NCBI GenBank assembly: GCA_002451155.1
Contig: DKBG01000042.1
Span: forward strand, 12,133 to 76,132
Length of the DNA: 64,000 bases
Direction: 5' to 3'
From: Ignavibacteria bacterium UBA6906
Lineage (GTDB): Bacteria > Bacteroidota > Ignavibacteria > UBA10030 > UBA6906
Shown here: one piece after another, positions 1 to 64,000 of the stretch
Position numbering within the stretch: position 1 is the first letter of the stretch
Layout: the number at the start of each line of letters is the position of its first letter
Made by a program: the position numbers and the translations under genes
The notes under the pieces: generated by a model
Seen by the model: only the letters and a program-made list of their open reading frames with translations
Databases searched by the model: none
What the model was told of the DNA's origin: nothing

Positions 1-3000
1 GCTCCTCGCGAACCGCTCTGGGCCTTCTCGGCTCTCATTGCGGGATCGAGGAGGTCATCATCCCGGATCTGAGTTGGACATACGAACATTGTTTCCGGAC
101 AGTCACAACAGTCCCGCTTACCGAAACCTATGCGCTTGATGTCCCGCGGTTGATAGAGACGGTGCAGCGGAAGATTGCCGATAATCCCGCCTGGAATCTC
201 ACGGGAGCTGTTGCCCTGAACAACCCGCACAATGCGACGGGCCAGACATTTGATCAGGATGACATACGACGTTTGCTCTGCTGGCTCCTCGAGCACCGGG
301 TGACCGTTATTGACGACCTTGCGTACCAGAATGTTGCCGCGTCGCCGGATCTCAGCGGTCCATTGACGCTCCGCCAGATGGCGGACGACCTCCTTCGGAA
401 CGGTCAGATCTCGGGAGAGCAGGCAGAGTGTCTTATTACGGTTCATTCTGTCTCGAAAACAGATTCACTTGCCGGATCCCGGTTGGCCATTGCCGAGATC
501 CGAAACGAACGTCTTCTGGCCAGGTTCCGGCAGGTCACTGCGTCGATTTTGCCCAACGTGGGGGCTATCTTCCTTTCATACCTTTTCTACCGTCGCCCGG
601 TTGACGATGTCCGCCATTACTGGAAGCTTCGGAATAGTATCTTCGACACCAGAATGCACGCCCTCGAGGAGGCGGTCGAGAATATCCCCGCCGCCCGGAA
701 CCGCTACGGGATCACCATCCGCCGTCCAACCGGAAGCATGTATCCGCTCATGGTTATCTCCCGGCTTCCAGCAGGGCTTTCCCTCGACTGGCTTTCCGCC
801 GGACTGGCACGGCAGGGAATCGGATTGCTGCCACTGTCAGCCTTTGCACGCACGGAGGATGGTTTCGAAACCGGACGAAAGACTTTCCGGTTGACGCTGG
901 GAGGAAGCGACAGCGCGGATCGGCTCCTGCCGAAAACCAGGAGAGTCCTCATTGATCTCAACCGGATGATCGCCGATGAGGAGTCCAGGTACAACAGACG
1001 CGTGCCGTCAGGCCGGACCGGCCGGTCGGGTTCTCCAGCAGTGCATACGGAGGTCGCCGCACGGTGGGATGCACTGTTGCAGAAGGTAACACAGGAGTGC
1101 GCTGCCGCTGCGCGCACGCATCGGGAACGAACATTCGGGCTGACCGGCAGGGCCCCGGAGGTGAATAGTTTTCTCGATCGCTCGCTGCCGGAACGTTTAC
1201 AGACCGTGCGGCAGCGTTTTGCCGACCGTGCCGCTCATGTGGCGGATCTCCTTGCCTTCACGCGGACGGATGGCGGCAAGGAGCTCGTACGGGTCCTCGA
1301 GCGCGAATTCTACAAAGACCATCTCACATCACGGCAGCAGCGATTTCAATCAAGGCCGTACGACCGGACCGTTCACCCGACCCAGATGTACTCCCTCCGG
1401 GCGGAAATGCTCTGGGATTCTGCGATCGAATCCATCCTGGCACATTCGGATACGCCTGGAACTCTCCCAAAGCAGATCGCACGCGCCCTGTTCAGGGAAT
1501 ATGCGGGGATGGACGTGGCAATCGGCTCTGCTGATGAAGGGGACGAACTGCTGTGCGACCTGGACCGGCTTATCGCGGCGGAAGATTTTCTGTCCATCCA
1601 CGGGGAAGCCTCCTCTCCTTCGTTTCTTTCCTACTGGGGCGACTGGGATGGAAGCACCCGTCCATCCGGCCAGGGGCACAGACTGGTGGCAACGATCCTC
1701 GTCGCGAACGTTGAACGCCTGGCCCGGCTGCTCAGAATGCTCTACGATCAGAATCGCTCTCTTGCCATCGACCCCGCGCTGCTACGGGACATGGAACAGC
1801 TTCCGGTCCGTTCCTCCCGATTTCGAAAACTCCTCGATGAAATCACGATCCTGACCCATCAGCTGGAGCGGAGATATAAGGGGCTTCTCCCGTTCCATAT
1901 CACTCCGAGCCGGCTCCGGAGGGTGGGCATGCAGCTCCACCTCGCCCGCGATCCCCTGACCACACTCTGGCAGCACAACGACCGTCTCGAACGCCGGATG
2001 CTTGCGCTCCGGGAGGAGCGCAAGCGCGCGCTGCAGTATTACTTCAGTCTGAACAAACAGCTGCGGAAGGCGCTGCATTCACACCTCCCATCGCTCCGCT
2101 CCAGCCTCGGGAACCCGGACCTCGCGATTCGCGCGGCATCCTACCGGGACCTCTTGCAGCGTTTCGTGATCACTCCACGGATCCACCAGAACATGGTCAC
2201 CGCTCAGGATCCGTTCGCCATTGACACGACGGTCCACAACATCATGGAGATCAACGAGATCAGCGGGGCATCAGGAAATCCGGGAATGATCCTTGCCCTC
2301 CAAATCAGCATGTCCACCGAACCGGAGGCCCTGATCACGCTGGACCGGAAGACCAGGGCGCAGAGGGACAACGTGTTCCGCGGCCGCCCGGACCTGGAAC
2401 TGCCCGGGGTCTGGCTGATTCCGCTCTTTGAAGATCTGAACGCCGTCACCGCGATCCCCCGCTACCTGGACAAGATCTGGGAGTATGCCGTGCAGAGCCG
2501 GCGGCTAAGCCAGGAAGTCTCCGCCCGATTCAGAGAGATGGTGTGTGAGGTATTCATCGCCGGCTCTGACCTGAGCCAGCAGGTCGGGCAGACCGCCGGC
2601 GCTATGATCTTTCGAGAGGCGAAGTACCAGATTGTCCGCTGGCTCGCGGACAGAGGTCTCGTCAGTGATGTGCGGGTGAAAATGGGGTGTGGCGAACCGA
2701 TGCAGAGGCAGGGCGGATACTACGCACCCGCGTCAGGCAGGCCCGCCTTCATCCGCTCACGGGAAAACGATGCGCGACTGGCGCGCCACGTCCGGGAATC
2801 CACCCGGCGGAGCACCCGGTATGCAACAACACCCCTTATGGGTGTGTTCTCGGGAGGGGACCTACGCACATTTCAGAGCGCCGTCTCGGAGCAGCTCCGC
2901 TCGCTTCCGGTGAAGGAATATGCGGACCTTCTCTACCACGTCCGCGCCGCACAATACTTCCACTCCCACGAGCTATCACGAGCTGCCGAGCCGTTCGTCG

Positions 3001-4244
3001 AGACGCGATTGAAGTTCAGCGCGCGGGGAGAACAGGAAATTGAGCGTCTCACCATTGGGCGCCGCGATCCGCTCTTTGAGGAATTTTCCAAGAGTGCGAC
3101 AGAGAATTTCCGGACGATCGTTTACGGACGCGAAGAAGATGTTGTGGGAATACATCTGATTTCCTACTTCATCGCGCGGACTACGCCCTCACTCAGGGAC
3201 AGACCGACCTTCCGCCCCGGCAAGGGTGTAGCCGAAAGTCAGGGCCAACTGATCATCGGACGGATCGCCGAGACCATCCCCCTGGCAAAGCACGGAAGCC
3301 TCCTGCGGGCCATCGCCCACAATCAGGCACAGACGTTTCTCCTCGGCATCAACCAGCTTACCACCGGCCTGTTCCGTGCCCTCGACACGTTCGCGCAGAC
3401 GCAGTTCGTGGAGGGGAAAGGTGAATACCTGATCGCGGACCGGGTGCTTCCAAACCTTCCGGTCTACGAGATGCTCCACACGCTGCGCCTGTATCAGGAC
3501 ATGGATCTGACGTATCTGAAGCAAATGGAACGAGCCTTCCCGGCGGGGAATTCCTGTTTCACTGTCCTTCGCGAAGATCTCGATTCGCTCCGGCGCTACG
3601 TCGGACCGCTGCAGAAGGAGCTGATCCGCCGGCACGGGATCGCGGTCGCCGACTTCTTTGAGGGGGACCGGTTTATTGCCGACCTTCTGCCCACTCTCCG
3701 TCCAGACCTGGCTGTCCTGATGCAGCCGGACCTTTTTAACAGGAGCTATGACCTGCTTGAGGGACAGATCGACGGACCGGTAGACGAGAACTGGAAGGGA
3801 GAAATGTGTCGACTACTTGCGATGCCGGAGGAAGTTGCACTCTGGCGCGGCCGGGCATGGGAACTCCTTGAGCGCCCGGTATATGGACGGCTCGAAAGCT
3901 TTGTCGAGCTCGCCCTTGCCCTTTCCTCTCTCCCGGGCCGCCTGGACCAGCGGGAGAGTGAGGGCCGTGCCTCCCTGACTCGCAGACTCCGGGGACAGCC
4001 GGCCATGCAGGAGTTTCTCACGTCCACTCAAGATGACTCCATGCGCGAGTTTCTCGCTGCCGCGTTTGAGTACCTCTCCGGCCTGTCACGAAACCGCATG
4101 GAAGTACCAACGAGTGTCATTAAAGCCCTCAAAGACATCGAGAAGATCATCGGGATCGAAGAACAGGCACTTTCGACCCGCGAGCAGGACCTTCTTCGCT
4201 TCTTCCTCCTCAAGATCGCGCGACTCTGCGGCGAGAACGGTTGA
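1..4244 (+). CDS. Large multidomain protein, 5' end outside the window. The N-terminal part is a class I/II aminotransferase-like PLP domain. The C-terminal ~1000 aa is a divergent phosphoenolpyruvate-carboxylase-like domain.
   Basis: The reading frame is open from nt 1 through the listed TTG at 150 with no stop, so the gene starts upstream. Aminotransferase motifs: NNPHNATGQ (NPxNPTG-like), SVSKTDSLAGSRL (SxSK PLP-lysine motif) and a downstream FRLTLGG arginine. PEPC-like motifs in PEPC order: TVHPTQ (compare TAHPTE), IPLFEDLNAV (compare PLFETxxDL), FIAGSDLSQQVGQTAG (compare GYSDSxKDAG), KMGCGEPMQRQGGYYAP (a degenerate FHGRGGxxGRGGxP loop), SLLRAIAHNQAQTFLLGI (compare LRAIPWIFAWTQNRxxLPxWLG), and a C-terminal ...ENG (compare ...NTG). 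Ends with TGA at 4242-4244. Confidence 0.6.
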   Translation, partial: SSRTALGLLGSHCGIEEVIIPDLSWTYEHCFRTVTTVPLTETYALDVPRLIETVQRKIADNPAWNLTGAVALNNPHNATGQTFDQDDIRRLLCWLLEHRVTVIDDLAYQNVAASPDLSGPLTLRQMADDLLRNGQISGEQAECLITVHSVSKTDSLAGSRLAIAEIRNERLLARFRQVTASILPNVGAIFLSYLFYRRPVDDVRHYWKLRNSIFDTRMHALEEAVENIPAARNRYGITIRRPTGSMYPLMVISRLPAGLSLDWLSAGLARQGIGLLPLSAFARTEDGFETGRKTFRLTLGGSDSADRLLPKTRRVLIDLNRMIADEESRYNRRVPSGRTGRSGSPAVHTEVAARWDALLQKVTQECAAAARTHRERTFGLTGRAPEVNSFLDRSLPERLQTVRQRFADRAAHVADLLAFTRTDGGKELVRVLEREFYKDHLTSRQQRFQSRPYDRTVHPTQMYSLRAEMLWDSAIESILAHSDTPGTLPKQIARALFREYAGMDVAIGSADEGDELLCDLDRLIAAEDFLSIHGEASSPSFLSYWGDWDGSTRPSGQGHRLVATILVANVERLARLLRMLYDQNRSLAIDPALLRDMEQLPVRSSRFRKLLDEITILTHQLERRYKGLLPFHITPSRLRRVGMQLHLARDPLTTLWQHNDRLERRMLALREERKRALQYYFSLNKQLRKALHSHLPSLRSSLGNPDLAIRAASYRDLLQRFVITPRIHQNMVTAQDPFAIDTTVHNIMEINEISGASGNPGMILALQISMSTEPEALITLDRKTRAQRDNVFRGRPDLELPGVWLIPLFEDLNAVTAIPRYLDKIWEYAVQSRRLSQEVSARFREMVCEVFIAGSDLSQQVGQTAGAMIFREAKYQIVRWLADRGLVSDVRVKMGCGEPMQRQGGYYAPASGRPAFIRSRENDARLARHVRESTRRSTRYATTPLMGVFSGGDLRTFQSAVSEQLRSLPVKEYADLLYHVRAAQYFHSHELSRAAEPFVETRLKFSARGEQEIERLTIGRRDPLFEEFSKSATENFRTIVYGREEDVVGIHLISYFIARTTPSLRDRPTFRPGKGVAESQGQLIIGRIAETIPLAKHGSLLRAIAHNQAQTFLLGINQLTTGLFRALDTFAQTQFVEGKGEYLIADRVLPNLPVYEMLHTLRLYQDMDLTYLKQMERAFPAGNSCFTVLREDLDSLRRYVGPLQKELIRRHGIAVADFFEGDRFIADLLPTLRPDLAVLMQPDLFNRSYDLLEGQIDGPVDENWKGEMCRLLAMPEEVALWRGRAWELLERPVYGRLESFVELALALSSLPGRLDQRESEGRASLTRRLRGQPAMQEFLTSTQDDSMREFLAAAFEYLSGLSRNRMEVPTSVIKALKDIEKIIGIEEQALSTREQDLLRFFLLKIARLCGENG

Positions 4245-4294
4245 GTGGCGCTGAGGATCCTCCTCTTCTGGAGCAAATCCGATCCACTGCCGGG

Positions 4295-6625
4295 TCAGTC
4301 CACCTGAATCTCATCCAGAAAGAGCCACGCTTTCTTTCCCGCACCCGGATGCCACGGCGGGCAAACCCTGATGGCCCTGGCCGTAATCCGCACGTATCGT
4401 GCCCAGGTCGGCTCACACACTTTCGCCAACCCCTTAATAAACGGCTCTTTTGTGTCGAGCGGAGTGTCATTCGTGAATTCCGCGACGTGGAGATACGATT
4501 CTCCGTCGCTTGATACCGCAAACGACACCGCCGCGGGCAGGAATACCCAGCTGACAGAGTTCTGGAGGAAATTTACTCCGATCCGGGAGACTTCCTGCGA
4601 CCTTCCGAGATCTACGACTGCCTCAACATCGGTTCCCTCAAATCCCTGCCAGTTCCCGTCGCCGAGGTTACGTGAGCCGAAGACCCCGTTTGTAAGACCC
4701 AAGCTCCCTCCCGCCGTATATATTGCACTGTGGGGTGGTGTCAGTCGGACGGCTTTCCCCGTCGCGCGGCTGAACCGATAGTGAATCGTGGACGGGGTGC
4801 TCAGACATGATTTCCCTTCGAACGCGGCGGCGCGCAGCGTCGAGGTACTGGCAAGCCGGACCGGACCGACATACTCCGGAGATTCCGGTGTGGGTTCGGT
4901 GCCGTCGAGCGTGTATCGCAGGTTCGCCCGGAGGTATTCGCACTCGAGGTGAACATCGAGCGCCGGGATCGCGGGATCAAGCAGTGCTTTCGCGTTGACG
5001 GAAAAAAGACTCCGTGCACTGTTGATCCGGTGAGCAGCAAGCCGGGAAAAATGCGCCGGAAGCCGGGAAGCGAAATCCTCCCATGATCTCCGGTCCTCGG
5101 GAGACCAGAGGACCTCTGCAAGCGCACAGAGTCTCGGGAGTGCCATGTACTGAACGCGCTCAAAAGTCTCTATGTACTCCGTCCAGACATTTCCCTGGGC
5201 ACCGAGGATGTGCTTTTGTTCGGCAGCCGTCAGCCCTGGGGGGATCGGCTCATACGTGTAGACTTTGCGGATCGTCGTGAAGCCACCGATGGCGCGCGGC
5301 TCAAGTGCCTGGTTCCCCTGATAGTAATCAAAGTAACAGTGCGTGGAGGGCGTCATGATCGCGTCATGCCCCTGTCTCGCTGCTGCCAACCCTCCGTCGA
5401 TCCCCCTCCACGACATGACGGTCGCCTCCGGCGCAAGTCCACCTTCAAGGATTTCATCCCATCCAATCACGCGACGGCCGCGGGAATTGAGAAATTTCTC
5501 GATGCGCGTAATGAAATAACTCTGCAGTTCTGATTCATCCTTCAGGCCTTCGGCACGGATCCGCTCCTGACAGCGAGGACATTCCTTCCATCGGGTCTTC
5601 GGGACTTCGTCGCCCCCAATGTGGACGTATCTCCCCGGAAACAGGCCGCAAATTTCGGACAGGACATTCTGGAGAAACTCAAACGTCCGGTCGTTCCCCG
5701 CACAGAAGACGTCATCATAGACACCCCAGCGCGTTCCAACATCAAACGGTCCGCCTGTGCACGAAAGTCCAGGATACGCCGCCAGGGCCGCCAGCGAATG
5801 ACCGGGCATCTCGATCTCGGGGATGATCTCCACATACCGTTCCCGCGCGTACCTGACGACATCCCGGATCTCATCCTGCGTATAGAATCCACCGTAGACC
5901 GACCCGTCAGGGACTGCGCGCCACGCACCGACGGATGTCAGGAGGGGGTACGTCTTGATCTCGACCCGCCATCCCTGGTCTTCTGTGAGATGCCAGTGAA
6001 AACGGTTCATCTTGTGCATTGCCAGGATATCGATATATTTCTTCACCGAATCGACCGGGAAGAAATGCCGGCCCACATCGAGATGCATTCCCCTGTATCC
6101 GAAGCGGGGGTGGTCCTCGATGACGACACAGGGAATGCTGGTCCAGTGTTCTCGCTCCGACGCGTCCTTCTCCGGCACCCCGGCTGTAAGCAGCTGGCGG
6201 AGGGTTTGAATTCCATAGAACACACCGGGGGCACCGGAAGACGTTATGCGCACGCCCCTCGGCGTCACCGTCAGATTGTACGCCTCGGTTCGGTCTGCAG
6301 CTGAGTCCTTCTTCACCGAGAGGTGAATGTCGTGAGCCCGACCAGCGCCGATGACGACCCTCAGCGGCACGCCGGTTATTGCTCCGAGCACATTCGCCGC
6401 ATAGGAGGCCACCTGTGCGAGTTCACTGTCAGGCGAGACGACGGCAATGCGACTGTCGGGACGCACGCGAAACACACTCCCATGAACAGTCATCCTGGCC
6501 GGTATCGGAATCACCGATAGGGCCGGGGGGGGCTGGCGGTCACCGGAGGTGTTCGCGATCGCAAGACCTGCAGAGGCAACGAGCGTCAGGAGCGCTGAAC
6601 GGAAGGTGTACATCGGGCTCTCCAT
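4295..6625 (-). CDS. beta-N-acetylhexosaminidase, glycoside hydrolase family 20, with a C-terminal F5/8 type C (discoidin) domain and a signal peptide
   Basis: GH20 catalytic motif HIGGDE (RYVHIGGDEVPK) inside a TIM-barrel-like region. The N-terminal hydrophobic leader LLTLVASAGLAIA looks like a signal peptide. The C-terminal ~150 aa have a discoidin-like composition. Confidence 0.85.
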   Translation of the reverse strand: MESPMYTFRSALLTLVASAGLAIANTSGDRQPPPALSVIPIPARMTVHGSVFRVRPDSRIAVVSPDSELAQVASYAANVLGAITGVPLRVVIGAGRAHDIHLSVKKDSAADRTEAYNLTVTPRGVRITSSGAPGVFYGIQTLRQLLTAGVPEKDASEREHWTSIPCVVIEDHPRFGYRGMHLDVGRHFFPVDSVKKYIDILAMHKMNRFHWHLTEDQGWRVEIKTYPLLTSVGAWRAVPDGSVYGGFYTQDEIRDVVRYARERYVEIIPEIEMPGHSLAALAAYPGLSCTGGPFDVGTRWGVYDDVFCAGNDRTFEFLQNVLSEICGLFPGRYVHIGGDEVPKTRWKECPRCQERIRAEGLKDESELQSYFITRIEKFLNSRGRRVIGWDEILEGGLAPEATVMSWRGIDGGLAAARQGHDAIMTPSTHCYFDYYQGNQALEPRAIGGFTTIRKVYTYEPIPPGLTAAEQKHILGAQGNVWTEYIETFERVQYMALPRLCALAEVLWSPEDRRSWEDFASRLPAHFSRLAAHRINSARSLFSVNAKALLDPAIPALDVHLECEYLRANLRYTLDGTEPTPESPEYVGPVRLASTSTLRAAAFEGKSCLSTPSTIHYRFSRATGKAVRLTPPHSAIYTAGGSLGLTNGVFGSRNLGDGNWQGFEGTDVEAVVDLGRSQEVSRIGVNFLQNSVSWVFLPAAVSFAVSSDGESYLHVAEFTNDTPLDTKEPFIKGLAKVCEPTWARYVRITARAIRVCPPWHPGAGKKAWLFLDEIQVD

Positions 6626-6669
6626 GGGAACAATTCACAGAACATGAACAAATCGGTTTCATTACCAGC

Positions 6670-7770
6670 TCAATCACGCCAGAGTTTCGAATCTTGCCGA
6701 ACATGCCATCGCTGCACGTGCTTGCCAGCCAGGCGAAGAGTCACTGCAGCTTCGTATCCATCCGGAGCAGCCTGGAGCGTCACCTGACCCAGCCGATCGT
6801 CTCCGGGGGGTTGACGAAAGCGGAGATCCTTGAGACTCTCCGCCCAGGTCCCGTGCGCCGTGCGGTAGTCCCGCTGAAGCTCGTATATCTGCATCAGGAG
6901 TTCTTTCGCACCCCACGCGGAATCTGCCAGGAACAGTCCGGATGCGTCATCGGCGAACTGCACATATCCCCAGCGTTCCGGCCGATGCATGTCAACGACT
7001 CCCTGTGGTGACCAGACCCAGTTGTGCTCCGGCCGGCCCGGGATCTTCCTGTAGTGCCCATCCTCTATCCGGACATCCCATTCCACCCGGGAGAAGTTGA
7101 TTCTCCAGCTATCACCAATCTCCGGAGGCGCCGGGCAATGTGCATAGGTCAGGAGTGACTGCCAGGGAATCGCCAGCTCGACACTCCAGCCGGTATCGAC
7201 ATCGGAAGCGGCGTTGAGGGTTCCTGCCACGTGAACGGCAGTCCTGAGCCCGACAATATCCCACGAGTCAACTGGGGGTCCCCCATCGCGATACGGTTTC
7301 GGGAGGAAAAGATCCCACCCTGTGTTCAGGGCGTTCATCTCAAACTCATAGTATTCGTGGTTGTCCCCGTTCGGGTCGATGAAGACCTCGAAATCGTTAT
7401 CCTGAAAGATCACCGTATCACGTTGCCGCAGGGTCGCCCACACATGAGGCTCCTGAAGTTCCGCGGCCACGTACAGATACTCACTGTCCCAGAGCATTTT
7501 CACCCTGGTCCGGAATGTCGGAGGTGGCATTCCCTCCCCCTCAATGTCAACGAAATTGTCGGTCCACAGAGCCCGGGTCCAGGCAGACTCGGAGAGTCTG
7601 CCATCAATCGTCAGCGGCTCAGCGGCAAACAGGCATAGATACCCTTTTGGGCGGGTGGTGATCGGCTGGCCGAAGGCGGAATTCATCCCTGCAATGATGA
7701 GCAGAGAGAGGGTAGCGAGACAGAGCCGGGCAGTAGCGCTGCGGCGGCGGACGAGTCTGGATTTTCTCAT
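6670..7770 (-). CDS. CBM9-like (carbohydrate-binding family 9 / DOMON-like) secreted protein
   Basis: The ORF track extends to 7926, but a signal-peptide-like start MRKSRLVRRRSATARLCLATLSLLIIAG maps to ATG at 7768-7770. That start overlaps the upstream fucosidase stop as ATGA. The motif FQDNDFEVFIDPNGDNHEYYEFEMNALNTGWDLFL is typical of CBM9 / family-9-like binding domains. Confidence 0.65.
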   Translation of the reverse strand: MRKSRLVRRRSATARLCLATLSLLIIAGMNSAFGQPITTRPKGYLCLFAAEPLTIDGRLSESAWTRALWTDNFVDIEGEGMPPPTFRTRVKMLWDSEYLYVAAELQEPHVWATLRQRDTVIFQDNDFEVFIDPNGDNHEYYEFEMNALNTGWDLFLPKPYRDGGPPVDSWDIVGLRTAVHVAGTLNAASDVDTGWSVELAIPWQSLLTYAHCPAPPEIGDSWRINFSRVEWDVRIEDGHYRKIPGRPEHNWVWSPQGVVDMHRPERWGYVQFADDASGLFLADSAWGAKELLMQIYELQRDYRTAHGTWAESLKDLRFRQPPGDDRLGQVTLQAAPDGYEAAVTLRLAGKHVQRWHVRQDSKLWRD

Positions 7771-9329
7771 CTGTCCGGGGCCGCGATGTTGTAGACGGAG
7801 ACTGTTGAAAGAGTGGGGCAGGCGCGCGATTGGCGTATCGTGACGCGGATGCAGGATGTCCGAACCGGGGGGAAGAGGAGAATTCGCCTTGCTCCGACCG
7901 TTGTTCCCTCCGCGACGGTTGTCCATCCCCTGTTCCCACGGACATCGATCCCAAACGCTTCGATTCGCTGACCGAGGGAGATCTGTTCCCGGAGAAGGAG
8001 AGCGTTAATCTCCCGCTCGGCGCCGAGATCTATTTCCACCCATCCCGTGTGGATGGAGTCATCGGTTGCCCAGTACGTTTGGGGACGGCCATCTACTGTG
8101 CGAACGGCGGCATACTCCAGATCACCGCCGCGGGTATTCGAGGCCGTGGCGGGGCGTCCTGCTGCCAGATCCTCTCTGAATGCAAAATCGAGGTATGCGC
8201 GAAGGGCGTGCAGCTGCCGCGCATCGTTGTCGGGTATCAGTCCGCGCCGATCGACGGGGATGTTCAGCAGAAGATTCGCGTTGCGCCCCACGGAGGCGAA
8301 ATAGATTCCGACCAGCGTTTTGAGGTCTCTGACGAGCGAATCCTCGGCGGCGTGATAGTACCACCCGGGCCGAATCGATACGTCGCATTCCGCAGGGACC
8401 CAGGCATCCCCATCGGCATGTCCGCTGGGAAGTTCATGAAAACGTTCATAGCCGGGATAGACTTCATCGCGTCGCAGAAAGGACCAGTTGGTCTCGCCCG
8501 CGGCTCCCTGTTCATTGCCCACCCAGCGGACATCCGGACCGGCATCACTGAAGATGACTGCCCGCGGCTGGCATTCCCGCACCACCGTGACAAACCCTGG
8601 CCAATCGTAGACCTGTCGCTTCCCGTTTGGTCCTTCTCCGCATGCACCGTCGAACCAGACTTCGAAAACCTCTCCATATCCGGTGAGGACTTCACGCAAC
8701 TGGTTCTTGAAATGCTCGTTATACGCCGGGGAATCACCGTACCGTGGATCGTGCCGGTCCCAGGGAGAGAGGTACACTCCGAACTTCAGCCCGAATTCCC
8801 TGCATGCGTCCGAGAGTTCCCGAAGCACGTCGCCTCGCCCTGAGCGGAACGGGCTGTTCCGGACCGTGTGCTCTGTGAAGGCCGAAGGCCAGAGACAGAA
8901 TCCGTCATGGTGTTTTGCCGTCAGGACTATCCCTCTCATTCCGGCTTCTTTGCAGACACGCGCCCACTGGCGGCAATCAAGGTCGACGGGATCAAATAGG
9001 GCAGGCATTTCTGTGCCGTCACCCCATTCCCGGTCGGTGAATGTGTTCATGTTGAAATGGACGAAGGCATAGTACTCGAGGTCCTGCCAGAGAAGCTGAC
9101 GTTCCGAAGGAACGGGGCTAACGGGGCGCGGTGGGTCGATCCGTTCGCCCCCAGGTGCACCCGCCCGGATACATGGAAGCAGGAGCAGCAAACCGAAGCA
9201 GAAGCGCAGGAGATGTTTCAGCTGACTCTCATCCGCACCGAGCGATGCGTCGGATCTTCCTTCCATCGCGGAGGTTGTCCTGCTCTCGATCGTCTGAACC
9301 ATATTCTCATTCCCCGTGCCAAACGGCAT
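7767..9329 (-). CDS. alpha-L-fucosidase, glycoside hydrolase family 29, with a C-terminal F5/8 type C domain
   Basis: GH29 signature LTAKHHDGFCLWPS. The hydrophobic N-terminal segment LRFCFGLLLLLPCIRAG suggests a signal peptide, so the true start may be an internal Met near 9266. The C-terminal ~130 aa are discoidin-like. Confidence 0.85.
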   Translation of the reverse strand: MPFGTGNENMVQTIESRTTSAMEGRSDASLGADESQLKHLLRFCFGLLLLLPCIRAGAPGGERIDPPRPVSPVPSERQLLWQDLEYYAFVHFNMNTFTDREWGDGTEMPALFDPVDLDCRQWARVCKEAGMRGIVLTAKHHDGFCLWPSAFTEHTVRNSPFRSGRGDVLRELSDACREFGLKFGVYLSPWDRHDPRYGDSPAYNEHFKNQLREVLTGYGEVFEVWFDGACGEGPNGKRQVYDWPGFVTVVRECQPRAVIFSDAGPDVRWVGNEQGAAGETNWSFLRRDEVYPGYERFHELPSGHADGDAWVPAECDVSIRPGWYYHAAEDSLVRDLKTLVGIYFASVGRNANLLLNIPVDRRGLIPDNDARQLHALRAYLDFAFREDLAAGRPATASNTRGGDLEYAAVRTVDGRPQTYWATDDSIHTGWVEIDLGAEREINALLLREQISLGQRIEAFGIDVRGNRGWTTVAEGTTVGARRILLFPPVRTSCIRVTIRQSRACPTLSTVSVYNIAAPDR

Positions 9330-9458
9330 ACCGCGTCTGATAATGCATCAATATCGGAGATTGAACGCACGGACGCAATTCCTGTTTGAGAGGGCGGCCG
9401 CCTGAAACACAACGGGCTCTCCGATGGAGAGCCCGTATCCGAGTGAGGGGACCGCCGC

Positions 9459-9884
9459 CTACTTTGGTTCGCGCGGTTTCGCTTCCTGCATTTCCCGGGT
9501 CTGCGCTTCCGACCCTTGCTTTTCCCGCATCTCGTTTTCGTACCGGTCCTGGAGGAAGGTATAGAGCTTCTGCTTTGTCTTTGGATACTGAGACAGCTGA
9601 GAGGAGGTAAGAATCGATCCTACTTTTTGTCCGAATTCCATGGTCACCTGCTTGCGCATTTTGGCGACCATTTCAGGCTTTCCGAAATACTGCTGTTCAT
9701 ATTTTGCCATTTCGGAATCGGATTCCTTGAGGAACTGCCGTGCCTTCGATTGCTGGTCGGGCGACAAACGGAGATCCGTTGTCAGGAATTGAATGAGTTT
9801 GTCCTGCATGTCAGCGCGTGTCTGCGCCTGAGCCACCGCACCGGTCAGCAGGAGACCTGCCAGGAGAATCGCGGTATGTCGCAT
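9459..9884 (-). CDS. small secreted/periplasmic protein of unknown function (Lys/Gln-rich, LxxxQ-type repeats)
   Basis: Signal peptide MRHTAILLAGLLLTGAVAQAQ, followed by a charged, helical-looking sequence. A hairpin lies downstream at 9413-9434. Confidence 0.5.
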   Translation of the reverse strand: MRHTAILLAGLLLTGAVAQAQTRADMQDKLIQFLTTDLRLSPDQQSKARQFLKESDSEMAKYEQQYFGKPEMVAKMRKQVTMEFGQKVGSILTSSQLSQYPKTKQKLYTFLQDRYENEMREKQGSEAQTREMQEAKPREPK

Positions 9885-10004
9885 GATATTGTCCCCTTCC
9901 CCGAGTAAGAAACCTGTCTGATGTCAATCATCCAAGATACGGCCGGGGAGGACCAGAATCAAATGGGCAGAAAGCCATTCCCGGACACTCTCCGGCATGC
10001 GACC

Positions 10005-10874
10005 TTACGGTCGTGGACCTGTAGCAATATTCTTGAGGTATCGCTGAAGGTCTGCGATGTCATTTCGGCTGGTCAGGTCCGGCACATGTTCACGCAGGGG
10101 TATCGTCTGAACCGAAGCGGTCCCTGCCCCGAGCATCATCATCACTGCCGTCGGCAGTTCCTTCTCTTTGCGCAGCGGATGATACGGGACGGCTTCCAGG
10201 AACGGGAGTATCCGGTCGAACACAAAGCGCCAGATGTTCATGCTCACGCCAACCCTGCCGGTCGCCTCCCTTGTCTGCGCGATATGCGCGGCATCGGGCT
10301 TTTCGGTGATCGTTCGAAGCGTACCGTCAGGATTCGTCACGATGACGGCAAAGGCTTCGATCCGTTCACGGCTAAACAGAAGGCCTTCGCGATCATAGTC
10401 GATCATTGCACACTCAGCATTCGTGGTCCTGAGCAGCTCGAATGCTGCACGAGAATAGAGGTTGTCGCTGTTGCAGACCGTGAACTGCTGGCCTGCCCAA
10501 TCGGGTCTTGTGCGGAGCGCCTGCAGCAATGCATCCGCTGTGCCGGCCGGTTTTGAACGCCCGGCAGGGACTTCCTGGACGGCATAGGAAATCTCCATGC
10601 CTCGATACGGGTTGTCCCGTTCCCTCGCCCCGTAATGCGCCCGAACTGATCGGTCCTCAGGACTGACAACAATAACGGTATCAGTATATCCCGCTGCCAC
10701 CGCGTTCTCAAGAAGGTAATCCATGAGGGGACGTCCGTCGACACCGAGGCCAATCATCGCCTTTGTCTTTCTGTCGGCCTGGCCTTCCAGGTCGGCGCCC
10801 AATGTAACTGATGCGGGCACCTTCATCCGGGACGCAGCACCTCCCGCGAGGATGACAAGGTTTCCTTCGTTCAT
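10005..10874 (-). CDS. sugar-1-phosphate nucleotidyltransferase (NTP_transferase family)
   Basis: N-terminal LVILAGGAASRMK plus GLGVDGRPLMDYLLEN, the G-x-G-x-R-x-K nucleotide-binding signature of sugar-phosphate nucleotidyltransferases. Its start overlaps the upstream kinase stop by 4 nt (ATGA), indicating translational coupling. Confidence 0.75.
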   Translation of the reverse strand: MNEGNLVILAGGAASRMKVPASVTLGADLEGQADRKTKAMIGLGVDGRPLMDYLLENAVAAGYTDTVIVVSPEDRSVRAHYGARERDNPYRGMEISYAVQEVPAGRSKPAGTADALLQALRTRPDWAGQQFTVCNSDNLYSRAAFELLRTTNAECAMIDYDREGLLFSRERIEAFAVIVTNPDGTLRTITEKPDAAHIAQTREATGRVGVSMNIWRFVFDRILPFLEAVPYHPLRKEKELPTAVMMMLGAGTASVQTIPLREHVPDLTSRNDIADLQRYLKNIATGPRP

Positions 10875-11971
10875 GGCCCATTCCCCTCCTTCCTGGCACT
10901 TGTCCCCGCGTCCGGTCTGATTATGTAGGCCTGTCCACCCACATCTTCAATCGCGCGGCGGACCCTGTCGGGGTTGTCCGGAGCGTACGCGAACATGCAT
11001 CCACCGCCGCCGGAGCCGTTAATCTTTCCCCCCAGCGCTCCGGCAGAGATCGCAGCTGAGATCATCCTGTCAATCCGGGGGGTTGAGATACGGAGGACTT
11101 CACGAAGGACCGTCTGGTGTTCGGTCAGAAGTTCTCCTAGTTTTCGATGGTCAACTTCGACCCGCCCGAGCATCTTTCGCGCCTCCTCAGTCATCGAATG
11201 GTTGCGGATAGTTCCGAGCAACAATGTTTTCTCATCAGGAGTGAGGTCGGCCGCAACGCCTTCGATATCCTCAGCGGTGGAATTCTTCAGCGTGAATCCG
11301 GGATACTGAGAATTCAGCCGGGCTACAAGTGATCGCACGCCCTGTTTTACCCGGGCTAGGATTCCCTTGGTATCCTTCGGTTCCCGGGAATCCCCCAGGA
11401 CGAATGTGCCGAGGTCAGCCTTCAGGCGACGGACCTGAACGAGGGGGTCGAAATCGATCACGATCACGCCTCCATATGCCGTAGAGAAATGATCCATCAT
11501 CCCTCCGGGCTCGCCGAACTCCAGCACTTCCGCCTCATGCGCGAACCGGGCAATCGCATCCGGTCCGAGATCCGTCGACTGATCGCTCATGCGGGCAAGA
11601 AAATCGATCCACGCCACAACGAGAGCTGAGGAGCTTGAGGTGCCGGAATTTATCGGAATTTCGCCGTGCACAGTGCATTCGACGCCGCGTGAAAAAGAGA
11701 ACCCCTGGCGCAGCAGCACATTCACCGCGCTCTTGAAATAGTCCCTCTCTTTGGAATACGGAAGCCTCTCTCCCAGAACAAATGTTTCCCTGCTGCTGAC
11801 GTCAGGCAGGTCCACCACCGCGGCCCGGTCACTCCTGTGCCTTCCCTCAATAGTGATTCGCAATGAGATCGCGCAGGGGATGACCGGAAGAGCGAGGTAA
11901 TCTTGATGCTCTCCGAACAGGCAGATTCGTCCGGGGCTTGTCACATGCAGGTATTTTGAACCGGGCTTCAT
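10871..11971 (-). CDS. GHMP-family sugar 1-kinase (galactokinase/fucokinase-like)
   Basis: Galactokinase-type motif RICLFGEHQDYL (compare GRVNLIGEHTDY). GHMP phosphate-binding loop PINSGTSSSSALVVAW. C-terminal GKINGSGGGGCMFAYAP. Confidence 0.8.
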   Translation of the reverse strand: MKPGSKYLHVTSPGRICLFGEHQDYLALPVIPCAISLRITIEGRHRSDRAAVVDLPDVSSRETFVLGERLPYSKERDYFKSAVNVLLRQGFSFSRGVECTVHGEIPINSGTSSSSALVVAWIDFLARMSDQSTDLGPDAIARFAHEAEVLEFGEPGGMMDHFSTAYGGVIVIDFDPLVQVRRLKADLGTFVLGDSREPKDTKGILARVKQGVRSLVARLNSQYPGFTLKNSTAEDIEGVAADLTPDEKTLLLGTIRNHSMTEEARKMLGRVEVDHRKLGELLTEHQTVLREVLRISTPRIDRMISAAISAGALGGKINGSGGGGCMFAYAPDNPDRVRRAIEDVGGQAYIIRPDAGTSARKEGNGP

Positions 11972-12148
11972 TGAGGAGCGGGGGACTCGCGCCGTTCAAT
12001 ATCTTTGTTTTCATTCCAAGTTTCAAGGCGGACGGAGAGGAAACGCAGCAGACAGAACGAGGAGATTCGGAGAACATTCTTGGCGAGCGATGTGTTCATT
12101 CGGCGTCTGTGCGGTACTCTCCACAGGGGGACAGATGGAATTCACTCC

Positions 12149-12177
12149 TTGACATCCGCCAGCATTACTCCTATAAT
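12149..12177 (+). promoter_or_regulatory. near-perfect sigma-70-type promoter (TTGACA, 17-nt spacer, TATAAT) upstream of a lipoprotein gene
   Basis: TTGACA at 12149-12154, a 17-nt spacer, then TATAAT at 12172-12177. It sits in the divergent intergenic region, about 78 nt upstream of the ATG at 12255. Confidence 0.55.
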
Positions 12178-12254
12178 TGTTCTCCGCCCGGCCCGGCGGG
12201 GCGTTCGAGTCTTCCGGCAAGGGGTGGATCAAACCAGAACAGACAGGAATCCTT

Positions 12255-12908
12255 ATGGAAACCCGTATCTCCCTTCGATACGCTTTATTCGTCTTGCCGG
12301 TGTGTTGCCTCCTCTCCTGCAGCGGGTCCACGGAGATCACCCAGAGCTGGCGAAATCCCGACATTGAGCCGGTGGCTTTCAACAACGTGCTTGTGATCGG
12401 GATGAGTGACGACGCGATCGCCCGGGGGAATGTCGAACAGGCCGTTGTCAAAGAACTCCGCGGCGCAGGCGTCGCCGCACAGATGGGCATGGAAGTCTTT
12501 CCCCCCATGCTGTTCAAGGAGAAAATGGACAGGGAGAAAGCAAAAGTGCGGATCGCGGGAGCGGGAGCCGACGCCGTACTGCTTCTCACCCTTCTCGACA
12601 GCAGGACAACGGAGACCTACATCCCCGGTGCAATGGTCTACACTCCATCAGCGGGCTCCATGGCGATGTACGGCTACTGGTATGATTCATGGAACGTTGC
12701 GTACACGCAGGGCTATTACATGAATTCAAAGGAGATTATTGTCCAATCCAATCTCTACAGGACCTCCGATGAGGCTCTCCTCTGGGCGGGGAAGTCTAAA
12801 GCGACAGATCCCTCCTCCATGAGCAAGTTTGCGCGTCTTTATTCCAGGGTTATCGTACGGCAGATGGTTTCTGACGGAGTTTTTGCCCCCCGACCAGACG
12901 CCAAATGA
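12255..12908 (+). CDS. DUF4136-like lipoprotein
   Basis: The ORF track starts at a TTG at 12177 that overlaps the promoter -10 box. An internal ATG at 12255 gives METRISLRYALFVLPVCCLLSCSG, which carries a lipobox (LLSC). The rest resembles DUF4136 lipoproteins (SWRNPDIEPVAFNNVLVIGMSDD). Confidence 0.6.
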   Translation: METRISLRYALFVLPVCCLLSCSGSTEITQSWRNPDIEPVAFNNVLVIGMSDDAIARGNVEQAVVKELRGAGVAAQMGMEVFPPMLFKEKMDREKAKVRIAGAGADAVLLLTLLDSRTTETYIPGAMVYTPSAGSMAMYGYWYDSWNVAYTQGYYMNSKEIIVQSNLYRTSDEALLWAGKSKATDPSSMSKFARLYSRVIVRQMVSDGVFAPRPDAK

Positions 12909-12957
12909 ATCCTAGAATCATATTCAGATCACGGCAAACCTTCAATCCAGGGCGCAC

Positions 12958-13539
12958 ATGAAACCACTCTTCCTTATTCTCCTCGGCAGCATGATGTTCG
13001 TCCCACAGAACCCCCTGTTCAGCCAGCCCGGCTGGGCCCTTGACAAGGGGAGCGTCGCGGTCGGCGGAACCGCTTCCGTGAGCGTCGCAGGAGGCTTGAT
13101 CCAGGGGTTCAATGACAAGACAACGGTGGATCTGAAGCCGTTCGCCTACTGGTTCACGAGCCCGAACGTCGGCGTCGGTGGAGAGCTGTACCTGAGCAGT
13201 TCCTCCCGCAAAGACGGCGAGTCATCTACGACGATTGCCATCGGACCGAGCGTGCTCCTGGCGTTCGCCGACTCGAGCTACACCTGGTATCCATTTCTGC
13301 AGCTGGGGGGATTGTTCGCATCAGTCTCCGAAAAGTCCCCCTATGTCGAATCAGGGAACCAGAAATCAGGAACCGGGTTTGCGCTGGAGCTTGGCGGAGG
13401 CGGGACGTACATGCTGGGCCGGAGGGCGGGGATAACCGTACAGCTCTACTATCAGGCTCAGTGGATCACCATCGCGTCGGAGGCGAAGACCGGCAAGCTA
13501 TACGGGATGCGTGTTGGTGTTACAGGATTTATCTTCTGA
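12958..13539 (+). CDS. small outer-membrane beta-barrel protein (OmpW/OmpA-N-like porin-family fold)
   Basis: Signal peptide MKPLFLILLGSMMFVP, Gly/aromatic-rich alternating pattern, and a C-terminal ...GVTGFIF with a terminal Phe as in OM beta-barrels. Confidence 0.6.
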   Translation: MKPLFLILLGSMMFVPQNPLFSQPGWALDKGSVAVGGTASVSVAGGLIQGFNDKTTVDLKPFAYWFTSPNVGVGGELYLSSSSRKDGESSTTIAIGPSVLLAFADSSYTWYPFLQLGGLFASVSEKSPYVESGNQKSGTGFALELGGGGTYMLGRRAGITVQLYYQAQWITIASEAKTGKLYGMRVGVTGFIF

Positions 13540-13572
13540 GCAGCCGTCTCTCCGTATCCCCCCCAGATGAAA

Positions 13573-13602
13573 GAACCCCGCACAGAGGCGGGGTTCTTTT
13601 CT
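13573..13602. terminator. bidirectional rho-independent terminator between convergent genes
   Basis: GAACCCCGC-ACAGAG-GCGGGGTTC is followed by TTTTCT on the plus strand, and an A-run (AAAG) precedes it and serves the minus strand. Confidence 0.7.
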
Positions 13603-13636
13603 GCAATAACGAGTTGCGCATGCCGTTAGCGCACCC

Positions 13637-14290
13637 TTAGATCACGAATATCAAACCTCCGGAGAAGCTGAACTGGGCGATGGGGATCCCCGCGGTGATC
13701 GCCAGGCCGGATCCCCCTGTTCCCACGTACAGTCCCCCACCACTGAAGACAATCGGAAACAGGGCCTGAGCCTGTACACGTATCCCGATTACCTCCGAGA
13801 AGTAGAACTTCCATCCACCCCCGAAATACATCGCCACGCGCCAGGTATCTTTTGCTCCCTCAAAATCGGGCTTCGCCCACCATCCGCCCAGCCCCACGGA
13901 GAAGAAGGGCGTGTTCATTTTCAGGGGTCGCATCTCATGCGAGTATCCGACCATGAAGTACTGGAAGAGAATATTGAATTCAAAATTGTTGACAGGCTCG
14001 GTGTTCGACCTGTAGCCGGAGCGGCTCTGGTGCGCAACATAGAAAACTTCGAGCTGGCTCGCCTTTTTCAAATCGAGATTGAACGCGACGCCGAAGTCAG
14101 GACCGCTGGTGGTCGAGACGTAGCCGTCTGTTACGCGGATATCGGTGTTGACCATATACCCGGCGAACGGAGAAATCTCAAGATTCTTCGGGATCGGGCC
14201 GTAATAGACCTGGGCGGCCGCTTCGGAGAGGCCCGAACTGAGCAACAGGATGGGGACCGTGAGTAGCCGACCGATGGAATTCATACACAA
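13637..14290 (-). CDS. outer-membrane beta-barrel protein, tandem paralog A
   Basis: Signal peptide plus AAQVYYGPIPKNLEISPFAGYMVNTD..., clearly paralogous to the next gene (EAQVYYAPKERSVEITPYAGYMLNTN...). Both end ...FSGGLxFxx. Confidence 0.65.
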   Translation of the reverse strand: MCMNSIGRLLTVPILLLSSGLSEAAAQVYYGPIPKNLEISPFAGYMVNTDIRVTDGYVSTTSGPDFGVAFNLDLKKASQLEVFYVAHQSRSGYRSNTEPVNNFEFNILFQYFMVGYSHEMRPLKMNTPFFSVGLGGWWAKPDFEGAKDTWRVAMYFGGGWKFYFSEVIGIRVQAQALFPIVFSGGGLYVGTGGSGLAITAGIPIAQFSFSGGLIFVI

Positions 14291-14418
14291 ATCCCTTCTT
14301 GTCCGATCGTCACCATTTTCATCGGGGAAACGCTGGCGTCAACGTACGAAGAAAACAGGTTGATATCAACGTCGCGATGTGACAGGGCACACAGTCGGCA
14401 TCAGCTCCAAAATGAGAC

Positions 14419-14457
14419 GGCCCGGATCATGTTCCTGACGGAGAAATGATCCGGGCC
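14419..14457 (-). terminator. hairpin terminator downstream of paralog B
   Basis: GGCCCGGATCAT-(15 nt)-ATGATCCGGGCC, a 12-bp stem 17 nt past the stop at 14474, followed on the minus strand by a U-rich tract (CUCAUUUUGGA). Confidence 0.55.
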
Positions 14458-14473
14458 GCAAGAATACAGACTG

Positions 14474-15124
14474 TTATAGAGAGAAGCTCAGGCCTCCTGA
14501 AAAATTGAACTCGGCGAAGGGAATCCCTGCCGATACGCCGAGCCCGGCCCCGCCTGTCCCGACGTAGAAGCCCCCTCCGTAGAACACGAGGGGAAAGAGT
14601 ACCTGGCCCTGGAGCTTCAGAGCAATCTTCTCCGAGAGGGAAATCTTTGCTCCACCTCCCAGCTGCATGGCTGCCCGCCAAACGGACTCCAGCGACGCAT
14701 ACTTCGGCTGAGCCCAGACGGCGCCACCCCCGACGGAGACGTACGGGTTCACTTTTGCCATCGGCTTGATTTCACGTACGAAGTTCAGCATGAAATACTG
14801 CATGGTCACGTCGAACCCGAAATCATCGTACCTGCCCGATTGCGAAATGAAGTCCGAGGTCGTGCTGTGATAGAGGTACTGGAGCTCTACCTGCATCCCG
14901 CGTTGAACATCAAATGCGATCGTCCCGCCAAACGCGGGATTATCTCTCGTGTTTACATATCCGTATGCCACGGTCATGTTTGTATTGAGCATGTACCCCG
15001 CATAGGGAGTGATCTCGACCGATCGCTCCTTCGGCGCGTAATAGACCTGCGCTTCAGCTGCAAGCAGCGCGAAGTGCATGAGACACGCTGTAAGGATGAC
15101 AATTCTCTGTATGCTTTTCATCAA
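14474..15124 (-). CDS. outer-membrane beta-barrel protein, tandem paralog B
   Basis: See paralog A. Signal peptide MMKSIQRIVILTACLMHFALLAAEAQ. Confidence 0.65.
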   Translation of the reverse strand: MMKSIQRIVILTACLMHFALLAAEAQVYYAPKERSVEITPYAGYMLNTNMTVAYGYVNTRDNPAFGGTIAFDVQRGMQVELQYLYHSTTSDFISQSGRYDDFGFDVTMQYFMLNFVREIKPMAKVNPYVSVGGGAVWAQPKYASLESVWRAAMQLGGGAKISLSEKIALKLQGQVLFPLVFYGGGFYVGTGGAGLGVSAGIPFAEFNFSGGLSFSL

Positions 15125-15269
15125 GAAGCCTTTAGTGGTTGTTCCTGAGCACCTTCAGCCGCACCGCCTTTGCCGCGCGGATATTGTAGCCATTAAAGCC
15201 CTGAATGTCAACGAAGATTCTTCTGCGGGTCCCTTGAATTTCTGGATCCGGTCAGCATATCTTATCTGT

Positions 15270-16175
15270 ATGCATTTCCTCCCCAGCAGATTCCTGTCCA
15301 CCACCCGGAGGCTGCAGCTCAGACGATCCAGCCTCAGCGTTCTCAGCTTCATCCTCTGGACTACTCCTCTCCTGCGCGGACAGGGAACGGACTCACGAGA
15401 GTCCCTCCTGCCCTCGATGGAGCGATACGCGTACAGTAATCATCGCTTCACGATGGAAGGAGGGTATGGGATACTGCATCTGGGCCAGAAAGAATTCTCC
15501 GGTTCGATGCCTCAACTCGGAGCCGCGGAGGCGCGATGGGGGTTCAGCGCGGTCACCCCGCTCAAACATGATCTTGCCCAGCTGGATGAGCGGTTCGCTT
15601 TCGGCGCCTATATGCGGCCGCAGTGGGCAGCTTCAGCGGGACCGGAGAACAGCGTACAGGGAGATCTCTGGCGATTCGGCTTCGGAGCCCGCGACGGCTA
15701 CGGCTACTGGCCGGGCAACATCATCATCCTGCCCTACTTTCTCTGGACCCTTGAGTGGTCACACTGGCATCCTGACGCGGCAGGACTCCCACCGGCTGAC
15801 TCGGCCATCGTCGCCCGGTATGACAGCCGGCTTTGCTTTGGCATCACTTCCGAAAGCGGGCTCAAGGTTCAATTCGGACGGCATATCTCGATAATCGCCG
15901 GATATCAATTCGGTCTGATGTATCCCCGATTTGTCTTTCCGGAATGGGTCGCGAGCTTTGCCATCATCGCAACCGCGGAGGGAGTTACCGGTGTCTTCAC
16001 TTCGGGGATCCTCCGGGATGCCCCCTGGCTCACGCCGGTCCTCCATGCAGTGCTCAAAGGGGCCTTTGCCTACGGGTACTACCAGCTCACGCGGTCAGAC
16101 ATGAACTGGCCGCTCCATTCAGAGACCCCGCTGACCTGTTCGGGATTGAAACTGGGGATCAGCATCCGCTTTTGA
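15270..16175 (+). CDS. hypothetical aromatic/Gly-rich protein, possibly outer-membrane-associated (ends ...SIRF)
   Basis: The ORF track starts at 15078, inside the convergent gene. The first plausible ATG that does not overlap it is at 15270. The protein has a Trp/Tyr/Gly-rich composition and a C-terminal Phe. Confidence 0.4.
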   Translation: MHFLPSRFLSTTRRLQLRRSSLSVLSFILWTTPLLRGQGTDSRESLLPSMERYAYSNHRFTMEGGYGILHLGQKEFSGSMPQLGAAEARWGFSAVTPLKHDLAQLDERFAFGAYMRPQWAASAGPENSVQGDLWRFGFGARDGYGYWPGNIIILPYFLWTLEWSHWHPDAAGLPPADSAIVARYDSRLCFGITSESGLKVQFGRHISIIAGYQFGLMYPRFVFPEWVASFAIIATAEGVTGVFTSGILRDAPWLTPVLHAVLKGAFAYGYYQLTRSDMNWPLHSETPLTCSGLKLGISIRF

Positions 16176-16299
16176 ACCATCAGGCACGTCCCGTAATCGA
16201 GTCCAGACCAGACGCACAACCGGTGTGCCTCTCGCAGGAAGCACACCATCATCCCATCGTTCAGTCGTCAATCCGAATCACGAACCTGTCCTCTACAGA

Positions 16300-16920
16300 T
16301 CAGAAACGGCTCCAGACCAGGCCGACTCTGAAGACGAAATACTGCTGTGTATTGTCTTCGTTTCCATAGGCAGTCTGCCCGGAGTCAAACGCGTGCGTGT
16401 AGCTAGCCGCGACCATTCCGTCAACGTCCCCGAGAGGGATGATGACGCCCACTTCCGGCTTCAGGGTGAAATGCCAGTTATAGGTGGTCAGCGAATAGAG
16501 TCCGAGATCCCATCTCTGGTCGATGTACGTCATCCCGGCCCCCAGTCCTGCGTACGGCCGAATTTCTTGTCGATCCTTCGAGAGATAGTACTGCGCCGTT
16601 ACGAGCAGCGGCAGGGCATTCGTCCCTCGTACCTGAGTTCCGCTGATTGCCCCGTTCGGCAGTTGAAGCAGATCCGTTGATTTCACGGACTGTATATGCC
16701 ACCCGAATTCAAAGCCGATAGAAAATTGACGGTCGAGAAACCGCCGGGCTTCAAATGCCACGCCACGCCACTGGAGGCCGTCGATAAAGTCCGCGGAATT
16801 GCCGACCGGGAGAGTAACGTCATACGTCAGGCTTGTCATGTTGCTGTACTGGGCGAGCGACGAGTTGCCGGCAACCAGGACAAGGGTGAGGAATAGGATA
16901 CTCAATAAGTGTTTTGTCAT
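16300..16920 (-). CDS. outer-membrane beta-barrel protein (porin-family fold)
   Basis: Signal peptide MTKHLLSILFLTLVLVAGNSSLAQ, alternating hydrophobic pattern, and a C-terminal ...GLVWSRF. Confidence 0.6.
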   Translation of the reverse strand: MTKHLLSILFLTLVLVAGNSSLAQYSNMTSLTYDVTLPVGNSADFIDGLQWRGVAFEARRFLDRQFSIGFEFGWHIQSVKSTDLLQLPNGAISGTQVRGTNALPLLVTAQYYLSKDRQEIRPYAGLGAGMTYIDQRWDLGLYSLTTYNWHFTLKPEVGVIIPLGDVDGMVAASYTHAFDSGQTAYGNEDNTQQYFVFRVGLVWSRF

Positions 16921-16957
16921 TGCGAAGATCCTGAGTGTGGAATTCGGCTCGATTTGC

Positions 16958-17611
16958 TTAATTGGTCTTGAGATAGGGCGACTGCGCGAACGCCTGGTCG
17001 ATAGCCTCTGTAATCCTGGTTGCCGGAGAAGAGGTGGCGTTTAGAAGTCCGTTCGCCGCGGCGAACCAGACGACTGGAAACCGTCTCTGAGAGTCCCGCT
17101 GTGCCGGGTCGAGCATGTTCACGTAGAGCGTGCCGGTGGAGTACGATCCCACGCTGACAGTCGGCGGATAGTACCAGCCGCCCCATCCACCATACCCGGG
17201 ATAGTATGGATACCAATAGTTGTAATAAATGGTCGTGCTTCCTGAGGCGGCGACGATCAAGGCAACGTCCGCCGGGTTTGTCGTATCCACAGCCACCCGC
17301 TGGTATCCGAGCGCTTGCATGTGGGCGGCCACTGTAGACAGGATTGCCTGGTCATACTTGCGTGACAGCAGCTTATTGGTGCCGGTGAGAGTATCTCCAT
17401 CGAGATGGATCACCGTGTCCGGCATCATGTAGGTATCGTAGGCCCCGAAATTCGTTCCCGGAGCATACCGGGTCATCACAAGATCGTAATCCGTAGCGGA
17501 GAGATTGTAGTCCGGATAGCAGGAGCTGAACAGGAGTGCTGCCCCAACGGCTGCATAGAGCATCAATAGCTTGCCACGGTTTACCGGGCCGACAAGAAAT
17601 GATAGTCGCAT
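16958..17611 (-). CDS. DUF4136-like lipoprotein
   Basis: Lipobox ...ALLFSSCYPDYN. It resembles the 12255 gene product, with Tyr/Trp/Gly-rich C-terminal repeats (YYNYWYPYYPGYGGWGGWYYPP). Confidence 0.55.
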   Translation of the reverse strand: MRLSFLVGPVNRGKLLMLYAAVGAALLFSSCYPDYNLSATDYDLVMTRYAPGTNFGAYDTYMMPDTVIHLDGDTLTGTNKLLSRKYDQAILSTVAAHMQALGYQRVAVDTTNPADVALIVAASGSTTIYYNYWYPYYPGYGGWGGWYYPPTVSVGSYSTGTLYVNMLDPAQRDSQRRFPVVWFAAANGLLNATSSPATRITEAIDQAFAQSPYLKTN

Positions 17612-17857
17612 TCTGACTGTCCTTCTGAAGTGGTCAATTGTTAGAAATCCTGCAGGGCATTATCTCCGTTCAGGGAGCCCACGCAAGGAACAAGGCTCAC
17701 CCGACCTGGGGAGACATTCATAGAACACACTCCCGCCAAACAGGGTTCCATGTTCTCCCGCGAGGAATGCCCCCCGGCGCAACCGTACCCGGGGGACCCC
17801 CATGCAGGCCGTCCACCCCCCGAATGAGACGGGTACCCACACGCCTATCAGGGAGAG

Positions 17858-18607
17858 CTACACTTTCCCTTTTGCCTGTGCCGCCACCGCTTCCGCGGCT
17901 TTCTTCACCTTCTCGGGATCTCCCAGATAGTAGCTGCGGAGCGGGCGACAATCGGCATCGAGCTCATATACCAGAGGCATTCCGGTCGGAATATTCAGTT
18001 CAACGATGGCTTCGTCGGATACATTATCGAGATACTTCACGAGGGCCCGGAGGCTGTTTCCGTGTGCCACGATGATCACTTTCTTCCCGCTCTGGACGGC
18101 CGGCGCGATTCCGTTGTGCCATGAGGGAAGGAACCGCTCCACCGTATCCTTCAGGCATTCGGCGATGGGGAGCTGGGCCTTGGAGAGCCCTCTGTATCGC
18201 GGATCGCGGCCGGGGTAGCGTTCGTCGGTCTCCTCGAGCGCCGGGGGTCTGATATCGTAGCTGCGCCTCCAGAGCTTCACCTGTTCTTCACCGTATTTTT
18301 CCGCAGTCTGCGCTTTGTTCAGCCCCTGCAGCGCACCGTAATGCCGTTCATTCAGCCGCCAGTCCCGGCTCACCGGGATCCACATCTCGTCCATCTCGTC
18401 AAGGATAATCCAGAGAGTCCTGATCGCTCGTTTCAGGACCGAGGTATAGGCAGCATCGAACCTGAATCCTTCTTTTCGAAGAACCACACCCGCTTCTCTG
18501 GCCTCCGTCATTCCCTTTTCCGAAAGGTCAACATCGGTCCACCCGGTAAAGAGATTTTCTTTATTCCAGGTGCTTTCACCATGGCGCACAAGAACAAGTT
18601 TATACAT
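17858..18607 (-). CDS. gpmA: 2,3-bisphosphoglycerate-dependent phosphoglycerate mutase
   Basis: Canonical N-terminus [32 protein letters not shown] (catalytic RHGE motif), length 249 aa, and family-typical ...[10 protein letters not shown]. Confidence 0.92.
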
Positions 18608-18781
18608 ACAGAAGTCTCCAGGGTAAACGGTCCCGCTGCGGCACGCTTGATACTAAACATATGCTTTTCGGATCGATTAATCCACAGATGCGGAGGTCAT
18701 CCGGAGCACTCCCACGACCAGAAAGCCCCGATCGCGCAAGAATCGCGGGTCCGGGTACCCGGACAGACCAAAGGCCGTGAA

Positions 18782-19678
18782 TCAGAGAAGCGAGTAACTC
18801 AGACCGACCGAAAGCGCTTCTTTCAGCTGGGTCTTCGGTGTCACATCTGGATCACTGATGATCTGAACGTTAAAATTTACCGTGACCACCGTGTTTACTT
18901 TCATCGCAACTGTGTTGTCCCACCTCGCATAGCCGCGGCCGAGACTCGTGAACGGGAAGAAGGTCTCGACGCGGCTGATATACGCCATGTTCTCAGCAAA
19001 CGGCCACCTGAAATCCGCAATCGCTTCGAATCCTCCCCGGACCCTCGTCTTCTCGATCTCGGGTGTCGAAGGATCATCGGCGTACTGATTGAACTGGTCG
19101 GTGATGACCTCCCTCATCCCTGCCCCGAGCCGGAGCGTGAGCATGCTGGTCGGCTCGTACGCGACACCGACGCTCTGGGTCATGTAGCCCGGGTCGAAGA
19201 ATTTCGAGACCTGAACCCGCGCGGTATCGCCAGAGTACTTGTACCCCGGGGCAAACTGGGTTCGCAACGTGAAGGAGGCATACGGATTCACCGTAGTCCC
19301 CACGATATAAATCAACAGGGATTCAAAATAGATTTCGTCGTCCGTTTTCCGCGAGTCCTGGCCCTGGAGCTTGTTCTGCCCGTAGGCAAGCTTCAGGTAG
19401 TTGCTCCACTGTGTCTTCTCGGCACGATGGAGAGCGTTCCCGCCAAACCAGAGGCCCCACGCCAGAGAATTCTGACCCCCGGAAGCCCAGTTCTCGTACG
19501 CAACCTGGGACAGATTCAGCCCTGTTGTCGCAGCGAGATTCCATCCCATCACCTTGGTCGTGTCATGGCCTTTGGCAGATTCCTCCTGGAATTTCTTCTC
19601 CTTTTCGTCACCAATCTTCTGACCGAACCCCATCGGCACAAAGAGAAGGACCATCAACACTACAACCACATGCTTCAT
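18782..19678 (-). CDS. hypothetical secreted/outer-membrane protein
   Basis: The ORF track starts at 19816, but a signal-peptide start MKHVVVVLMVLLFVPMGFGQ maps to 19678. Composition is beta-rich and the C-terminus is ...LSYSLL. Confidence 0.5.
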   Translation of the reverse strand: MKHVVVVLMVLLFVPMGFGQKIGDEKEKKFQEESAKGHDTTKVMGWNLAATTGLNLSQVAYENWASGGQNSLAWGLWFGGNALHRAEKTQWSNYLKLAYGQNKLQGQDSRKTDDEIYFESLLIYIVGTTVNPYASFTLRTQFAPGYKYSGDTARVQVSKFFDPGYMTQSVGVAYEPTSMLTLRLGAGMREVITDQFNQYADDPSTPEIEKTRVRGGFEAIADFRWPFAENMAYISRVETFFPFTSLGRGYARWDNTVAMKVNTVVTVNFNVQIISDPDVTPKTQLKEALSVGLSYSLL

Positions 19679-19815
19679 CGCATACCTCCACGTTAGAATG
19701 TACGGGACACTGGTGAGCAACAGAATCTCTGAGGGACATCCTACAGCGCAGGAAAGGGATACACACGGTATCTCTTCACGCATCCCGTCCGGGTACGAGC
19801 AGTCAGCACATCCCA

Positions 19816-20424
19816 CTACTTGATGAACCCGTCCTGCCGGAGTGAGCGGGCAACGATTTTTGTAAGTGGAATGACTATATCCGTCGCCTTCTGGGGCGCC
19901 AGAGACTCCGAGACAGCACTCCAGACAAGACGTGTACTCTTTACGTCATAGAGGTTGGATTCAACATAGAAGACTTCATCCTGCCGGATGTATGACGGCT
20001 GCAGATAGTATGTGTATGTCATCGCATAGTAGCTGTACATGCCGTAATAGTCATTCGGAAGATTGTAGAACACCTTCTCCCGGCTTTCCCGGTTGATCTC
20101 CCGGCTGATCAGGACCGCATCGATCCCGAGGGGAAGGAATTTCGATTCAAACAGTTCCGGGGTCAGCTCTTCTGTCTTTTCCATGACGTCCATGCTGCGG
20201 ATCACCGTGACCTTGTCCTTCGCGAGATCTTCCTCAAGGGTCGTTTCGAACGCACCCCGCACCCATTGATCCTTCACGACGGCCATAACGAGGAGTTTCT
20301 TGAACGGCTTCCCCGCAAAGCCCTCATCCGCCCAGCTCTTTGTAACCTGGGTGCCCGGAGAGCAGGACAGGCACCAGAACGCTGGAAGGCACAGGCATAA
20401 TGATAGAATTCTCTGTCGTTTCAT
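19816..20424 (-). CDS. lipoprotein of unknown function
   Basis: MKRQRILSLCLCLPAFWCLSCSPG carries a lipobox. Confidence 0.5.
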   Translation of the reverse strand: MKRQRILSLCLCLPAFWCLSCSPGTQVTKSWADEGFAGKPFKKLLVMAVVKDQWVRGAFETTLEEDLAKDKVTVIRSMDVMEKTEELTPELFESKFLPLGIDAVLISREINRESREKVFYNLPNDYYGMYSYYAMTYTYYLQPSYIRQDEVFYVESNLYDVKSTRLVWSAVSESLAPQKATDIVIPLTKIVARSLRQDGFIK

Positions 20425-20542
20425 CTGGTTCCCGACGGTGTAAGTAGCACGATGCAGTGAACGGAATTAGCGATCCATTCTACATACTTGGCGGGGGAAT
20501 GTCAAGCAGAGACCAGGCTGACACGCGAGCCCTCCCCTTCCA

Positions 20543-21277
20543 TCAGTCCGGAATGCTGCTGACCTCGCGGGCCGCATCATCAAGATCTTCCGGCGTATCG
20601 ATTTCGATGCACCGCAGCGGTCCCACATCGACGGCCGCGATACGGTCTCCTTCCTGGATCAGCCGTTGAAAGGCCGCTTCGTAGAAGAGATTTTCCTGAC
20701 CGTCTTTCCCAACCATCCTGTCCAGCAGGCGGTAGAGTCTCGAGACTGATTCCTGGCTGAACCGTTCGATTCCGATTGATTCTCCCGCCGCCCGGGACGG
20801 GTCGACCTCTTTCCCGATTTCCCGCACCCACACGCCCGACCCGGTCAGGACCTTGATCTCCTCCGCGCCGAGCCGGCGATCCGTGCGGAGCGCGAGAGCG
20901 TTGACGTAGGGGGCGGTCAACAGCAGCGCAACGATACGCCGGTCAAACAGAATGTCACTGTCGAGCAGGAGCATCTCATCCCCCACGACTGCCGACTTCG
21001 CAAGCCAGAGGGAGTAGATGTTGTTGGTTGCCTCGAACCGCGAATTATGGACGAACGTCACACGGAGGTCCGGAAACGATCCGGCGAGAAACGTCCGCAC
21101 ATGATCAGCGAGATAGCCGGTCACGACGACGAGATCCCGTATCCCGTTCGCGATCAGGTTGTCAACCGTACGCTCAAGAATGCTCCTGTCACCCACAGGC
21201 AGGAGGCATTTCGGAGTATCATTAGTCAAGGGGCGAAGCCGCGAGGCCACCCCGGCTGCAAGGATCAGGGCGCGCAT
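20543..21277 (-). CDS. nucleotidyltransferase (cytidylyltransferase-like, NTP_transferase family); third gene of the head-group operon
   Basis: MRALILAAGVASRLRPLTNDTPKCLLPVGDRSILERTV, the G-x-G-x-R-L/P-K signature of LicC/IspD/GlmU-type transferases. Its start shares one base with the upstream stop (TAATG). Confidence 0.75.
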   Translation of the reverse strand: MRALILAAGVASRLRPLTNDTPKCLLPVGDRSILERTVDNLIANGIRDLVVVTGYLADHVRTFLAGSFPDLRVTFVHNSRFEATNNIYSLWLAKSAVVGDEMLLLDSDILFDRRIVALLLTAPYVNALALRTDRRLGAEEIKVLTGSGVWVREIGKEVDPSRAAGESIGIERFSQESVSRLYRLLDRMVGKDGQENLFYEAAFQRLIQEGDRIAAVDVGPLRCIEIDTPEDLDDAAREVSSIPD

Positions 21278-22167
21278 TACGGTTCACTCATACCGAGACG
21301 GGAGTCAATCCCGTTCTGCACCAACTTCAGCAGAATCGCGGCGACGTTGCCGATCAGCACGATCGCCCAGAGATAGAGGTCCAAGCGGTTCACCAGCGAT
21401 GCGACAATCAGAAGACTGATTTGGGTGGTCGGGCCTAGGAACGTCCAGAAAAACATGATCCGTCTGTTTGCCCGGACAAATTCCGCACGATCCGCGCGCG
21501 GGCGCCGTGCACTCAGCTGTTTCTGCGTAATGAGCAATTGTTGCAGGCCGGAATACCGAAGATAGATCCAGAGAAGTCCTCTGAGGACTGGTTTTCTATT
21601 CTCCCGGCTGAGCAGATCATACTCGCCGTGAAGGTCGTCGAGGTCTTTCTTGAGCACGCTGGCCCGGTCACGAGTGATATCGAGATACCGGTTCCGGTAA
21701 AAGTCGAGGAGCCCCGACTGGATTGCGTTGCTCAGTGCGGCTGCCACAACACATGTCCAGAGGAGAGCAGGAGTTTCGGACCGGCTGGCATAGCCGAACC
21801 CGATGCCCAAATACACTGCAATGCTTACGATGTAGTCCGAAATGCCGTCCAGGATACGTCCGAGCCGGCTTCCGTTCGCCTTCATCCGCGCAAGCATGCC
21901 GTCCGCACAATCCAGCACGTTAAAGAGCACCAGGAGCCCCGCAGCGACCATGAACGCGGTTGGGGATTCCAGTACGTAGACCGCGCCGGCGAGGATACCC
22001 AGCATTCCCGCCAGGACGGTCACCTGGTTGGGCGTGACCGGAGTGAGGGCTGCGAGTCGGACGAGGAGAAAGGCGAGGGGACGAAAGAAGACCAGGTCAA
22101 GAATTTCCTCGACCTCGACCCCCTTCAGCGTACTCTGATACTCACGCAGCAGTGAGAGAGCCGACAC
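21277..22167 (-). CDS. CDP-alcohol phosphatidyltransferase family membrane protein
   Basis: Signature D-G-x2-A-R-x8-G-x3-D-x3-D is present as LDCADGMLARMKANGSRLGRILDGISDYIV, with multiple hydrophobic helices. Confidence 0.8.
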   Translation of the reverse strand: MSALSLLREYQSTLKGVEVEEILDLVFFRPLAFLLVRLAALTPVTPNQVTVLAGMLGILAGAVYVLESPTAFMVAAGLLVLFNVLDCADGMLARMKANGSRLGRILDGISDYIVSIAVYLGIGFGYASRSETPALLWTCVVAAALSNAIQSGLLDFYRNRYLDITRDRASVLKKDLDDLHGEYDLLSRENRKPVLRGLLWIYLRYSGLQQLLITQKQLSARRPRADRAEFVRANRRIMFFWTFLGPTTQISLLIVASLVNRLDLYLWAIVLIGNVAAILLKLVQNGIDSRLGMSEP

Positions 22168-22170
22168 GGT

Positions 22171-23214
22171 CTATCCGAAGAATTCTTGTATGGCGTTAAT
22201 CACCAGCCGGTTTTGCTCTCCCGTCCCGAGGGTAATGCGAATGTGAGAGTTGAGCAGAGGTTCGTCCATAAACTTCAACACGATTCCCCGCTTCATGCAA
22301 TGGTCCTTCAAGGGACTCTTGATTGCGTTCGGGATCTCCACAAGGATGAAGTTCGCTTCGGATCGGTACACCGTACATCCGGGGAGAGACCCGAGGTCCC
22401 GATAGTAAAGTTCCTTATCGCACCGCATCTGATCCGCCACCCGTGCATAGTAGTCGGGAGAGTCGAGGGCCGCCACCGCCACTTCTTCCGAGAGCCGGTT
22501 GAAGCCGAGATACCGATGGGACATCTTTTCGAGTTTCTTCAGGCCCTCACCCACAAAGGCGAATCCGATGCGCAGGCCTGCCAGGGCATAGTATTTTGAA
22601 AAGGTCCTGACGATAAGGATGTTGGGATATTCCTCGAGAAGCCGGCGGACCTGAAGCCGCTGACTGTTGTACCAGTACGCCTCATCGAACACAACAGGGA
22701 CGTCTTTGAGGACCCGCAGAAGGTCGTCCATCTCCTCAGGCGACATTGCATTACCGGTAGGGTTATTTGGCGAACTGATGAACACCACCCTCGGTCGTTC
22801 CCGCTCATAGACCTTCATCATACCGTCAATATCGTACGAGAACGTGTCTTTTCCCTTGATCAGGGGATATTCGATATTCACTCCTCCCACTTCGCTCGCA
22901 ATTTCCTTGTAGTACCACCAGGAATAGGAAGGAATCATAAGCTTTTCACCGGCCCCCAGAAAACAGGCAACCGCCTGTTTCAAAAGATCTTCCGCTCCGT
23001 AGCCGAGAAGGATGCCTGATTCAGGGACAGCGAACTCTTTAGCCAGCCTTTCCGTGATGATGCTTTTCACTCCCCGCGTGTGCACTCGGGTATAGAAACT
23101 CATAACGGTGTGGTCCGCCCGACGAAGCGCATCAAAACATGCTGGAGCAGGGCCGTAGTTGTTTTCGTTCCGGTCAAGATAAATTGGAGACGGTGTAGGA
23201 GGAACACCACTCAC
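22171..23214 (-). CDS. HisC-family PLP enzyme (histidinol-phosphate aminotransferase / CobD-like phospho-amino-acid decarboxylase family)
   Basis: LDRNENNYGP (compare LSSNENPLGP), FISSPNNPTGN, VVRTFSKYYALAGLRIGF (PLP lysine), length 347 aa. There is a 3-nt gap to the next gene. Confidence 0.75.
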   Translation of the reverse strand: MSGVPPTPSPIYLDRNENNYGPAPACFDALRRADHTVMSFYTRVHTRGVKSIITERLAKEFAVPESGILLGYGAEDLLKQAVACFLGAGEKLMIPSYSWWYYKEIASEVGGVNIEYPLIKGKDTFSYDIDGMMKVYERERPRVVFISSPNNPTGNAMSPEEMDDLLRVLKDVPVVFDEAYWYNSQRLQVRRLLEEYPNILIVRTFSKYYALAGLRIGFAFVGEGLKKLEKMSHRYLGFNRLSEEVAVAALDSPDYYARVADQMRCDKELYYRDLGSLPGCTVYRSEANFILVEIPNAIKSPLKDHCMKRGIVLKFMDEPLLNSHIRITLGTGEQNRLVINAIQEFFG

Positions 23215-23367
23215 TGCATCCTCATAGTCGGTGCATGATTATACGGGTTTGGGGATTTCAACAGGGCAAGAACCAGGGTGAGATCTCACCCTTTGCGCAT
23301 GTTAGAGATTCAAAATCGAAAGATTTCACCGGAAAATCAAGGATTGCGAACGCAAGGCTACGGGACT

Positions 23368-24336
23368 CTATTTGTGCATCAACAGGCGCTGTTCACCGAT
23401 TTGCAGGATGACAATGCGTTCGGTGTCGAGGCCGCGGCGTGCCGTCTCAGTCCGGAGAACTTCCAACGCTTCTCCGGGATTGTCCAGCGACTCAGTGAAC
23501 GTCTCATAATGCATCGGAACCATCCACCTCGCACCGAGTTCACTCCAGGCGTTGAGAGCGTCGGAAGGGTCGAGATGGCGGATGCGAGTGTACTCGTGAG
23601 GCTTCATCGGAGCGATCGGAAGGAGCGCGAGATCGATACGGGGGAATCTCTTTCGTGTCTCAACGAAAAGTGTTGAATCATACCCCGTATCGCCTCCAAA
23701 GTACACCGTTCTGTCACGGTACTCAATCACATATCCCGTATAGCTCTCCCGCATCCAGGCCCCGTCGATTCCGTACCGCCACCCGTTGTGAAGGACTGGA
23801 ACCGCGGTAATTCGCAGGCCGTCCCGCTCCCAGGATTGCCAGGTAGAGAGCTCGCACATGGGAAAGTCAAAATTCGGCAGATAGACCAATCCCTGCGGAG
23901 GAACGAGCAGCTGACCGACCTTCGGCTCAATCATCTCGAGCGACACGGGTGAGAGGTGGTCGATATGCATATGCGAGATCAGGACCGCATCACAATCCGG
24001 CAACGAGTCAGGGGCCAGTCCGGGCTCGACCAGCCGACGTGAGAAGAAACCGACTGTCCGGGTAAAAACCGGATCGGTGAGGATGAATTTTCCGTCGATC
24101 TGAATCAAGACCGTCGCATGCCCGATCCAGAGGACAGACAGCCCCGCGTCGCCGCGCCGCGGATTGCCAATTCTTCCCGGGATTGAATCCGTGCTCCCGA
24201 AGAATGCAGCGGTGTTCCGACCGATAGCCGAGCCGGTGGACCGAACGGCGGCACAGCCCGCAATCACACCCCCGAGGGATATCAGCAGGGCCACGAGCCC
24301 CCACCAATTTGTACCCCAAAATTTCTCGCCGTTCAT
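23368..24336 (-). CDS. metallo-beta-lactamase-fold hydrolase (Lactamase_B_2 / NAPE-PLD-like) with an N-terminal membrane anchor
   Basis: HxHxDH zinc motif LISHMHIDHL and an N-terminal TM segment WWGLVALLISLGGVIAGCAA. The start is probably an internal Met (MNGEKFW), not the listed 24384. Confidence 0.7.
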   Translation of the reverse strand: MNGEKFWGTNWWGLVALLISLGGVIAGCAAVRSTGSAIGRNTAAFFGSTDSIPGRIGNPRRGDAGLSVLWIGHATVLIQIDGKFILTDPVFTRTVGFFSRRLVEPGLAPDSLPDCDAVLISHMHIDHLSPVSLEMIEPKVGQLLVPPQGLVYLPNFDFPMCELSTWQSWERDGLRITAVPVLHNGWRYGIDGAWMRESYTGYVIEYRDRTVYFGGDTGYDSTLFVETRKRFPRIDLALLPIAPMKPHEYTRIRHLDPSDALNAWSELGARWMVPMHYETFTESLDNPGEALEVLRTETARRGLDTERIVILQIGEQRLLMHK

Positions 24337-24350
24337 TTTCCCCTTCGCAG

Positions 24351-24962
24351 TCAGAAGTATCGAAGAGCCACCGTGACGCTCCATGGTGAACCAGGGAGCC
24401 CGGGGGAATGACCCACCTGAAGGCCCACAATTCCAAAAAACAGGTAGAGCCCCGCCTCATACGCAACGCTCTGCTCTGCTCCCTGCCGGGCATACGAGCA
24501 GCCGACCGACCCGGCCAGGTCCTCGCCGAACCCGCTCAACGGTATGTAGCCTCGCAGTCCAGCACGAACGAGCCAGGGACCACCTGATGTCCCGGAGGGA
24601 AAGAAAATCTCCGGATGAACGAAGAGTTCGATCGATCCATTATACCGGATCATGGGTTCGACAACCAGAACACGCCAGTGACTGAGACGCCGATTTATTC
24701 CCAGCGAATACAGAAGCGGGGTAACCTGCCATCTCAATCCGAACCTGGTCCCTTCCCCGGATCCGAAGTACCACTCAGGGCTCGGGATCAGCTGGGCGGC
24801 CGCCCATGGGAGAGTAACCTGCACGCCCGGTGGCGTAACCCTGGCGAGGGAATCTTCACTCTGTTCCCTGCCTTGCGATCTGGCTTCCGCTACAGGTCCT
24901 CCACTGCAGACAGCGCAGAGAAGAATTGCCAGAAAGACCGGAAACGAATTGCGGGGGAGCAC
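24351..24962 (-). CDS. hypothetical secreted/outer-membrane protein
   Basis: Signal peptide MLPRNSFPVFLAILLCAVCSG, a C-terminal ...VALRYF, and aromatic/Gly-rich composition. Confidence 0.45.
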   Translation of the reverse strand: MLPRNSFPVFLAILLCAVCSGGPVAEARSQGREQSEDSLARVTPPGVQVTLPWAAAQLIPSPEWYFGSGEGTRFGLRWQVTPLLYSLGINRRLSHWRVLVVEPMIRYNGSIELFVHPEIFFPSGTSGGPWLVRAGLRGYIPLSGFGEDLAGSVGCSYARQGAEQSVAYEAGLYLFFGIVGLQVGHSPGLPGSPWSVTVALRYF

Positions 24963-25134
24963 ACACGCCTCACGACGGATTCAAACACGGCCAAAAGAAG
25001 AGTTGCGTTACGATAACTTAGAAATTGAACGATTGAAAGTAAAGACAGATCACAGGCCTCGGCATCCTGATACCGCGCATTGAAACTGATGTACGGAACC
25101 CCTATTATTCATCGATTTCATCCCCTGAATCTGA

Positions 25135-28100
25135 GTGACTCCAGAACACGACAACATCACCCGGCAACCCGCACGAAGACTCCGAACCAACGTCATTCGG
25201 GCTTCAGGCAGGTTCATACGGCGGTTTCTGATAGGGACAGCGCTATTCATCCTCCTTCTTGGGATCCTGTTGCAGATCCCGCCGGTTTCCTTGCTGGTGG
25301 CCCGCTCGGTGTTGAACCTCGTCAACCCCTGGCCCGGGACCGTGGCGTCGATTGGCTCGGCCGGAGGCAGCTGGTTTTCTTCCCTCTCGCTCACGAACAT
25401 CCGAATCGCAAGTGCCTCGGATTCGCTGTTCATCTCGATTGACACCCTGCGGGCCTCGTATGACCTGAGCGCGTTGCTCGGCGGCACGCTCCATTTTCGG
25501 CAGCTCTCCATATCCCGTCCGACCGTCAGAACCCGTCTCCTTCCGGGAGGGAACCTGGTCCTCCTTCAACCGTTTGCCTCATCGGACACAGCCAGCCAGG
25601 ACACATCCGAGGGGCTCAGAGTCCGCGGCGATACTCTTCAACTGACAAACGGCGAGTGCACACTGTTGTTCCCTTCCGACACGACATTCCGACAAATCGA
25701 GGTTCATGATATTCACCTTCGGGGCGATTCCATCCTGATCGGGGGCGGCATTACAGCCTCCATAGATACTCTCCACTGCCGCGCGGCGATTGAGGGCCAG
25801 CGCGCGGGCGAATTTCGGGTCGACGCCGCAGGCACCCTTTCCGGGAGTTCACTTGATGTCCGTTCGCTCTCGATTGCGTCCGCGAGAAGCCGGATCGTCG
25901 GGAGGGGGTACGTTCCTCTGCCTTTTTCGCCGGTCCATTCCCTCCCCGGTACGAACCTCAGGCTCTCAGCCTCGCCCGTCTCGTACGCGGATCTTCACCT
26001 TCTTCTTCCCGGATTCGGACCAGAGGGAGAAGCCCGGGTCGATCTCGGAATCGCTGGAAACGGTGATTCGTCGTTCACCAACCTCACCCTCACGTTCCCC
26101 GGCGGGGGAAACATCGGGCTGACCGGGAAAGCCCGTGCGATGCCAGGCAGAATTCTTGCGCTGGACTTCACGGGTGCGAGCGAGAGGTTCAGTCCGTCAA
26201 GTCTCACCGGACCGCCGGATACCTCTGAATCGCTCCGGAGCAGGTTCAGAGTCATCGGCGCCGGGAGTTCTCCTGCTGATTTTTCCGGTTCAGCCAATGT
26301 TGAGGTGCTCCCCTCTCGTGTCGCGGACATGGGACCGGTCGAGGGGACACTGAACGCAGAGGCCCGTCAGGGCAACATCCGCGCGACAGTTCGAGGGGAC
26401 GTGGGCCCGATTCTGCTCAATGCCGACGTGCGCCTCACAACGTTCGATCCGGTTCCTGAATATGCCGTTAAGGGTACACTCACCATTCTCCATTCAGACA
26501 ATCCTGAGAATCTGCTCGAACGCCTGGGGGGGCTTGTATCAGAGTTCTCCCTTTCCGGCAGGGGATTTGACCCCGATTCAGCCCGGGCACATGCAACCCT
26601 GAAAGGGACGTGGAGTGCAAACCCCTACTGCACTTCCCTTCTGGTCCAGGGAACTTTTGTCTGCGACACCCTGCGTGCGAGCGGAGAACTTGGTACCGGA
26701 ACTGGCTTTGTGCGAACGACTGCCGAGGCAATTGTGAGAGAAGTTCCTCTCTACAGGATCCGTGTCCCCGAGTTCCGGACCATCTCGCTTGCCGTCTTTG
26801 GGAGCACGATCCCTGCTACGAGTCTAACAGGATCACTCCAGGCTGAAGTCTCGGGAGCATCGCTTGCCGAGCTGACCGGAACGGCATCACTCAGACTCGA
26901 TTCTTCACATTTCGCGAGCATTTCAGTGCAGGACCTGCGCACAGATATCACGATCGAACACGGACAGGTCCGGGCCACCGCGTCTGCCGCGAGTGACGCC
27001 GGCGCGATTTCGTTTCAGTGCGTGGCTGATCCCTTTGCAGCCTCCCCGTTTCTGACTCTCGAGGAATCAATGTTCCGGGGCATTGATCTCGGAAAGATTC
27101 TCGGAACGGACGATCTGTCAAGCGATCTGAACGGGAGCGTACAGATCCATGCTGAGGCCAGATCGATGCGTGATCTCTCCCTCGTACTGGATGGTTCGCT
27201 GCAGGACGGAGGAGGGGCAGTACAGGCCGGCGCGCGGGTATCGCTTGACAGCTCGACGGTCAACCGGCAGAAGATACGAGATGCAACGATCGCAATGACG
27301 CTTCTGGACGGAAGCCTTGAAACGTCCGTTGAAATCCGGACCCCAGATGGTGGGTTGACAGGACACGCACACGCGCGGCCTTTTGACCAGACTCCCTCAC
27401 TCTCGGTTCCGGCCTTGCATCTGAACCATCTTGATATCGGGGCCCTGACCGGCCGGAACGGCCTGCGCACCGATCTCACGGGCACACTCGCAGGGGCACT
27501 CCAGGGGGAATTGATTGAGAGCGCGACCGGGAACCTCTCGGTTGACCTCCTGAATTCGACAGTCAATGCTGCCACGCTGCAACGGGGCTCGCTTCAGGCC
27601 ACGATGGAGGGTGGGCCCCTGTCAGTTCACGGCAGAGCGGACTTCACAGAAGGCCGCGTGGCCCTTGAAGCCACCGGCCGCGTGACCCGGGGAGGCATGC
27701 GCGGGAAACTCTCCCTCGATATTTCCTCCAGCAATTTCGCGCCCCTGCTTGACGCCGACAGTCTTTTCCCATCAGCGCTCGTCGTGCGCGGTTTGCTCGA
27801 GGGAACCTGGGGGCCCCCGGCAGAAACGGATTTCAGGGCAACCCTCCTTGGACGTGGTTCATATCACGATTTCAAGGTCGACACGCTCGTCTGCGGGCTT
27901 TCGGTTCACGGGCGCACAATCGTAATCGATACGGCGCAGCTCATCACAAACGTCGGATCTCTTACGGCAGAGGGAACTCTTGTGTCCTTCGATTCGATGT
28001 CCAGTTCGTACTCGGATCTTTCGTTCTCTGCTTCCGCATCATCGTTCCAGCCACTTGAGCATATTTTGGGAATCCCCCCGACACTTTTGCGCAGCGCAAC

Positions 28101-30312
28101 CGTGTCGCTCCACGCTTCCGGGCCACCGGAGATGACGGAGATTCAGTGAGCTGCCGATCTTGACATCGCCGCAGCTGGTGACCTGGCAATAACTTCCTTG
28201 CAGGCGTCAATGGACGGGCGATTCGGGCCCTCTCTGAAACTCGAATCAGTACAAGGGAACGCGGAACTCAGCGGTTTCCAGTACGGTGCGTTCGCCCTGG
28301 AAAATGCGTCAGTCACGCTCCACACGATCGAAGGCAGGCATGAGATCGCAGCGTTGATCCGGTTCGACAGGCATTTCTCCGTAAGCCTGGGCGGGACTGC
28401 TTACACGGACCCCGACAGCGTGACGGTCCGTATCGATTCTCTTGTTGCCCGTAGTCTTGACCAGACATGGGTTCTTGAGCGGCCGGCAACGATTTCGTAT
28501 GGGGCGCGGTTTATTGTCCGGGACTTCGCTCTTCATGCCGGGTCAAGGGACCTCATAATCGATGGCATTCTCGACCCACAGGGCGAGCAGAATTTTACGG
28601 TCGTAGCGGATTCGATGAACCTGGGAAATTTTGCAAAGGTGTTCGGGCGCACGGACCTTGAGGGCTTGCTGTTTGCCAACCTACGAATCGAGGGTCCGGC
28701 TGGCGGAGCCCATGCGTCGGGCCGGATCTCGGCCCGGGTCCGGGAAGCCGGACGGCCTATAGGGGACTTCTTGGCAAACCTGGACTGGCACAGACAGGTG
28801 CTGTCCATCGATGGGAAGATCGACCAACCCGGCGGGGGAATCCTGACCATCTCCGCAATGCTGCCGGTCGAACTTTCTCTCCGTGGCGCTGCGGCGGAAG
28901 GGAACCCGGAGTCGACTCAGACAAAGGGAGACGGATCAGTCGACGTGTTGTTGACTGCGGACAGATTCAATTTCAACTTTCTCAGGCCATTTCTCTCTTC
29001 CCGATCGATCAGCTCGCTCGAGGGAATCCTTACTGCGAACATCCACGCGACGGGATCACTCGGCTCTCTTATGGCGACGGGTGGAGCATCGATTGACAGC
29101 GGCCGCATTGGCATCTCCCCTCTGGGAGTAGTGTATAGTGCCGTCCGGCTGCGATGTACCGCTCAGGGCAGAGAACTCCGTATCGAGAATGCAGAGGCCG
29201 CATCTGGGGAGGGGACTCTCCGTTGGAGCGGAACGCTGGATCTGGATGATCCTATGGACCCCAAAATGAACCTCGAGATTGCCGCGCAGCAATTCCTTGC
29301 CGCCCAGACTCCGGTCACGAAGGCAAACCTCTCGGGGTCATTACAGGTGGAAGGCACGGTGTCGGCGCCGACAATAACGGGCAGTCTGCTGATTAATGAA
29401 TCCTATTTTGTCATTCCCGAAACCATAGGGAGCAGCAGCGTGGAAGCCGTCAACCTGACTGCGGACGATTATGCAATGCTGGCAGAGCATTTCGGGTACA
29501 GACCACGCGTTGTTGCTCCCCGGCATGAGCCGTCCACGGTCGAGCCGACGCTCGACCTCACACTCGAAATTGCGCAGAACACGTGGATACGCAAGCGCAT
29601 CAATCCTACACTCGCAATCGAACTCAATGGGCGCGTCCGGGTCCTGCGAAGTCCGGGGCAGCCCATACGTCTTAGCGGCACACTGAGGCCAGTGACCGGG
29701 CGGAGTTACGTCGGACAATTCGGACGGCAGTTTGAGATTACGGGAGGCGAAATCGTCTTTGGGGGGATACCGCAGGACCTCGAATTGCACATTGATTCCG
29801 AATACAAAGTCCCTTCCAAAGGCGGATCCGGTCTTTCCGAGGTTGTGATCCGGATGAAGGTGCAGAGCAGACTTGGCCGGTTCACCTTCTCGCTGACCTC
29901 CGATCCCGCAATGGACGAGTCAGAGATCCTCTCCTATCTTACAACGGGCCAATCCCGGGCGGGCGCGCTCGCTAACACGGCAGACCAGGGTGGGCTTGCC
30001 GGAGCCATGGCACTGGAGCAGCTGGTGGGCGTTGCAGGAGGTCTCACGGAGGGCTCAGTCCCGATCGATGTGTTCCAGATCCGCCAGGATGGGGCGAGGG
30101 GAATTACAATTGTTGCCGGGAATTATGTAAATCCGAAGACGTACATGGGAATCCGTCAGCCCATTCTCATCAATCAGGGAACGCAGGAAACGTACTACGA
30201 CACGCGGACTCAGTTTGAGCTGGAATATGAAGCGCAGCCCTGGCTGTTTCTGAACTTCCAGGGCGGAAGCAGCCGACTGCTCCTGTTCCTCAAAGCCCGA
30301 CACGCGTACTGA
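25135..30312 (+). CDS. tamB: translocation and assembly module protein TamB (DUF490 C-terminus), interrupted by one in-frame TGA at 28147-28149; a possible pseudogene or recoding site
   Basis: N-terminal TM anchor (FLIGTALFILLLGILLQIP) and a long beta-rich repetitive body. The two listed ORFs, 25135-28149 and 28198-30312, are in the same frame and separated only by TGA. Translation reads straight through as ...PEMTEIQ*AADLDIAAAGDLAITSLQASMDG... The second ORF has no Shine-Dalgarno sequence and a TTG start. Confidence 0.7.
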
Positions 30313-30315
30313 GCC

Positions 30316-32526
30316 ATGCCTCCCACACCGACAGGTCGACGGACGGACAGATGCCCTGGCAGGGCAGCGGCCCGGGAATTTGGCCCGGCATGTCTGCGCA
30401 TCACGGGCTTGCTCATCGCCGCGACCCTGCTCCATGCGAGTCCCGGCCTGGGGCAGGAGACTCCGATACGGACCGATTTGATGACCCAGGTGAGTGAGAT
30501 CCGTTTTCGATTCGTCGAATCACGGAGCTTCACCGATGCCGATCTCCATTCCCGCATCGCGCTGACGGAACGCGGCCGGTTCGTGGGCCTCCGAAACTTC
30601 ATCTCCTTTCTCCCAATGATTGACCCGGTGGGGGACCATCCCTTTGACCCGATTGAGCTCCAGCGGGACGTGGTACGACTCCGTCACTTCTATCGGAACG
30701 CAGGATTTCTCTATCCTCGAATCTCCTATGACCTCCGCCTTGACCCGGAGGATAATCTCATCGACATCACCTTCGTCATTGATGAAGGACCACCGATTCT
30801 TCTCAAGGCGGTTCAGGATTCCGGGATCGGATCAGCGGGACACCCCGACCTTCCCGACGAGGTTGCCGCACAGTGGCGCCGATCGCGTTCGCGCATCGTT
30901 CCGGAGATCGGCAGTCGACTTAATCTGTATGATTTTCCAAGAGTCGAGGCTGCGAGCATCGCCTGGTTCAGAGACAACGGCTACCCGTTCGCGCGTGTCG
31001 AAACTTCACCGGCTATCGATACGGCAGCCCGTTCGTATACCCTCGTCCTGCACGTTGACACCGGTCCCAGATCCAGGATCGGCACAATCAACGTAACCGG
31101 CGAGGAATCTGTGCGGCCGCGTATAATCCTCCGGGAACTTCCGTTTTCCACAGGAGACTACTATTCTTCAGGAAAGATGCTGGAAGGACGGCGGGAAATT
31201 CTCTCGCTCGGTCTCTTTCGCCGGGCAATTGTGACGATTCCCGAGGGGACGCTCCCCGCCGACACCATTCCCCTCTCCGTTGAGGTATCCGAAGGCCCAG
31301 CGCGGGTCATTGGCGGATCGGGAGGGTTCGACTCCCGGGGCGGCCTGACTCTCCAGGCAGAATGGCTGCACCGAAACTTCACGGGAGATGCGCGGACGTT
31401 CTCCGTGTCCGGACTTGCACAGACGGGTGTCTGGGCCACCGAAAGAATCCCGGAGATCCTGTATCGCGGCGCAATAACGCTTACGCAGCCCTACGTATTC
31501 CACCGCAGACTATCCCTTGTATTCGGACCGTATATCGAATTCCGGGACGATTATCGAGACCGATCCAAGGGCCTGGGTTTCACCACGAATCTGATCTACC
31601 AGGTCGATCCCCTTCGATCTGTCGCTCTGCGTTACACAATTAGCGACCGGAAAATCGAAGAAGCGCGGTTTGGCGAATACACGTCGGGTGCGATCGATAT
31701 CCTTACACTCCTGAGCAATCTGGCAAAGGGAACCCGGGTTCTGAAAAACAGTCTGGCGGCACAGGTCTCATACGGATCACTAGACGACATCTCCGTCCCC
31801 CGGGAGGGGTATCTGCTTCGACCCAACGCGGAAGTCACGTTTCTTCCCTCCTTGAACAGCGTGGAGTACTTCCGTTTCGATCTCCCTGTCTATGCATTCT
31901 ACCCTCTGAACGATCAGTTCGGATTCGCCTCACGACTGACCGTCGGTTCCATCCTCCCGTTCGGCAAAGGACTGCCCCAAGGTGACGAAACGACTACGGA
32001 GAAGTTCCTCCAGCTACGAGATGTCGTTTTCACGGCCGGCGGTCCGGAGGACGTACGCGGATGGGGGGCACGCCTCCTTGGTCCGAAATTTCCCGACATC
32101 AGAGTGACAAGCCTGAGCCCCGACACGACGGTTGCGGTCGACGGGTATATTCCTCTTGGAGGGTTGTCGCGGATGACCTTCAGCTGCGAGTTTCGCATGC
32201 CGTTTCCCGGACTCGGCCAGGCGGGAGGGATCGCAGTCTACTTTGACGGCGCACGCGTATGGAACGCGAAACCCGAATTCAAATCGATCGGTGCGTGGGG
32301 GGATGAGGACAAATTCTTCTACGGAACGGGGCTAGGGGTACTGTACCGCCTTCCTTTTGGGACCTTTCGATTAGACCTCGGATACAAGTTGAACCCCTCC
32401 TTCCAGGATTTGAGGGAGGCATCGGATGTTGTGAAGGCCCTGGACGAGGGCACCCCACTTTCAGATATCCCGGTTTACAATTCGAAGCGGTATCATGTAC
32501 ATTTCTCGATCTCCGTAACCTTCTGA
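30316..32526 (+). CDS. Omp85-family outer-membrane protein (BamA/TamA-like, POTRA domains plus a C-terminal beta-barrel)
   Basis: 736 aa, with POTRA-like repeats N-terminally and a C-terminal barrel ending ...HFSISVTF. It starts 4 nt after tamB. Confidence 0.7.
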   Translation: MPPTPTGRRTDRCPGRAAAREFGPACLRITGLLIAATLLHASPGLGQETPIRTDLMTQVSEIRFRFVESRSFTDADLHSRIALTERGRFVGLRNFISFLPMIDPVGDHPFDPIELQRDVVRLRHFYRNAGFLYPRISYDLRLDPEDNLIDITFVIDEGPPILLKAVQDSGIGSAGHPDLPDEVAAQWRRSRSRIVPEIGSRLNLYDFPRVEAASIAWFRDNGYPFARVETSPAIDTAARSYTLVLHVDTGPRSRIGTINVTGEESVRPRIILRELPFSTGDYYSSGKMLEGRREILSLGLFRRAIVTIPEGTLPADTIPLSVEVSEGPARVIGGSGGFDSRGGLTLQAEWLHRNFTGDARTFSVSGLAQTGVWATERIPEILYRGAITLTQPYVFHRRLSLVFGPYIEFRDDYRDRSKGLGFTTNLIYQVDPLRSVALRYTISDRKIEEARFGEYTSGAIDILTLLSNLAKGTRVLKNSLAAQVSYGSLDDISVPREGYLLRPNAEVTFLPSLNSVEYFRFDLPVYAFYPLNDQFGFASRLTVGSILPFGKGLPQGDETTTEKFLQLRDVVFTAGGPEDVRGWGARLLGPKFPDIRVTSLSPDTTVAVDGYIPLGGLSRMTFSCEFRMPFPGLGQAGGIAVYFDGARVWNAKPEFKSIGAWGDEDKFFYGTGLGVLYRLPFGTFRLDLGYKLNPSFQDLREASDVVKALDEGTPLSDIPVYNSKRYHVHFSISVTF

Positions 32527-32593
32527 CACTGCCCGGCCTCCTTCCATCCGGGGGAGAACCTCCCGAATGCATTCTCCTCCCCGCAGAGTGTGC

Positions 32594-33229
32594 TCACTGG
32601 CCTCCAGCCTGCTCCGGATAGATGACCCTGTGGACGATTGCTGCAAGCGCGCCTCCGGCAAAGTTGGCCACGAGGAAGATCCAGATCGTGGACCAGATCG
32701 ATAGGCCCATGACACTCATCCCGGCAGCAACGGCCGGATTGAGAGCGGCCCCGGAGATCCCGGTGATCGCGTAGGCGGAGGCCATCAGCGTGATTCCGAT
32801 TGCCAACCCCCGGATGCAGTGCTCATCCCGTTTCATTGAGGTCACCGTGCTGAGGACGACAAACGCCAGTGCAAACGTGAACAGCAGTTCCGCCAGAAGC
32901 GCTTTTGTCGGCTCCGGGGTCAGGAGCGGCGACGTAGCACCTCCACGCATAAACACAACGAGGAGGCCGGCAAGGCAGGCGGCGACTATCTGAGCGAGAG
33001 CGTATGGAAGCAGCCGCCGGGTTGGAAGTATCCCCCGGATCCACACTGCCAGAGTTACCGCAGGATTGAAGTAGCCTCCGGACATGTCGCCAATGGCACA
33101 AATCATCACCGCATAGACCGCCCCGATCGCCAGTGGTGCAAAGGGACCCACGCTCGGTGGAACAATCGTCAAACCCACCACCAGCGCAAGGAAGAAAGTT
33201 CCGATAAACTCTGCAAGGGCGTTCTTCAT
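32594..33229 (-). CDS. aquaporin / MIP-family channel
   Basis: Two NPA boxes (GGYFNPAVTLAVW and GAALNPAVAAG) in six hydrophobic helices. The start is probably MKNALAEFIGTFF at 33229. Confidence 0.88.
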   Translation of the reverse strand: MKNALAEFIGTFFLALVVGLTIVPPSVGPFAPLAIGAVYAVMICAIGDMSGGYFNPAVTLAVWIRGILPTRRLLPYALAQIVAACLAGLLVVFMRGGATSPLLTPEPTKALLAELLFTFALAFVVLSTVTSMKRDEHCIRGLAIGITLMASAYAITGISGAALNPAVAAGMSVMGLSIWSTIWIFLVANFAGGALAAIVHRVIYPEQAGGQ

Positions 33230-33499
33230 CCAAGCCTCCAGTAGAATGTGATAGTGTCCGACCAACGACGAGAAAAGGAGTGACGCACACATCGCAATTC
33301 AGTCCCGGCCGCGACGGACGCCAGAGCATGAGTTCTTCTTGCTTCGTGAGCGGGAACCAGGGCGTTACGCAGTGACCCCAAGGAAGACCTCTGCTGGAGA
33401 CGGTGCGCATTTGGACGACGCTGACCGGACTTCAGGATCCGGACCAGGGGACTTCTTCCCGGTCTGTGGTTCCGCTTGCTAAAGCGGATGTACGCAGAC

Positions 33500-35749
33500 T
33501 CATCGGGCCCCGGGCGGAAGGTGCTCGTCGAAATACCGGCTGAAGAGTGTATAAAGATGGATGGTTGTATTTTCCCCTTCGGAGATGCCATGGGTACGGT
33601 TGGGATATGACATCATTGAAAACTGCTTCTTCTCCTTCACGAGGGCATTGATCAAACGTTCGGCGCTCTGGTAGTGGACGTTATCGTCTCCTGTGCCATG
33701 GACCAGCAGGAGGTTGCCGCGGAGCCCTCCTGCGTGGGTGATCGGTGAGCCGTCCCGGTACCCCCGTTCATTGTCGGGGAGAAGGCCCATGTATCGTTCC
33801 TGGTAGATCGCATCGTACAGCCGCTGGTCGCTCACGAACGCGACAGCGATGCCGGTCTGATACAGCTCCGGGTACCGGAACAACCCGTTCAGGGTCATTG
33901 ATCCCCCCCCGCTCCATCCCCAGACTCCGATCCTGGTCGAGTCAACGAACGGCCATCGTCGCATTGCCCGCACCGCCGCCGCCTGGTCCTCCGAGGCGAG
34001 GATACCGATCTGGCGATAGATACATTTCCTCCAGGCTCTTCCGCGCGGTGCGGGCGTCCCTCTGTTATCAACGCTAACAACGATGTATCCCCGCTGGGTC
34101 AGTAGAAGGTGCCAGAGATAGGTGTCCCCACCCCACCGATCCAGGACCGTTTGGGCTGCGGGCTCGCCGTAGACATACACGATCAGCGGGTACGTCCGGG
34201 TTGAATCGAAATCCGGGGGGAGCATTTTCCAGCCATCGAGGAGCACTCCCCCGCCAATATCGACACGAAAAAAGGAGGAGGCGCCCCTCTTCAGCCGGTC
34301 CACGGACCGTCGGGCCGCTTTGCCGGAGACCACCGTGCGGACGACCGCATGATCGGGGAGGCGTACAAGTTCCACGCTCGGGGGCGTGCCGAAGGCCGAG
34401 AATGTATGGAAGGCCCACGCGCCGTTCGGGGCGATATCGTATGTGTGCCAACCATTCTGGTCCGGGGGAGTACACCGCTCGACTGCCCCCCCACCTTTCA
34501 GGGAGACTCGATACAGCGAGCGGCGCGTTGGGTTTTCCGGCGAGGCGGACAGGTAGACCCATTGGCCTCGTGCGTCGACACGATCCACGGAGAGGACATC
34601 GAATGGTCCCGGCGTGAGATTCGCGATCATCGCTCCCGAACGGTCATGAAGGAAGAGGTGGTTCCACCCGTCCCGTTCGCTCAACCAGAGAAACGCGCGG
34701 CCGCCGTTCACCCACTTCATCGAATCCACGACTTCCACCCATGCGCTATCCGAGTCGGTCAGGATCGCACGTACCTCGCCCGTCCGTCTGTCTCCGATCA
34801 TGAGGCGGTTCCTGTTCTGCCGTCGATTGAGGTACTGAAAAGCGATCTCATTCGAATTCCCGGCCCAGTCCATCCGGGGGATGTAGTTGTCGCGGGGATC
34901 CCCCGGAACATTCATCCAGAGGGTCTGTCCACCTGCAACGCTGACCACCCCGATCCGGCAGGCGGACAACGTCTCGCCGACTTTGGGATAGGGAATCGGC
35001 GTGATGAACGGGTAGAGCGAATCCGTGTTATTGATCAGATAGAAGTCTCTTACCCCTGTCGCATCGAGATGCCAGTAGGCAATGTGCTGTCCGTCCGGGC
35101 TCCAGCGAAACCCGTCCCGAATCCCGAACTCTTCCTCGTACACCCAGTCAAATGTCCCGTTGATCGATGTCTGCGATCCGTCACCAGTCAGCGCGGTTAT
35201 CTCCCGTGTCTGGATATTCTGAACATACAGATTTCCCCCACACACATACCCAAGCTTATCACCGGCGGGGGAGAACTTTGCGAACATCAGCGTTGAGGGT
35301 TTTGCATCTCCGCCAACTTTCCAGAGTGTCCAGTCCGCCAGCCGGAGTACCCAGTAGTCTCCCCGGCTTCGCACCCGCCAGACACGTTTACTGTTGGTGT
35401 ACAGAAGCAAGAGTTTTCTATCTGGAGACCACTCGTAGTTCTCAGGATTCAATGCCGTTGAATCGCCGGCGGGGCAGAGCCGCTCGGCGGGAACAAGGAG
35501 GCTGCGCGCACCCGTTGCTGTTTCATACCTGACAATATCCCTTCCCCCTTTCACGCTGACCGAACGCTCAACGGTCGTGTAGGAATCTCCGTCGTCCAGC
35601 CACCGAACCTCCCCGACGCGGCCCGGACTGAACTCCCTGGTGCCGAATATTCTCTGAACGGTCAGTGCGGTGGAATCCGCTTCCTGCGCAAATGCGGCAG
35701 TGGGAAGAAGAACGCCAGCCCCGATCAGGAAGAACCACTTTGGATGCAT
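33500..35749 (-). CDS. S9-family serine peptidase, dipeptidyl-peptidase IV-like (N-terminal beta-propeller plus alpha/beta hydrolase)
   Basis: Nucleophile motif GVWGWSGGGSMT (GxSxGG), downstream His (HGTGDDNVH), a DPPIV_N-like propeller region and a signal peptide. Confidence 0.85.
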   Translation of the reverse strand: MHPKWFFLIGAGVLLPTAAFAQEADSTALTVQRIFGTREFSPGRVGEVRWLDDGDSYTTVERSVSVKGGRDIVRYETATGARSLLVPAERLCPAGDSTALNPENYEWSPDRKLLLLYTNSKRVWRVRSRGDYWVLRLADWTLWKVGGDAKPSTLMFAKFSPAGDKLGYVCGGNLYVQNIQTREITALTGDGSQTSINGTFDWVYEEEFGIRDGFRWSPDGQHIAYWHLDATGVRDFYLINNTDSLYPFITPIPYPKVGETLSACRIGVVSVAGGQTLWMNVPGDPRDNYIPRMDWAGNSNEIAFQYLNRRQNRNRLMIGDRRTGEVRAILTDSDSAWVEVVDSMKWVNGGRAFLWLSERDGWNHLFLHDRSGAMIANLTPGPFDVLSVDRVDARGQWVYLSASPENPTRRSLYRVSLKGGGAVERCTPPDQNGWHTYDIAPNGAWAFHTFSAFGTPPSVELVRLPDHAVVRTVVSGKAARRSVDRLKRGASSFFRVDIGGGVLLDGWKMLPPDFDSTRTYPLIVYVYGEPAAQTVLDRWGGDTYLWHLLLTQRGYIVVSVDNRGTPAPRGRAWRKCIYRQIGILASEDQAAAVRAMRRWPFVDSTRIGVWGWSGGGSMTLNGLFRYPELYQTGIAVAFVSDQRLYDAIYQERYMGLLPDNERGYRDGSPITHAGGLRGNLLLVHGTGDDNVHYQSAERLINALVKEKKQFSMMSYPNRTHGISEGENTTIHLYTLFSRYFDEHLPPGAR

Positions 35750-35773
35750 GCAGTACTCCTGTGTGTGTCTCTC

Positions 35774-36877
35774 TCACGAAATCGTAAGGAGCGGTTTCCC
35801 GAGTTGTTGTTCGTCGACACTGATGCCCAGCCCCGGTCCTGCCGGAACGGCCAGGCGTCCCTCAACCCTCCGCGGCGCATCGGGGGCAAGATGGATGTCG
35901 TTGTAGCTGTTGAAGTCCGTTGACGTGAAGAAATATCGTGGCTGCGTGCTGCCAACCAGGTGGGCGATCGTTGCGGTGGTAACATCACCACCCCAGCTAT
36001 CCTCAAGGGTCATGGCGATCCCGAGCGATTCGCAGAGATTTCTGAGCTGAGCCGCCCTGGTTAATCCGCCGACTCTTGAGATTTTGATGTTGACCAGATC
36101 CATTGCACCATCCTGATATGCCCGCACTAACGGCAGCACACCGGTGATCACCTCGTCAAGGACAAACGGCAGGTTCGTGTTCCGCCGAACTCTGAGACAT
36201 TCTTCGTATCCGGCGCACGGCGCCTCGATATAGACATCATCGTCTGCCAGCGCCCTGACAACCCGCAGTGCTTCATGGGAGAGCCAGCCGGTATTGGCAT
36301 CGGCGACAAGGACATCGCCGCTCTGCAAGACGTTTCTCACACGTTTGACCCGTTCAACATCCTGGTCCGGCTCGCCGCCAACTTTCAGCTGGAAGCGGCG
36401 GTAGCCTTCCGCCCTGAAGCGCGAGACATCCGCGGCCATCTCCGCAGGACTTTGCTGGGAGATTGCGCGATAGAGCGGGTAGCTGTCCATTGTTCGTCCC
36501 CCGAGGAGGGTGCTCACCGGGACCCCGGTTGACCGGCCCAGGATGTCCCATGCCGCAATGTCGATGGGAGATTTTGCGTAGTGATGGCCGCCGAGCGTGG
36601 CATCCATGATGCTGTTGAGCTCGCGGATCCGGGACGGATCCCGCCCGAGAATGACTTCGCCCAGTTCCTGGAATCCGGCCGGCACCCCCCGCGCGAACGC
36701 ATCCATGTATGCAGAGCCGAGCGGACAGACTTCTCCGTATCCGGCGATCCCGGTATCGGTCGAGATCTTCACGATGGTGGTAAGAAAGGTGGAGACAGCG
36801 TGCCCGCCGGACCAGGCATAGCGATGATCAAGAAGCCGGTAGGGAATCTGATACAGATCCAGGCGTGTGATTTTCAT
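35774..36877 (-). CDS. enolase-superfamily enzyme (mandelate racemase / muconate lactonizing enzyme family, e.g. a dipeptide epimerase)
   Basis: N-terminal capping domain MKITRLDLYQIPYRL..., a barrel domain with metal-ligand Asp/Glu spacing, and the typical length of 367 aa. Confidence 0.7.
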   Translation of the reverse strand: MKITRLDLYQIPYRLLDHRYAWSGGHAVSTFLTTIVKISTDTGIAGYGEVCPLGSAYMDAFARGVPAGFQELGEVILGRDPSRIRELNSIMDATLGGHHYAKSPIDIAAWDILGRSTGVPVSTLLGGRTMDSYPLYRAISQQSPAEMAADVSRFRAEGYRRFQLKVGGEPDQDVERVKRVRNVLQSGDVLVADANTGWLSHEALRVVRALADDDVYIEAPCAGYEECLRVRRNTNLPFVLDEVITGVLPLVRAYQDGAMDLVNIKISRVGGLTRAAQLRNLCESLGIAMTLEDSWGGDVTTATIAHLVGSTQPRYFFTSTDFNSYNDIHLAPDAPRRVEGRLAVPAGPGLGISVDEQQLGKPLLTIS

Positions 36878-37162
36878 TTCTCGCGGTCCGATAGTATGGG
36901 GGAGGCGCGTGTGTGACAGGGCAAAACCTCAGCGAAAATACTGATCCTTGGTCCTCGAATCAAGCTCCCATCAGACTCTGGACAGATTTCGTCCAACAGC
37001 CCTGACCTTGGATGCAGTCAGCGAAACACCCCGGGGCCGCCCCCTTGGGATTCGCCTGTCAGGTGCCCTGCACTGGGCGAATGGATTATATCCGGTTTTT
37101 TGACCACATTAGACCAGGCCCGTCGAGGCCGAATGACTCGAGACACTTTAGACGGAGGTTCT

Positions 37163-37834
37163 ATGAAACCGCTTTCCGTAAGTGTTGCTCCTGTCGCTCT
37201 CTCCGTTCTGCTGTTTAGCGTTTCGCTCGCCCAAACGACCCTCCCCCGCCAGGAAAAGCTCGTTTTCGAGAACCAGTTCGTCAAGGCGTACGAGGTAACC
37301 ATCAAGCCAGGCGAGTCCCTTCCTCCCCATGAAAGCGGAAACCGGATCATCTATTCGCTCACAAAGTACACCCTCCGGTACAAATGGGACGGCCGCACAT
37401 CAGAAGAGAAGCGGAAGGCAGGCGATGTTCATTTTCATCCTGCAGGAAGACACAACGAGGAGAACGGCGGCACAAATACGGCGAAGTTCATCCTTGTGGA
37501 ACGCCTGGAGACTCCGCTTCCGCCGGCTGAGGGGACCGGGATCGATATGGCCAAGGCAAATCCGCACAACACAACGGTGCTCTTTGACAGAGATATGGCA
37601 AAAGTCTTTGATGTCACCCTCTATCCCAAAGACGCGATCAGCATGCACTTCGGACTCGACCGCCTGATCTACAGTGTCAACGCGGGGACGCTTTCCGTGA
37701 CGAGTCCCGATGGAAAGAAAACCAATATGTCATTCAAGGCAGGCGGCTATCAATGGGAGCCGGCCGGCCTGCACGCGGCTGAAAACGGGGGAAAAAACGC
37801 TGTCAAGCTGGTCGTCTTCAGCTTCAAAAAGTAG
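37163..37834 (+). CDS. secreted protein with two tandem cupin-like repeats, function unknown
   Basis: A GGAGG Shine-Dalgarno sequence lies 4 nt before the ATG at 37163. Signal peptide MKPLSVSVAPVALSVLLFSVSLAQT. Internal duplication: ...VKAYEVTIKPGESLPPHESGNRIIYSL...HFHPAGRHNEENGGTN...LVERLE is repeated as ...AKVFDVTLYPKDAISMHFGLDRLIYSV...WEPAGLHAAENGGKNA...VVFSFKK. Confidence 0.6.
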   Translation: MKPLSVSVAPVALSVLLFSVSLAQTTLPRQEKLVFENQFVKAYEVTIKPGESLPPHESGNRIIYSLTKYTLRYKWDGRTSEEKRKAGDVHFHPAGRHNEENGGTNTAKFILVERLETPLPPAEGTGIDMAKANPHNTTVLFDRDMAKVFDVTLYPKDAISMHFGLDRLIYSVNAGTLSVTSPDGKKTNMSFKAGGYQWEPAGLHAAENGGKNAVKLVVFSFKK

Positions 37835-37897
37835 CTCCGGGGCACCCCGCGGGCGTGGACCGCTCCACGCCCGCCTGGGAACCCCTTCGGGGTGCCC

Positions 37898-40417
37898 TCA
37901 CTCAACACGGTACTCCCCGCGCAGGCGGATATCCCGCGACGAACTTCCAACCAGAATATCAAACTTCCCAGGCTCCACCGTCCAGCGTGTTGTTGTGGGA
38001 TTGAAGAACGAGAGCGCTTCACGCGGAAGGTCGAACGTGAGATCAGTCTTCTGTCCTGGCCGCAGGATGATCTTGCTGAACCCCTTCAGTTCTTTCACGG
38101 GACGGGGAACCGAACATTCCGGATCGCTGACATAGAGCTGGACCACCTCTGCACCCACGCGCCGGGACGTATTCTCAACCTGCAGTGAGACGCGTACAGC
38201 CAGGCCCGAAGCCGTTGACGCAGGAACGATTCGCAGATTGCGATACTCGAACGTCGAATAGGAGAGCCCGAATCCAAACGGAAAAGCCACATCCAGGTTT
38301 TTCGCGTCGAATCCCCTGTACCCCACCATCACTCCCTCTTTATAGTTCACCGTTCCCGCGTTGCCCGGATAATTGCCATGTGCGGGTGACTCCTCCCACC
38401 GTTTCGGAAACGTCACGGGGAGCTTGCCGGAAGGATTTGCCATTCCCGTGAGCAGATCAACCAGGCTTTCCGCCCCTTCCTGGCCGGGATACCAGGCGAG
38501 GAGGAGTGCCGGCACCCGATTTAGCCACCGTGTCATGAGTACCGGCGCTCCGGCATTGAGGATCACTACCGTCCTCTTGTTGACGCGGAGCACGGCTTCG
38601 ATGAGATCGTTCTGGGCTTGCGGAAGCTCAAGGGATTCCCGGTCGAATCCTTCGCATTCCAATTCGTCATTGAGGCCGGCAAAAACAAACGCGATGTCCG
38701 CGTCCCGCGCAGCCTGCACCGCTTCCGCAAGCGGCTTGTCCGCGTCGCTGCGCCAAGCGAGCCGGGCAGTCGCCCTGCCGCCGGCATCAAAGTACTCCAT
38801 TTTCAGCGGGTAGGGACGGCCCCCGCGAAGCGTCAGCGTCACCGACTGAGTTTTCGGTCCACGGCTGTGCCAGTCATCGATGAGCAGCCTGTTTTCAAGC
38901 GCGAGGCGTACACCGTCGTCGGTCCGCACGCTGAGTTCATACCGCCCGTCCGCCGGGGGGACCAGAACGCCAGTCCACCGGACCGAGAACCCATCGTTCG
39001 GGAGCGTGGGTGCCGGCGCGTCCTGATTCCAGGTGAAGTCGATTTTTGGGTCGACACGTACAAGGACGGGGGTTCCTTTGCAGTCCGGGTTTGCGAAATA
39101 TTCTCCGAGTACGCCGATTCCGCTGTTTCCGGGGCGAAGCGACGCAGACTCCACGGTCATAAAATCCTCATCAGAGAAGAGGCCGCGGGCATAGGTCACA
39201 CGAAAGGAACCGCCCGCGCGACGCACAAATACCTCCAGAGGTGAGAGAGCGCCAGTCGGTTCGACCCGGGCGCTCCCGCCTCCTCCGACCACTGCCACAG
39301 ATGCGTTCGGCCCGAGGACTGCGATGGACCGCACCGAGCGAAGGTCAAGCGGGAGCAGGTTCGCATCGTTCTTGAGCAGCACCATTCCTTCGCGGGCAAC
39401 CTCCCGCGCCGCGGTGCGCTGCTGTCCACCCGACACTGCCTCCTCACGGGGCATCACCGGTTCATCACACATGCCGGTCCAGAGCATCGCCTTCAGTATG
39501 CGAGTCACCTTTTCGTTGATCACCGATTCATCCACCTGCCCCTGCCGGACGGCATCAAGCAAGGAGGCGGTGAAGTATTTCCCATCAGGCATTTCCAGAT
39601 CCAGCCCAGCCTGGGCGGCCTGAATGGTCGAATGCGTCGCACCCCAGTCAGAGACGACGAACCCCTGAAACCCCCATTCTTTCTTCAATATCCCATCGAG
39701 CAGCCATGAGTTCTCTGTACAGTAGAGACCATTCAGCTTATTGTAGGCTGCCATCACCGACCATGCTCCCCCATCCTGGATGCCAGCCTTGAAGGCGGGA
39801 AAATAGATCTCACGCAGCGTCCGTTCGTCAACGTTCGCACTGACGGTGAACCTGTCGGTCTCCTGGTTGTTTGCGGCGAAGTGTTTCACGCACGCGATGA
39901 CCTTTTCCGACTGGACCCCGCGCACGAATGCCACAGTCATCACGCTCGCAAGATAGGGATCCTCGCCGAAGCTCTCGAAGCTCCGCCCGCCCATCGGGAC
40001 ACGGACAATATTGACGCAGGGGGCCAGTACCATCTGGCGTCCCTTCGCTTTCGCGTCCAGTGCGATAGCAACAGCCGCCCTCTGAATAAGGTCGGGATTC
40101 CACGTAGCCGCCATACACGCACCTGCCGGGAACGCGGTCGCCTTTCCCCAACGCACCCCCTGAGGTCCGTCAGTCATCCGGAGGGGGGGAATTCCCAGCC
40201 GGGTGACCGGCTTCGTTTCGAACCCGACGCCGGCCAACATGTCAATCTTTTCCTGGAGCGTCATCCGCTCCAGCAGGCCTTTTGCGCGCTGGCTGATGGC
40301 ATCGCGATCGTCGCTCCCCGGCGGTGGTTGCCCGCCCCGGGCTACGCTCCCCACACCGACAATCAGGAGAACTGTCAGGGATACCAATTTGGTGCCCATA
40401 GTTGCTGCTCCTTCCAT
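37898..40417 (-). CDS. glycoside hydrolase family 3 beta-glucosidase with an inserted PA14 domain and a C-terminal Fn3-like domain
   Basis: GH3 nucleophile region GFVVSDWGATHS (SDW), 839 aa, a signal peptide, and a PA14-like insert (...FSVRWTGVLVPPADGRYELSVRTDDGVRL...). Confidence 0.85.
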   Translation of the reverse strand: MEGAATMGTKLVSLTVLLIVGVGSVARGGQPPPGSDDRDAISQRAKGLLERMTLQEKIDMLAGVGFETKPVTRLGIPPLRMTDGPQGVRWGKATAFPAGACMAATWNPDLIQRAAVAIALDAKAKGRQMVLAPCVNIVRVPMGGRSFESFGEDPYLASVMTVAFVRGVQSEKVIACVKHFAANNQETDRFTVSANVDERTLREIYFPAFKAGIQDGGAWSVMAAYNKLNGLYCTENSWLLDGILKKEWGFQGFVVSDWGATHSTIQAAQAGLDLEMPDGKYFTASLLDAVRQGQVDESVINEKVTRILKAMLWTGMCDEPVMPREEAVSGGQQRTAAREVAREGMVLLKNDANLLPLDLRSVRSIAVLGPNASVAVVGGGGSARVEPTGALSPLEVFVRRAGGSFRVTYARGLFSDEDFMTVESASLRPGNSGIGVLGEYFANPDCKGTPVLVRVDPKIDFTWNQDAPAPTLPNDGFSVRWTGVLVPPADGRYELSVRTDDGVRLALENRLLIDDWHSRGPKTQSVTLTLRGGRPYPLKMEYFDAGGRATARLAWRSDADKPLAEAVQAARDADIAFVFAGLNDELECEGFDRESLELPQAQNDLIEAVLRVNKRTVVILNAGAPVLMTRWLNRVPALLLAWYPGQEGAESLVDLLTGMANPSGKLPVTFPKRWEESPAHGNYPGNAGTVNYKEGVMVGYRGFDAKNLDVAFPFGFGLSYSTFEYRNLRIVPASTASGLAVRVSLQVENTSRRVGAEVVQLYVSDPECSVPRPVKELKGFSKIILRPGQKTDLTFDLPREALSFFNPTTTRWTVEPGKFDILVGSSSRDIRLRGEYRVE

Positions 40418-40466
40418 CCGGACAGGATCAGTTCCTCCGCTGTGATTCAGCGGGGGAGCGTCCTCA

Positions 40467-41471
40467 TTACCGCATTCGTTTTTGAAACAGCACCGCAGCG
40501 ATGATGATAATCCCCGTCAGCATCAACCGGCTCTCCTCCCCAACGGCATTGATGCTGAGAACCTTTTCAAGGTACCCAATGGTGAGAATCCCCAGCGCCG
40601 TCATCCAGATACTCCCGCGTCCGCCGCGCAGACTTATTCCCCCGATTACCACAATTGCGATGGCACTCAATTCATACGTGCTTCCCGCTTCCGGATCGCC
40701 CTGAAGCTCCTGCGCCGCCTGACAGATTCCTGCGACGCCGCAAAACAGACCACTCAGCGCGTAGGCCAGCAGTTTGACGGCCGAAACCGGAACTCCTGCC
40801 AGCCAGGACGAATCCTCGTTTCCCCCGACCGCGTACGTGTACCGCCCCCAGCGAAGTCGATCCAGAAAGATCCAGGAGAGCAGGACGCAGAACATCAGCA
40901 CCAGCGTCACGACAGCAATATTGTCGTCAAGAAGCCTGGAGCCGATGGTGTTGAAGATCTGCGGGACATCCACGTATTGGTAGGATCCATCGGGTAGCTG
41001 GACAGCAGTCGAGATCTTCTGCCCGCCAGAGACGAGTTTCGCAAGTCCCCGGGCGAACACCATCATTGCCAGCGTCGCGATAAACGGCTGGATCCGGAAT
41101 CGCGCGATGAGCCCCCCGGAGATGGCACCACAAAATGCGGCAGCAGCGATCGTCACCGCGATGGCGGGTATGACCGACCAGCCCCAGTGTATCGAAAAGA
41201 GCGAGAACAGGACCGCGGCGAGGCCCAGGATGCTCCCCACCGCAAGATCGATCCCTCCGGAAATAATAACGACCGTCATCCCGCACGCCAGGATACCATA
41301 GACAGACACCTGCCGGAGCATATCACGGTGAGTATCCCAGCTGAAAAACGCTCCGTCCGCGTTAAAGAGGAGTCCAAGCAAGAACACCAGCAACAGCGAC
41401 ACGATCCCTCTGGCTGTCGGGGAGAGAATCATCGTCCGGAGTCGGGGTATCAGCGAAGTCCTGTCAGGCAT
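40467..41471 (-). CDS. ABC transporter permease (monosaccharide RbsC/XylH/branched-type family)
   Basis: Multiple TM helices, and the motif pattern of binding-protein-dependent sugar permease family 2. The probable start MPDRTSLIP at 41471 lies 2 nt after the ATPase stop. Confidence 0.75.
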   Translation of the reverse strand: MPDRTSLIPRLRTMILSPTARGIVSLLLVFLLGLLFNADGAFFSWDTHRDMLRQVSVYGILACGMTVVIISGGIDLAVGSILGLAAVLFSLFSIHWGWSVIPAIAVTIAAAAFCGAISGGLIARFRIQPFIATLAMMVFARGLAKLVSGGQKISTAVQLPDGSYQYVDVPQIFNTIGSRLLDDNIAVVTLVLMFCVLLSWIFLDRLRWGRYTYAVGGNEDSSWLAGVPVSAVKLLAYALSGLFCGVAGICQAAQELQGDPEAGSTYELSAIAIVVIGGISLRGGRGSIWMTALGILTIGYLEKVLSINAVGEESRLMLTGIIIIAAVLFQKRMR

Positions 41472-43017
41472 GGGCACCCGCCGCATCAAGAAGGGCTGCG
41501 CGCAGTATTTCATCCTGAATCGCCTCGCCGCGAGCGAACTCCCGCACCACTTCCCCTTTCCGCATCACAAGAATTCTGTCGCTCAGTGCAAGCAACTCCG
41601 GCAATTCGGACGACACGAGCAGAATCCCGCAGCCCTTCCCTTTCAGCTGCATGAGAAGTTCATAGATTTCCTGTTTCGCCCCGACGTCAATCCCGCGAGT
41701 CGGATCATCAAGAAGGAGTATACGCGGATCTGTTTCCAGCCATTTTGCAAAAACCACCTTTTGCTGGTTCCCTCCGGAGAGATACTCAACACTGTCAGAC
41801 AGTGAGGCCGCCCGAATCCTGAGTCGTTGCGCCTGGCCCGCGGACGCCCGCCGCTCCCTGGAATGACTGAGCCATCCTCCCGGTGAATATCGTGCGAGAG
41901 AGGCAAGGGTGATATTGCCGGTGATACTCATCCCCATCACAAGCCCGTTGACCTTCCGGTCGTTTGTCTGAAGCACCATCCCCTGGCTGATCATGGAACG
42001 GGGTGTTCTCCTCGCCGTCCTCCGGCCAGGGAGGGTAATTGTACCATGTACTCTCCCCCGGGCATCGCCGAACAGTGCGTGGAGAATTTCGCTGGTTCCG
42101 CTCCCCTGTACCCCCGCGAGCCCGACAATCTCCCCCTCGAACACACTGAAGGACACCTCATGTACATCAGGGCGGTCACCGCTCCCACTCCCGGCTACGG
42201 TCAGGTGATTAACCGCAAGCACTTCACGCCCGCGTTCGGTTCTCGTGTAGGGAAAGTGATCTGTAATTTGTCTTCCCACCATCTTCCGGATCAGCTCATC
42301 ACGGGTCAGGTCAGACGCCCACGACGTCCCCACCGTTCCCCCGTCACGGAGGACGGTGATCCGATCTGCGATCCGGTCGATCTCCTCCAGCTTGTGCGAG
42401 ATATAGATCACGCCGCATCCACGCCCGGTAACCGCGCGGATCGCCGCGAACAACCGGTCCACCTCCTGAGCGTTGAGCGTGCTGGTTGGTTCATCCATGA
42501 TGAGAATATCCGCGTTCAGCGAAAGCGCACGCGCAATTTCAACGAGCTGCCGAACCGAGATCGGGAATTCCTCGACCGGCCTGTCAGGATCGATATTCAG
42601 ATGCATTTCTTTGAGGAGGAGATCGGCTGCCTTCCGCGAGGCGTTTCTGTCGAACCAGACCGACCCGACGCGTTGCCGGGCAAGGAGGAGGTTTTCCGCC
42701 ACGCTCATCGGCTCGACCAGGGAAAGTTCCTGGTAGATGATCGCGATTCCGTTTGCCCGGGCCTCGTGGGGGGAAGAAAAACGGACACGTCGGCCCTTCA
42801 GGAAGATCTCGCCGTCATGATCGCGGTAGACACCCGCGAGAATCTTCATGAGGGTGCTCTTCCCGGCACCGTTTTCACCGGCCAGCACATGGACTTCTCC
42901 CGCGCAAAGATCAAAGTCGATACCTTTAAGGACTTCGACCCCGGAGAAGGATTTGCGGATCGCCTTCATGCGGAGCAGTTCCCTGCCACCGGACCGATGT
43001 GCTGTTTCAGACTGCAC
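41464..43017 (-). CDS. ABC transporter ATP-binding protein with duplicated ATPase domains (RbsA/MglA/XylG type)
   Basis: Two Walker A motifs (GENGAGKST and GVQGSGTSE) and two signature motifs (LSGGNQQKV). Confidence 0.85.
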   Translation of the reverse strand: MQSETAHRSGGRELLRMKAIRKSFSGVEVLKGIDFDLCAGEVHVLAGENGAGKSTLMKILAGVYRDHDGEIFLKGRRVRFSSPHEARANGIAIIYQELSLVEPMSVAENLLLARQRVGSVWFDRNASRKAADLLLKEMHLNIDPDRPVEEFPISVRQLVEIARALSLNADILIMDEPTSTLNAQEVDRLFAAIRAVTGRGCGVIYISHKLEEIDRIADRITVLRDGGTVGTSWASDLTRDELIRKMVGRQITDHFPYTRTERGREVLAVNHLTVAGSGSGDRPDVHEVSFSVFEGEIVGLAGVQGSGTSEILHALFGDARGRVHGTITLPGRRTARRTPRSMISQGMVLQTNDRKVNGLVMGMSITGNITLASLARYSPGGWLSHSRERRASAGQAQRLRIRAASLSDSVEYLSGGNQQKVVFAKWLETDPRILLLDDPTRGIDVGAKQEIYELLMQLKGKGCGILLVSSELPELLALSDRILVMRKGEVVREFARGEAIQDEILRAALLDAAGAHA

Positions 43018-43029
43018 TGCGCCCTCGTC

Positions 43030-45318
43030 CTAGTCTCCGCTGACCTCGAACCGACCGGTCAGCACATCGCGTGAATTGCCCCCTACCTGGACCAGAAAGG
43101 CCCCTGGTTCCACAACGCGCTTCATCGCGGGATTGAGCATTGACAGACTCGCCGGCGTAAGGATGAAATTCACCGTCCGCGCTTCGCCCGGACGGAGCGA
43201 GATTTTGACAAACCCTCGAAGTTCTTTCACCGGCCGGGTGACGCTTCCGGCGAGGTCACGAATGTACAGCTGCACCACTTCTTCCCCCTGCCTGTCACCT
43301 GCATTCAGTACCTCCACGCTCACCTTCAGATGTTCGCCCGGCGAGATTCGTAATTTCTCGAGCGTGAGAGACCGGTATACAAAACGGGTATAACTCAGCC
43401 CGTACCCGAACGGGTAGAGGGGAATGGATGGCGAGTCGATGTACTTTGAGTTCCACTTCACTGAGTCAACGGGCGGTCTTCCGGTGTTTTTGTGGTTGTA
43501 GTAGAGGGGGATCTGCCCGACAGAGTAGGGAAATGTGGCCGGTAATTTCCCCGAGGGGTTCACGTCGCCGAAAAGCACGTCCGCCACGGCGTTCCCCCCC
43601 TCGACTCCGGCAAACCAGGTTTCAAGGACTGCCGTTGCGCGTTCATGGATCCCGGGAATCGCGAGCGGGCGTCCGTTCATCAGGACAACCGCAACCGGTT
43701 TCTTCGCCTTCAGGATCTCATCCAGCAACTGCTCCTGGACTCCGGGGAGGCCAAGGGTGGCCCGGCTCGCCGCCTCCCCGCTCATGGATGAAGCCTCCCC
43801 GAGGACCGCGATCACGACATCTGCTTTTCGCGCGGCATCCAGAGCTTCCGCAAATCCTCCGGTTGAGTTCCCGTCGATTTCACATCCTTTCGCGTAGAGA
43901 ATCCGTTTCCCCGCCCTCGCACGAAGACCGCGGAGCACAGAGATCGCATCTTGGGCACGGCCGGCAGCATGCCAGGGACCAAGGATACTCTCGCTGTCGT
44001 CGGCAAGCGGCCCGACAACAGCAATCAATCCCGTTCCTTCCCTGACCGGCAGAAGGCCCGCGTCGTTCTTGAGAAGAACCAGCGATCTCCGCGCGACGTC
44101 TCGTGCCAGCTGGCGGTGCGAGGGGGAGAGGATTGTCTTCTGTTCACGGTCCGAACTTGCGGAGCGGTATGGGTTTTCAAAGAGTCCCAGCATGAATTTT
44201 ACACGCAGCACACGTCGCACGGCCTTATCGAGAACTTCCACAGACAATTTTCCTGACTGAACAAGTTCCATGCAATAGTCGTGATAGGCATTTCCCTCCA
44301 TGTCCATATCCACGCCTGCAGTCAGAGCAAGAAGCGCTGCATCCTCATGAGTCGCGGCGATCCCGTGCTCCTGTAGCTCCGCAACAGACCCCCAGTCGCT
44401 GACGACAAATCCCTGGAATCCCCATTCACCGCGGAGGATGTCGGTCAGGAGGTGGGAGTTGGCAGTGCTCGGCACACCCCCGATCTCATTGAACGAACAC
44501 ATAATGGTTGCGGCTCCCGCCTTGACTGCAGCCTCGAAGGGAGGAAGGTACACTTCACGCAGGGTGCGCTCAGAGATATCAACGGTGTTGTAGTCCCTTC
44601 CTCCTTCCGCTCCGCCATAGGCAGCAAAATGTTTCGGGCAGGCAACCAGGGAAGTTTGATCCCCCACGTCTTCACCTTGAAAGCCCATCACTCTAGAGGC
44701 TGCCATGAGTGATCCAAGGAACGGATCTTCGCCAGATCCTTCAGCGATTCTTCCCCATCGCGGATCTCGCGCAATGTCGACCATGGGAGCAAATGTCCAG
44801 TGCAGGCCGGAGGCTGCCGCCTCCACGGCCGCGACCCGTGCCGACTGACGCACAAGATCCGGTTCCCAGGTGCTGGCCTCCGCCAGGGGGATCGGGAACA
44901 CGGTCCGGAATCCGTGGATTACATCGAACCCGAACAGAAGAGGTATCCCCAGCCGGGAATCTTCCACGGCAACTCTCTGGATCCGATGTGTCAGGTCTGC
45001 GCCCACAGCATTCAGCAGGCTGCCTATTTTCCCCGCCTGGACCTCGGCTTCCAGTGCGGGGGAAAGGGCGGTAGAGTCTACCGCTGATTTCGATCGAAAG
45101 GTCATCAGAACGAGCTGCCCCACTTTTTCTTCTATCGTCATTCGTGAGAGCAGGGAGTCAATCCGGAGATCGAGGGCTGTTCCGGGTTTGTCCTCCCTCG
45201 CAAACACTGCCAGGTGTGCAGACACAAGAAGGAGAAGAAGAACTTTGTGAGGATGGCGCATTGAGTTCCCCAGGTCGTGTGTGTTCCGGCGAGCAGTGTG
45301 GCTCGGTGATTTCCTCAT
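43030..45318 (-). CDS. glycoside hydrolase family 3 beta-glucosidase (BglX-like)
   Basis: GFVVSDWGSVAE nucleophile motif, 762 aa, and a signal peptide (MRHPHKVLLLLLVSAHLAVFA). Confidence 0.85.
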   Translation of the reverse strand: MRKSPSHTARRNTHDLGNSMRHPHKVLLLLLVSAHLAVFAREDKPGTALDLRIDSLLSRMTIEEKVGQLVLMTFRSKSAVDSTALSPALEAEVQAGKIGSLLNAVGADLTHRIQRVAVEDSRLGIPLLFGFDVIHGFRTVFPIPLAEASTWEPDLVRQSARVAAVEAAASGLHWTFAPMVDIARDPRWGRIAEGSGEDPFLGSLMAASRVMGFQGEDVGDQTSLVACPKHFAAYGGAEGGRDYNTVDISERTLREVYLPPFEAAVKAGAATIMCSFNEIGGVPSTANSHLLTDILRGEWGFQGFVVSDWGSVAELQEHGIAATHEDAALLALTAGVDMDMEGNAYHDYCMELVQSGKLSVEVLDKAVRRVLRVKFMLGLFENPYRSASSDREQKTILSPSHRQLARDVARRSLVLLKNDAGLLPVREGTGLIAVVGPLADDSESILGPWHAAGRAQDAISVLRGLRARAGKRILYAKGCEIDGNSTGGFAEALDAARKADVVIAVLGEASSMSGEAASRATLGLPGVQEQLLDEILKAKKPVAVVLMNGRPLAIPGIHERATAVLETWFAGVEGGNAVADVLFGDVNPSGKLPATFPYSVGQIPLYYNHKNTGRPPVDSVKWNSKYIDSPSIPLYPFGYGLSYTRFVYRSLTLEKLRISPGEHLKVSVEVLNAGDRQGEEVVQLYIRDLAGSVTRPVKELRGFVKISLRPGEARTVNFILTPASLSMLNPAMKRVVEPGAFLVQVGGNSRDVLTGRFEVSGD

Positions 45319-45357
45319 GATCCCACGGTCTCGGCCGGGCCGATCGCGGGCACGCTG

Positions 45358-46332
45358 TTAGCGGGAGTGCGATTTCTCCAGCTCGGTCCAGGCCAGGGCG
45401 GCCGCTCCCAGAACCCCCGCACCTCGTTCCTTGAGCCCGCTCGGCAAGAGTTTCACCTTGCCCTTGAAGATATTGAGCAGATGTCGTTCGAGATGAAGTG
45501 CCGTCGGCTCGAAGATCAGCGTGCCGGCGGCGGTCAAACCACCAGACAGAATGATTGCGGCAGGGCTGGTGTGAACGACAGAATCCGCAAGCTTCGTTCC
45601 GAGTATTTCACCGGTCACCGCGAATGCTTCACGCGCAATCGTGTCTCCTCGTTCTGCGGCGTCGGAGATCATTTTCGCCGTGAGATCGTTGAATGCTATC
45701 CCGCGGAGTTCGCTTTCTGCTCTGCGGTCGGCGAGCAGTTCGTACACCGTACGGCATATTCCTGTCGCTGAGCAGTACGTCTCGAGGCAGCCCCGGCGGC
45801 CGCACCCGCACTCCCTCCCACCCGGGCGGGCGGTCATGTGCCCAAGCTCTCCCGCAAACCCGTCGTGCCCATAGACCAGTTCGCCGTTGACTATCAGGCC
45901 GCTCCCCAGTCCTGTCCCCAGAGTGATGACGATAAAGTCCTTGAGGCCCTTTCCCGCACCGAAAAGCAACTCTCCGATCGCCGCCGCATTCGCATCGTTG
46001 GTGATCACGACCGGCACCTCGCTGTATCGCCGGAACAGGCCAACGACATCTGTGACCCCTTTCCAGCTAAGGTTGGGAGGGGATTCGACTGTTCCGCGAT
46101 AGTAATTCGCGTTCGGCGCACCGATGCCTATCCCCTTCATGCGTGCCGCGGGACGCCGGGCGAGCAGTCCCCGGATGGACTCATCGAGCCTGGCGATCAA
46201 TCGGGGCGCCGCCTCATCCGCGCGTGTCGGGACTGTAGCGTCATCATGCAGGTGGCCATTCCGATCCACCAGACCGACTGTCGTATTGGTCCCGCCAATG
46301 TCGACACCGATCACGAGCTCCTCTGTAGTCAT
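45358..46332 (-). CDS. ROK-family sugar kinase (glucokinase / N-acetylglucosamine-kinase-like)
   Basis: N-terminal ELVIGVDIGGTNT and the ROK zinc motif CGCGRRGCLETYCS. Confidence 0.8.
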   Translation of the reverse strand: MTTEELVIGVDIGGTNTTVGLVDRNGHLHDDATVPTRADEAAPRLIARLDESIRGLLARRPAARMKGIGIGAPNANYYRGTVESPPNLSWKGVTDVVGLFRRYSEVPVVITNDANAAAIGELLFGAGKGLKDFIVITLGTGLGSGLIVNGELVYGHDGFAGELGHMTARPGGRECGCGRRGCLETYCSATGICRTVYELLADRRAESELRGIAFNDLTAKMISDAAERGDTIAREAFAVTGEILGTKLADSVVHTSPAAIILSGGLTAAGTLIFEPTALHLERHLLNIFKGKVKLLPSGLKERGAGVLGAAALAWTELEKSHSR

Positions 46333-46988
46333 GGCATCCTTTGGTACGCAGTGATCAGAGAACACGGGAGCAGAAGATCCCACCGGGACGCGTCTGCTGC
46401 ACCTTTCGGGAATTTGCAGAAAAGAAGAAAACCTCTGCGGCGTAGTGCTCTAAAATAGGGGGAACTTGCATCTTTCGCAATCCATCGACCGCTGAGAATG
46501 CACTTCGGGGCCGGACCATTCCATACCCTCGGCCTGCGTGTTCGAGTCCGGCCGAACGCCCCCCTCAACAGGCTGCGGACACACCTGCCACCCTCGGAGC
46601 GGTGCTGATCCCGGCTTACGTCGACATCGAAGGCCAGGCCTATCAGCCGCGTATCGCAGGACGCTTTCCTGCGAACCGGTCGGGCACGGAGTGTCACGGA
46701 TGAATCGTTCCTTATCCGCTACACGGCGACCACAGAGCACCTCCTGTGCGTGACAGGCTCGTTCGGCGGAAGATCCCGGCAACGGGTACGGTTTCCGGAG
46801 AGGAAAGCCCGGAGAGATCAGGCAGTTCAAGGTCAGCGTCTCGCTCCTCGACTTTTGCTGACACATCTCCGGCAGGGGCCGGAGCACCCATCACGGCAAC
46901 ATGATGAGAATCCCCGTTTGCGAACCTGCCGCACCGCCACCGCCCTCCTCGGCGCTTCCGCGGCAACGGTATCGGCCAGGCGGCCGCG

Positions 46989-48557
46989 CTAGAATGGAAA
47001 TTCCTGAATTTCTCCCTGCTCGATCGTATCAGGCTTTTTCAGCTCTGGCGGCTTGGCTTGCTGATGGGCGATATGGGCTTCCACGTAGATTGCTTTTTTC
47101 GGCTTGGTAGGACAGGAATGCTCACAGGCACCGCAACCGACACAGATCTCGTTTTTCAACTCCGGCAGCGTCAGCTTTCCCTCATAGGGGACCATTTTCA
47201 CGGCTTTTGTTGGACAGTGTTCCGAGCAGGCCCCGCATTCCGTTTTCTTGGTGATGACAATGCAGTCTTCTTTCACGAACACGGCTTTGCCGAGCTGAAC
47301 GAGCTTCTTCTCCGGGAGGGGCAGCGGAAGAATCGCGCCGCTGGGACAGATCTCCCCGCAGATGGTGCAATCATAGTTGCAGTAGCTTACCCAGTAGTCC
47401 AGTTTCGGCTGAAAGAGGCCTCCCATGCCATACTCAAACAGCGACGGAACAAGCACCTGCGTTGGACAGGTGCTGATACAGAGATGACAGGCCGTACAGA
47501 GCCCGGAAAAGTGTTCGATGCCGCGGGAACCCGGCGGCGTTACCGGATGCAGCTGTCTCGGCTCGTCGCTCTTGACCGTCGCGCTGTCCTTCGGCAGACC
47601 CGCGAGCAGGACCCCCGGCCCGACCAACGTCTTGAGGACTGCACGCCTGCTGCTATCTGGCGGGGACGCGGATCTCTTTTCCCACGGCCAGTTCCATCCC
47701 GAGTACGTGACACCGACCGTCGGGCAGGACTCGATGCAATTGAAGCAGCTCACACATGCGGCAAAATCAACAGTCTTCTTCTCTGCGTCAACACAGTAGG
47801 CCTTGCACACTTTTTCGCAGAGACCGCAATCTTCGCAGGTGTTCTTGTCGATCACGATTTTGAACAGCGCGAATCGTGAGACCAGACCGAGCACCGCGCC
47901 GGCGGGACAGAGCGTGTTGCAGAAAAGCCGGCCGTGGGTATACGAGAGGTAGAAGAGCAGGAGAACAAAGAGAAGGGGGGCCGCCACCATGGCGACCCCG
48001 AATCCTTTCAGCGGAATATGAACAACGCTGTATGAACCGAGCGCGGAGAGGGAATAGGCAACGACGTTATTCACGGCCAGGAGGATCGGGCGCGCCAGAG
48101 CCTGAACGATTCTGCCGAAATTGCTGAAGGGTTCCGTGAGGTTCAGGAGCGTCATACTCCCGAGAAGCGCCAGCAGAACGGTCACTGCGAGCAGAGTGTA
48201 GTGCAGACGATAGTGGGGTCTTCTGTACTCAAACCACTTCCGTCGCCGCCGGACGCGCCGGTCACGTATCCGCCGGAAGCGAATAATGAAGTCCTGGAGT
48301 GTCCCGAGCGGACAGATGGAAGAACAGTAGACCCGTCCGAACACCAGCGTCAGGACAAGAATGCAGGCGGCTCCCACCGTCCAGAGCCCGATCCCCACTA
48401 CTGTCTTCGTCACTGCCGGAACGAACTGGAATGCTACGAGCATACTCATCGTGTCCGGCGGGATCCACCTGCCGATGTCAAGGAAGAGAATACCGGTCAG
48501 GAGAAAGAAGAGAAGCGATACGACGATCCGAACGATCTTCAGATGCTCGAGCTTCAT
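46989..48557 (-). CDS. membrane-anchored polyferredoxin (multiple 4Fe-4S clusters, NapH/MauN-like)
   Basis: N-terminal TM helices followed by at least four CxxCxxCxxxCP-type motifs (CEDCGLCEKVCK, CVSCFNCIESCP, CTACHLCISTCP, CGACSEHCP, CVGCGACEHSCP). Confidence 0.75.
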   Translation of the reverse strand: MKLEHLKIVRIVVSLLFFLLTGILFLDIGRWIPPDTMSMLVAFQFVPAVTKTVVGIGLWTVGAACILVLTLVFGRVYCSSICPLGTLQDFIIRFRRIRDRRVRRRRKWFEYRRPHYRLHYTLLAVTVLLALLGSMTLLNLTEPFSNFGRIVQALARPILLAVNNVVAYSLSALGSYSVVHIPLKGFGVAMVAAPLLFVLLLFYLSYTHGRLFCNTLCPAGAVLGLVSRFALFKIVIDKNTCEDCGLCEKVCKAYCVDAEKKTVDFAACVSCFNCIESCPTVGVTYSGWNWPWEKRSASPPDSSRRAVLKTLVGPGVLLAGLPKDSATVKSDEPRQLHPVTPPGSRGIEHFSGLCTACHLCISTCPTQVLVPSLFEYGMGGLFQPKLDYWVSYCNYDCTICGEICPSGAILPLPLPEKKLVQLGKAVFVKEDCIVITKKTECGACSEHCPTKAVKMVPYEGKLTLPELKNEICVGCGACEHSCPTKPKKAIYVEAHIAHQQAKPPELKKPDTIEQGEIQEFPF

Positions 48558-48560
48558 GCG

Positions 48561-49487
48561 CTACAGGGCGATCCGTTTGATATTCAGATTTTCCAGGTCC
48601 TTGCGCCCAACCCCCCGCTCCGCCGCCAGCGCAATATACCGCACGTTGTCCGGATCCAATCCAAAGAGCTTGGCGGCCGCCGCATCCGCCGCCACCATAT
48701 CTGTCGCAATCAACTGGGCTTTCATGATGACCACATCCTCGACCGACACCCCGCGCGGACCGTTTCTTTTCATCACCGCGTACGCATCGACGATCGTGAG
48801 CGTCGGCTTTCGAAACGCGGCATATTCCGCAATGCAGAGATGAAGATCATTGGAGTGCCAGAATCCCCGGTCCCATACATTGCCCATCAGGTTTTTCATT
48901 GCCACGGTTATCCGCGTCGAGCTATGGCTTTTCAGGACCGGCACATTTATGAACACGTCGCTTTCAAGAACCAGCTCATGTTCCTTCGTTGTCTTGAGAA
49001 CTGAGGCCCCGGGAATGCTGACTTCCTGAAAGTACCCCTCGCTATTTCCGGGGGCCATCGTGGCTCCCGCCGCCTTGACGGTCTCTTCAATCCCGCTCGT
49101 CCGATAGCACCGCTGCCAGTTGTCGCAGGTATGATCGAACACGTACACTTCTTTCGCCCCCGCGTCCAGACAGTGCCGGATGATCCGCGCAATCAATGCA
49201 GGGTTTGTGTTCCCTGCGCGTTCCGGCGCAACATCCCATCCAACGTTCGGCTTGATCACTACCTTCTGACCCTTCCGCACGAACGCCTTCATACCGCCGA
49301 GCGCTTCGATCCCCCGATCAAACATCATATCCGGCATCCCTCCCCGGATCGCCACCAGGTCAATCGGGGCTGGCGCGCGTTCAACGCGAGGCATCGCCAT
49401 CAGCGAGCGGGGCGTTCCCAGCGCAAAGTAGCTTCCCGCAAGGGCGCTCATGCCGAGCGTACGTCTGAAAAATGTTCGTCGATCCAT
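48561..49487 (-). CDS. DUF362-domain protein with a Tat signal peptide
   Basis: Twin-arginine motif MDRRTFFRRTLGMSALAGS. It lies 4 nt upstream of the polyferredoxin gene and matches DUF362 composition. Confidence 0.6.
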   Translation of the reverse strand: MDRRTFFRRTLGMSALAGSYFALGTPRSLMAMPRVERAPAPIDLVAIRGGMPDMMFDRGIEALGGMKAFVRKGQKVVIKPNVGWDVAPERAGNTNPALIARIIRHCLDAGAKEVYVFDHTCDNWQRCYRTSGIEETVKAAGATMAPGNSEGYFQEVSIPGASVLKTTKEHELVLESDVFINVPVLKSHSSTRITVAMKNLMGNVWDRGFWHSNDLHLCIAEYAAFRKPTLTIVDAYAVMKRNGPRGVSVEDVVIMKAQLIATDMVAADAAAAKLFGLDPDNVRYIALAAERGVGRKDLENLNIKRIAL

Positions 49488-49597
49488 GATATCCTCCCTC
49501 ATTGTCTCCCCCTCAGGGGGCGTGATATCCGGGGTATACGTGTGTCCGTCTGGGAGTCCGGCGAAATCCTGCAGGACTGTTCACACCAATCACCGTG

Positions 49598-51832
49598 CTA
49601 GAGGTTTCGCTTCCAGAACTCAAGCATCGTCGTGTACAGATGAATCCGTGCGGGGCGATCCGCAATACCGTGCATCCTCATCGGGTAAAGCATCAACTCG
49701 AACTGCTTGTTCGCCCGGATTAACTCATCGATAAAGGCCCAGGTGTTCTGAATGTGCACGTTGTCGTCGTAGGTCCCATGGACGATCAACAGTCTTCCGT
49801 TCAGATCCTTCGCGTAGCGCAGGAGGGAAGTTTCCTCCAACCCCTGAAGGTTGTCCGTCTCGGTCTTCATGGCCGATTCCCCGAACTTCGTATCGTAGAA
49901 GCGGAAGTCGGTCACTCCCGCGACGGCGATGCCGGCTTTGAACTCTTTCGACCGGGTCATTGCAAGCAGAGTATAACTCCCGCCACCGCTCCACCCCCAT
50001 ATTCCGACCCGCGTGGAATCGACGAACGGCTGGGTCTTCAACCAGCGAACCGCGTCTACCAGGTCGTGAAGTTCAGTCTCGGCCATGAAACGCCGCGTTA
50101 CCAGGTTCTCAAGGGTCTTGCTGGCCGCCGTTGCAGTGCGGGGATCGACGCGGGCAACAAGGAAGCCCTGTGCCAGCAGGAGATTGTCCCAGAGGATGTC
50201 TCGTTCCCACTGATTCAGGACCTGTGGCGCGGACGGTCCACCGTACACATAGAGTATCAACGGATACGTGCGCGTCGGATCAAAATCTGCCGGTTTCAGG
50301 ATCTGTGCCGGAAGGAGAAATCCGTCGCGCGCCGGAATAGAGAGGAGGGATGGGGTCTGGAGATGAAATTCCGTCAGACGGGCCTGAGTGTCACCGGCCA
50401 TTGTCGTGATCACTGAGCCGTCCCCCCGACAGAGCCGCAGCGACGGCATGACCGATGCGCTGGAATACTTGTCGAAATAATACGTGCCAGCGGTGTTCGA
50501 CGTGATCGTGTGAACGCCAGGCTCCTGTGAGACCCTCATAAACCCGGTCCCGTCAGGCCGGACCCTGTACAGGTGACGTTCCAGGGGGGACTTCTCCGTA
50601 GCCGTGAAGTAGATCCAGCCGTTCTCCTCGTCAACGGCGGTCACTGACTGGTCCAGCCAGAAGACACCGCCGGAACTCCGGAGGGACCAGGGACCATGTG
50701 TCACGCGGTTTACAAGTTTCCCTTCGAGCGTATACCGGTAGAGGTGTTTATAGCCATCCCGCTCAGAGGCCCAGAGAAAATGTTGTCCGTCCTTCATGAA
50801 GTGGAGATCATCGACGATGTTGACCCAGCCGCTGTCCTTTTCAGTGAGAATAAGCGATCCCCTGCCTGTCATCCTGTCCGCGAAGAAGAGATTGAGTTCC
50901 GTTTGCTGCCTATTCATCGTCTGGACGGCAAGCCTGCGTCCGTCGGGGAGCCATTTCACGCGGACGCAATATTCATACGGGTGGGTTCCCGGCACAACCC
51001 AGCGAATCTCCCCGGAGGCAACCTCGATGATTCCGGCGCGAACGACAGGATTCTTCTGTCCGATCTTCGGATACCTCTGGCGTATGACCCTCGGTGTCCA
51101 GGGCTTGAAATCCACGTAATATTGGACGCTGACCCCCGATTCATCCGTTTGAAGGAAGGCGATGGCTGACCCGTCATCGGACCACCAATACGCGCCATCC
51201 TTCCTCCCAAAGACTTCCTCCCAGTAGACCCATGAGAGTGTCCCGTTCAGGAGGCTGTCCGTTCCGTCACGGGTAAGCGGGCGTTCCCGTCTCGACAGAA
51301 GATCGTACAGGTACAGATTGTTCTGCCGGACGTACGCGATCTTTCCTCCGTCCGGGGAAAAGGAGAGGCATGTTTCCGCCTCACGGGTTTCAGTGATGCG
51401 AACGAAATCGGCCGTCTGGAAGCGGAGGAGATAGATATCCCCCCCAAACAGATACAGGCCGTTCCGGCCCGACCCATCAATCTCGAGCGGATTCGGAAGG
51501 GTTTCGGGGGCGAGGGAATCCCCGAGGAGCGATCTCATCGCCGCTAGAGCCCGGCCGGGGTCCACCAGCTGGGTCCGTCTCCCTGACGCCTGATTCAGAA
51601 TCTCCGGCGCCCGCTCACGCGCCGGACGACCGCGGTCATACACCAGAGCGCCGCCCGACGAGAGCCAGCGTACAGAGGGAAGGGACAGGACGTCGGCCGC
51701 TTCGGGACCGTAGATCCACTCAACGCTGAGTGTCTTTCCGGAGTCGGGCACCTGGCCCAACGCCGGATATTGTACGCATAACAGGTAGACAGACAGGGCA
51801 ATGCCGATAGCGCGATTCCGAGGCATTCGCAC
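49598..51832 (-). CDS. S9-family serine peptidase, DPP-IV-like, paralog of 33500-35749
   Basis: GIWGWSGGGSYT nucleophile motif and HGTYDDNVH. Same architecture and length (744 aa versus 749 aa) as the gene at 33500-35749. Confidence 0.85.
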   Translation of the reverse strand: MRMPRNRAIGIALSVYLLCVQYPALGQVPDSGKTLSVEWIYGPEAADVLSLPSVRWLSSGGALVYDRGRPARERAPEILNQASGRRTQLVDPGRALAAMRSLLGDSLAPETLPNPLEIDGSGRNGLYLFGGDIYLLRFQTADFVRITETREAETCLSFSPDGGKIAYVRQNNLYLYDLLSRRERPLTRDGTDSLLNGTLSWVYWEEVFGRKDGAYWWSDDGSAIAFLQTDESGVSVQYYVDFKPWTPRVIRQRYPKIGQKNPVVRAGIIEVASGEIRWVVPGTHPYEYCVRVKWLPDGRRLAVQTMNRQQTELNLFFADRMTGRGSLILTEKDSGWVNIVDDLHFMKDGQHFLWASERDGYKHLYRYTLEGKLVNRVTHGPWSLRSSGGVFWLDQSVTAVDEENGWIYFTATEKSPLERHLYRVRPDGTGFMRVSQEPGVHTITSNTAGTYYFDKYSSASVMPSLRLCRGDGSVITTMAGDTQARLTEFHLQTPSLLSIPARDGFLLPAQILKPADFDPTRTYPLILYVYGGPSAPQVLNQWERDILWDNLLLAQGFLVARVDPRTATAASKTLENLVTRRFMAETELHDLVDAVRWLKTQPFVDSTRVGIWGWSGGGSYTLLAMTRSKEFKAGIAVAGVTDFRFYDTKFGESAMKTETDNLQGLEETSLLRYAKDLNGRLLIVHGTYDDNVHIQNTWAFIDELIRANKQFELMLYPMRMHGIADRPARIHLYTTMLEFWKRNL

Positions 51833-51923
51833 GTGTTCCTCACAGTACAGACGGTTAGATACGGATGGACATCAGGGAAAGAACGACCGGACGAGCACGG
51901 CACCGGACTTAACGTCCGGAGCG

Positions 51924-53315
51924 TCACACCGTCCGGGAAAAAATAGGTTTGGTCTTCAGCATCGCATCGAGGTATGCGTCGAAGCACATCGCGATATTCC
52001 TAAGCAGGAGTCTCCCCGAGCCCACGATCTGGATCCGGCGTCCGGTGGTTTCCACCAGACCGTCCTCCTCGAATGCCCGAAGCATGCCGAGAGAATCCGC
52101 AAACGTCTCTTCGAAGTTGATCCCGAAACGCTCTTCTACTGACGCCACATCCAGCTCCAGATCGCACATCAGGCGCATGATCACGTGCTTGCGGATGAGG
52201 TCGTCGTTGGTCATGCGGTACCCCACGCGCGTCGCCAGCCGCCCCGCATCAAGATCGGCGTAGTACTCGGGGAGATGTTTCGTATTCTGCGCGTACACGG
52301 TCTGAAAATGACTGATTGCTGACATGCCGAACCCGTAGAGGTCCGCCTCCGCTTTCGTCGAATACCCCTGGAAATTTCTGTACAGGGTTTTTTCCTTCTG
52401 TGCGAGGGCGAGCTCATCCGTGGTTTTCGCAAAATGATCCATCCCGATATACTCATACCCGTTGGAGCAGAAGTATTCAATTGACATTTTCAGGAGCGCG
52501 AGTTTCAGGTCTGGAGCGGGCAGGTCCTCCTGTCGGATCAGCTTCTGATGCGGCTTCAACCATGGGACGTGCGCATAATTGAACAGGGCAATCCGATCCG
52601 GGCTGTATTCAACAATTTTCCGGAGCGTGCGTTCGAATCCCTGGAGGGTCTGGAACGGCAACCCGTAGATCAAATCCATGTTCACGCTGCCGAAGCCGAG
52701 TTCGCGCGCCCACATGTACACCTTTGTCGTCATTGACTCGGGCTGAATTCTGTTGACTGCCCGCTGGACCTGTTCGTCGAGGTCCTGGACCCCCATGCTC
52801 ATCCGGTTAAACCCGGAGTCCCGCAGCGCCTGCAGATGGTCCCGGGTCAACTCGCGCGGGTCGACCTCAACACTGATTTCCGCCTCCGGCGCGACCCGGA
52901 AGGCAGAGTGGATAGCGAGCCCGACATCACGGATCTGATCGGGGGAACAGTGCGTCGGGGTCCCGCCCCCCCAGTGCAGTTGCACGACGCGTCTCAGGGG
53001 GGAGAGGAGGGGGGCGATTGCCGCGATTTCACGTTTGAGATAGCGATTATATTCTTCGATCCTATTCCGGTCACGCGTGACCAGCATGGTGCATCCACAA
53101 AAATAGCAGAGGGTATCGCAGAAGGGAAAATGAAAATACAGAGAGAGGTCGGTCGTGACAGCCGGACTGTTGGTGTTGAGAATTTCCTGATGGTAATCGC
53201 CCGCACTGAAGGAAGAGCTGAACAGCGGCGCTGTGGGGTAACTCGTGTAGCGGGGGCCCGGGCGATCATACTTCCGGAGCAGATCAAGGTCAACCTGAGA
53301 GAACAGCCTTCCCAT
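51924..53315 (-). CDS. hemN: oxygen-independent coproporphyrinogen III oxidase (radical SAM, HemN)
   Basis: Radical SAM cluster motif FPFCDTLCYFCGC, N-terminal LLRKYDRPGPRYTSYPTA typical of HemN, and the HemN_C region. Confidence 0.85.
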   Translation of the reverse strand: MGRLFSQVDLDLLRKYDRPGPRYTSYPTAPLFSSSFSAGDYHQEILNTNSPAVTTDLSLYFHFPFCDTLCYFCGCTMLVTRDRNRIEEYNRYLKREIAAIAPLLSPLRRVVQLHWGGGTPTHCSPDQIRDVGLAIHSAFRVAPEAEISVEVDPRELTRDHLQALRDSGFNRMSMGVQDLDEQVQRAVNRIQPESMTTKVYMWARELGFGSVNMDLIYGLPFQTLQGFERTLRKIVEYSPDRIALFNYAHVPWLKPHQKLIRQEDLPAPDLKLALLKMSIEYFCSNGYEYIGMDHFAKTTDELALAQKEKTLYRNFQGYSTKAEADLYGFGMSAISHFQTVYAQNTKHLPEYYADLDAGRLATRVGYRMTNDDLIRKHVIMRLMCDLELDVASVEERFGINFEETFADSLGMLRAFEEDGLVETTGRRIQIVGSGRLLLRNIAMCFDAYLDAMLKTKPIFSRTV

Positions 53316-53392
53316 CAACACCTCCAACCGGCGAATGCGGAGAACATAATTACAGAATACTGAGTTTTCGTCGGAATATCAAGGCTGCCCGC

Positions 53393-53854
53393 TCACTGGA
53401 CCATGATCGTCGGATTCACTTCGACGATTGAATCGATAGAATTTGTCACAAGACAGTGCTTCTGGGCTCCCTCCAACACGGTGAGGACGTCGTCCTCCTT
53501 CGCTCCTCGAGTGACAACGATAGTTGGAAAGATCACAATCCGGGTAAACCGGTACTGGCCGTCGATGAATTCGAGAACCCCGTTTGCGTGGCTTCGATAC
53601 GAATGGATCGGGAGGTCCGCCTTTTCAGCGAACGCCAGAAACGTCGACATGTGACAGATCTCAACCGAGGCGACAAACATCTCCTCCGGTGTCCACGATT
53701 CTTTCTCCCCGCCGAACTCAGGAGGGCTTGAGATTGTAATGGACGGCTTGCCCTCGGATGAGAGCCTTCCCCTTCTTCCTGAAACCCACTCGGTGCTGGT
53801 GCGGTAGGTAAAGATCCTGTGTTTCAATCCTGAGGGATCACCTGTTTTCATCAT
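53393..53854 (-). CDS. OsmC/Ohr-family peroxiredoxin-like protein
   Basis: 153 aa with two conserved Cys in OsmC-like spacing (..VEICHMSTFLAFA.. and ..AQKHCLVTNSI..). Confidence 0.6.
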   Translation of the reverse strand: MMKTGDPSGLKHRIFTYRTSTEWVSGRRGRLSSEGKPSITISSPPEFGGEKESWTPEEMFVASVEICHMSTFLAFAEKADLPIHSYRSHANGVLEFIDGQYRFTRIVIFPTIVVTRGAKEDDVLTVLEGAQKHCLVTNSIDSIVEVNPTIMVQ

Positions 53855-54359
53855 GCGTCTGTCGTCCGAAGAGTTTTGAGGAGTCGTTGCCGGGTATAGG
53901 AAATCAATCCGCCGGCATCCAGAATCGCCTGGCGGGCTTTCGGCAGCGGGAGGACCGCAAACCGTCCTCCGCTTGTTCGATTACGGATGACTTCCCCAAC
54001 GATTTCCACGGTATCACCTTCCGCCGCCTCAAAGCCGGGAGCGGTGATGAGGTTCAGCCCGAGGTTGATTGCATTCTGCATAAATATTCGGGCGAAGCTT
54101 CCCGCAACAACAGTCAGTTCATACCCTTTGAGGGTGGAGACAGCCTGTTCACGCGACGAGCCGCACCCGAAGTTCTTCCCGGCGGCGATCACGCTCCCCG
54201 GGGGGATCTCACCTGACTTCAGCCGGGTGTTGAAGCCGGCAAGGTCGGCAAATGCGAACTGGGGGGTTTCCGACGGAAGCACGGTCGCCATGTACCGGCC
54301 AGGGTAGATCACGTCTGTCGAGATGTCATCACCAAGAGTGAGCACAACTGCAGGCATTA
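53851..54359 (-). CDS. leuD: 3-isopropylmalate/homoaconitate dehydratase small subunit (LeuD type 2)
   Basis: MPAVVLTLGDDISTDVIYPGRYM... and ...AAGKNFGCGSSREQA. The listed ORF is extended at its 5' end. The internal Met gives a 169-aa LeuD-like protein that abuts the LeuC stop. Confidence 0.8.
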
Positions 54360-55652
54360 CGCACGCGCTCCTTTCCGCGGATCCGTTATGACCCCCGTGA
54401 TGGCAGACGCCGCAGCCACCGCGGGCGAACAGAGATAGACCTCCGAATTGGGATTTCCCATTCTTCCCTTGAAATTGCGATTGGTCGTTGACAGGGCAGT
54501 CTCGCCGTCCCCGAGTGCACCCTCGTGGACTCCAAGGCACGGCCCGCACCCGGGATTCATCACCAGAGCTCCGGCCTGCACGAGGTCCGCCACCATCCCC
54601 TGCTCAAGGGCCTGCGAGTAGATTCGTCCGGAGGCCGGAAATACCAGCATCCGCGTATTCGACGCCACTTTCCTCCCGCGCAGGATCCCCGCAGCCATGG
54701 CGAGATCATCAAGACGGCCATTCGTACATGATCCAATGACGATCTGATCGACCGGTTTTCCCTCCACTGCGTCAATCGATTTGACATTGTCCACGGTATG
54801 GGGACAGGCGATCTGTGGCGTCAGCTCCGACACATCGATCGAAAGGTGCTGATCGTACACCGCATCGGGATCCGGCAGCACACGGTGCACGATATCCCGA
54901 ACGCCCGCCTCGTCTCTCAGATACCGCACCGTCTCATCGTCACACGGAACGATCCCGGCTGTCGCGCCGGCTTCCACAGCCATATTACAGATAACGAGTC
55001 GTCCCGAGGTAGACATCGACGTGACCGTGCTACCGTGATATTCAATGACTCGAAAGTTCGCACCCTGCGCCGTCAGCATTCCAATCAGATGAAGCACCAG
55101 ATCCTTCGGACCGACAAACGGAGGGAATGTCCCGCTGACGTTGACATTGATGGTCGCAGGCACTTCGACGTTCACCGCAATGCCCAGCGCCCAGACACTT
55201 GCCATTTCCGTTGCCCCGATGCCGAAGGCAAACGCCCCCAGGGCCCCATGGCTTGTGGTGTGAGAATCGGTGCCCACCACCACGAATCCCGGCCGCACGT
55301 AGCCACTTTCGGGGAGAATCTGGTGGCAAATCCCTCCGACATCTCCTCTGATGTCGTGGAACTTCCGGATCGCGTGCTTTGCTACGAATGCGCGGATCTT
55401 CTTCTGATTTGTCGCCGTCTTGGGCGATTCCGCGGGAACCCGGTGATCGAAAATGATTGCCACTCTTGCTGGATCCCAGACTGCCGGGTCGAGACCGGTT
55501 TCTTTGTACACCTCGAGAAATTGGTTGATTACGAGGGCCGCGTTCTCATGCGACATGGCCAGATCCACAGCCGGTTCCACGACTTCGCCAGCGGTCACCA
55601 CCTGCCGGCCGGTGGCGCGAGCCAAAATCTTTTCAACGATTGTCATGCCCAT
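54357..55652 (-). CDS. leuC: 3-isopropylmalate/homoaconitate dehydratase large subunit (archaeal/type-2 LeuC, aconitase family)
   Basis: MGMTIVEKILARATG... N-terminus and aconitase-family cluster ligands (GSCTNGR, NPGCGPCLG) in 431 aa. Confidence 0.85.
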   Translation of the reverse strand: MGMTIVEKILARATGRQVVTAGEVVEPAVDLAMSHENAALVINQFLEVYKETGLDPAVWDPARVAIIFDHRVPAESPKTATNQKKIRAFVAKHAIRKFHDIRGDVGGICHQILPESGYVRPGFVVVGTDSHTTSHGALGAFAFGIGATEMASVWALGIAVNVEVPATINVNVSGTFPPFVGPKDLVLHLIGMLTAQGANFRVIEYHGSTVTSMSTSGRLVICNMAVEAGATAGIVPCDDETVRYLRDEAGVRDIVHRVLPDPDAVYDQHLSIDVSELTPQIACPHTVDNVKSIDAVEGKPVDQIVIGSCTNGRLDDLAMAAGILRGRKVASNTRMLVFPASGRIYSQALEQGMVADLVQAGALVMNPGCGPCLGVHEGALGDGETALSTTNRNFKGRMGNPNSEVYLCSPAVAAASAITGVITDPRKGARA

Positions 55653-55707
55653 ACAGGGTATCCATTTTCCGGTATACTGGGTTGTAGTACGGATCGCCGG
55701 CGAGAGA

Positions 55708-56931
55708 TCAGATCACCCGTCTCTCCCGAAGTGATTCTATCTCCCGATCATCGTATCCGAGATCCTTCAATACTTCATCGGTATGCTCTCCCAGACGGGG
55801 AGGAGGTGACTCCACCAGTCCGGGCGTCTTTTCAAACTTCGCGGTAAGATTGAAGAGACTGACCTCTCCAATTCCGTCGACGGTTACAGATGAAAACGCT
55901 TCCCGATGGCCGATCTGCTCCTGCTTCAGCGCTTCTTCAAGAGACAGAATCTCCCCCGAGGGGACATCGCGATCATTGAGTTCCCGCACCCAGTATTCTG
56001 TCTCTCGTTCAGCCAGCCGGGCTTCAAGGAGTGGTGTCAAGTCTTTTCTATTCTTCTTTCTCGTATCTCGCTCCTGGAACCTCGGGTCTGTTTTGAGCTC
56101 AGCGAGACCAAGGACATCCGCAACGGCTTCCCACTGCTCCTGCTTATTTGCGGCGATGTTGATGTAGCCATCCCGGGTTTTAAAGGTCCCCGAGGGGGCG
56201 GCGGTGAAATTGTCATTCCCCATAAGAACCGGTTGCTGGCCCCCGATCATGAGGTTCGCCACCACCCAGCCCATCAATGGCATGATGGAATCGAGGAGCG
56301 CCACGTCAATATGCTGACCTTCGCCCGTGCGGTCCCTGTGCAGGAGCGCTGCCATCACGGCAAACGCGGCGTTCAGCCCACCCACCGTATCGCAGACGGG
56401 AAAGCCCGCACGGAGAGGAGAGCAACGCTCATCGCCGTTGACCGCCATTTCACCGCTGAGCCCCTGGATGATCTGGTCGTAGGCGGGCTTCAAGGAGTCC
56501 GGGCCGGTTTGCCCGAACCCGGAAATCGCGCAATAGACAAGTCGCGTATTGAGTTGACGCAGCGTCTCATATCCGAGACCGAGTCTTTTCATGACGTCCG
56601 GCCGGAAGTTCTCCACCAGAACGTCGGCGGATTTGACCAGCTTCTTGAGGATTTCTTTTCCCTCACCCGCCTTCAGATTAAGGGTGAGCGACTTCTTGTT
56701 TGCGTTCTGCGCGAGGAAACTTGTCCCCATGAGCATTGCATTGTAGCGAGGAACACACCCAAGAGTTCTCGCAAGGTCTCCCCCGGTAGGGTTTTCAATC
56801 TTGATGACCTCTGCTCCCAGGAGGGCGAGATGGAGTGTGGCAAACGGACCCGAGAGCACATTCGTCAGATCCAAGACCCTGATCCCCTCGAGTAGTCTTC
56901 TTCTTCCGTTCATACCCTTTCCCAAAGACAT
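55708..56931 (-). CDS. family III CoA-transferase (CaiB/BaiF family)
   Basis: LEGIRVLDLTNVLSGPFATLHLALLGAEVIKIE N-terminal signature. The internal start MSLGKGM lies about 22 nt below the HMGL-like gene stop. Confidence 0.8.
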   Translation of the reverse strand: MSLGKGMNGRRRLLEGIRVLDLTNVLSGPFATLHLALLGAEVIKIENPTGGDLARTLGCVPRYNAMLMGTSFLAQNANKKSLTLNLKAGEGKEILKKLVKSADVLVENFRPDVMKRLGLGYETLRQLNTRLVYCAISGFGQTGPDSLKPAYDQIIQGLSGEMAVNGDERCSPLRAGFPVCDTVGGLNAAFAVMAALLHRDRTGEGQHIDVALLDSIMPLMGWVVANLMIGGQQPVLMGNDNFTAAPSGTFKTRDGYINIAANKQEQWEAVADVLGLAELKTDPRFQERDTRKKNRKDLTPLLEARLAERETEYWVRELNDRDVPSGEILSLEEALKQEQIGHREAFSSVTVDGIGEVSLFNLTAKFEKTPGLVESPPPRLGEHTDEVLKDLGYDDREIESLRERRVI

Positions 56932-56953
56932 CGCATTCCGGTGAGTTGCACGT

Positions 56954-57871
56954 TCAGGCGCCCGGAGTCTCCGGGATCGCGCCAGTCTTGTAGACGGTAC
57001 CAGGCAGATCCCGGCCGAAGAACTCTGCCACATCTTCGGCGAGGTGGAGAAGCGCGGGCAGGTCTACCTCCGTCCGGAGACCCATTCTGTGCAGCATATG
57101 GACCAGATCCTCTGTCGCCACATTTCCGCCCGCAATTCTTGTAAACGGGCAACCACCCAACCCCCCGATCGACGATTCGAATGATCGCACACCCACCCGC
57201 AGCGCGGCATAGCAGTTTGCCAGCGCCAGCCCATACGTGTTATGAAAATGGCATGCGAGGTCCACTGTTTCATCGATTTTGAGAATTCGCCCGTAGAGCC
57301 GTTCGACCTGATCGGGCGAGGCGTGCCCGGCCGTATCGGCCAGACTGATGTTCTGGAGTCCGGCATTCAGGTATCGTTCCACGATGGCGAGGACCCGTTC
57401 CGGCGGAACAACTCCCTCATAGCCGCAGCCAAAAGCGGATTGGACCGACACTTGTACTTTTGATCCGGCACGTTCCGCCTCACCAGCAATGGCGACGATT
57501 CTGTCTGTCGCTTCGGTGACGGACATTCCTGTATTTTTTTTGCTGTGGGTTTCGCTTGCAGAGACGCCCATGCAGAACAGTTCCACTCCGCAGGCCAGGC
57601 CTCGTTCCAACCCCTTTTCGTTCAGGACAAGCGCGGATAAGGTCGGGCCTTTCGGCTTGGACCTTTCCGAATCCAGCTCGGTGAAGAGCCGGTCGGTATC
57701 CGCCATTTGCGGGACTTTGCCTGGGTGGACAAACGACCCGACCTGAACCAGATCCACTCCTGTACCGGCCACTCGACGGATCCATTCAAGCTTTGTCTCC
57801 AGTGGGACGACCCGCTCCTCCATCTGGAGTCCATCTCTCAGCCCCACTTCATGGACAACGATACGATGCAT
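56954..57871 (-). CDS. HMG-CoA-lyase-like (HMGL-family TIM-barrel acyl-CoA lyase)
   Basis: MHRIVVHEVGLRDGLQ, the RDGLQ signature of HMG-CoA lyase-type enzymes (not the RDGEQ of LeuA/CimA), and 305 aa. Confidence 0.75.
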   Translation of the reverse strand: MHRIVVHEVGLRDGLQMEERVVPLETKLEWIRRVAGTGVDLVQVGSFVHPGKVPQMADTDRLFTELDSERSKPKGPTLSALVLNEKGLERGLACGVELFCMGVSASETHSKKNTGMSVTEATDRIVAIAGEAERAGSKVQVSVQSAFGCGYEGVVPPERVLAIVERYLNAGLQNISLADTAGHASPDQVERLYGRILKIDETVDLACHFHNTYGLALANCYAALRVGVRSFESSIGGLGGCPFTRIAGGNVATEDLVHMLHRMGLRTEVDLPALLHLAEDVAEFFGRDLPGTVYKTGAIPETPGA

Positions 57872-57880
57872 AGAGCACTC

Positions 57881-58999
57881 TCACAGGTGTGCCGCGATGG
57901 CCTCTGCCATCTCGAGCGTGCTGTTCCTTCCCCCCATGTCGTACGTCCTCACCTTGCCTTCCCGGATAACATCGGCAGTTGCCTGCTCAAGCCGGTTCCC
58001 TTTCTCGGTTTCGCCCAGCCAATCGAGCATCATCTTGGCGGCAAGTATCGTAGCGATCGGGTTCACTCTGGACTGACCGGCATACTTGGGGGCAGACCCG
58101 TGAGAAGGCTCAAAAACCGCGAGGGATTTTCCAATATTCCCGGAGCAGCCGAATCCGAGCCCCCCGACCATCTGTGCGGCAAGGTCTGAGATAATGTCGC
58201 CATACAGATTAGGGGCGACCAGCACGTCGTAGCTGCTCGGGTTCTTCAGGAGCCACATGCAAATCGCGTCTACGTTCGCGTCATCGACGTGGATCCCGGG
58301 ATACTCCCGCGACACTCGCTTCGCCTCCTCGAGGAAGAGGCCGTCGGTGGCCCGGACCACGTTCGCTTTGTGAACAATCGTGACCTTTCGCCGATTCTGC
58401 GTCCTCGCAAACTCGAATGCCGAGCGGACAATCCGTTCCGACCCCCTTTTCGTGTTGATCTTACAGGAGACAGCATACTGATCTCCCGGCAGATTCTTAA
58501 ATCCGTGGAACGGCCGGGATAGTCTGCCGAGCACGTCCGCGAGTTCCTGCGGGACGGGAGAGAATTCGACCCCGGCATACAGATCCTCCGTGTTTTCCCG
58601 GAACACCACGAGGTCAACTTTTTCCTGGTAGTTGAGGGGATTCCCCGGATACGCCTTGCATGGACGGAGGCAGACATAAAGGTCGAACATCTGTCTCATT
58701 CGCACAATTGGCGAGCGGTACATGAGTCCTTTGCCTCTCAGCTCCGGCACGAGTTCGGCCTCGGCGGTTTTTGCCGGTTTCGAGGTAATCGCTCCGAACA
58801 TGGCCGCATTGACGCTCTTCAGGAGCGCAATTGTCCTCTCCGGGAACGCATCCCCCTCCGTGCGCCAGTATTCCCAGCCGATGTCACCGTGGAGATACTC
58901 AGCATCGAGAGCTATCCGGTCCAGGACTATCCTGGCCGCGTCCATGACATCATTTCCGATCCCGTCGCCGGGAAGCCACGCAATTTTGTATTTGCTCAT
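57881..58999 (-). CDS. isopropylmalate/isocitrate/homoisocitrate dehydrogenase-family enzyme (LeuB-like)
   Basis: MSKYKIAWLPGDGIGNDV N-terminus, decarboxylating dehydrogenase fold, 372 aa. Confidence 0.8.
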   Translation of the reverse strand: MSKYKIAWLPGDGIGNDVMDAARIVLDRIALDAEYLHGDIGWEYWRTEGDAFPERTIALLKSVNAAMFGAITSKPAKTAEAELVPELRGKGLMYRSPIVRMRQMFDLYVCLRPCKAYPGNPLNYQEKVDLVVFRENTEDLYAGVEFSPVPQELADVLGRLSRPFHGFKNLPGDQYAVSCKINTKRGSERIVRSAFEFARTQNRRKVTIVHKANVVRATDGLFLEEAKRVSREYPGIHVDDANVDAICMWLLKNPSSYDVLVAPNLYGDIISDLAAQMVGGLGFGCSGNIGKSLAVFEPSHGSAPKYAGQSRVNPIATILAAKMMLDWLGETEKGNRLEQATADVIREGKVRTYDMGGRNSTLEMAEAIAAHL

Positions 59000-59095
59000 A
59001 CAGGTTCCGTTTGTTCATGGTCACTCCGGCGGGGACCCTGCCTTCCATTCCATGATAGAGGATCCTTTGCCTGCCGGCTATCACCTATTGATGCC

Positions 59096-59668
59096 TTACA
59101 CCGTTTCCTTCTTCGCCACAGGGTGCTCAACGGACGCCGTGAACGCCTCTCCCGCCTGGACACCCAGACCAAGGCCGAGGCCGAGGAGCAACCCATCCAG
59201 AAAATTGTCACGGAACAGCGTTGCGGGAAGTCCTCCACCGCCCGCGAACAGATCCGACAGAAGAGTCAGCATGACGAACATGGCACCGTAGGTCAGGCTG
59301 ACTACGGCGAACTTCATCCGCCGGTGCGTTGCGAGCTTCCGTTCAAACAGGAAGGCCAGCGCAATCACCGGCACATTCAGCCCGAAGGAGAAGAGGATGG
59401 ATCGCATCATCGTCACGTAGGCCGACCCGACAGTAAACTGTGCGGCGCTGATGACGACAGCGGCGGTAATCGCCTCGGAGAGCCCTCTGACATGGTAGAA
59501 GGCGAAGATCAGCGCCCCGCTGAAGCCGAACGACACAAATGCGAACCCGGCGCTTGTAGGGCTGAACACCATGGTCCCGTACGATAACAGGCCAACCACA
59601 ACTGCTCCTGCGACTCCGGCGATGGTGATGACGATGATGGTCACGATGTGCGCGAGTGATGGTTTCAT
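59096..59668 (-). CDS. integral membrane protein of unknown function (5-6 TM helices)
   Basis: Strongly hydrophobic throughout. The probable start is MKPSLAHIVTIIV. Confidence 0.5.
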   Translation of the reverse strand: MKPSLAHIVTIIVITIAGVAGAVVVGLLSYGTMVFSPTSAGFAFVSFGFSGALIFAFYHVRGLSEAITAAVVISAAQFTVGSAYVTMMRSILFSFGLNVPVIALAFLFERKLATHRRMKFAVVSLTYGAMFVMLTLLSDLFAGGGGLPATLFRDNFLDGLLLGLGLGLGVQAGEAFTASVEHPVAKKETV

Positions 59669-59746
59669 GGTTTCTCCTTTCGCAATAGGAAACAGGGATG
59701 CCACTCCATCGGTGCGAAACGCCAGCTGGCCCTCATCCACCCCTCG

Positions 59747-59998
59747 TCAGTCCGCCATCCCGGCCTCCAGATCACGCTGGAGCTGCAATTCCACCAGCTC
59801 CCTGCGAAGCGTTTCCGCGTGGTCTTGCTCCATCTCTGCAAGTCCGAGCAGGACACGGCGCGTATGGGCATTCCCCGTCCGTTCCGCGGCCTTTCGGTAG
59901 TACTCCCGCGCTTCCTCCTCATCAGCGATGGCGAGCTCGAGGATGTCCTGGATTGACATCTCGCTCCAATTGAGCATATCATGAGGCGGATGAGACAT
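59747..59998 (-). CDS. small ferritin-like / rubrerythrin-like protein
   Basis: ExxH-type half-site EMEQDH with upstream acidic helices. Translationally coupled (TGAtATG) to the upstream small gene. Confidence 0.4.
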   Translation of the reverse strand: MSHPPHDMLNWSEMSIQDILELAIADEEEAREYYRKAAERTGNAHTRRVLLGLAEMEQDHAETLRRELVELQLQRDLEAGMAD

Positions 59999-59999
59999 A

Positions 60000-60248
60000 T
60001 CAGGAAAAGCTTTCGTTGATTTTATCGAGAGTGCTGAATTTCACAGTCAGTATTTCCCGTTTTTCCCGCAACAGGGCAAGCATCTTCTCCCGTTCCCGCG
60101 CGAGGGTTTCAAGGAGTTCACGAACATCGGGATAGTCACACACGGCCGCGTAGTCCCGGTACTCTCTGGCCGCCTGTGCCTCGCGCTGCTCAGCCACCTC
60201 GAGTGCGTTACACAGCCCCTTGCACGAATGCACGCAATCCTGTTTCAT
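60000..60248 (-). CDS. small hypothetical protein (Cys-containing N-terminus CVHSCKGLC followed by helices)
   Basis: The probable start MKQDCV is chosen because it avoids overlap with the POR gamma gene. It is coupled to the downstream ferritin-like gene. Confidence 0.35.
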   Translation of the reverse strand: MKQDCVHSCKGLCNALEVAEQREAQAAREYRDYAAVCDYPDVRELLETLAREREKMLALLREKREILTVKFSTLDKINESFS

Positions 60249-60285
60249 CGCCGCCTCCTTCCTTTCACCTGATGAGTCCGGCATC

Positions 60286-60837
60286 TCAGGCCGGCTGTGC
60301 CACGGACGCCAGCTCTCCGCCACGCCGGAGTGCCTGCTCATTCAGCGGGAGGAGATGGTGATACCGCTCCGGCAACACTTTCCGGAGCGCCCGGGTTACG
60401 CTTTCCCCCGCCACGACGTGCGTGCGGTCAAGAATTGCCCCCAGGAGGATCATATTCATGATTTTCGTGTTCTTGAGTTTCACTGCCTCTTCGCTTGCCG
60501 GGACGGACAGGATCTGGATATCCGCGCGCGTGGGGGGGGTGATGACATTCGTGGAATCGTATACCAGCAGCCCGCCCGGTTTGACGGCCCGCTCAAATTT
60601 CTCCACAGACGGCTGATTCAGCGCCACCACGATATCGAATGAGCTGATGATGGGCGAGCTAATTTTTCCGTCGGAAATAATCACAATGCAATTCGCCGTT
60701 CCCCCGCGCATCTCGGGACCGTACGACGGCATCCAGCTGATTTCCTTCCCTTCGATCATCCCTGCATAAGAGAGCGTCATGCCCATTGAAAGCACCCCCT
60801 GGCCTCCGAACCCGGCGAACAACAGTTCATGCGTCAT
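60286..60837 (-). CDS. 2-oxoacid:ferredoxin oxidoreductase gamma subunit
   Basis: MTHELLFAGFGGQGVLSMG...SYGPEMRGGTANC is the classic POR/VOR gamma motif. Confidence 0.85.
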   Translation of the reverse strand: MTHELLFAGFGGQGVLSMGMTLSYAGMIEGKEISWMPSYGPEMRGGTANCIVIISDGKISSPIISSFDIVVALNQPSVEKFERAVKPGGLLVYDSTNVITPPTRADIQILSVPASEEAVKLKNTKIMNMILLGAILDRTHVVAGESVTRALRKVLPERYHHLLPLNEQALRRGGELASVAQPA

Positions 60838-60850
60838 GGTTTGATCCTTC

Positions 60851-61624
60851 CTATTTCGGCGCTTTAATATCCCCGGGAGGGTAGAGTGGAAACATGTTCT
60901 CCACCAGCCATGCATTGGACTGGACAGGTGTCATCTTCCATCCGGACGGGCAGTTGGAGACCACCTCGATGAAGCAGGTTCCTTTTCGCTCCTTCTGGTA
61001 CTGAAAAGATTTCGTGATCGCCTTTTTCAACTGACGAACGGCATTTGGTGTATGCACGGACTGACGAGTCACATAGTAAGTCCCCGGCAGCATGGCCACC
61101 ATTTCAGTGATCTTCAGGGGGAAACCCGCCGTTTCGACCGTGCGACCTGCAGGTGATGTAGACGTTTTCATGCCGAGGAGCGTCGTTGGCGCCATTTGAC
61201 CACCGGTCATCCCGTATATTGCGTTATTGACAAACACCATGAGGATGTTTTCGCCCCGGTTACATGTGTGAATGGTCTCCGCCGTCCCAATCGCCGCAAG
61301 GTCGCCGTCCCCCTGATAGGAGAAGACAAACCTGTCGGGGAGAACCCGTTTGATGCCCGTCGCAACGGCCGACGCCCGTCCGTGGGCAGCCTCCTGCATA
61401 TCGACATCCATGTAATTGTAGGCAAACACTGAACATCCCACCGGCGCGACCCCGATCGTTTGCTCGCGGATTCCCGCTTCCTGAACAACCTCCATGATCA
61501 CGCGGTGGACGACACTGTGCCCGCATCCCGGGCAGTAGTGAAAGCGCGTATCGGTCAGCGTGTCCGGTCTGGCATACACGCACTCCATCTGCTCAAGGGC
61601 GGCATCGACCACGTCTTGTCCCAT
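60851..61624 (-). CDS. 2-oxoacid:ferredoxin oxidoreductase beta subunit (TPP-binding)
   Basis: CPGCGH motif and GDG TPP-binding region. Confidence 0.85.
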   Translation of the reverse strand: MGQDVVDAALEQMECVYARPDTLTDTRFHYCPGCGHSVVHRVIMEVVQEAGIREQTIGVAPVGCSVFAYNYMDVDMQEAAHGRASAVATGIKRVLPDRFVFSYQGDGDLAAIGTAETIHTCNRGENILMVFVNNAIYGMTGGQMAPTTLLGMKTSTSPAGRTVETAGFPLKITEMVAMLPGTYYVTRQSVHTPNAVRQLKKAITKSFQYQKERKGTCFIEVVSNCPSGWKMTPVQSNAWLVENMFPLYPPGDIKAPK

Positions 61625-61625
61625 A

Positions 61626-62717
61626 TCAGTACGTCTCCGCTGGTTGTGCATGGGGGTGGGCAGCCGCGAGGGTCTTCAATTCACGCACGATCTCTTCAGG
61701 CGCCGGTATGACACCCCCCATCCTTCCATAGAATGACACGGGGGCTTTTCCGTTCACGGCCAGCCGAACATCTTCCACCATTTGACCCGCGTTCATTTCC
61801 ACTGTCAGCACTCCGGCAACCTTCTTCGCGATGCTCCGGATCGGTCCGGAGGGAAAAGGATAGAGGGTGATAGGGCGAATGAGGCCAACCCGGATTCCTT
61901 CCGCGCGTGCGACCTCGACCGCTTTGTGCGCAATGCGCGCGACAAGCCCGTACGCAACGATAAGATATTCCGCGTCATCCGTGTGAATGGCCTCGTAGCG
62001 GACCTCTCGGGATTCGATCACCCTGTATTTCTCCTGCAGCCTCAGATTGATCTGCTCCATCTTCTCGGGTTGAATATGCAGCGAGGTGATGATATTCGCC
62101 GGCCGCTCGGGGGGTTTTCCGACGGTCGCCCAGGGTTTCGGCGGAACATGATCCTCCACCCGGTATTCGGGAAATTCCACCTTCTCCATCATCTGACCGA
62201 GCGCTCCGTCAGCGAGAATCATCACCGGGTTGCGGTACCGGTCGGCCAGATCAAAACCGTCATAGACGAATTCAGCCATTTCCTGTACACTCGAGGGGGC
62301 AAGCACAATCAAGTGGTAGTCACCGTGCCCGCCGCCCTTCGTAGCCTGGAAGTAATCTCCCTGGGCGGGCTGGATAGTCCCGAGGCCCGGCCCACCCCTG
62401 TTCACATTGACGACGAGGCAGGGAAGTTCCGCCGACGCGATGTACGAGAGCCCTTCCTGCATTAGGCTGATCCCCGGACTGGATGAAGACGTCATCACTC
62501 GCGCTCCCGCACCCGCCGCGCCGTAGATCATGTTGATAGCGGCGACTTCGCTTTCCGCCTGGAGCACGATCATCCCACGCCGTCGTCCTTCGTCTGTCAG
62601 GTATTCGAGAATCTCCGACTGGGGAGTGATGGGATATCCGAAGTATGCCCTGCAGCCCGCGCTGATAGCAGCCTCCGCCAGGGCTTCATTCCCTTTCATT
62701 AGCCTGAAGTCGTTCAC
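61626..62717 (-). CDS. 2-oxoacid:ferredoxin oxidoreductase alpha subunit
   Basis: 363 aa with typical PorA/VorA/KorA composition. Its position between the delta and beta genes and the 1-nt gap to the beta start support the call. Confidence 0.8.
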   Translation of the reverse strand: MNDFRLMKGNEALAEAAISAGCRAYFGYPITPQSEILEYLTDEGRRRGMIVLQAESEVAAINMIYGAAGAGARVMTSSSSPGISLMQEGLSYIASAELPCLVVNVNRGGPGLGTIQPAQGDYFQATKGGGHGDYHLIVLAPSSVQEMAEFVYDGFDLADRYRNPVMILADGALGQMMEKVEFPEYRVEDHVPPKPWATVGKPPERPANIITSLHIQPEKMEQINLRLQEKYRVIESREVRYEAIHTDDAEYLIVAYGLVARIAHKAVEVARAEGIRVGLIRPITLYPFPSGPIRSIAKKVAGVLTVEMNAGQMVEDVRLAVNGKAPVSFYGRMGGVIPAPEEIVRELKTLAAAHPHAQPAETY

Positions 62718-63010
62718 GAGGGTTTCCCTTCCTCGTCTATTGTAACGGTGATGTTCTGCGTCACGCCTGAGATACGTGCGACTGGCACCCGCGTTTTCTT
62801 CTTCTCGCGGTAGACGGTAATCACGGCATCAGGGCAGACAAGCGCGCAATTTGTGCAGCCGGTACAATTATCCTTGACCAGCACAACGTAATGGTATCCC
62901 TGCGCGTTGATTCTGGGAGAGAGTTCCAGGCTGTCCTGCGGACACGCCTCGATGCAGAGTTCACACCCCTTGCAGTTTTCGATATCAAATACCACTGTCC
63001 CTTTGGCCAT
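62714..63010 (-). CDS. 2-oxoacid:ferredoxin oxidoreductase delta subunit (2x[4Fe-4S] ferredoxin)
   Basis: CKGCELCIEACP and CTGCTNCALVCP motifs. The gene overlaps the alpha start by 4 nt. Confidence 0.85.
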   Translation of the reverse strand: MAKGTVVFDIENCKGCELCIEACPQDSLELSPRINAQGYHYVVLVKDNCTGCTNCALVCPDAVITVYREKKKTRVPVARISGVTQNITVTIDEEGKPS

Positions 63011-63049
63011 CGGTCTCTTCCTTTTGTTACACTGCCAGCCGGTCCGATC

Positions 63050-64000
63050 TCACCTGACATATTCCAGCGACGCCCGAAGGTCTCCGGTAATGTCCTCCGG
63101 TTTTTCCAGACCGATCGAAAGACGCACGCCGCCGGGATCGAGACCTTTCGCGATCTGGTCTTCCGCAGGAATGGCTGAGTGTGTCATTGACCCGGGATGT
63201 TCGATAAGGGTCCGGATATTTCCGAGACTCACAGCAAGCGTGATACAGTAGGCGTGGCTGGCGACATGGTTGATGAATCGTTCGGCCCGGTTCAGGGAAT
63301 CGCGAGGGGACTCGCCCTGAAACACGAAATAAATCATTCCGCCCGGTGCGAACTGTCCGTCATAGTCCCGCATCTGCCGTCTGGCAAGCTCGGCTTGTGG
63401 AAAGGATGGCAGTCCGGGATAGAACACGCCGGAAACCTCCGGGCGTGAGGAAAGAAACTCGGCGACCTTCAGTGCTGTCCCCTGCATCTGGCGCATCCGT
63501 ACCGCAAGCGTCGGTAGACCCTGAACGAGCACCGGCCATGCTGATTTCGCGGAGAGAATCCCGCCGAAATCCTTCCGATAGAGCATCAGCATGTCATAGC
63601 TCCATTTCGGTCCCACGACCACACCTCCCACATCTGTGCCAAACCCTCCTATCCCTTTTGTGAGGGAATGGATGGTGAAGTCAATCCCGAGGGCAATCGG
63701 CCTCTGGCAAAACGGCGTCGCAAAGGTGCTGTCAACGACGGTAAACAGCCGCTCGTCGTTGCTCCTGGTGGCGTTGACACGACGTGCGATGGCGGCAACC
63801 GCAGCCAGATCGACGAGGCGCATGGTCGGATTGACGGGCGATTCCATATAGAGGACCCTGGTATCTTTGGTGATGGCCCGTTCGACCGCCGCAAGGTCGG
63901 TAAAATCGACAAACGTCGTTGTGATCCTCTGCCGCGGGTACCAGTTGGTGAGAAGGGAATAGGTGCATCCGTACAGCGTTTTGTGCGCAACGATCTCGCT
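63050..64000 (-). CDS. Cys/Met-metabolism PLP-dependent enzyme (cystathionine gamma-synthase / O-acetylhomoserine sulfhydrylase / methionine gamma-lyase family), 5' end beyond the window
   Basis: PLP-lysine motif FTIHSLTKGIGGFGTDVGG. I checked that the frame is open from 63847 to 64000 and reads ...AHKTLYGCTYSLLTNWYPRQRITTTFVDFTDLAAVERAITKDTRVLYMESPVNPTMRLVDL, a typical segment of this family. Confidence 0.8.
   Translation of the reverse strand, partial: SEIVAHKTLYGCTYSLLTNWYPRQRITTTFVDFTDLAAVERAITKDTRVLYMESPVNPTMRLVDLAAVAAIARRVNATRSNDERLFTVVDSTFATPFCQRPIALGIDFTIHSLTKGIGGFGTDVGGVVVGPKWSYDMLMLYRKDFGGILSAKSAWPVLVQGLPTLAVRMRQMQGTALKVAEFLSSRPEVSGVFYPGLPSFPQAELARRQMRDYDGQFAPGGMIYFVFQGESPRDSLNRAERFINHVASHAYCITLAVSLGNIRTLIEHPGSMTHSAIPAEDQIAKGLDPGGVRLSIGLEKPEDITGDLRASLEYVR

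Follow-up and report, generated by a model that had tools for sequence, protein, structure and literature searches.

Five consecutive genes in the window (the whole stretch of DNA analysed, 64 kb in length) form a unit that keeps the same order and orientation in at least ten bacterial phyla, and the slot between its dehydrogenase and isomerase genes holds an HMG-CoA-lyase-type (HMGL-type) lyase and a family III CoA-transferase. We give roughly even chances to the explanation that these genes encode a self-contained, thioester-keeping and reversible 2-oxoacid chain-extension ('alkylmalate') pathway for compounds with a non-polar side chain (R), working mainly in the shortening direction. Such a swap of the synthase probably makes chain extension reversible, because the thioester is kept, as well as energy-conserving.

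A conserved five-gene unit lacking a synthase gene

The module starts with DH (57881-58999, 372 amino acids), an IPMDH/IDH-family beta-decarboxylating dehydrogenase (Pfam Iso_dh, E 2e-87). It continues with LY (56954-57871, 305 amino acids), an HMG-CoA-lyase-family acyl-CoA lyase, and CT (55708-56931, about 401-407 amino acids), a CaiB/Frc-type family III CoA-transferase (Pfam CoA_transf_3, E 1e-120) that starts at 56931 or, alternatively, at 56913 with a purine-rich stretch ahead. LC (54357-55652, 431 amino acids) and LD (53851-54357, 168 amino acids) are a LeuC/HacA-type (archaeal-type) Fe-S dehydratase large subunit and a LeuD-type small subunit, respectively, and are followed by an OsmC/Ohr-like peroxiredoxin (53393-53854, 153 amino acids; Pfam OsmC, E 7e-12). 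All six ORFs lie on the minus strand. Read from the sequence, the gaps are 9 nt for DH-LY, 22 nt for LY-CT and 55 nt for CT-LC, while the LC stop and LD start overlap by 1 nt (TAATG), and LD and OsmC by 4 nt (ATGA), with OsmC translationally coupled to LD. The gene content and co-orientation given in an earlier sequence-only reading agree with these family assignments, and its gaps of 0-50 nt were essentially right, the actual range being −4 to 55 nt.

We recovered 80 genome loci with LY and compared the six proteins by tblastn. In about 75 of them, wherever the contig was long enough, DH-LY-CT-LC-LD occurred with unchanged order and orientation and with per-protein identities of 60-83%, and the order persisted even in an outlier of 50% identity (L084). 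Carriers include Ignavibacteriota, Bacteroidota, Acidobacteriota, Gemmatimonadales, Verrucomicrobiota, Anaerolineae, Clostridia, Synergistia, Calditrichota, Krumholzibacteriia, Eisenbacteria, Gammaproteobacteria and others. Because order and orientation are retained while the flanking genes are otherwise unrelated between loci, the five genes constitute one selected unit, and their arrangement is not due to chance. By contrast, OsmC follows LD in only about 20 loci, all from Ignavibacteriota/Bacteroidota, and is therefore a lineage-specific appendage outside the conserved module, which corrects the earlier reading, where it was listed with the other five. We found no description of this five-gene operon in the searchable literature.

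Neither the 64-kb window nor the 10-kb flanks of the 80 loci contained a LeuA/CimA-type gene or paralogues of LY, DH, LC or LD. A canonical leuA is also absent from the 5 kb upstream of the module inside the window, which carry a membrane protein, small rubrerythrin-like ORFs, a Vor-type oxidoreductase and a methionine-gamma-lyase-like gene. The earlier observation that the operon has a lyase and a CoA-transferase in place of the synthase thus holds. Given that the five genes are strictly co-conserved, the most economical reading would be that an alkylmalyl-CoA lyase and a CoA-transferase replace the thioester-hydrolysing synthase and feed LeuCD/LeuB. An itaconate or mesaconate route, which the sequence-only reading had also offered, was rejected, with MaoC-type hydratase, CitE-type lyase and class I fumarase all absent.

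Specificity of the lyase, transferase, isomerase and dehydrogenase

Judged from their sequences, all five module enzymes look catalytically competent. LY consists of one HMGL-like domain (residues 6-281) without LeuA-type C-terminal domains; it carries the RDGLQ motif (residues 12-16) and conserved R12-D13, H208/H210 and C241, and is modelled by AF2 as a TIM barrel (pLDDT 89). With NF004283, the HMG-CoA lyase subfamily of NCBIfam, it reached 287 bits (cut-off 246), and with the LeuA/CimA/homocitrate-synthase models no more than 75 bits. Among PDB entries, B. subtilis HMG-CoA lyase (1ydo) matched best, at 216 bits, and true HMG-CoA lyases, at about 45% identity, are the closest relatives. Homologue scores fell from 447 bits for the one full-length clade representative to 321 bits (P0122) and then to a continuum at 255 bits or below. 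LY thus belongs to a discrete, tight clade that is separate from the leucine-catabolic HMG-CoA lyases. The nearest outgroup of LY lies within a gene cluster of the classical leucine-catabolic kind, alongside MCCase beta, enoyl-CoA hydratase and a family I CoA-transferase, and about 15 substitutions in or beside conserved active-site motifs are invariant in the LY clade. Taken together, these features suggest that LY differs from ordinary HMG-CoA lyases and that its pocket has changed; we propose that it is an (R)-2-alkylmalyl-CoA lyase, acting on citramalyl-CoA or 2-isopropylmalyl-CoA.

CT fell below every NCBIfam equivalog cut-off, the best being succinate-glutarate CoA-transferase (306 bits, cut-off 750), and the PDB entry that matches it best is human succinate-hydroxymethylglutarate CoA-transferase (SUGCT; 9br6, 270 bits). 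The aspartate in 'PVCDTVGG' (residue 181), which we take to be the catalytic residue, aligns with the SUGCT aspartate and is invariant in orthologues. CT is proposed to be an alkylmalate CoA-transferase. With these relatives of LY and CT, an HMG-related role would also be compatible with the sequences, and two unrelated functions could share the operon: LY and CT would handle HMG/HMG-CoA at the end of leucine catabolism or in HMG salvage, while DH and LC/LD serve ordinary leucine biosynthesis. The subfamily cut-off passed by LY, its identity to solved HMG-CoA lyases, the solved relative of CT and the catabolic cluster of the LY outgroup all speak for this explanation. However, LY and CT always lie between DH and LC, other leucine-catabolic genes (MCCase, isovaleryl-CoA dehydrogenase, hydratase) are not nearby, and LeuBCD would be without substrate in the absence of LeuA. 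Moreover, HMG lacks the 2-hydroxy-succinate core and is unfit as a substrate for LeuCD or an IPMDH-type enzyme by their established mechanism, the LY pocket carries clade-specific changes, and DH is NADP-type and IDH-like, unlike typical LeuB. We consider such a division of functions unlikely.

LC scored 544 bits against NF001614, the aconitase/IPM-dehydratase large subunit model (cut-off 385), and 510 bits against TIGR02086 (cut-off 410), and its cluster cysteines are conserved (C309 in 'GSCTNGR', C370 and C373 in 'PGCGPCLG'). LD matched TIGR02087 (LEUD_arch) with 117 bits (cut-off 109). The specificity loop of LD, Y22-M23-A24-T25, is conserved in 66 orthologues and contains no arginine; it aligns with 'YLVY' of the M. 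jannaschii isopropylmalate/citramalate isomerase (3vba) and with 'YLRT' of homoaconitase (2pkp), so that the homoaconitase arginine is replaced by alanine.

DH also lies below every NCBIfam equivalog cut-off, and its top NCBIfam and PDB matches are homoisocitrate and isocitrate dehydrogenases, with the middle part best matching residues 111-217 of E. coli-type NADP-IDH. Its 'YRSPIVRMRQ' (residues 94-103) aligns with 'IRSLNVALRQ' of NADP-IDH, placing Ile98 at IDH Asn115; the IDH N115L mutant (1grp) scored above the wild type, and TtHICDH Arg85 aligns with Val99. DH 'HGSAPKYAGQsrVNP' matches NADP-IDH (2iv0/6c0e), whereas NAD-type HICDH has 'HGSAPDIAGK'. Across 73 DH orthologues, the substrate-loop motif did not vary, and conservation of the cofactor loop was 80-98%. 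DH thus combines an NADP-type cofactor loop with a non-polar substrate loop and looks NADP(H)-type.

A polar-substrate variant of the TCA cycle, the reverse TCA cycle or the alpha-aminoadipate arm, using isocitrate/citrate/citryl-CoA or homoisocitrate/homocitrate, would account for these top matches of DH and for its several E. coli-type NADP-IDH motifs, including an inserted clasp-like region, and malate dehydrogenase and citrate synthase genes near one acidobacterial locus would fit as well. By contrast, the residues for the extra carboxylate are non-polar in every orthologue, every equivalog score is far under its cut-off, and the gene table of "Ca. Thermonerobacter thiotrophicus" has a separate COG0538 IDH, making this explanation very improbable. 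The conserved LD loop, the isoleucine at IDH Asn115 and the valine at HICDH Arg85 suggest that R is non-polar, which makes isocitrate, homoisocitrate and homocitrate poor candidates for the substrate. These residues do not separate methyl from isopropyl or larger R, and the reduced bulk at LY G102, S142 and A181, together with that at LD A24, could even point to a larger R.

The proposed route and its genomic neighbourhood

We infer the substrates, CoA donor and direction as follows. DH would reductively carboxylate R-CH2-CO-COOH with NADPH and CO2 to 3-alkylmalate, which LC/LD would isomerise through alkylmaleate to 2-alkylmalate. CT would then transfer CoA from succinyl-CoA or acetyl-CoA to the C4 carboxylate, and LY would split the (R)-type 2-alkylmalyl-CoA into acetyl-CoA and the shorter 2-oxoacid R-CO-COOH. 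The net reaction would be R-CH2-CO-COOH + CO2 + NADPH + acyl-CoA donor <-> R-CO-COOH + acetyl-CoA + NADP+ + the donor's free acid. Physiologically, the likeliest pairs are 2-oxobutyrate/pyruvate, with 3-methylmalate, citraconate, (R)-citramalate and citramalyl-CoA as intermediates, and/or 2-oxoisocaproate/2-oxoisovalerate, with 3- and 2-isopropylmalate as intermediates. (R)-citramalate is the isomer used by LeuCD. A precedent for CT and LY is Chloroflexus, in which Friedmann, Alber and Fuchs reportedly described in 2006/2007 an adjacent class III succinyl-CoA:D-citramalate CoA-transferase and HMGL-family R-citramalyl-CoA lyase.

The direction leans towards chain shortening, in catabolism or salvage, because an irreversible synthase is absent and DH looks NADP(H)-type, although the cofactor loop does not by itself fix the direction, since NADP-IDH normally runs oxidatively. 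Of the two directions considered in the sequence-only reading, the circumstantial evidence thus leans to the catabolic/reversible option, stripped of its itaconate/mesaconate part. Shortening would convert Leu- or Met/Thr-derived 2-oxoacids to acetyl-CoA and a central 2-oxoacid, with reductive carboxylation as an electron sink; against it, the carboxylation runs uphill when CO2 is low, and aerobes occur in several of the host phyla.

Upstream of the module lies a four-subunit Vor-type 2-oxoacid:ferredoxin oxidoreductase on the minus strand (60286-63010), comprising delta (62714-63010), alpha (61626-62717; NF005507 VorB, 554 bits, cut-off 399), beta (60851-61651) and gamma (60286-60915), with delta, beta and gamma matching generic OFOR models. 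Beyond it, also on the minus strand, is a methionine-gamma-lyase-like PLP enzyme (63050-64000) whose 5' end is cut by the window edge; its residues 1-262 match positions 150-389 of TIGR01328 met_gam_lyase (E 4e-60), below the cut-off because of the truncation. About 30 loci have Vor upstream of the module, and in one (L036) it lies downstream, on the other strand; the methionine-gamma-lyase-like gene upstream of Vor is conserved in about 25, and 16 have an AcetylCoA_hydro/transferase-family gene between the two. This Vor/methionine-gamma-lyase neighbourhood is found in Ignavibacteriota/Bacteroidota only, where these three genes tilt the context to catabolism. In Clostridia MAGs, the module adjoins an acyl-CoA dehydrogenase. 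Conserved neighbours, where present, thus appear catabolic.

The biosynthetic alternative and "Ca. Thermonerobacter thiotrophicus"

The same genes could instead replace LeuA/CimA in biosynthesis, with LY condensing acetyl-CoA with 2-oxoisovalerate or pyruvate to an alkylmalyl-CoA, CT saving the thioester and LC/LD and DH finishing the route to leucine, 2-oxobutyrate/isoleucine or, via neighbouring Vor, an isovaleryl-CoA primer for iso-branched lipids. Apart from the exchanged synthase, the gene content is that of the leucine pathway; LeuCD and LeuB are known to work in the synthetic direction, and both the lack of a nearby leuA and the upstream Vor would fit. Iso-C15 lipids are abundant in many of the host phyla. 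However, established thermodynamics suggests that condensing acetyl-CoA with a ketone is unfavourable without thioester hydrolysis, and an NADP-type DH would oppose oxidative decarboxylation in vivo, canonical LeuB being NAD-dependent. In addition, a LeuA-like regulatory domain is missing from LY, the region ahead of the operon showed no leader peptide, T-box or other riboswitch, and the neighbours, where conserved, are catabolic.

"Ca. Thermonerobacter thiotrophicus" bears on both sides. It carries the same five COGs as consecutive genes (_10000184 to _10000188), each occurring once in its gene table, so that the module supplies the sole leuB/C/D-family genes there; this argument is from one partial MAG and a table covering transcribed genes only. 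Its authors reported no IPM synthase (leuA) and no Val/Ile synthesis, and assumed that leucine synthesis starts at 2-isopropylmalate. That assumption favours the biosynthetic alternative, but de novo branched-chain amino acid synthesis would be impossible without Val/Ile synthesis. On balance, we regard biosynthesis as possible but rather unlikely and keep to mainly shortening, reversible chain extension as the preferred explanation. In this organism, the module genes fall in evening/night expression clusters D and E, alongside anaerobic respiration genes, and their transcripts peak in the evening.

A conserved five-gene module

Six co-oriented genes occupy the minus strand at 53393-58999, and ORF listing, translation and profile searches showed that the sequence-only reading had described them accurately. 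They begin with an IPMDH/IDH-family dehydrogenase gene (DH, 57881-58999, Iso_dh family in profile searches), followed by an HMG-CoA-lyase-family lyase gene (LY, 56954-57871) whose product carries a single HMGL-like domain with an 'RDGLQ' motif and scores above the NCBIfam HMG-CoA lyase subfamily cut-off (NF004283, 287 bits against 246). A family III CoA-transferase gene (CT, 55708-56931, or with its start at 56913; CoA_transf_3, about 401-407 aa) precedes the genes for an archaeal-type aconitase/IPM dehydratase large subunit (LC, LeuC-like, 54357-55652) and a LeuD/DmdB small subunit (LD, 53851-54357), and an OsmC-like gene (53393-53854, OsmC/Ohr-like peroxiredoxin) comes last. The genes are separated by 9, 22 and 55 nt and then overlap by 1 nt and 4 nt.

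Used as a protein query, LY had thousands of relatives, of which the top 120 were 65-99% identical, and the order Iso_dh, HMGL-like, CoA_transf_3, Aconitase, Aconitase_C was found in all three contexts checked (Ignavibacteriota, Acidobacteria and a Bacteroidota MAG). Scanning one genome per species with LY gave 420 relatives, of which the best 80 loci were analysed; these came from Ignavibacteriota, Bacteroidota, Acidobacteriota, Gemmatimonadales, Verrucomicrobiota/Opitutales, Anaerolineaceae, Clostridia, Synergistia, Calditrichaeota, Krumholzibacteriia, Eisenbacteria, GN15, Gammaproteobacteria and others. As judged by tblastn of the window proteins against the 80 loci, the DH-LY-CT-LC-LD order is kept wherever the contig permits, at 60-83% identity per protein. 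Among the 59 complete loci, a sample biased to best matches, identity of the concatenated module ranged from 0.66 to 0.94 (median 0.72) and the loci clustered roughly by taxonomy. The same four partner genes also lie alongside P0122, an outlying relative only 50% identical to LY. By contrast, OsmC follows LD in only about 20 Ignavibacteriota/Bacteroidota loci and is therefore an add-on, so that the conserved unit comprises the five-gene core and not the sixth member.

Across 66-81 orthologues all catalytic signatures are kept: in LC three Fe-S cysteines, in CT the Asp, in LY the residues R-D, H-x-H, GGCP and Asn, and in DH a set of Arg, Tyr, Lys and Asp. The module is thus real and conserved, and it is apparently previously undescribed; no paper in the full-text literature searched describes this gene combination.

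OsmC is translationally coupled to LD through an ATGA overlap and is followed by a HemN-like gene (oxygen-independent coproporphyrinogen oxidase-like; 51924-53327, minus strand), OsmC and HemN being syntenic in the Ignavibacteriota group only. The joining of a peroxidase to an operon with an oxygen-sensitive Fe-S dehydratase may be non-accidental. Several Ignavibacteriota-type loci also carry a co-oriented gene that interrupts the operon at the LY-CT or the DH-LY junction (L016, 10908-12722; L011, 10938-12614; L084, 5152-7932; L049, 11394-12341). In three of the four (L016, L011 and L084) the product is type IX secretion cargo bearing a Por_Secre_tail domain, accompanied by GlcNAc-2-epimerase-like, SdrD_B or BNR/sortilin domains, while the L049 insert matched no Pfam family. 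Those of L016 and L011 sit between LY and CT and, being secretion cargo, are passengers rather than pathway members; L084 has in addition a response regulator between CT and LC. That a single operon should have been interrupted independently several times is odd.

A lyase and a CoA-transferase in the place of the synthase

The absence of a LeuA/CimA synthase from the operon, as proposed from sequence, was borne out by profile searches: LY is a 305-aa protein with one HMGL-like domain, lacks the LeuA/CimA subdomains and the LeuA_dimer regulatory domain, and reaches at most 75 bits with LeuA, CimA and HCS models whose cut-offs are 360-950. A canonical leuA directly upstream would have spoken against that proposal, and none was found in the 5 kb upstream of DH, elsewhere in the window or beside any of the 80 loci within their 10-kb flanks. 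Those 5 kb hold a membrane protein gene, small rubrerythrin-like ORFs, a four-subunit Vor-type 2-oxoacid:ferredoxin oxidoreductase (Vor) and a methionine-gamma-lyase-like gene, and further HMGL-like, Iso_dh or LeuC/D genes are absent both from the 64-kb window and from the sequence within 10 kb of each of the 80 loci. DH itself does not reach the leuB equivalog level (TIGR00169, 199 bits against a cut-off of 353; PRK03437, 275 against 393), while LC and LD pass subfamily models, LC keeping the three cluster cysteines and LD having a loop without the homoaconitase Arg.

Compared with the canonical LeuA-LeuCD-LeuB and CimA-LeuCD-LeuB systems, the module has the same archaeal-type LeuC/LeuD isomerase and beta-decarboxylating dehydrogenase family, and the canonical condensing enzyme and LY share the DRE-TIM barrel fold. 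It differs in having no synthase and in using a lyase of the HMG-CoA lyase branch; in its dehydrogenase, which combines an NADP-IDH-type cofactor loop with an IDH-like insert; and in the added CoA-transferase, by virtue of which the thioester that the canonical pathway hydrolyses would be kept. Rfam at gathering thresholds yielded no riboswitch, T-box or leader across the window, so that no amino-acid-responsive leader was detected. Terminator-like sites were no commoner than in shuffles, and promoter-like sites numbered 8 versus 3.9, an excess that fell at no informative position.

LY possesses the features of HMG-CoA lyases at the family level (invariant R12, D13, H208, H210, C241 and N250), and its nearest solved or annotated relatives are HMG-CoA lyases (LiuE/YngG/HMGCL; 216 bits), with which it shares metal ligands and catalytic motifs. 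For CT, the best solved relative is human succinate-hydroxymethylglutarate CoA-transferase (SUGCT; 270 bits), although CT falls far below every equivalog cut-off. However, LY stands apart from leucine-catabolic genes at every locus and is always found between DH and LC. No gene for MCCase, methylglutaconyl-CoA hydratase or isovaleryl-CoA dehydrogenase was found near any of the 80 loci, whereas the nearest outgroup, P0128 (45% identity), belongs to a classical leucine-catabolic cluster that also encodes a family I CoA-transferase, MCCase beta and enoyl-CoA hydratase. Among 1.8 billion representatives at 50% identity, the LY group has one full-length representative (447 bits); next come P0122 (321 bits) and then a continuum at or below 255 bits and 45% identity. 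The LY clade has about 15 invariant substitutions within or adjacent to conserved active-site motifs, among them N to M17, F/V to G102, Y/G to S142, S/A to Q144, P to G150, I/T to A181, V/M to H183, D to N211, D to E232 and A to T244. They mark LY as remodelled relative to 121 HMG-CoA-lyase-like representatives, a comparison that does not tell methyl from isopropyl. The structure of LY is predicted at a pLDDT of 89. On this sequence evidence, LY forms a separate clade and appears to be no ordinary HMG-CoA lyase. HMG was rejected as the shared intermediate because it lacks the 2-hydroxy-succinate (malate) core bound by LeuCD- and IPMDH-type enzymes, and also because its tertiary alcohol cannot be oxidised.

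Substrate residues and a putative reversible alkylmalate route

In E. coli IDH numbering, Ser113 and Asn115 of isocitrate dehydrogenase bind the gamma-carboxylate of the substrate, and the distal carboxylate is served by Arg85 in homoisocitrate dehydrogenase (HICDH) and by the Arg of the small-subunit 'YLRT' loop in homoaconitase. We take the meaning of these positions to be that of published mutagenesis and structures (Jeyakanthan 2010; Miyazaki 2003; Doyle 2001). In DH, Ser113 is retained (S96), while Asn115 has given way to Ile98, here and in each of the 73 orthologues, and DH aligns better with the engineered N115L IDH than with the wild type; this replacement speaks against an isocitrate dehydrogenase identity. 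Val99, conserved in orthologues, occupies the position of Thermus HICDH Arg85. The LD loop aligns as Y-M-A-T, compared with Y-L-R-T in M. jannaschii homoaconitase and Y-L-V-Y in isopropylmalate/citramalate isomerase, and thus places Ala24, likewise conserved in orthologues, at the Arg position. With Val99 and Ala24, homoisocitrate dehydrogenase and homoaconitase of the alpha-aminoadipate and coenzyme B pathways were rejected as well, and citrate/isocitrate and homocitrate were discarded as module substrates on these conserved residues. The specificity positions of DH and LD argue against a carboxylated side chain, and a polar substrate of the TCA or aminoadipate type is highly improbable. The cofactor loop of DH, 'HGSAPKYAGQsrVNP', is as in the NADP-IDHs 2iv0 and 6c0e, while NAD-type homoisocitrate dehydrogenase has 'HGSAPDIAGK'.

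Directly before its substrate loop, within residues 72-93 (window about 58721-58786), DH contains an insertion of about 15 residues, 'PAKTAEAELVPELRGKG', that is absent from IDH and HICDH. Its conservation is moderate, and it might contribute to the substrate pocket. A second segment, residues 144-175, is an E. coli-IDH-like clasp insert.

A linear path can be proposed that would need all five activities, in which 2-oxoacid(n+1), 3-alkylmalate, 2-alkylmalate, 2-alkylmalyl-CoA and finally acetyl-CoA plus 2-oxoacid(n) would be interconverted; 2-oxobutyrate/pyruvate and 2-oxoisocaproate/2-oxoisovalerate are candidate pairs. Such a path fits the known stereochemistry of the HMGL-type R-citramalyl-CoA lyase and of LeuCD. 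Its 2-alkylmalate, alkylmaleate and 3-alkylmalate would be common to the module and the canonical pathways. We infer both substrate and direction; the explanation we favour, at about even odds, is that the module is a thioester-conserving, reversible alkylmalate shunt on a non-polar substrate that physiologically leans to chain shortening.

The nearest mechanistic precedent for CT and LY comes from Chloroflexus aurantiacus, a likeness of family, size and adjacency. As reportedly described by Friedmann and colleagues in 2006/2007, succinyl-CoA:D-citramalate CoA-transferase (Sct) and R-citramalyl-CoA lyase (Ccl) convert (R)-citramalate to acetyl-CoA and pyruvate, and are said to be encoded side by side as a class III CoA-transferase of about 44 kDa and an HMG-CoA-lyase-family lyase of about 34 kDa. 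CT and LY, adjacent and co-oriented, match this pair in size. We know of no description of the Sct/Ccl pair together with LeuCD- or IPMDH-like genes, and the module keeps all five genes in order; that two unrelated enzyme pairs merely share one operon seems improbable. The proposed path has a logic identical to that of the citrate-cleaving arm of the reductive TCA cycle (NADP-IDH, aconitase, and ATP-citrate lyase or citryl-CoA synthetase/lyase), namely that a 2-oxoacid is reductively carboxylated and the product isomerised by an aconitase-type step, after which the tertiary hydroxy-acid is activated with CoA and split by a lyase into acetyl-CoA and the shorter 2-oxoacid. The module would differ in its non-polar rather than carboxymethyl substituent, in activation by CoA transfer rather than ATP, and in its HMGL-type lyase, the citryl-CoA lyase of the reductive arm being of the citrate-synthase/CitE type. 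Itaconate/mesaconate degradation (Ict-Ich-Ccl; class I fumarase/mesaconase), which the sequence-only reading had offered as an alternative, also uses a family III CoA-transferase and ends in cleavage of citramalyl-CoA to acetyl-CoA and pyruvate. However, its intermediate is (S)-citramalyl-CoA, and it relies on a lyase of the CitE type and on a fumarase or a hydratase of the MaoC type, with neither LeuCD nor IPMDH. That alternative was set aside because Pfam searches found neither a MaoC-type itaconyl-CoA hydratase nor a CitE-type (S)-citramalyl-CoA lyase in the operon or among the annotated recurrent and sampled flank genes.

Since no thioester would be hydrolysed, the sequence of steps should run near equilibrium, for which citrate synthase versus the citryl-CoA/ATP-citrate lyase arm of the reverse TCA cycle may serve as a model. 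An NADP(H)-type dehydrogenase together with the loss of the irreversible synthase would move the balance to reductive carboxylation and cleavage. The main rival holds that the lyase and CoA-transferase replace LeuA/CimA to save energy in biosynthesis; with the balance so placed, and with catabolic functions recurring beside the module in one group of genomes (see below), we regard it as rather unlikely. Chain shortening could take the form of a natural 'reverse leucine/citramalate pathway' in at least 10 phyla, a tentative proposal in which leucine (or 2-oxobutyrate/propionyl-CoA) would be converted to acetyl-CoA and 2-oxoisovalerate (or pyruvate) by a hitherto unrecognised route, independently of B12 and biotin. 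NADPH-dependent reductive carboxylation of the 2-oxoacid would be followed by LeuCD-type isomerisation, CoA transfer and HMGL-type cleavage, and the pathway would fix CO2 transiently and act as an electron sink in anoxic habitats.

If this reading is right, 2-oxoacid elongation, as in the leucine, isoleucine, lysine and coenzyme B pathways and the oxidative TCA arm, has a widespread thioester-keeping, reversible variant, which to our knowledge has so far been known only for the citrate branch (reverse TCA, reversed citrate synthase). The module could then be a new catabolic route for leucine or 2-oxobutyrate/propionate. Annotation pipelines now call it HMG-CoA lyase plus leucine biosynthesis, skewing predictions of auxotrophy and catabolism for bacteria that abound in soil, peat, groundwater and reactors, for example Ignavibacteriota, Acidobacteriota, Gemmatimonadota and Verrucomicrobiota.

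The module is present in a published genome. For 'Ca. Thermonerobacter thiotrophicus', leucine genes 'from 2-isopropylmalate' were reported with no IPM synthase and no valine/isoleucine synthesis. Its Table S1, which covers transcribed genes of a partial genome, lists COG0066, COG0065, COG1804, COG0119 and COG0473 consecutively as _10000184 to _10000188, and these genes are this module. Each of the five COGs occurs once in the table, which also contains a separate COG0538 IDH and a branched-chain aminotransferase, and no entry there is named acetolactate synthase, ketol-acid reductoisomerase, dihydroxy-acid dehydratase, MCCase or isovaleryl-CoA dehydrogenase. The five genes fall into the 'weak evening' and 'strong evening' expression clusters, which the authors described as night categories with anaerobic respiration genes. 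A similar remark, of the 'leuBCD but no leuA' type, was made on a Chloroflexi bin in another mat study. The proposed route would account for this oddity of MAGs without valine/isoleucine synthesis, and a widespread module, with substrate and direction as we infer them, alters the reading of such genomes. The term 'isopropylmalyl-CoA' does not occur in the full-text literature searched. A 2026 preprint describes synthetic cycles that take 2-ketobutyrate via citramalyl-CoA to pyruvate and acetyl-CoA with new-to-nature enzymes, a design for which the module would offer natural parts.

Neighbouring genes and the remainder of the window

In Ignavibacteriota/Bacteroidota, a methionine-gamma-lyase-like gene, an AcetylCoA_hydro/transferase-family gene (between the former and Vor in 16 loci) and Vor lie upstream of the module. 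These neighbours are amino-acid and 2-oxoacid catabolic functions making or using 2-oxobutyrate and branched 2-oxoacids, and all three centre on these compounds and their acyl-CoAs. In the window, the methionine-gamma-lyase-like and Vor block spans 60286-64000 on the minus strand and is also found in L006, L012, L014, L016, L017 and other loci. The full block, running from the methionine-gamma-lyase-like gene through Vor delta/alpha/beta/gamma and the module to OsmC and HemN, keeps its synteny at 65-83% identity across about 25 MAGs of Ignavibacteriota/Bacteroidota, which assigns the window to that lineage. Clustering of all ORFs of the 80 loci revealed no recurrent neighbour outside this block; an acyl-CoA dehydrogenase gene lies just upstream of the module in two Clostridia MAGs, and sampled neighbours elsewhere are unrelated (ABC/Mla transport, methylase, nitrilase, peptidases, SpoIIE).

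Directly upstream of DH, after a 96-nt gap, a 214-aa multi-pass membrane protein (59096-59740, minus strand) without Pfam or NCBIfam match is encoded. By tblastn, nine further loci (L006, L012, L015, L020, L025, L032, L037, L049 and L055) have it at the equivalent position with 54-66% identity, and a role as a module-linked transporter is conceivable. Between it and Vor gamma, two small minus-strand ORFs are present (59747-59998 and 60000-60341), the one of 83 aa matching the rubrerythrin/ferritin-like fold and the one of 113 aa having no match.

Farther away, a 1364-aa ORF (150-4244, plus strand) matches a class I/II aminotransferase at residues 4-254 only, the remaining 1100 or so residues matching no Pfam family; it could represent a fusion, or else result from faulty ORF calling in GC-rich DNA. 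On the same strand at 25135-32526, TamB-like and Omp85/POTRA (TamA/BamA-like) genes are immediately preceded by a 1004-aa ORF without Pfam match. Polymer-degrading genes are abundant at 4295-9329, 33500-35749, 37898-45318 and 49598-51832, and comprise a GH20 hexosaminidase, a CBM9 protein, an alpha-L-fucosidase, two GH3 enzymes, DPP-IV and an S9 peptidase, a set that fits a peptide- and glycan-scavenging heterotroph.
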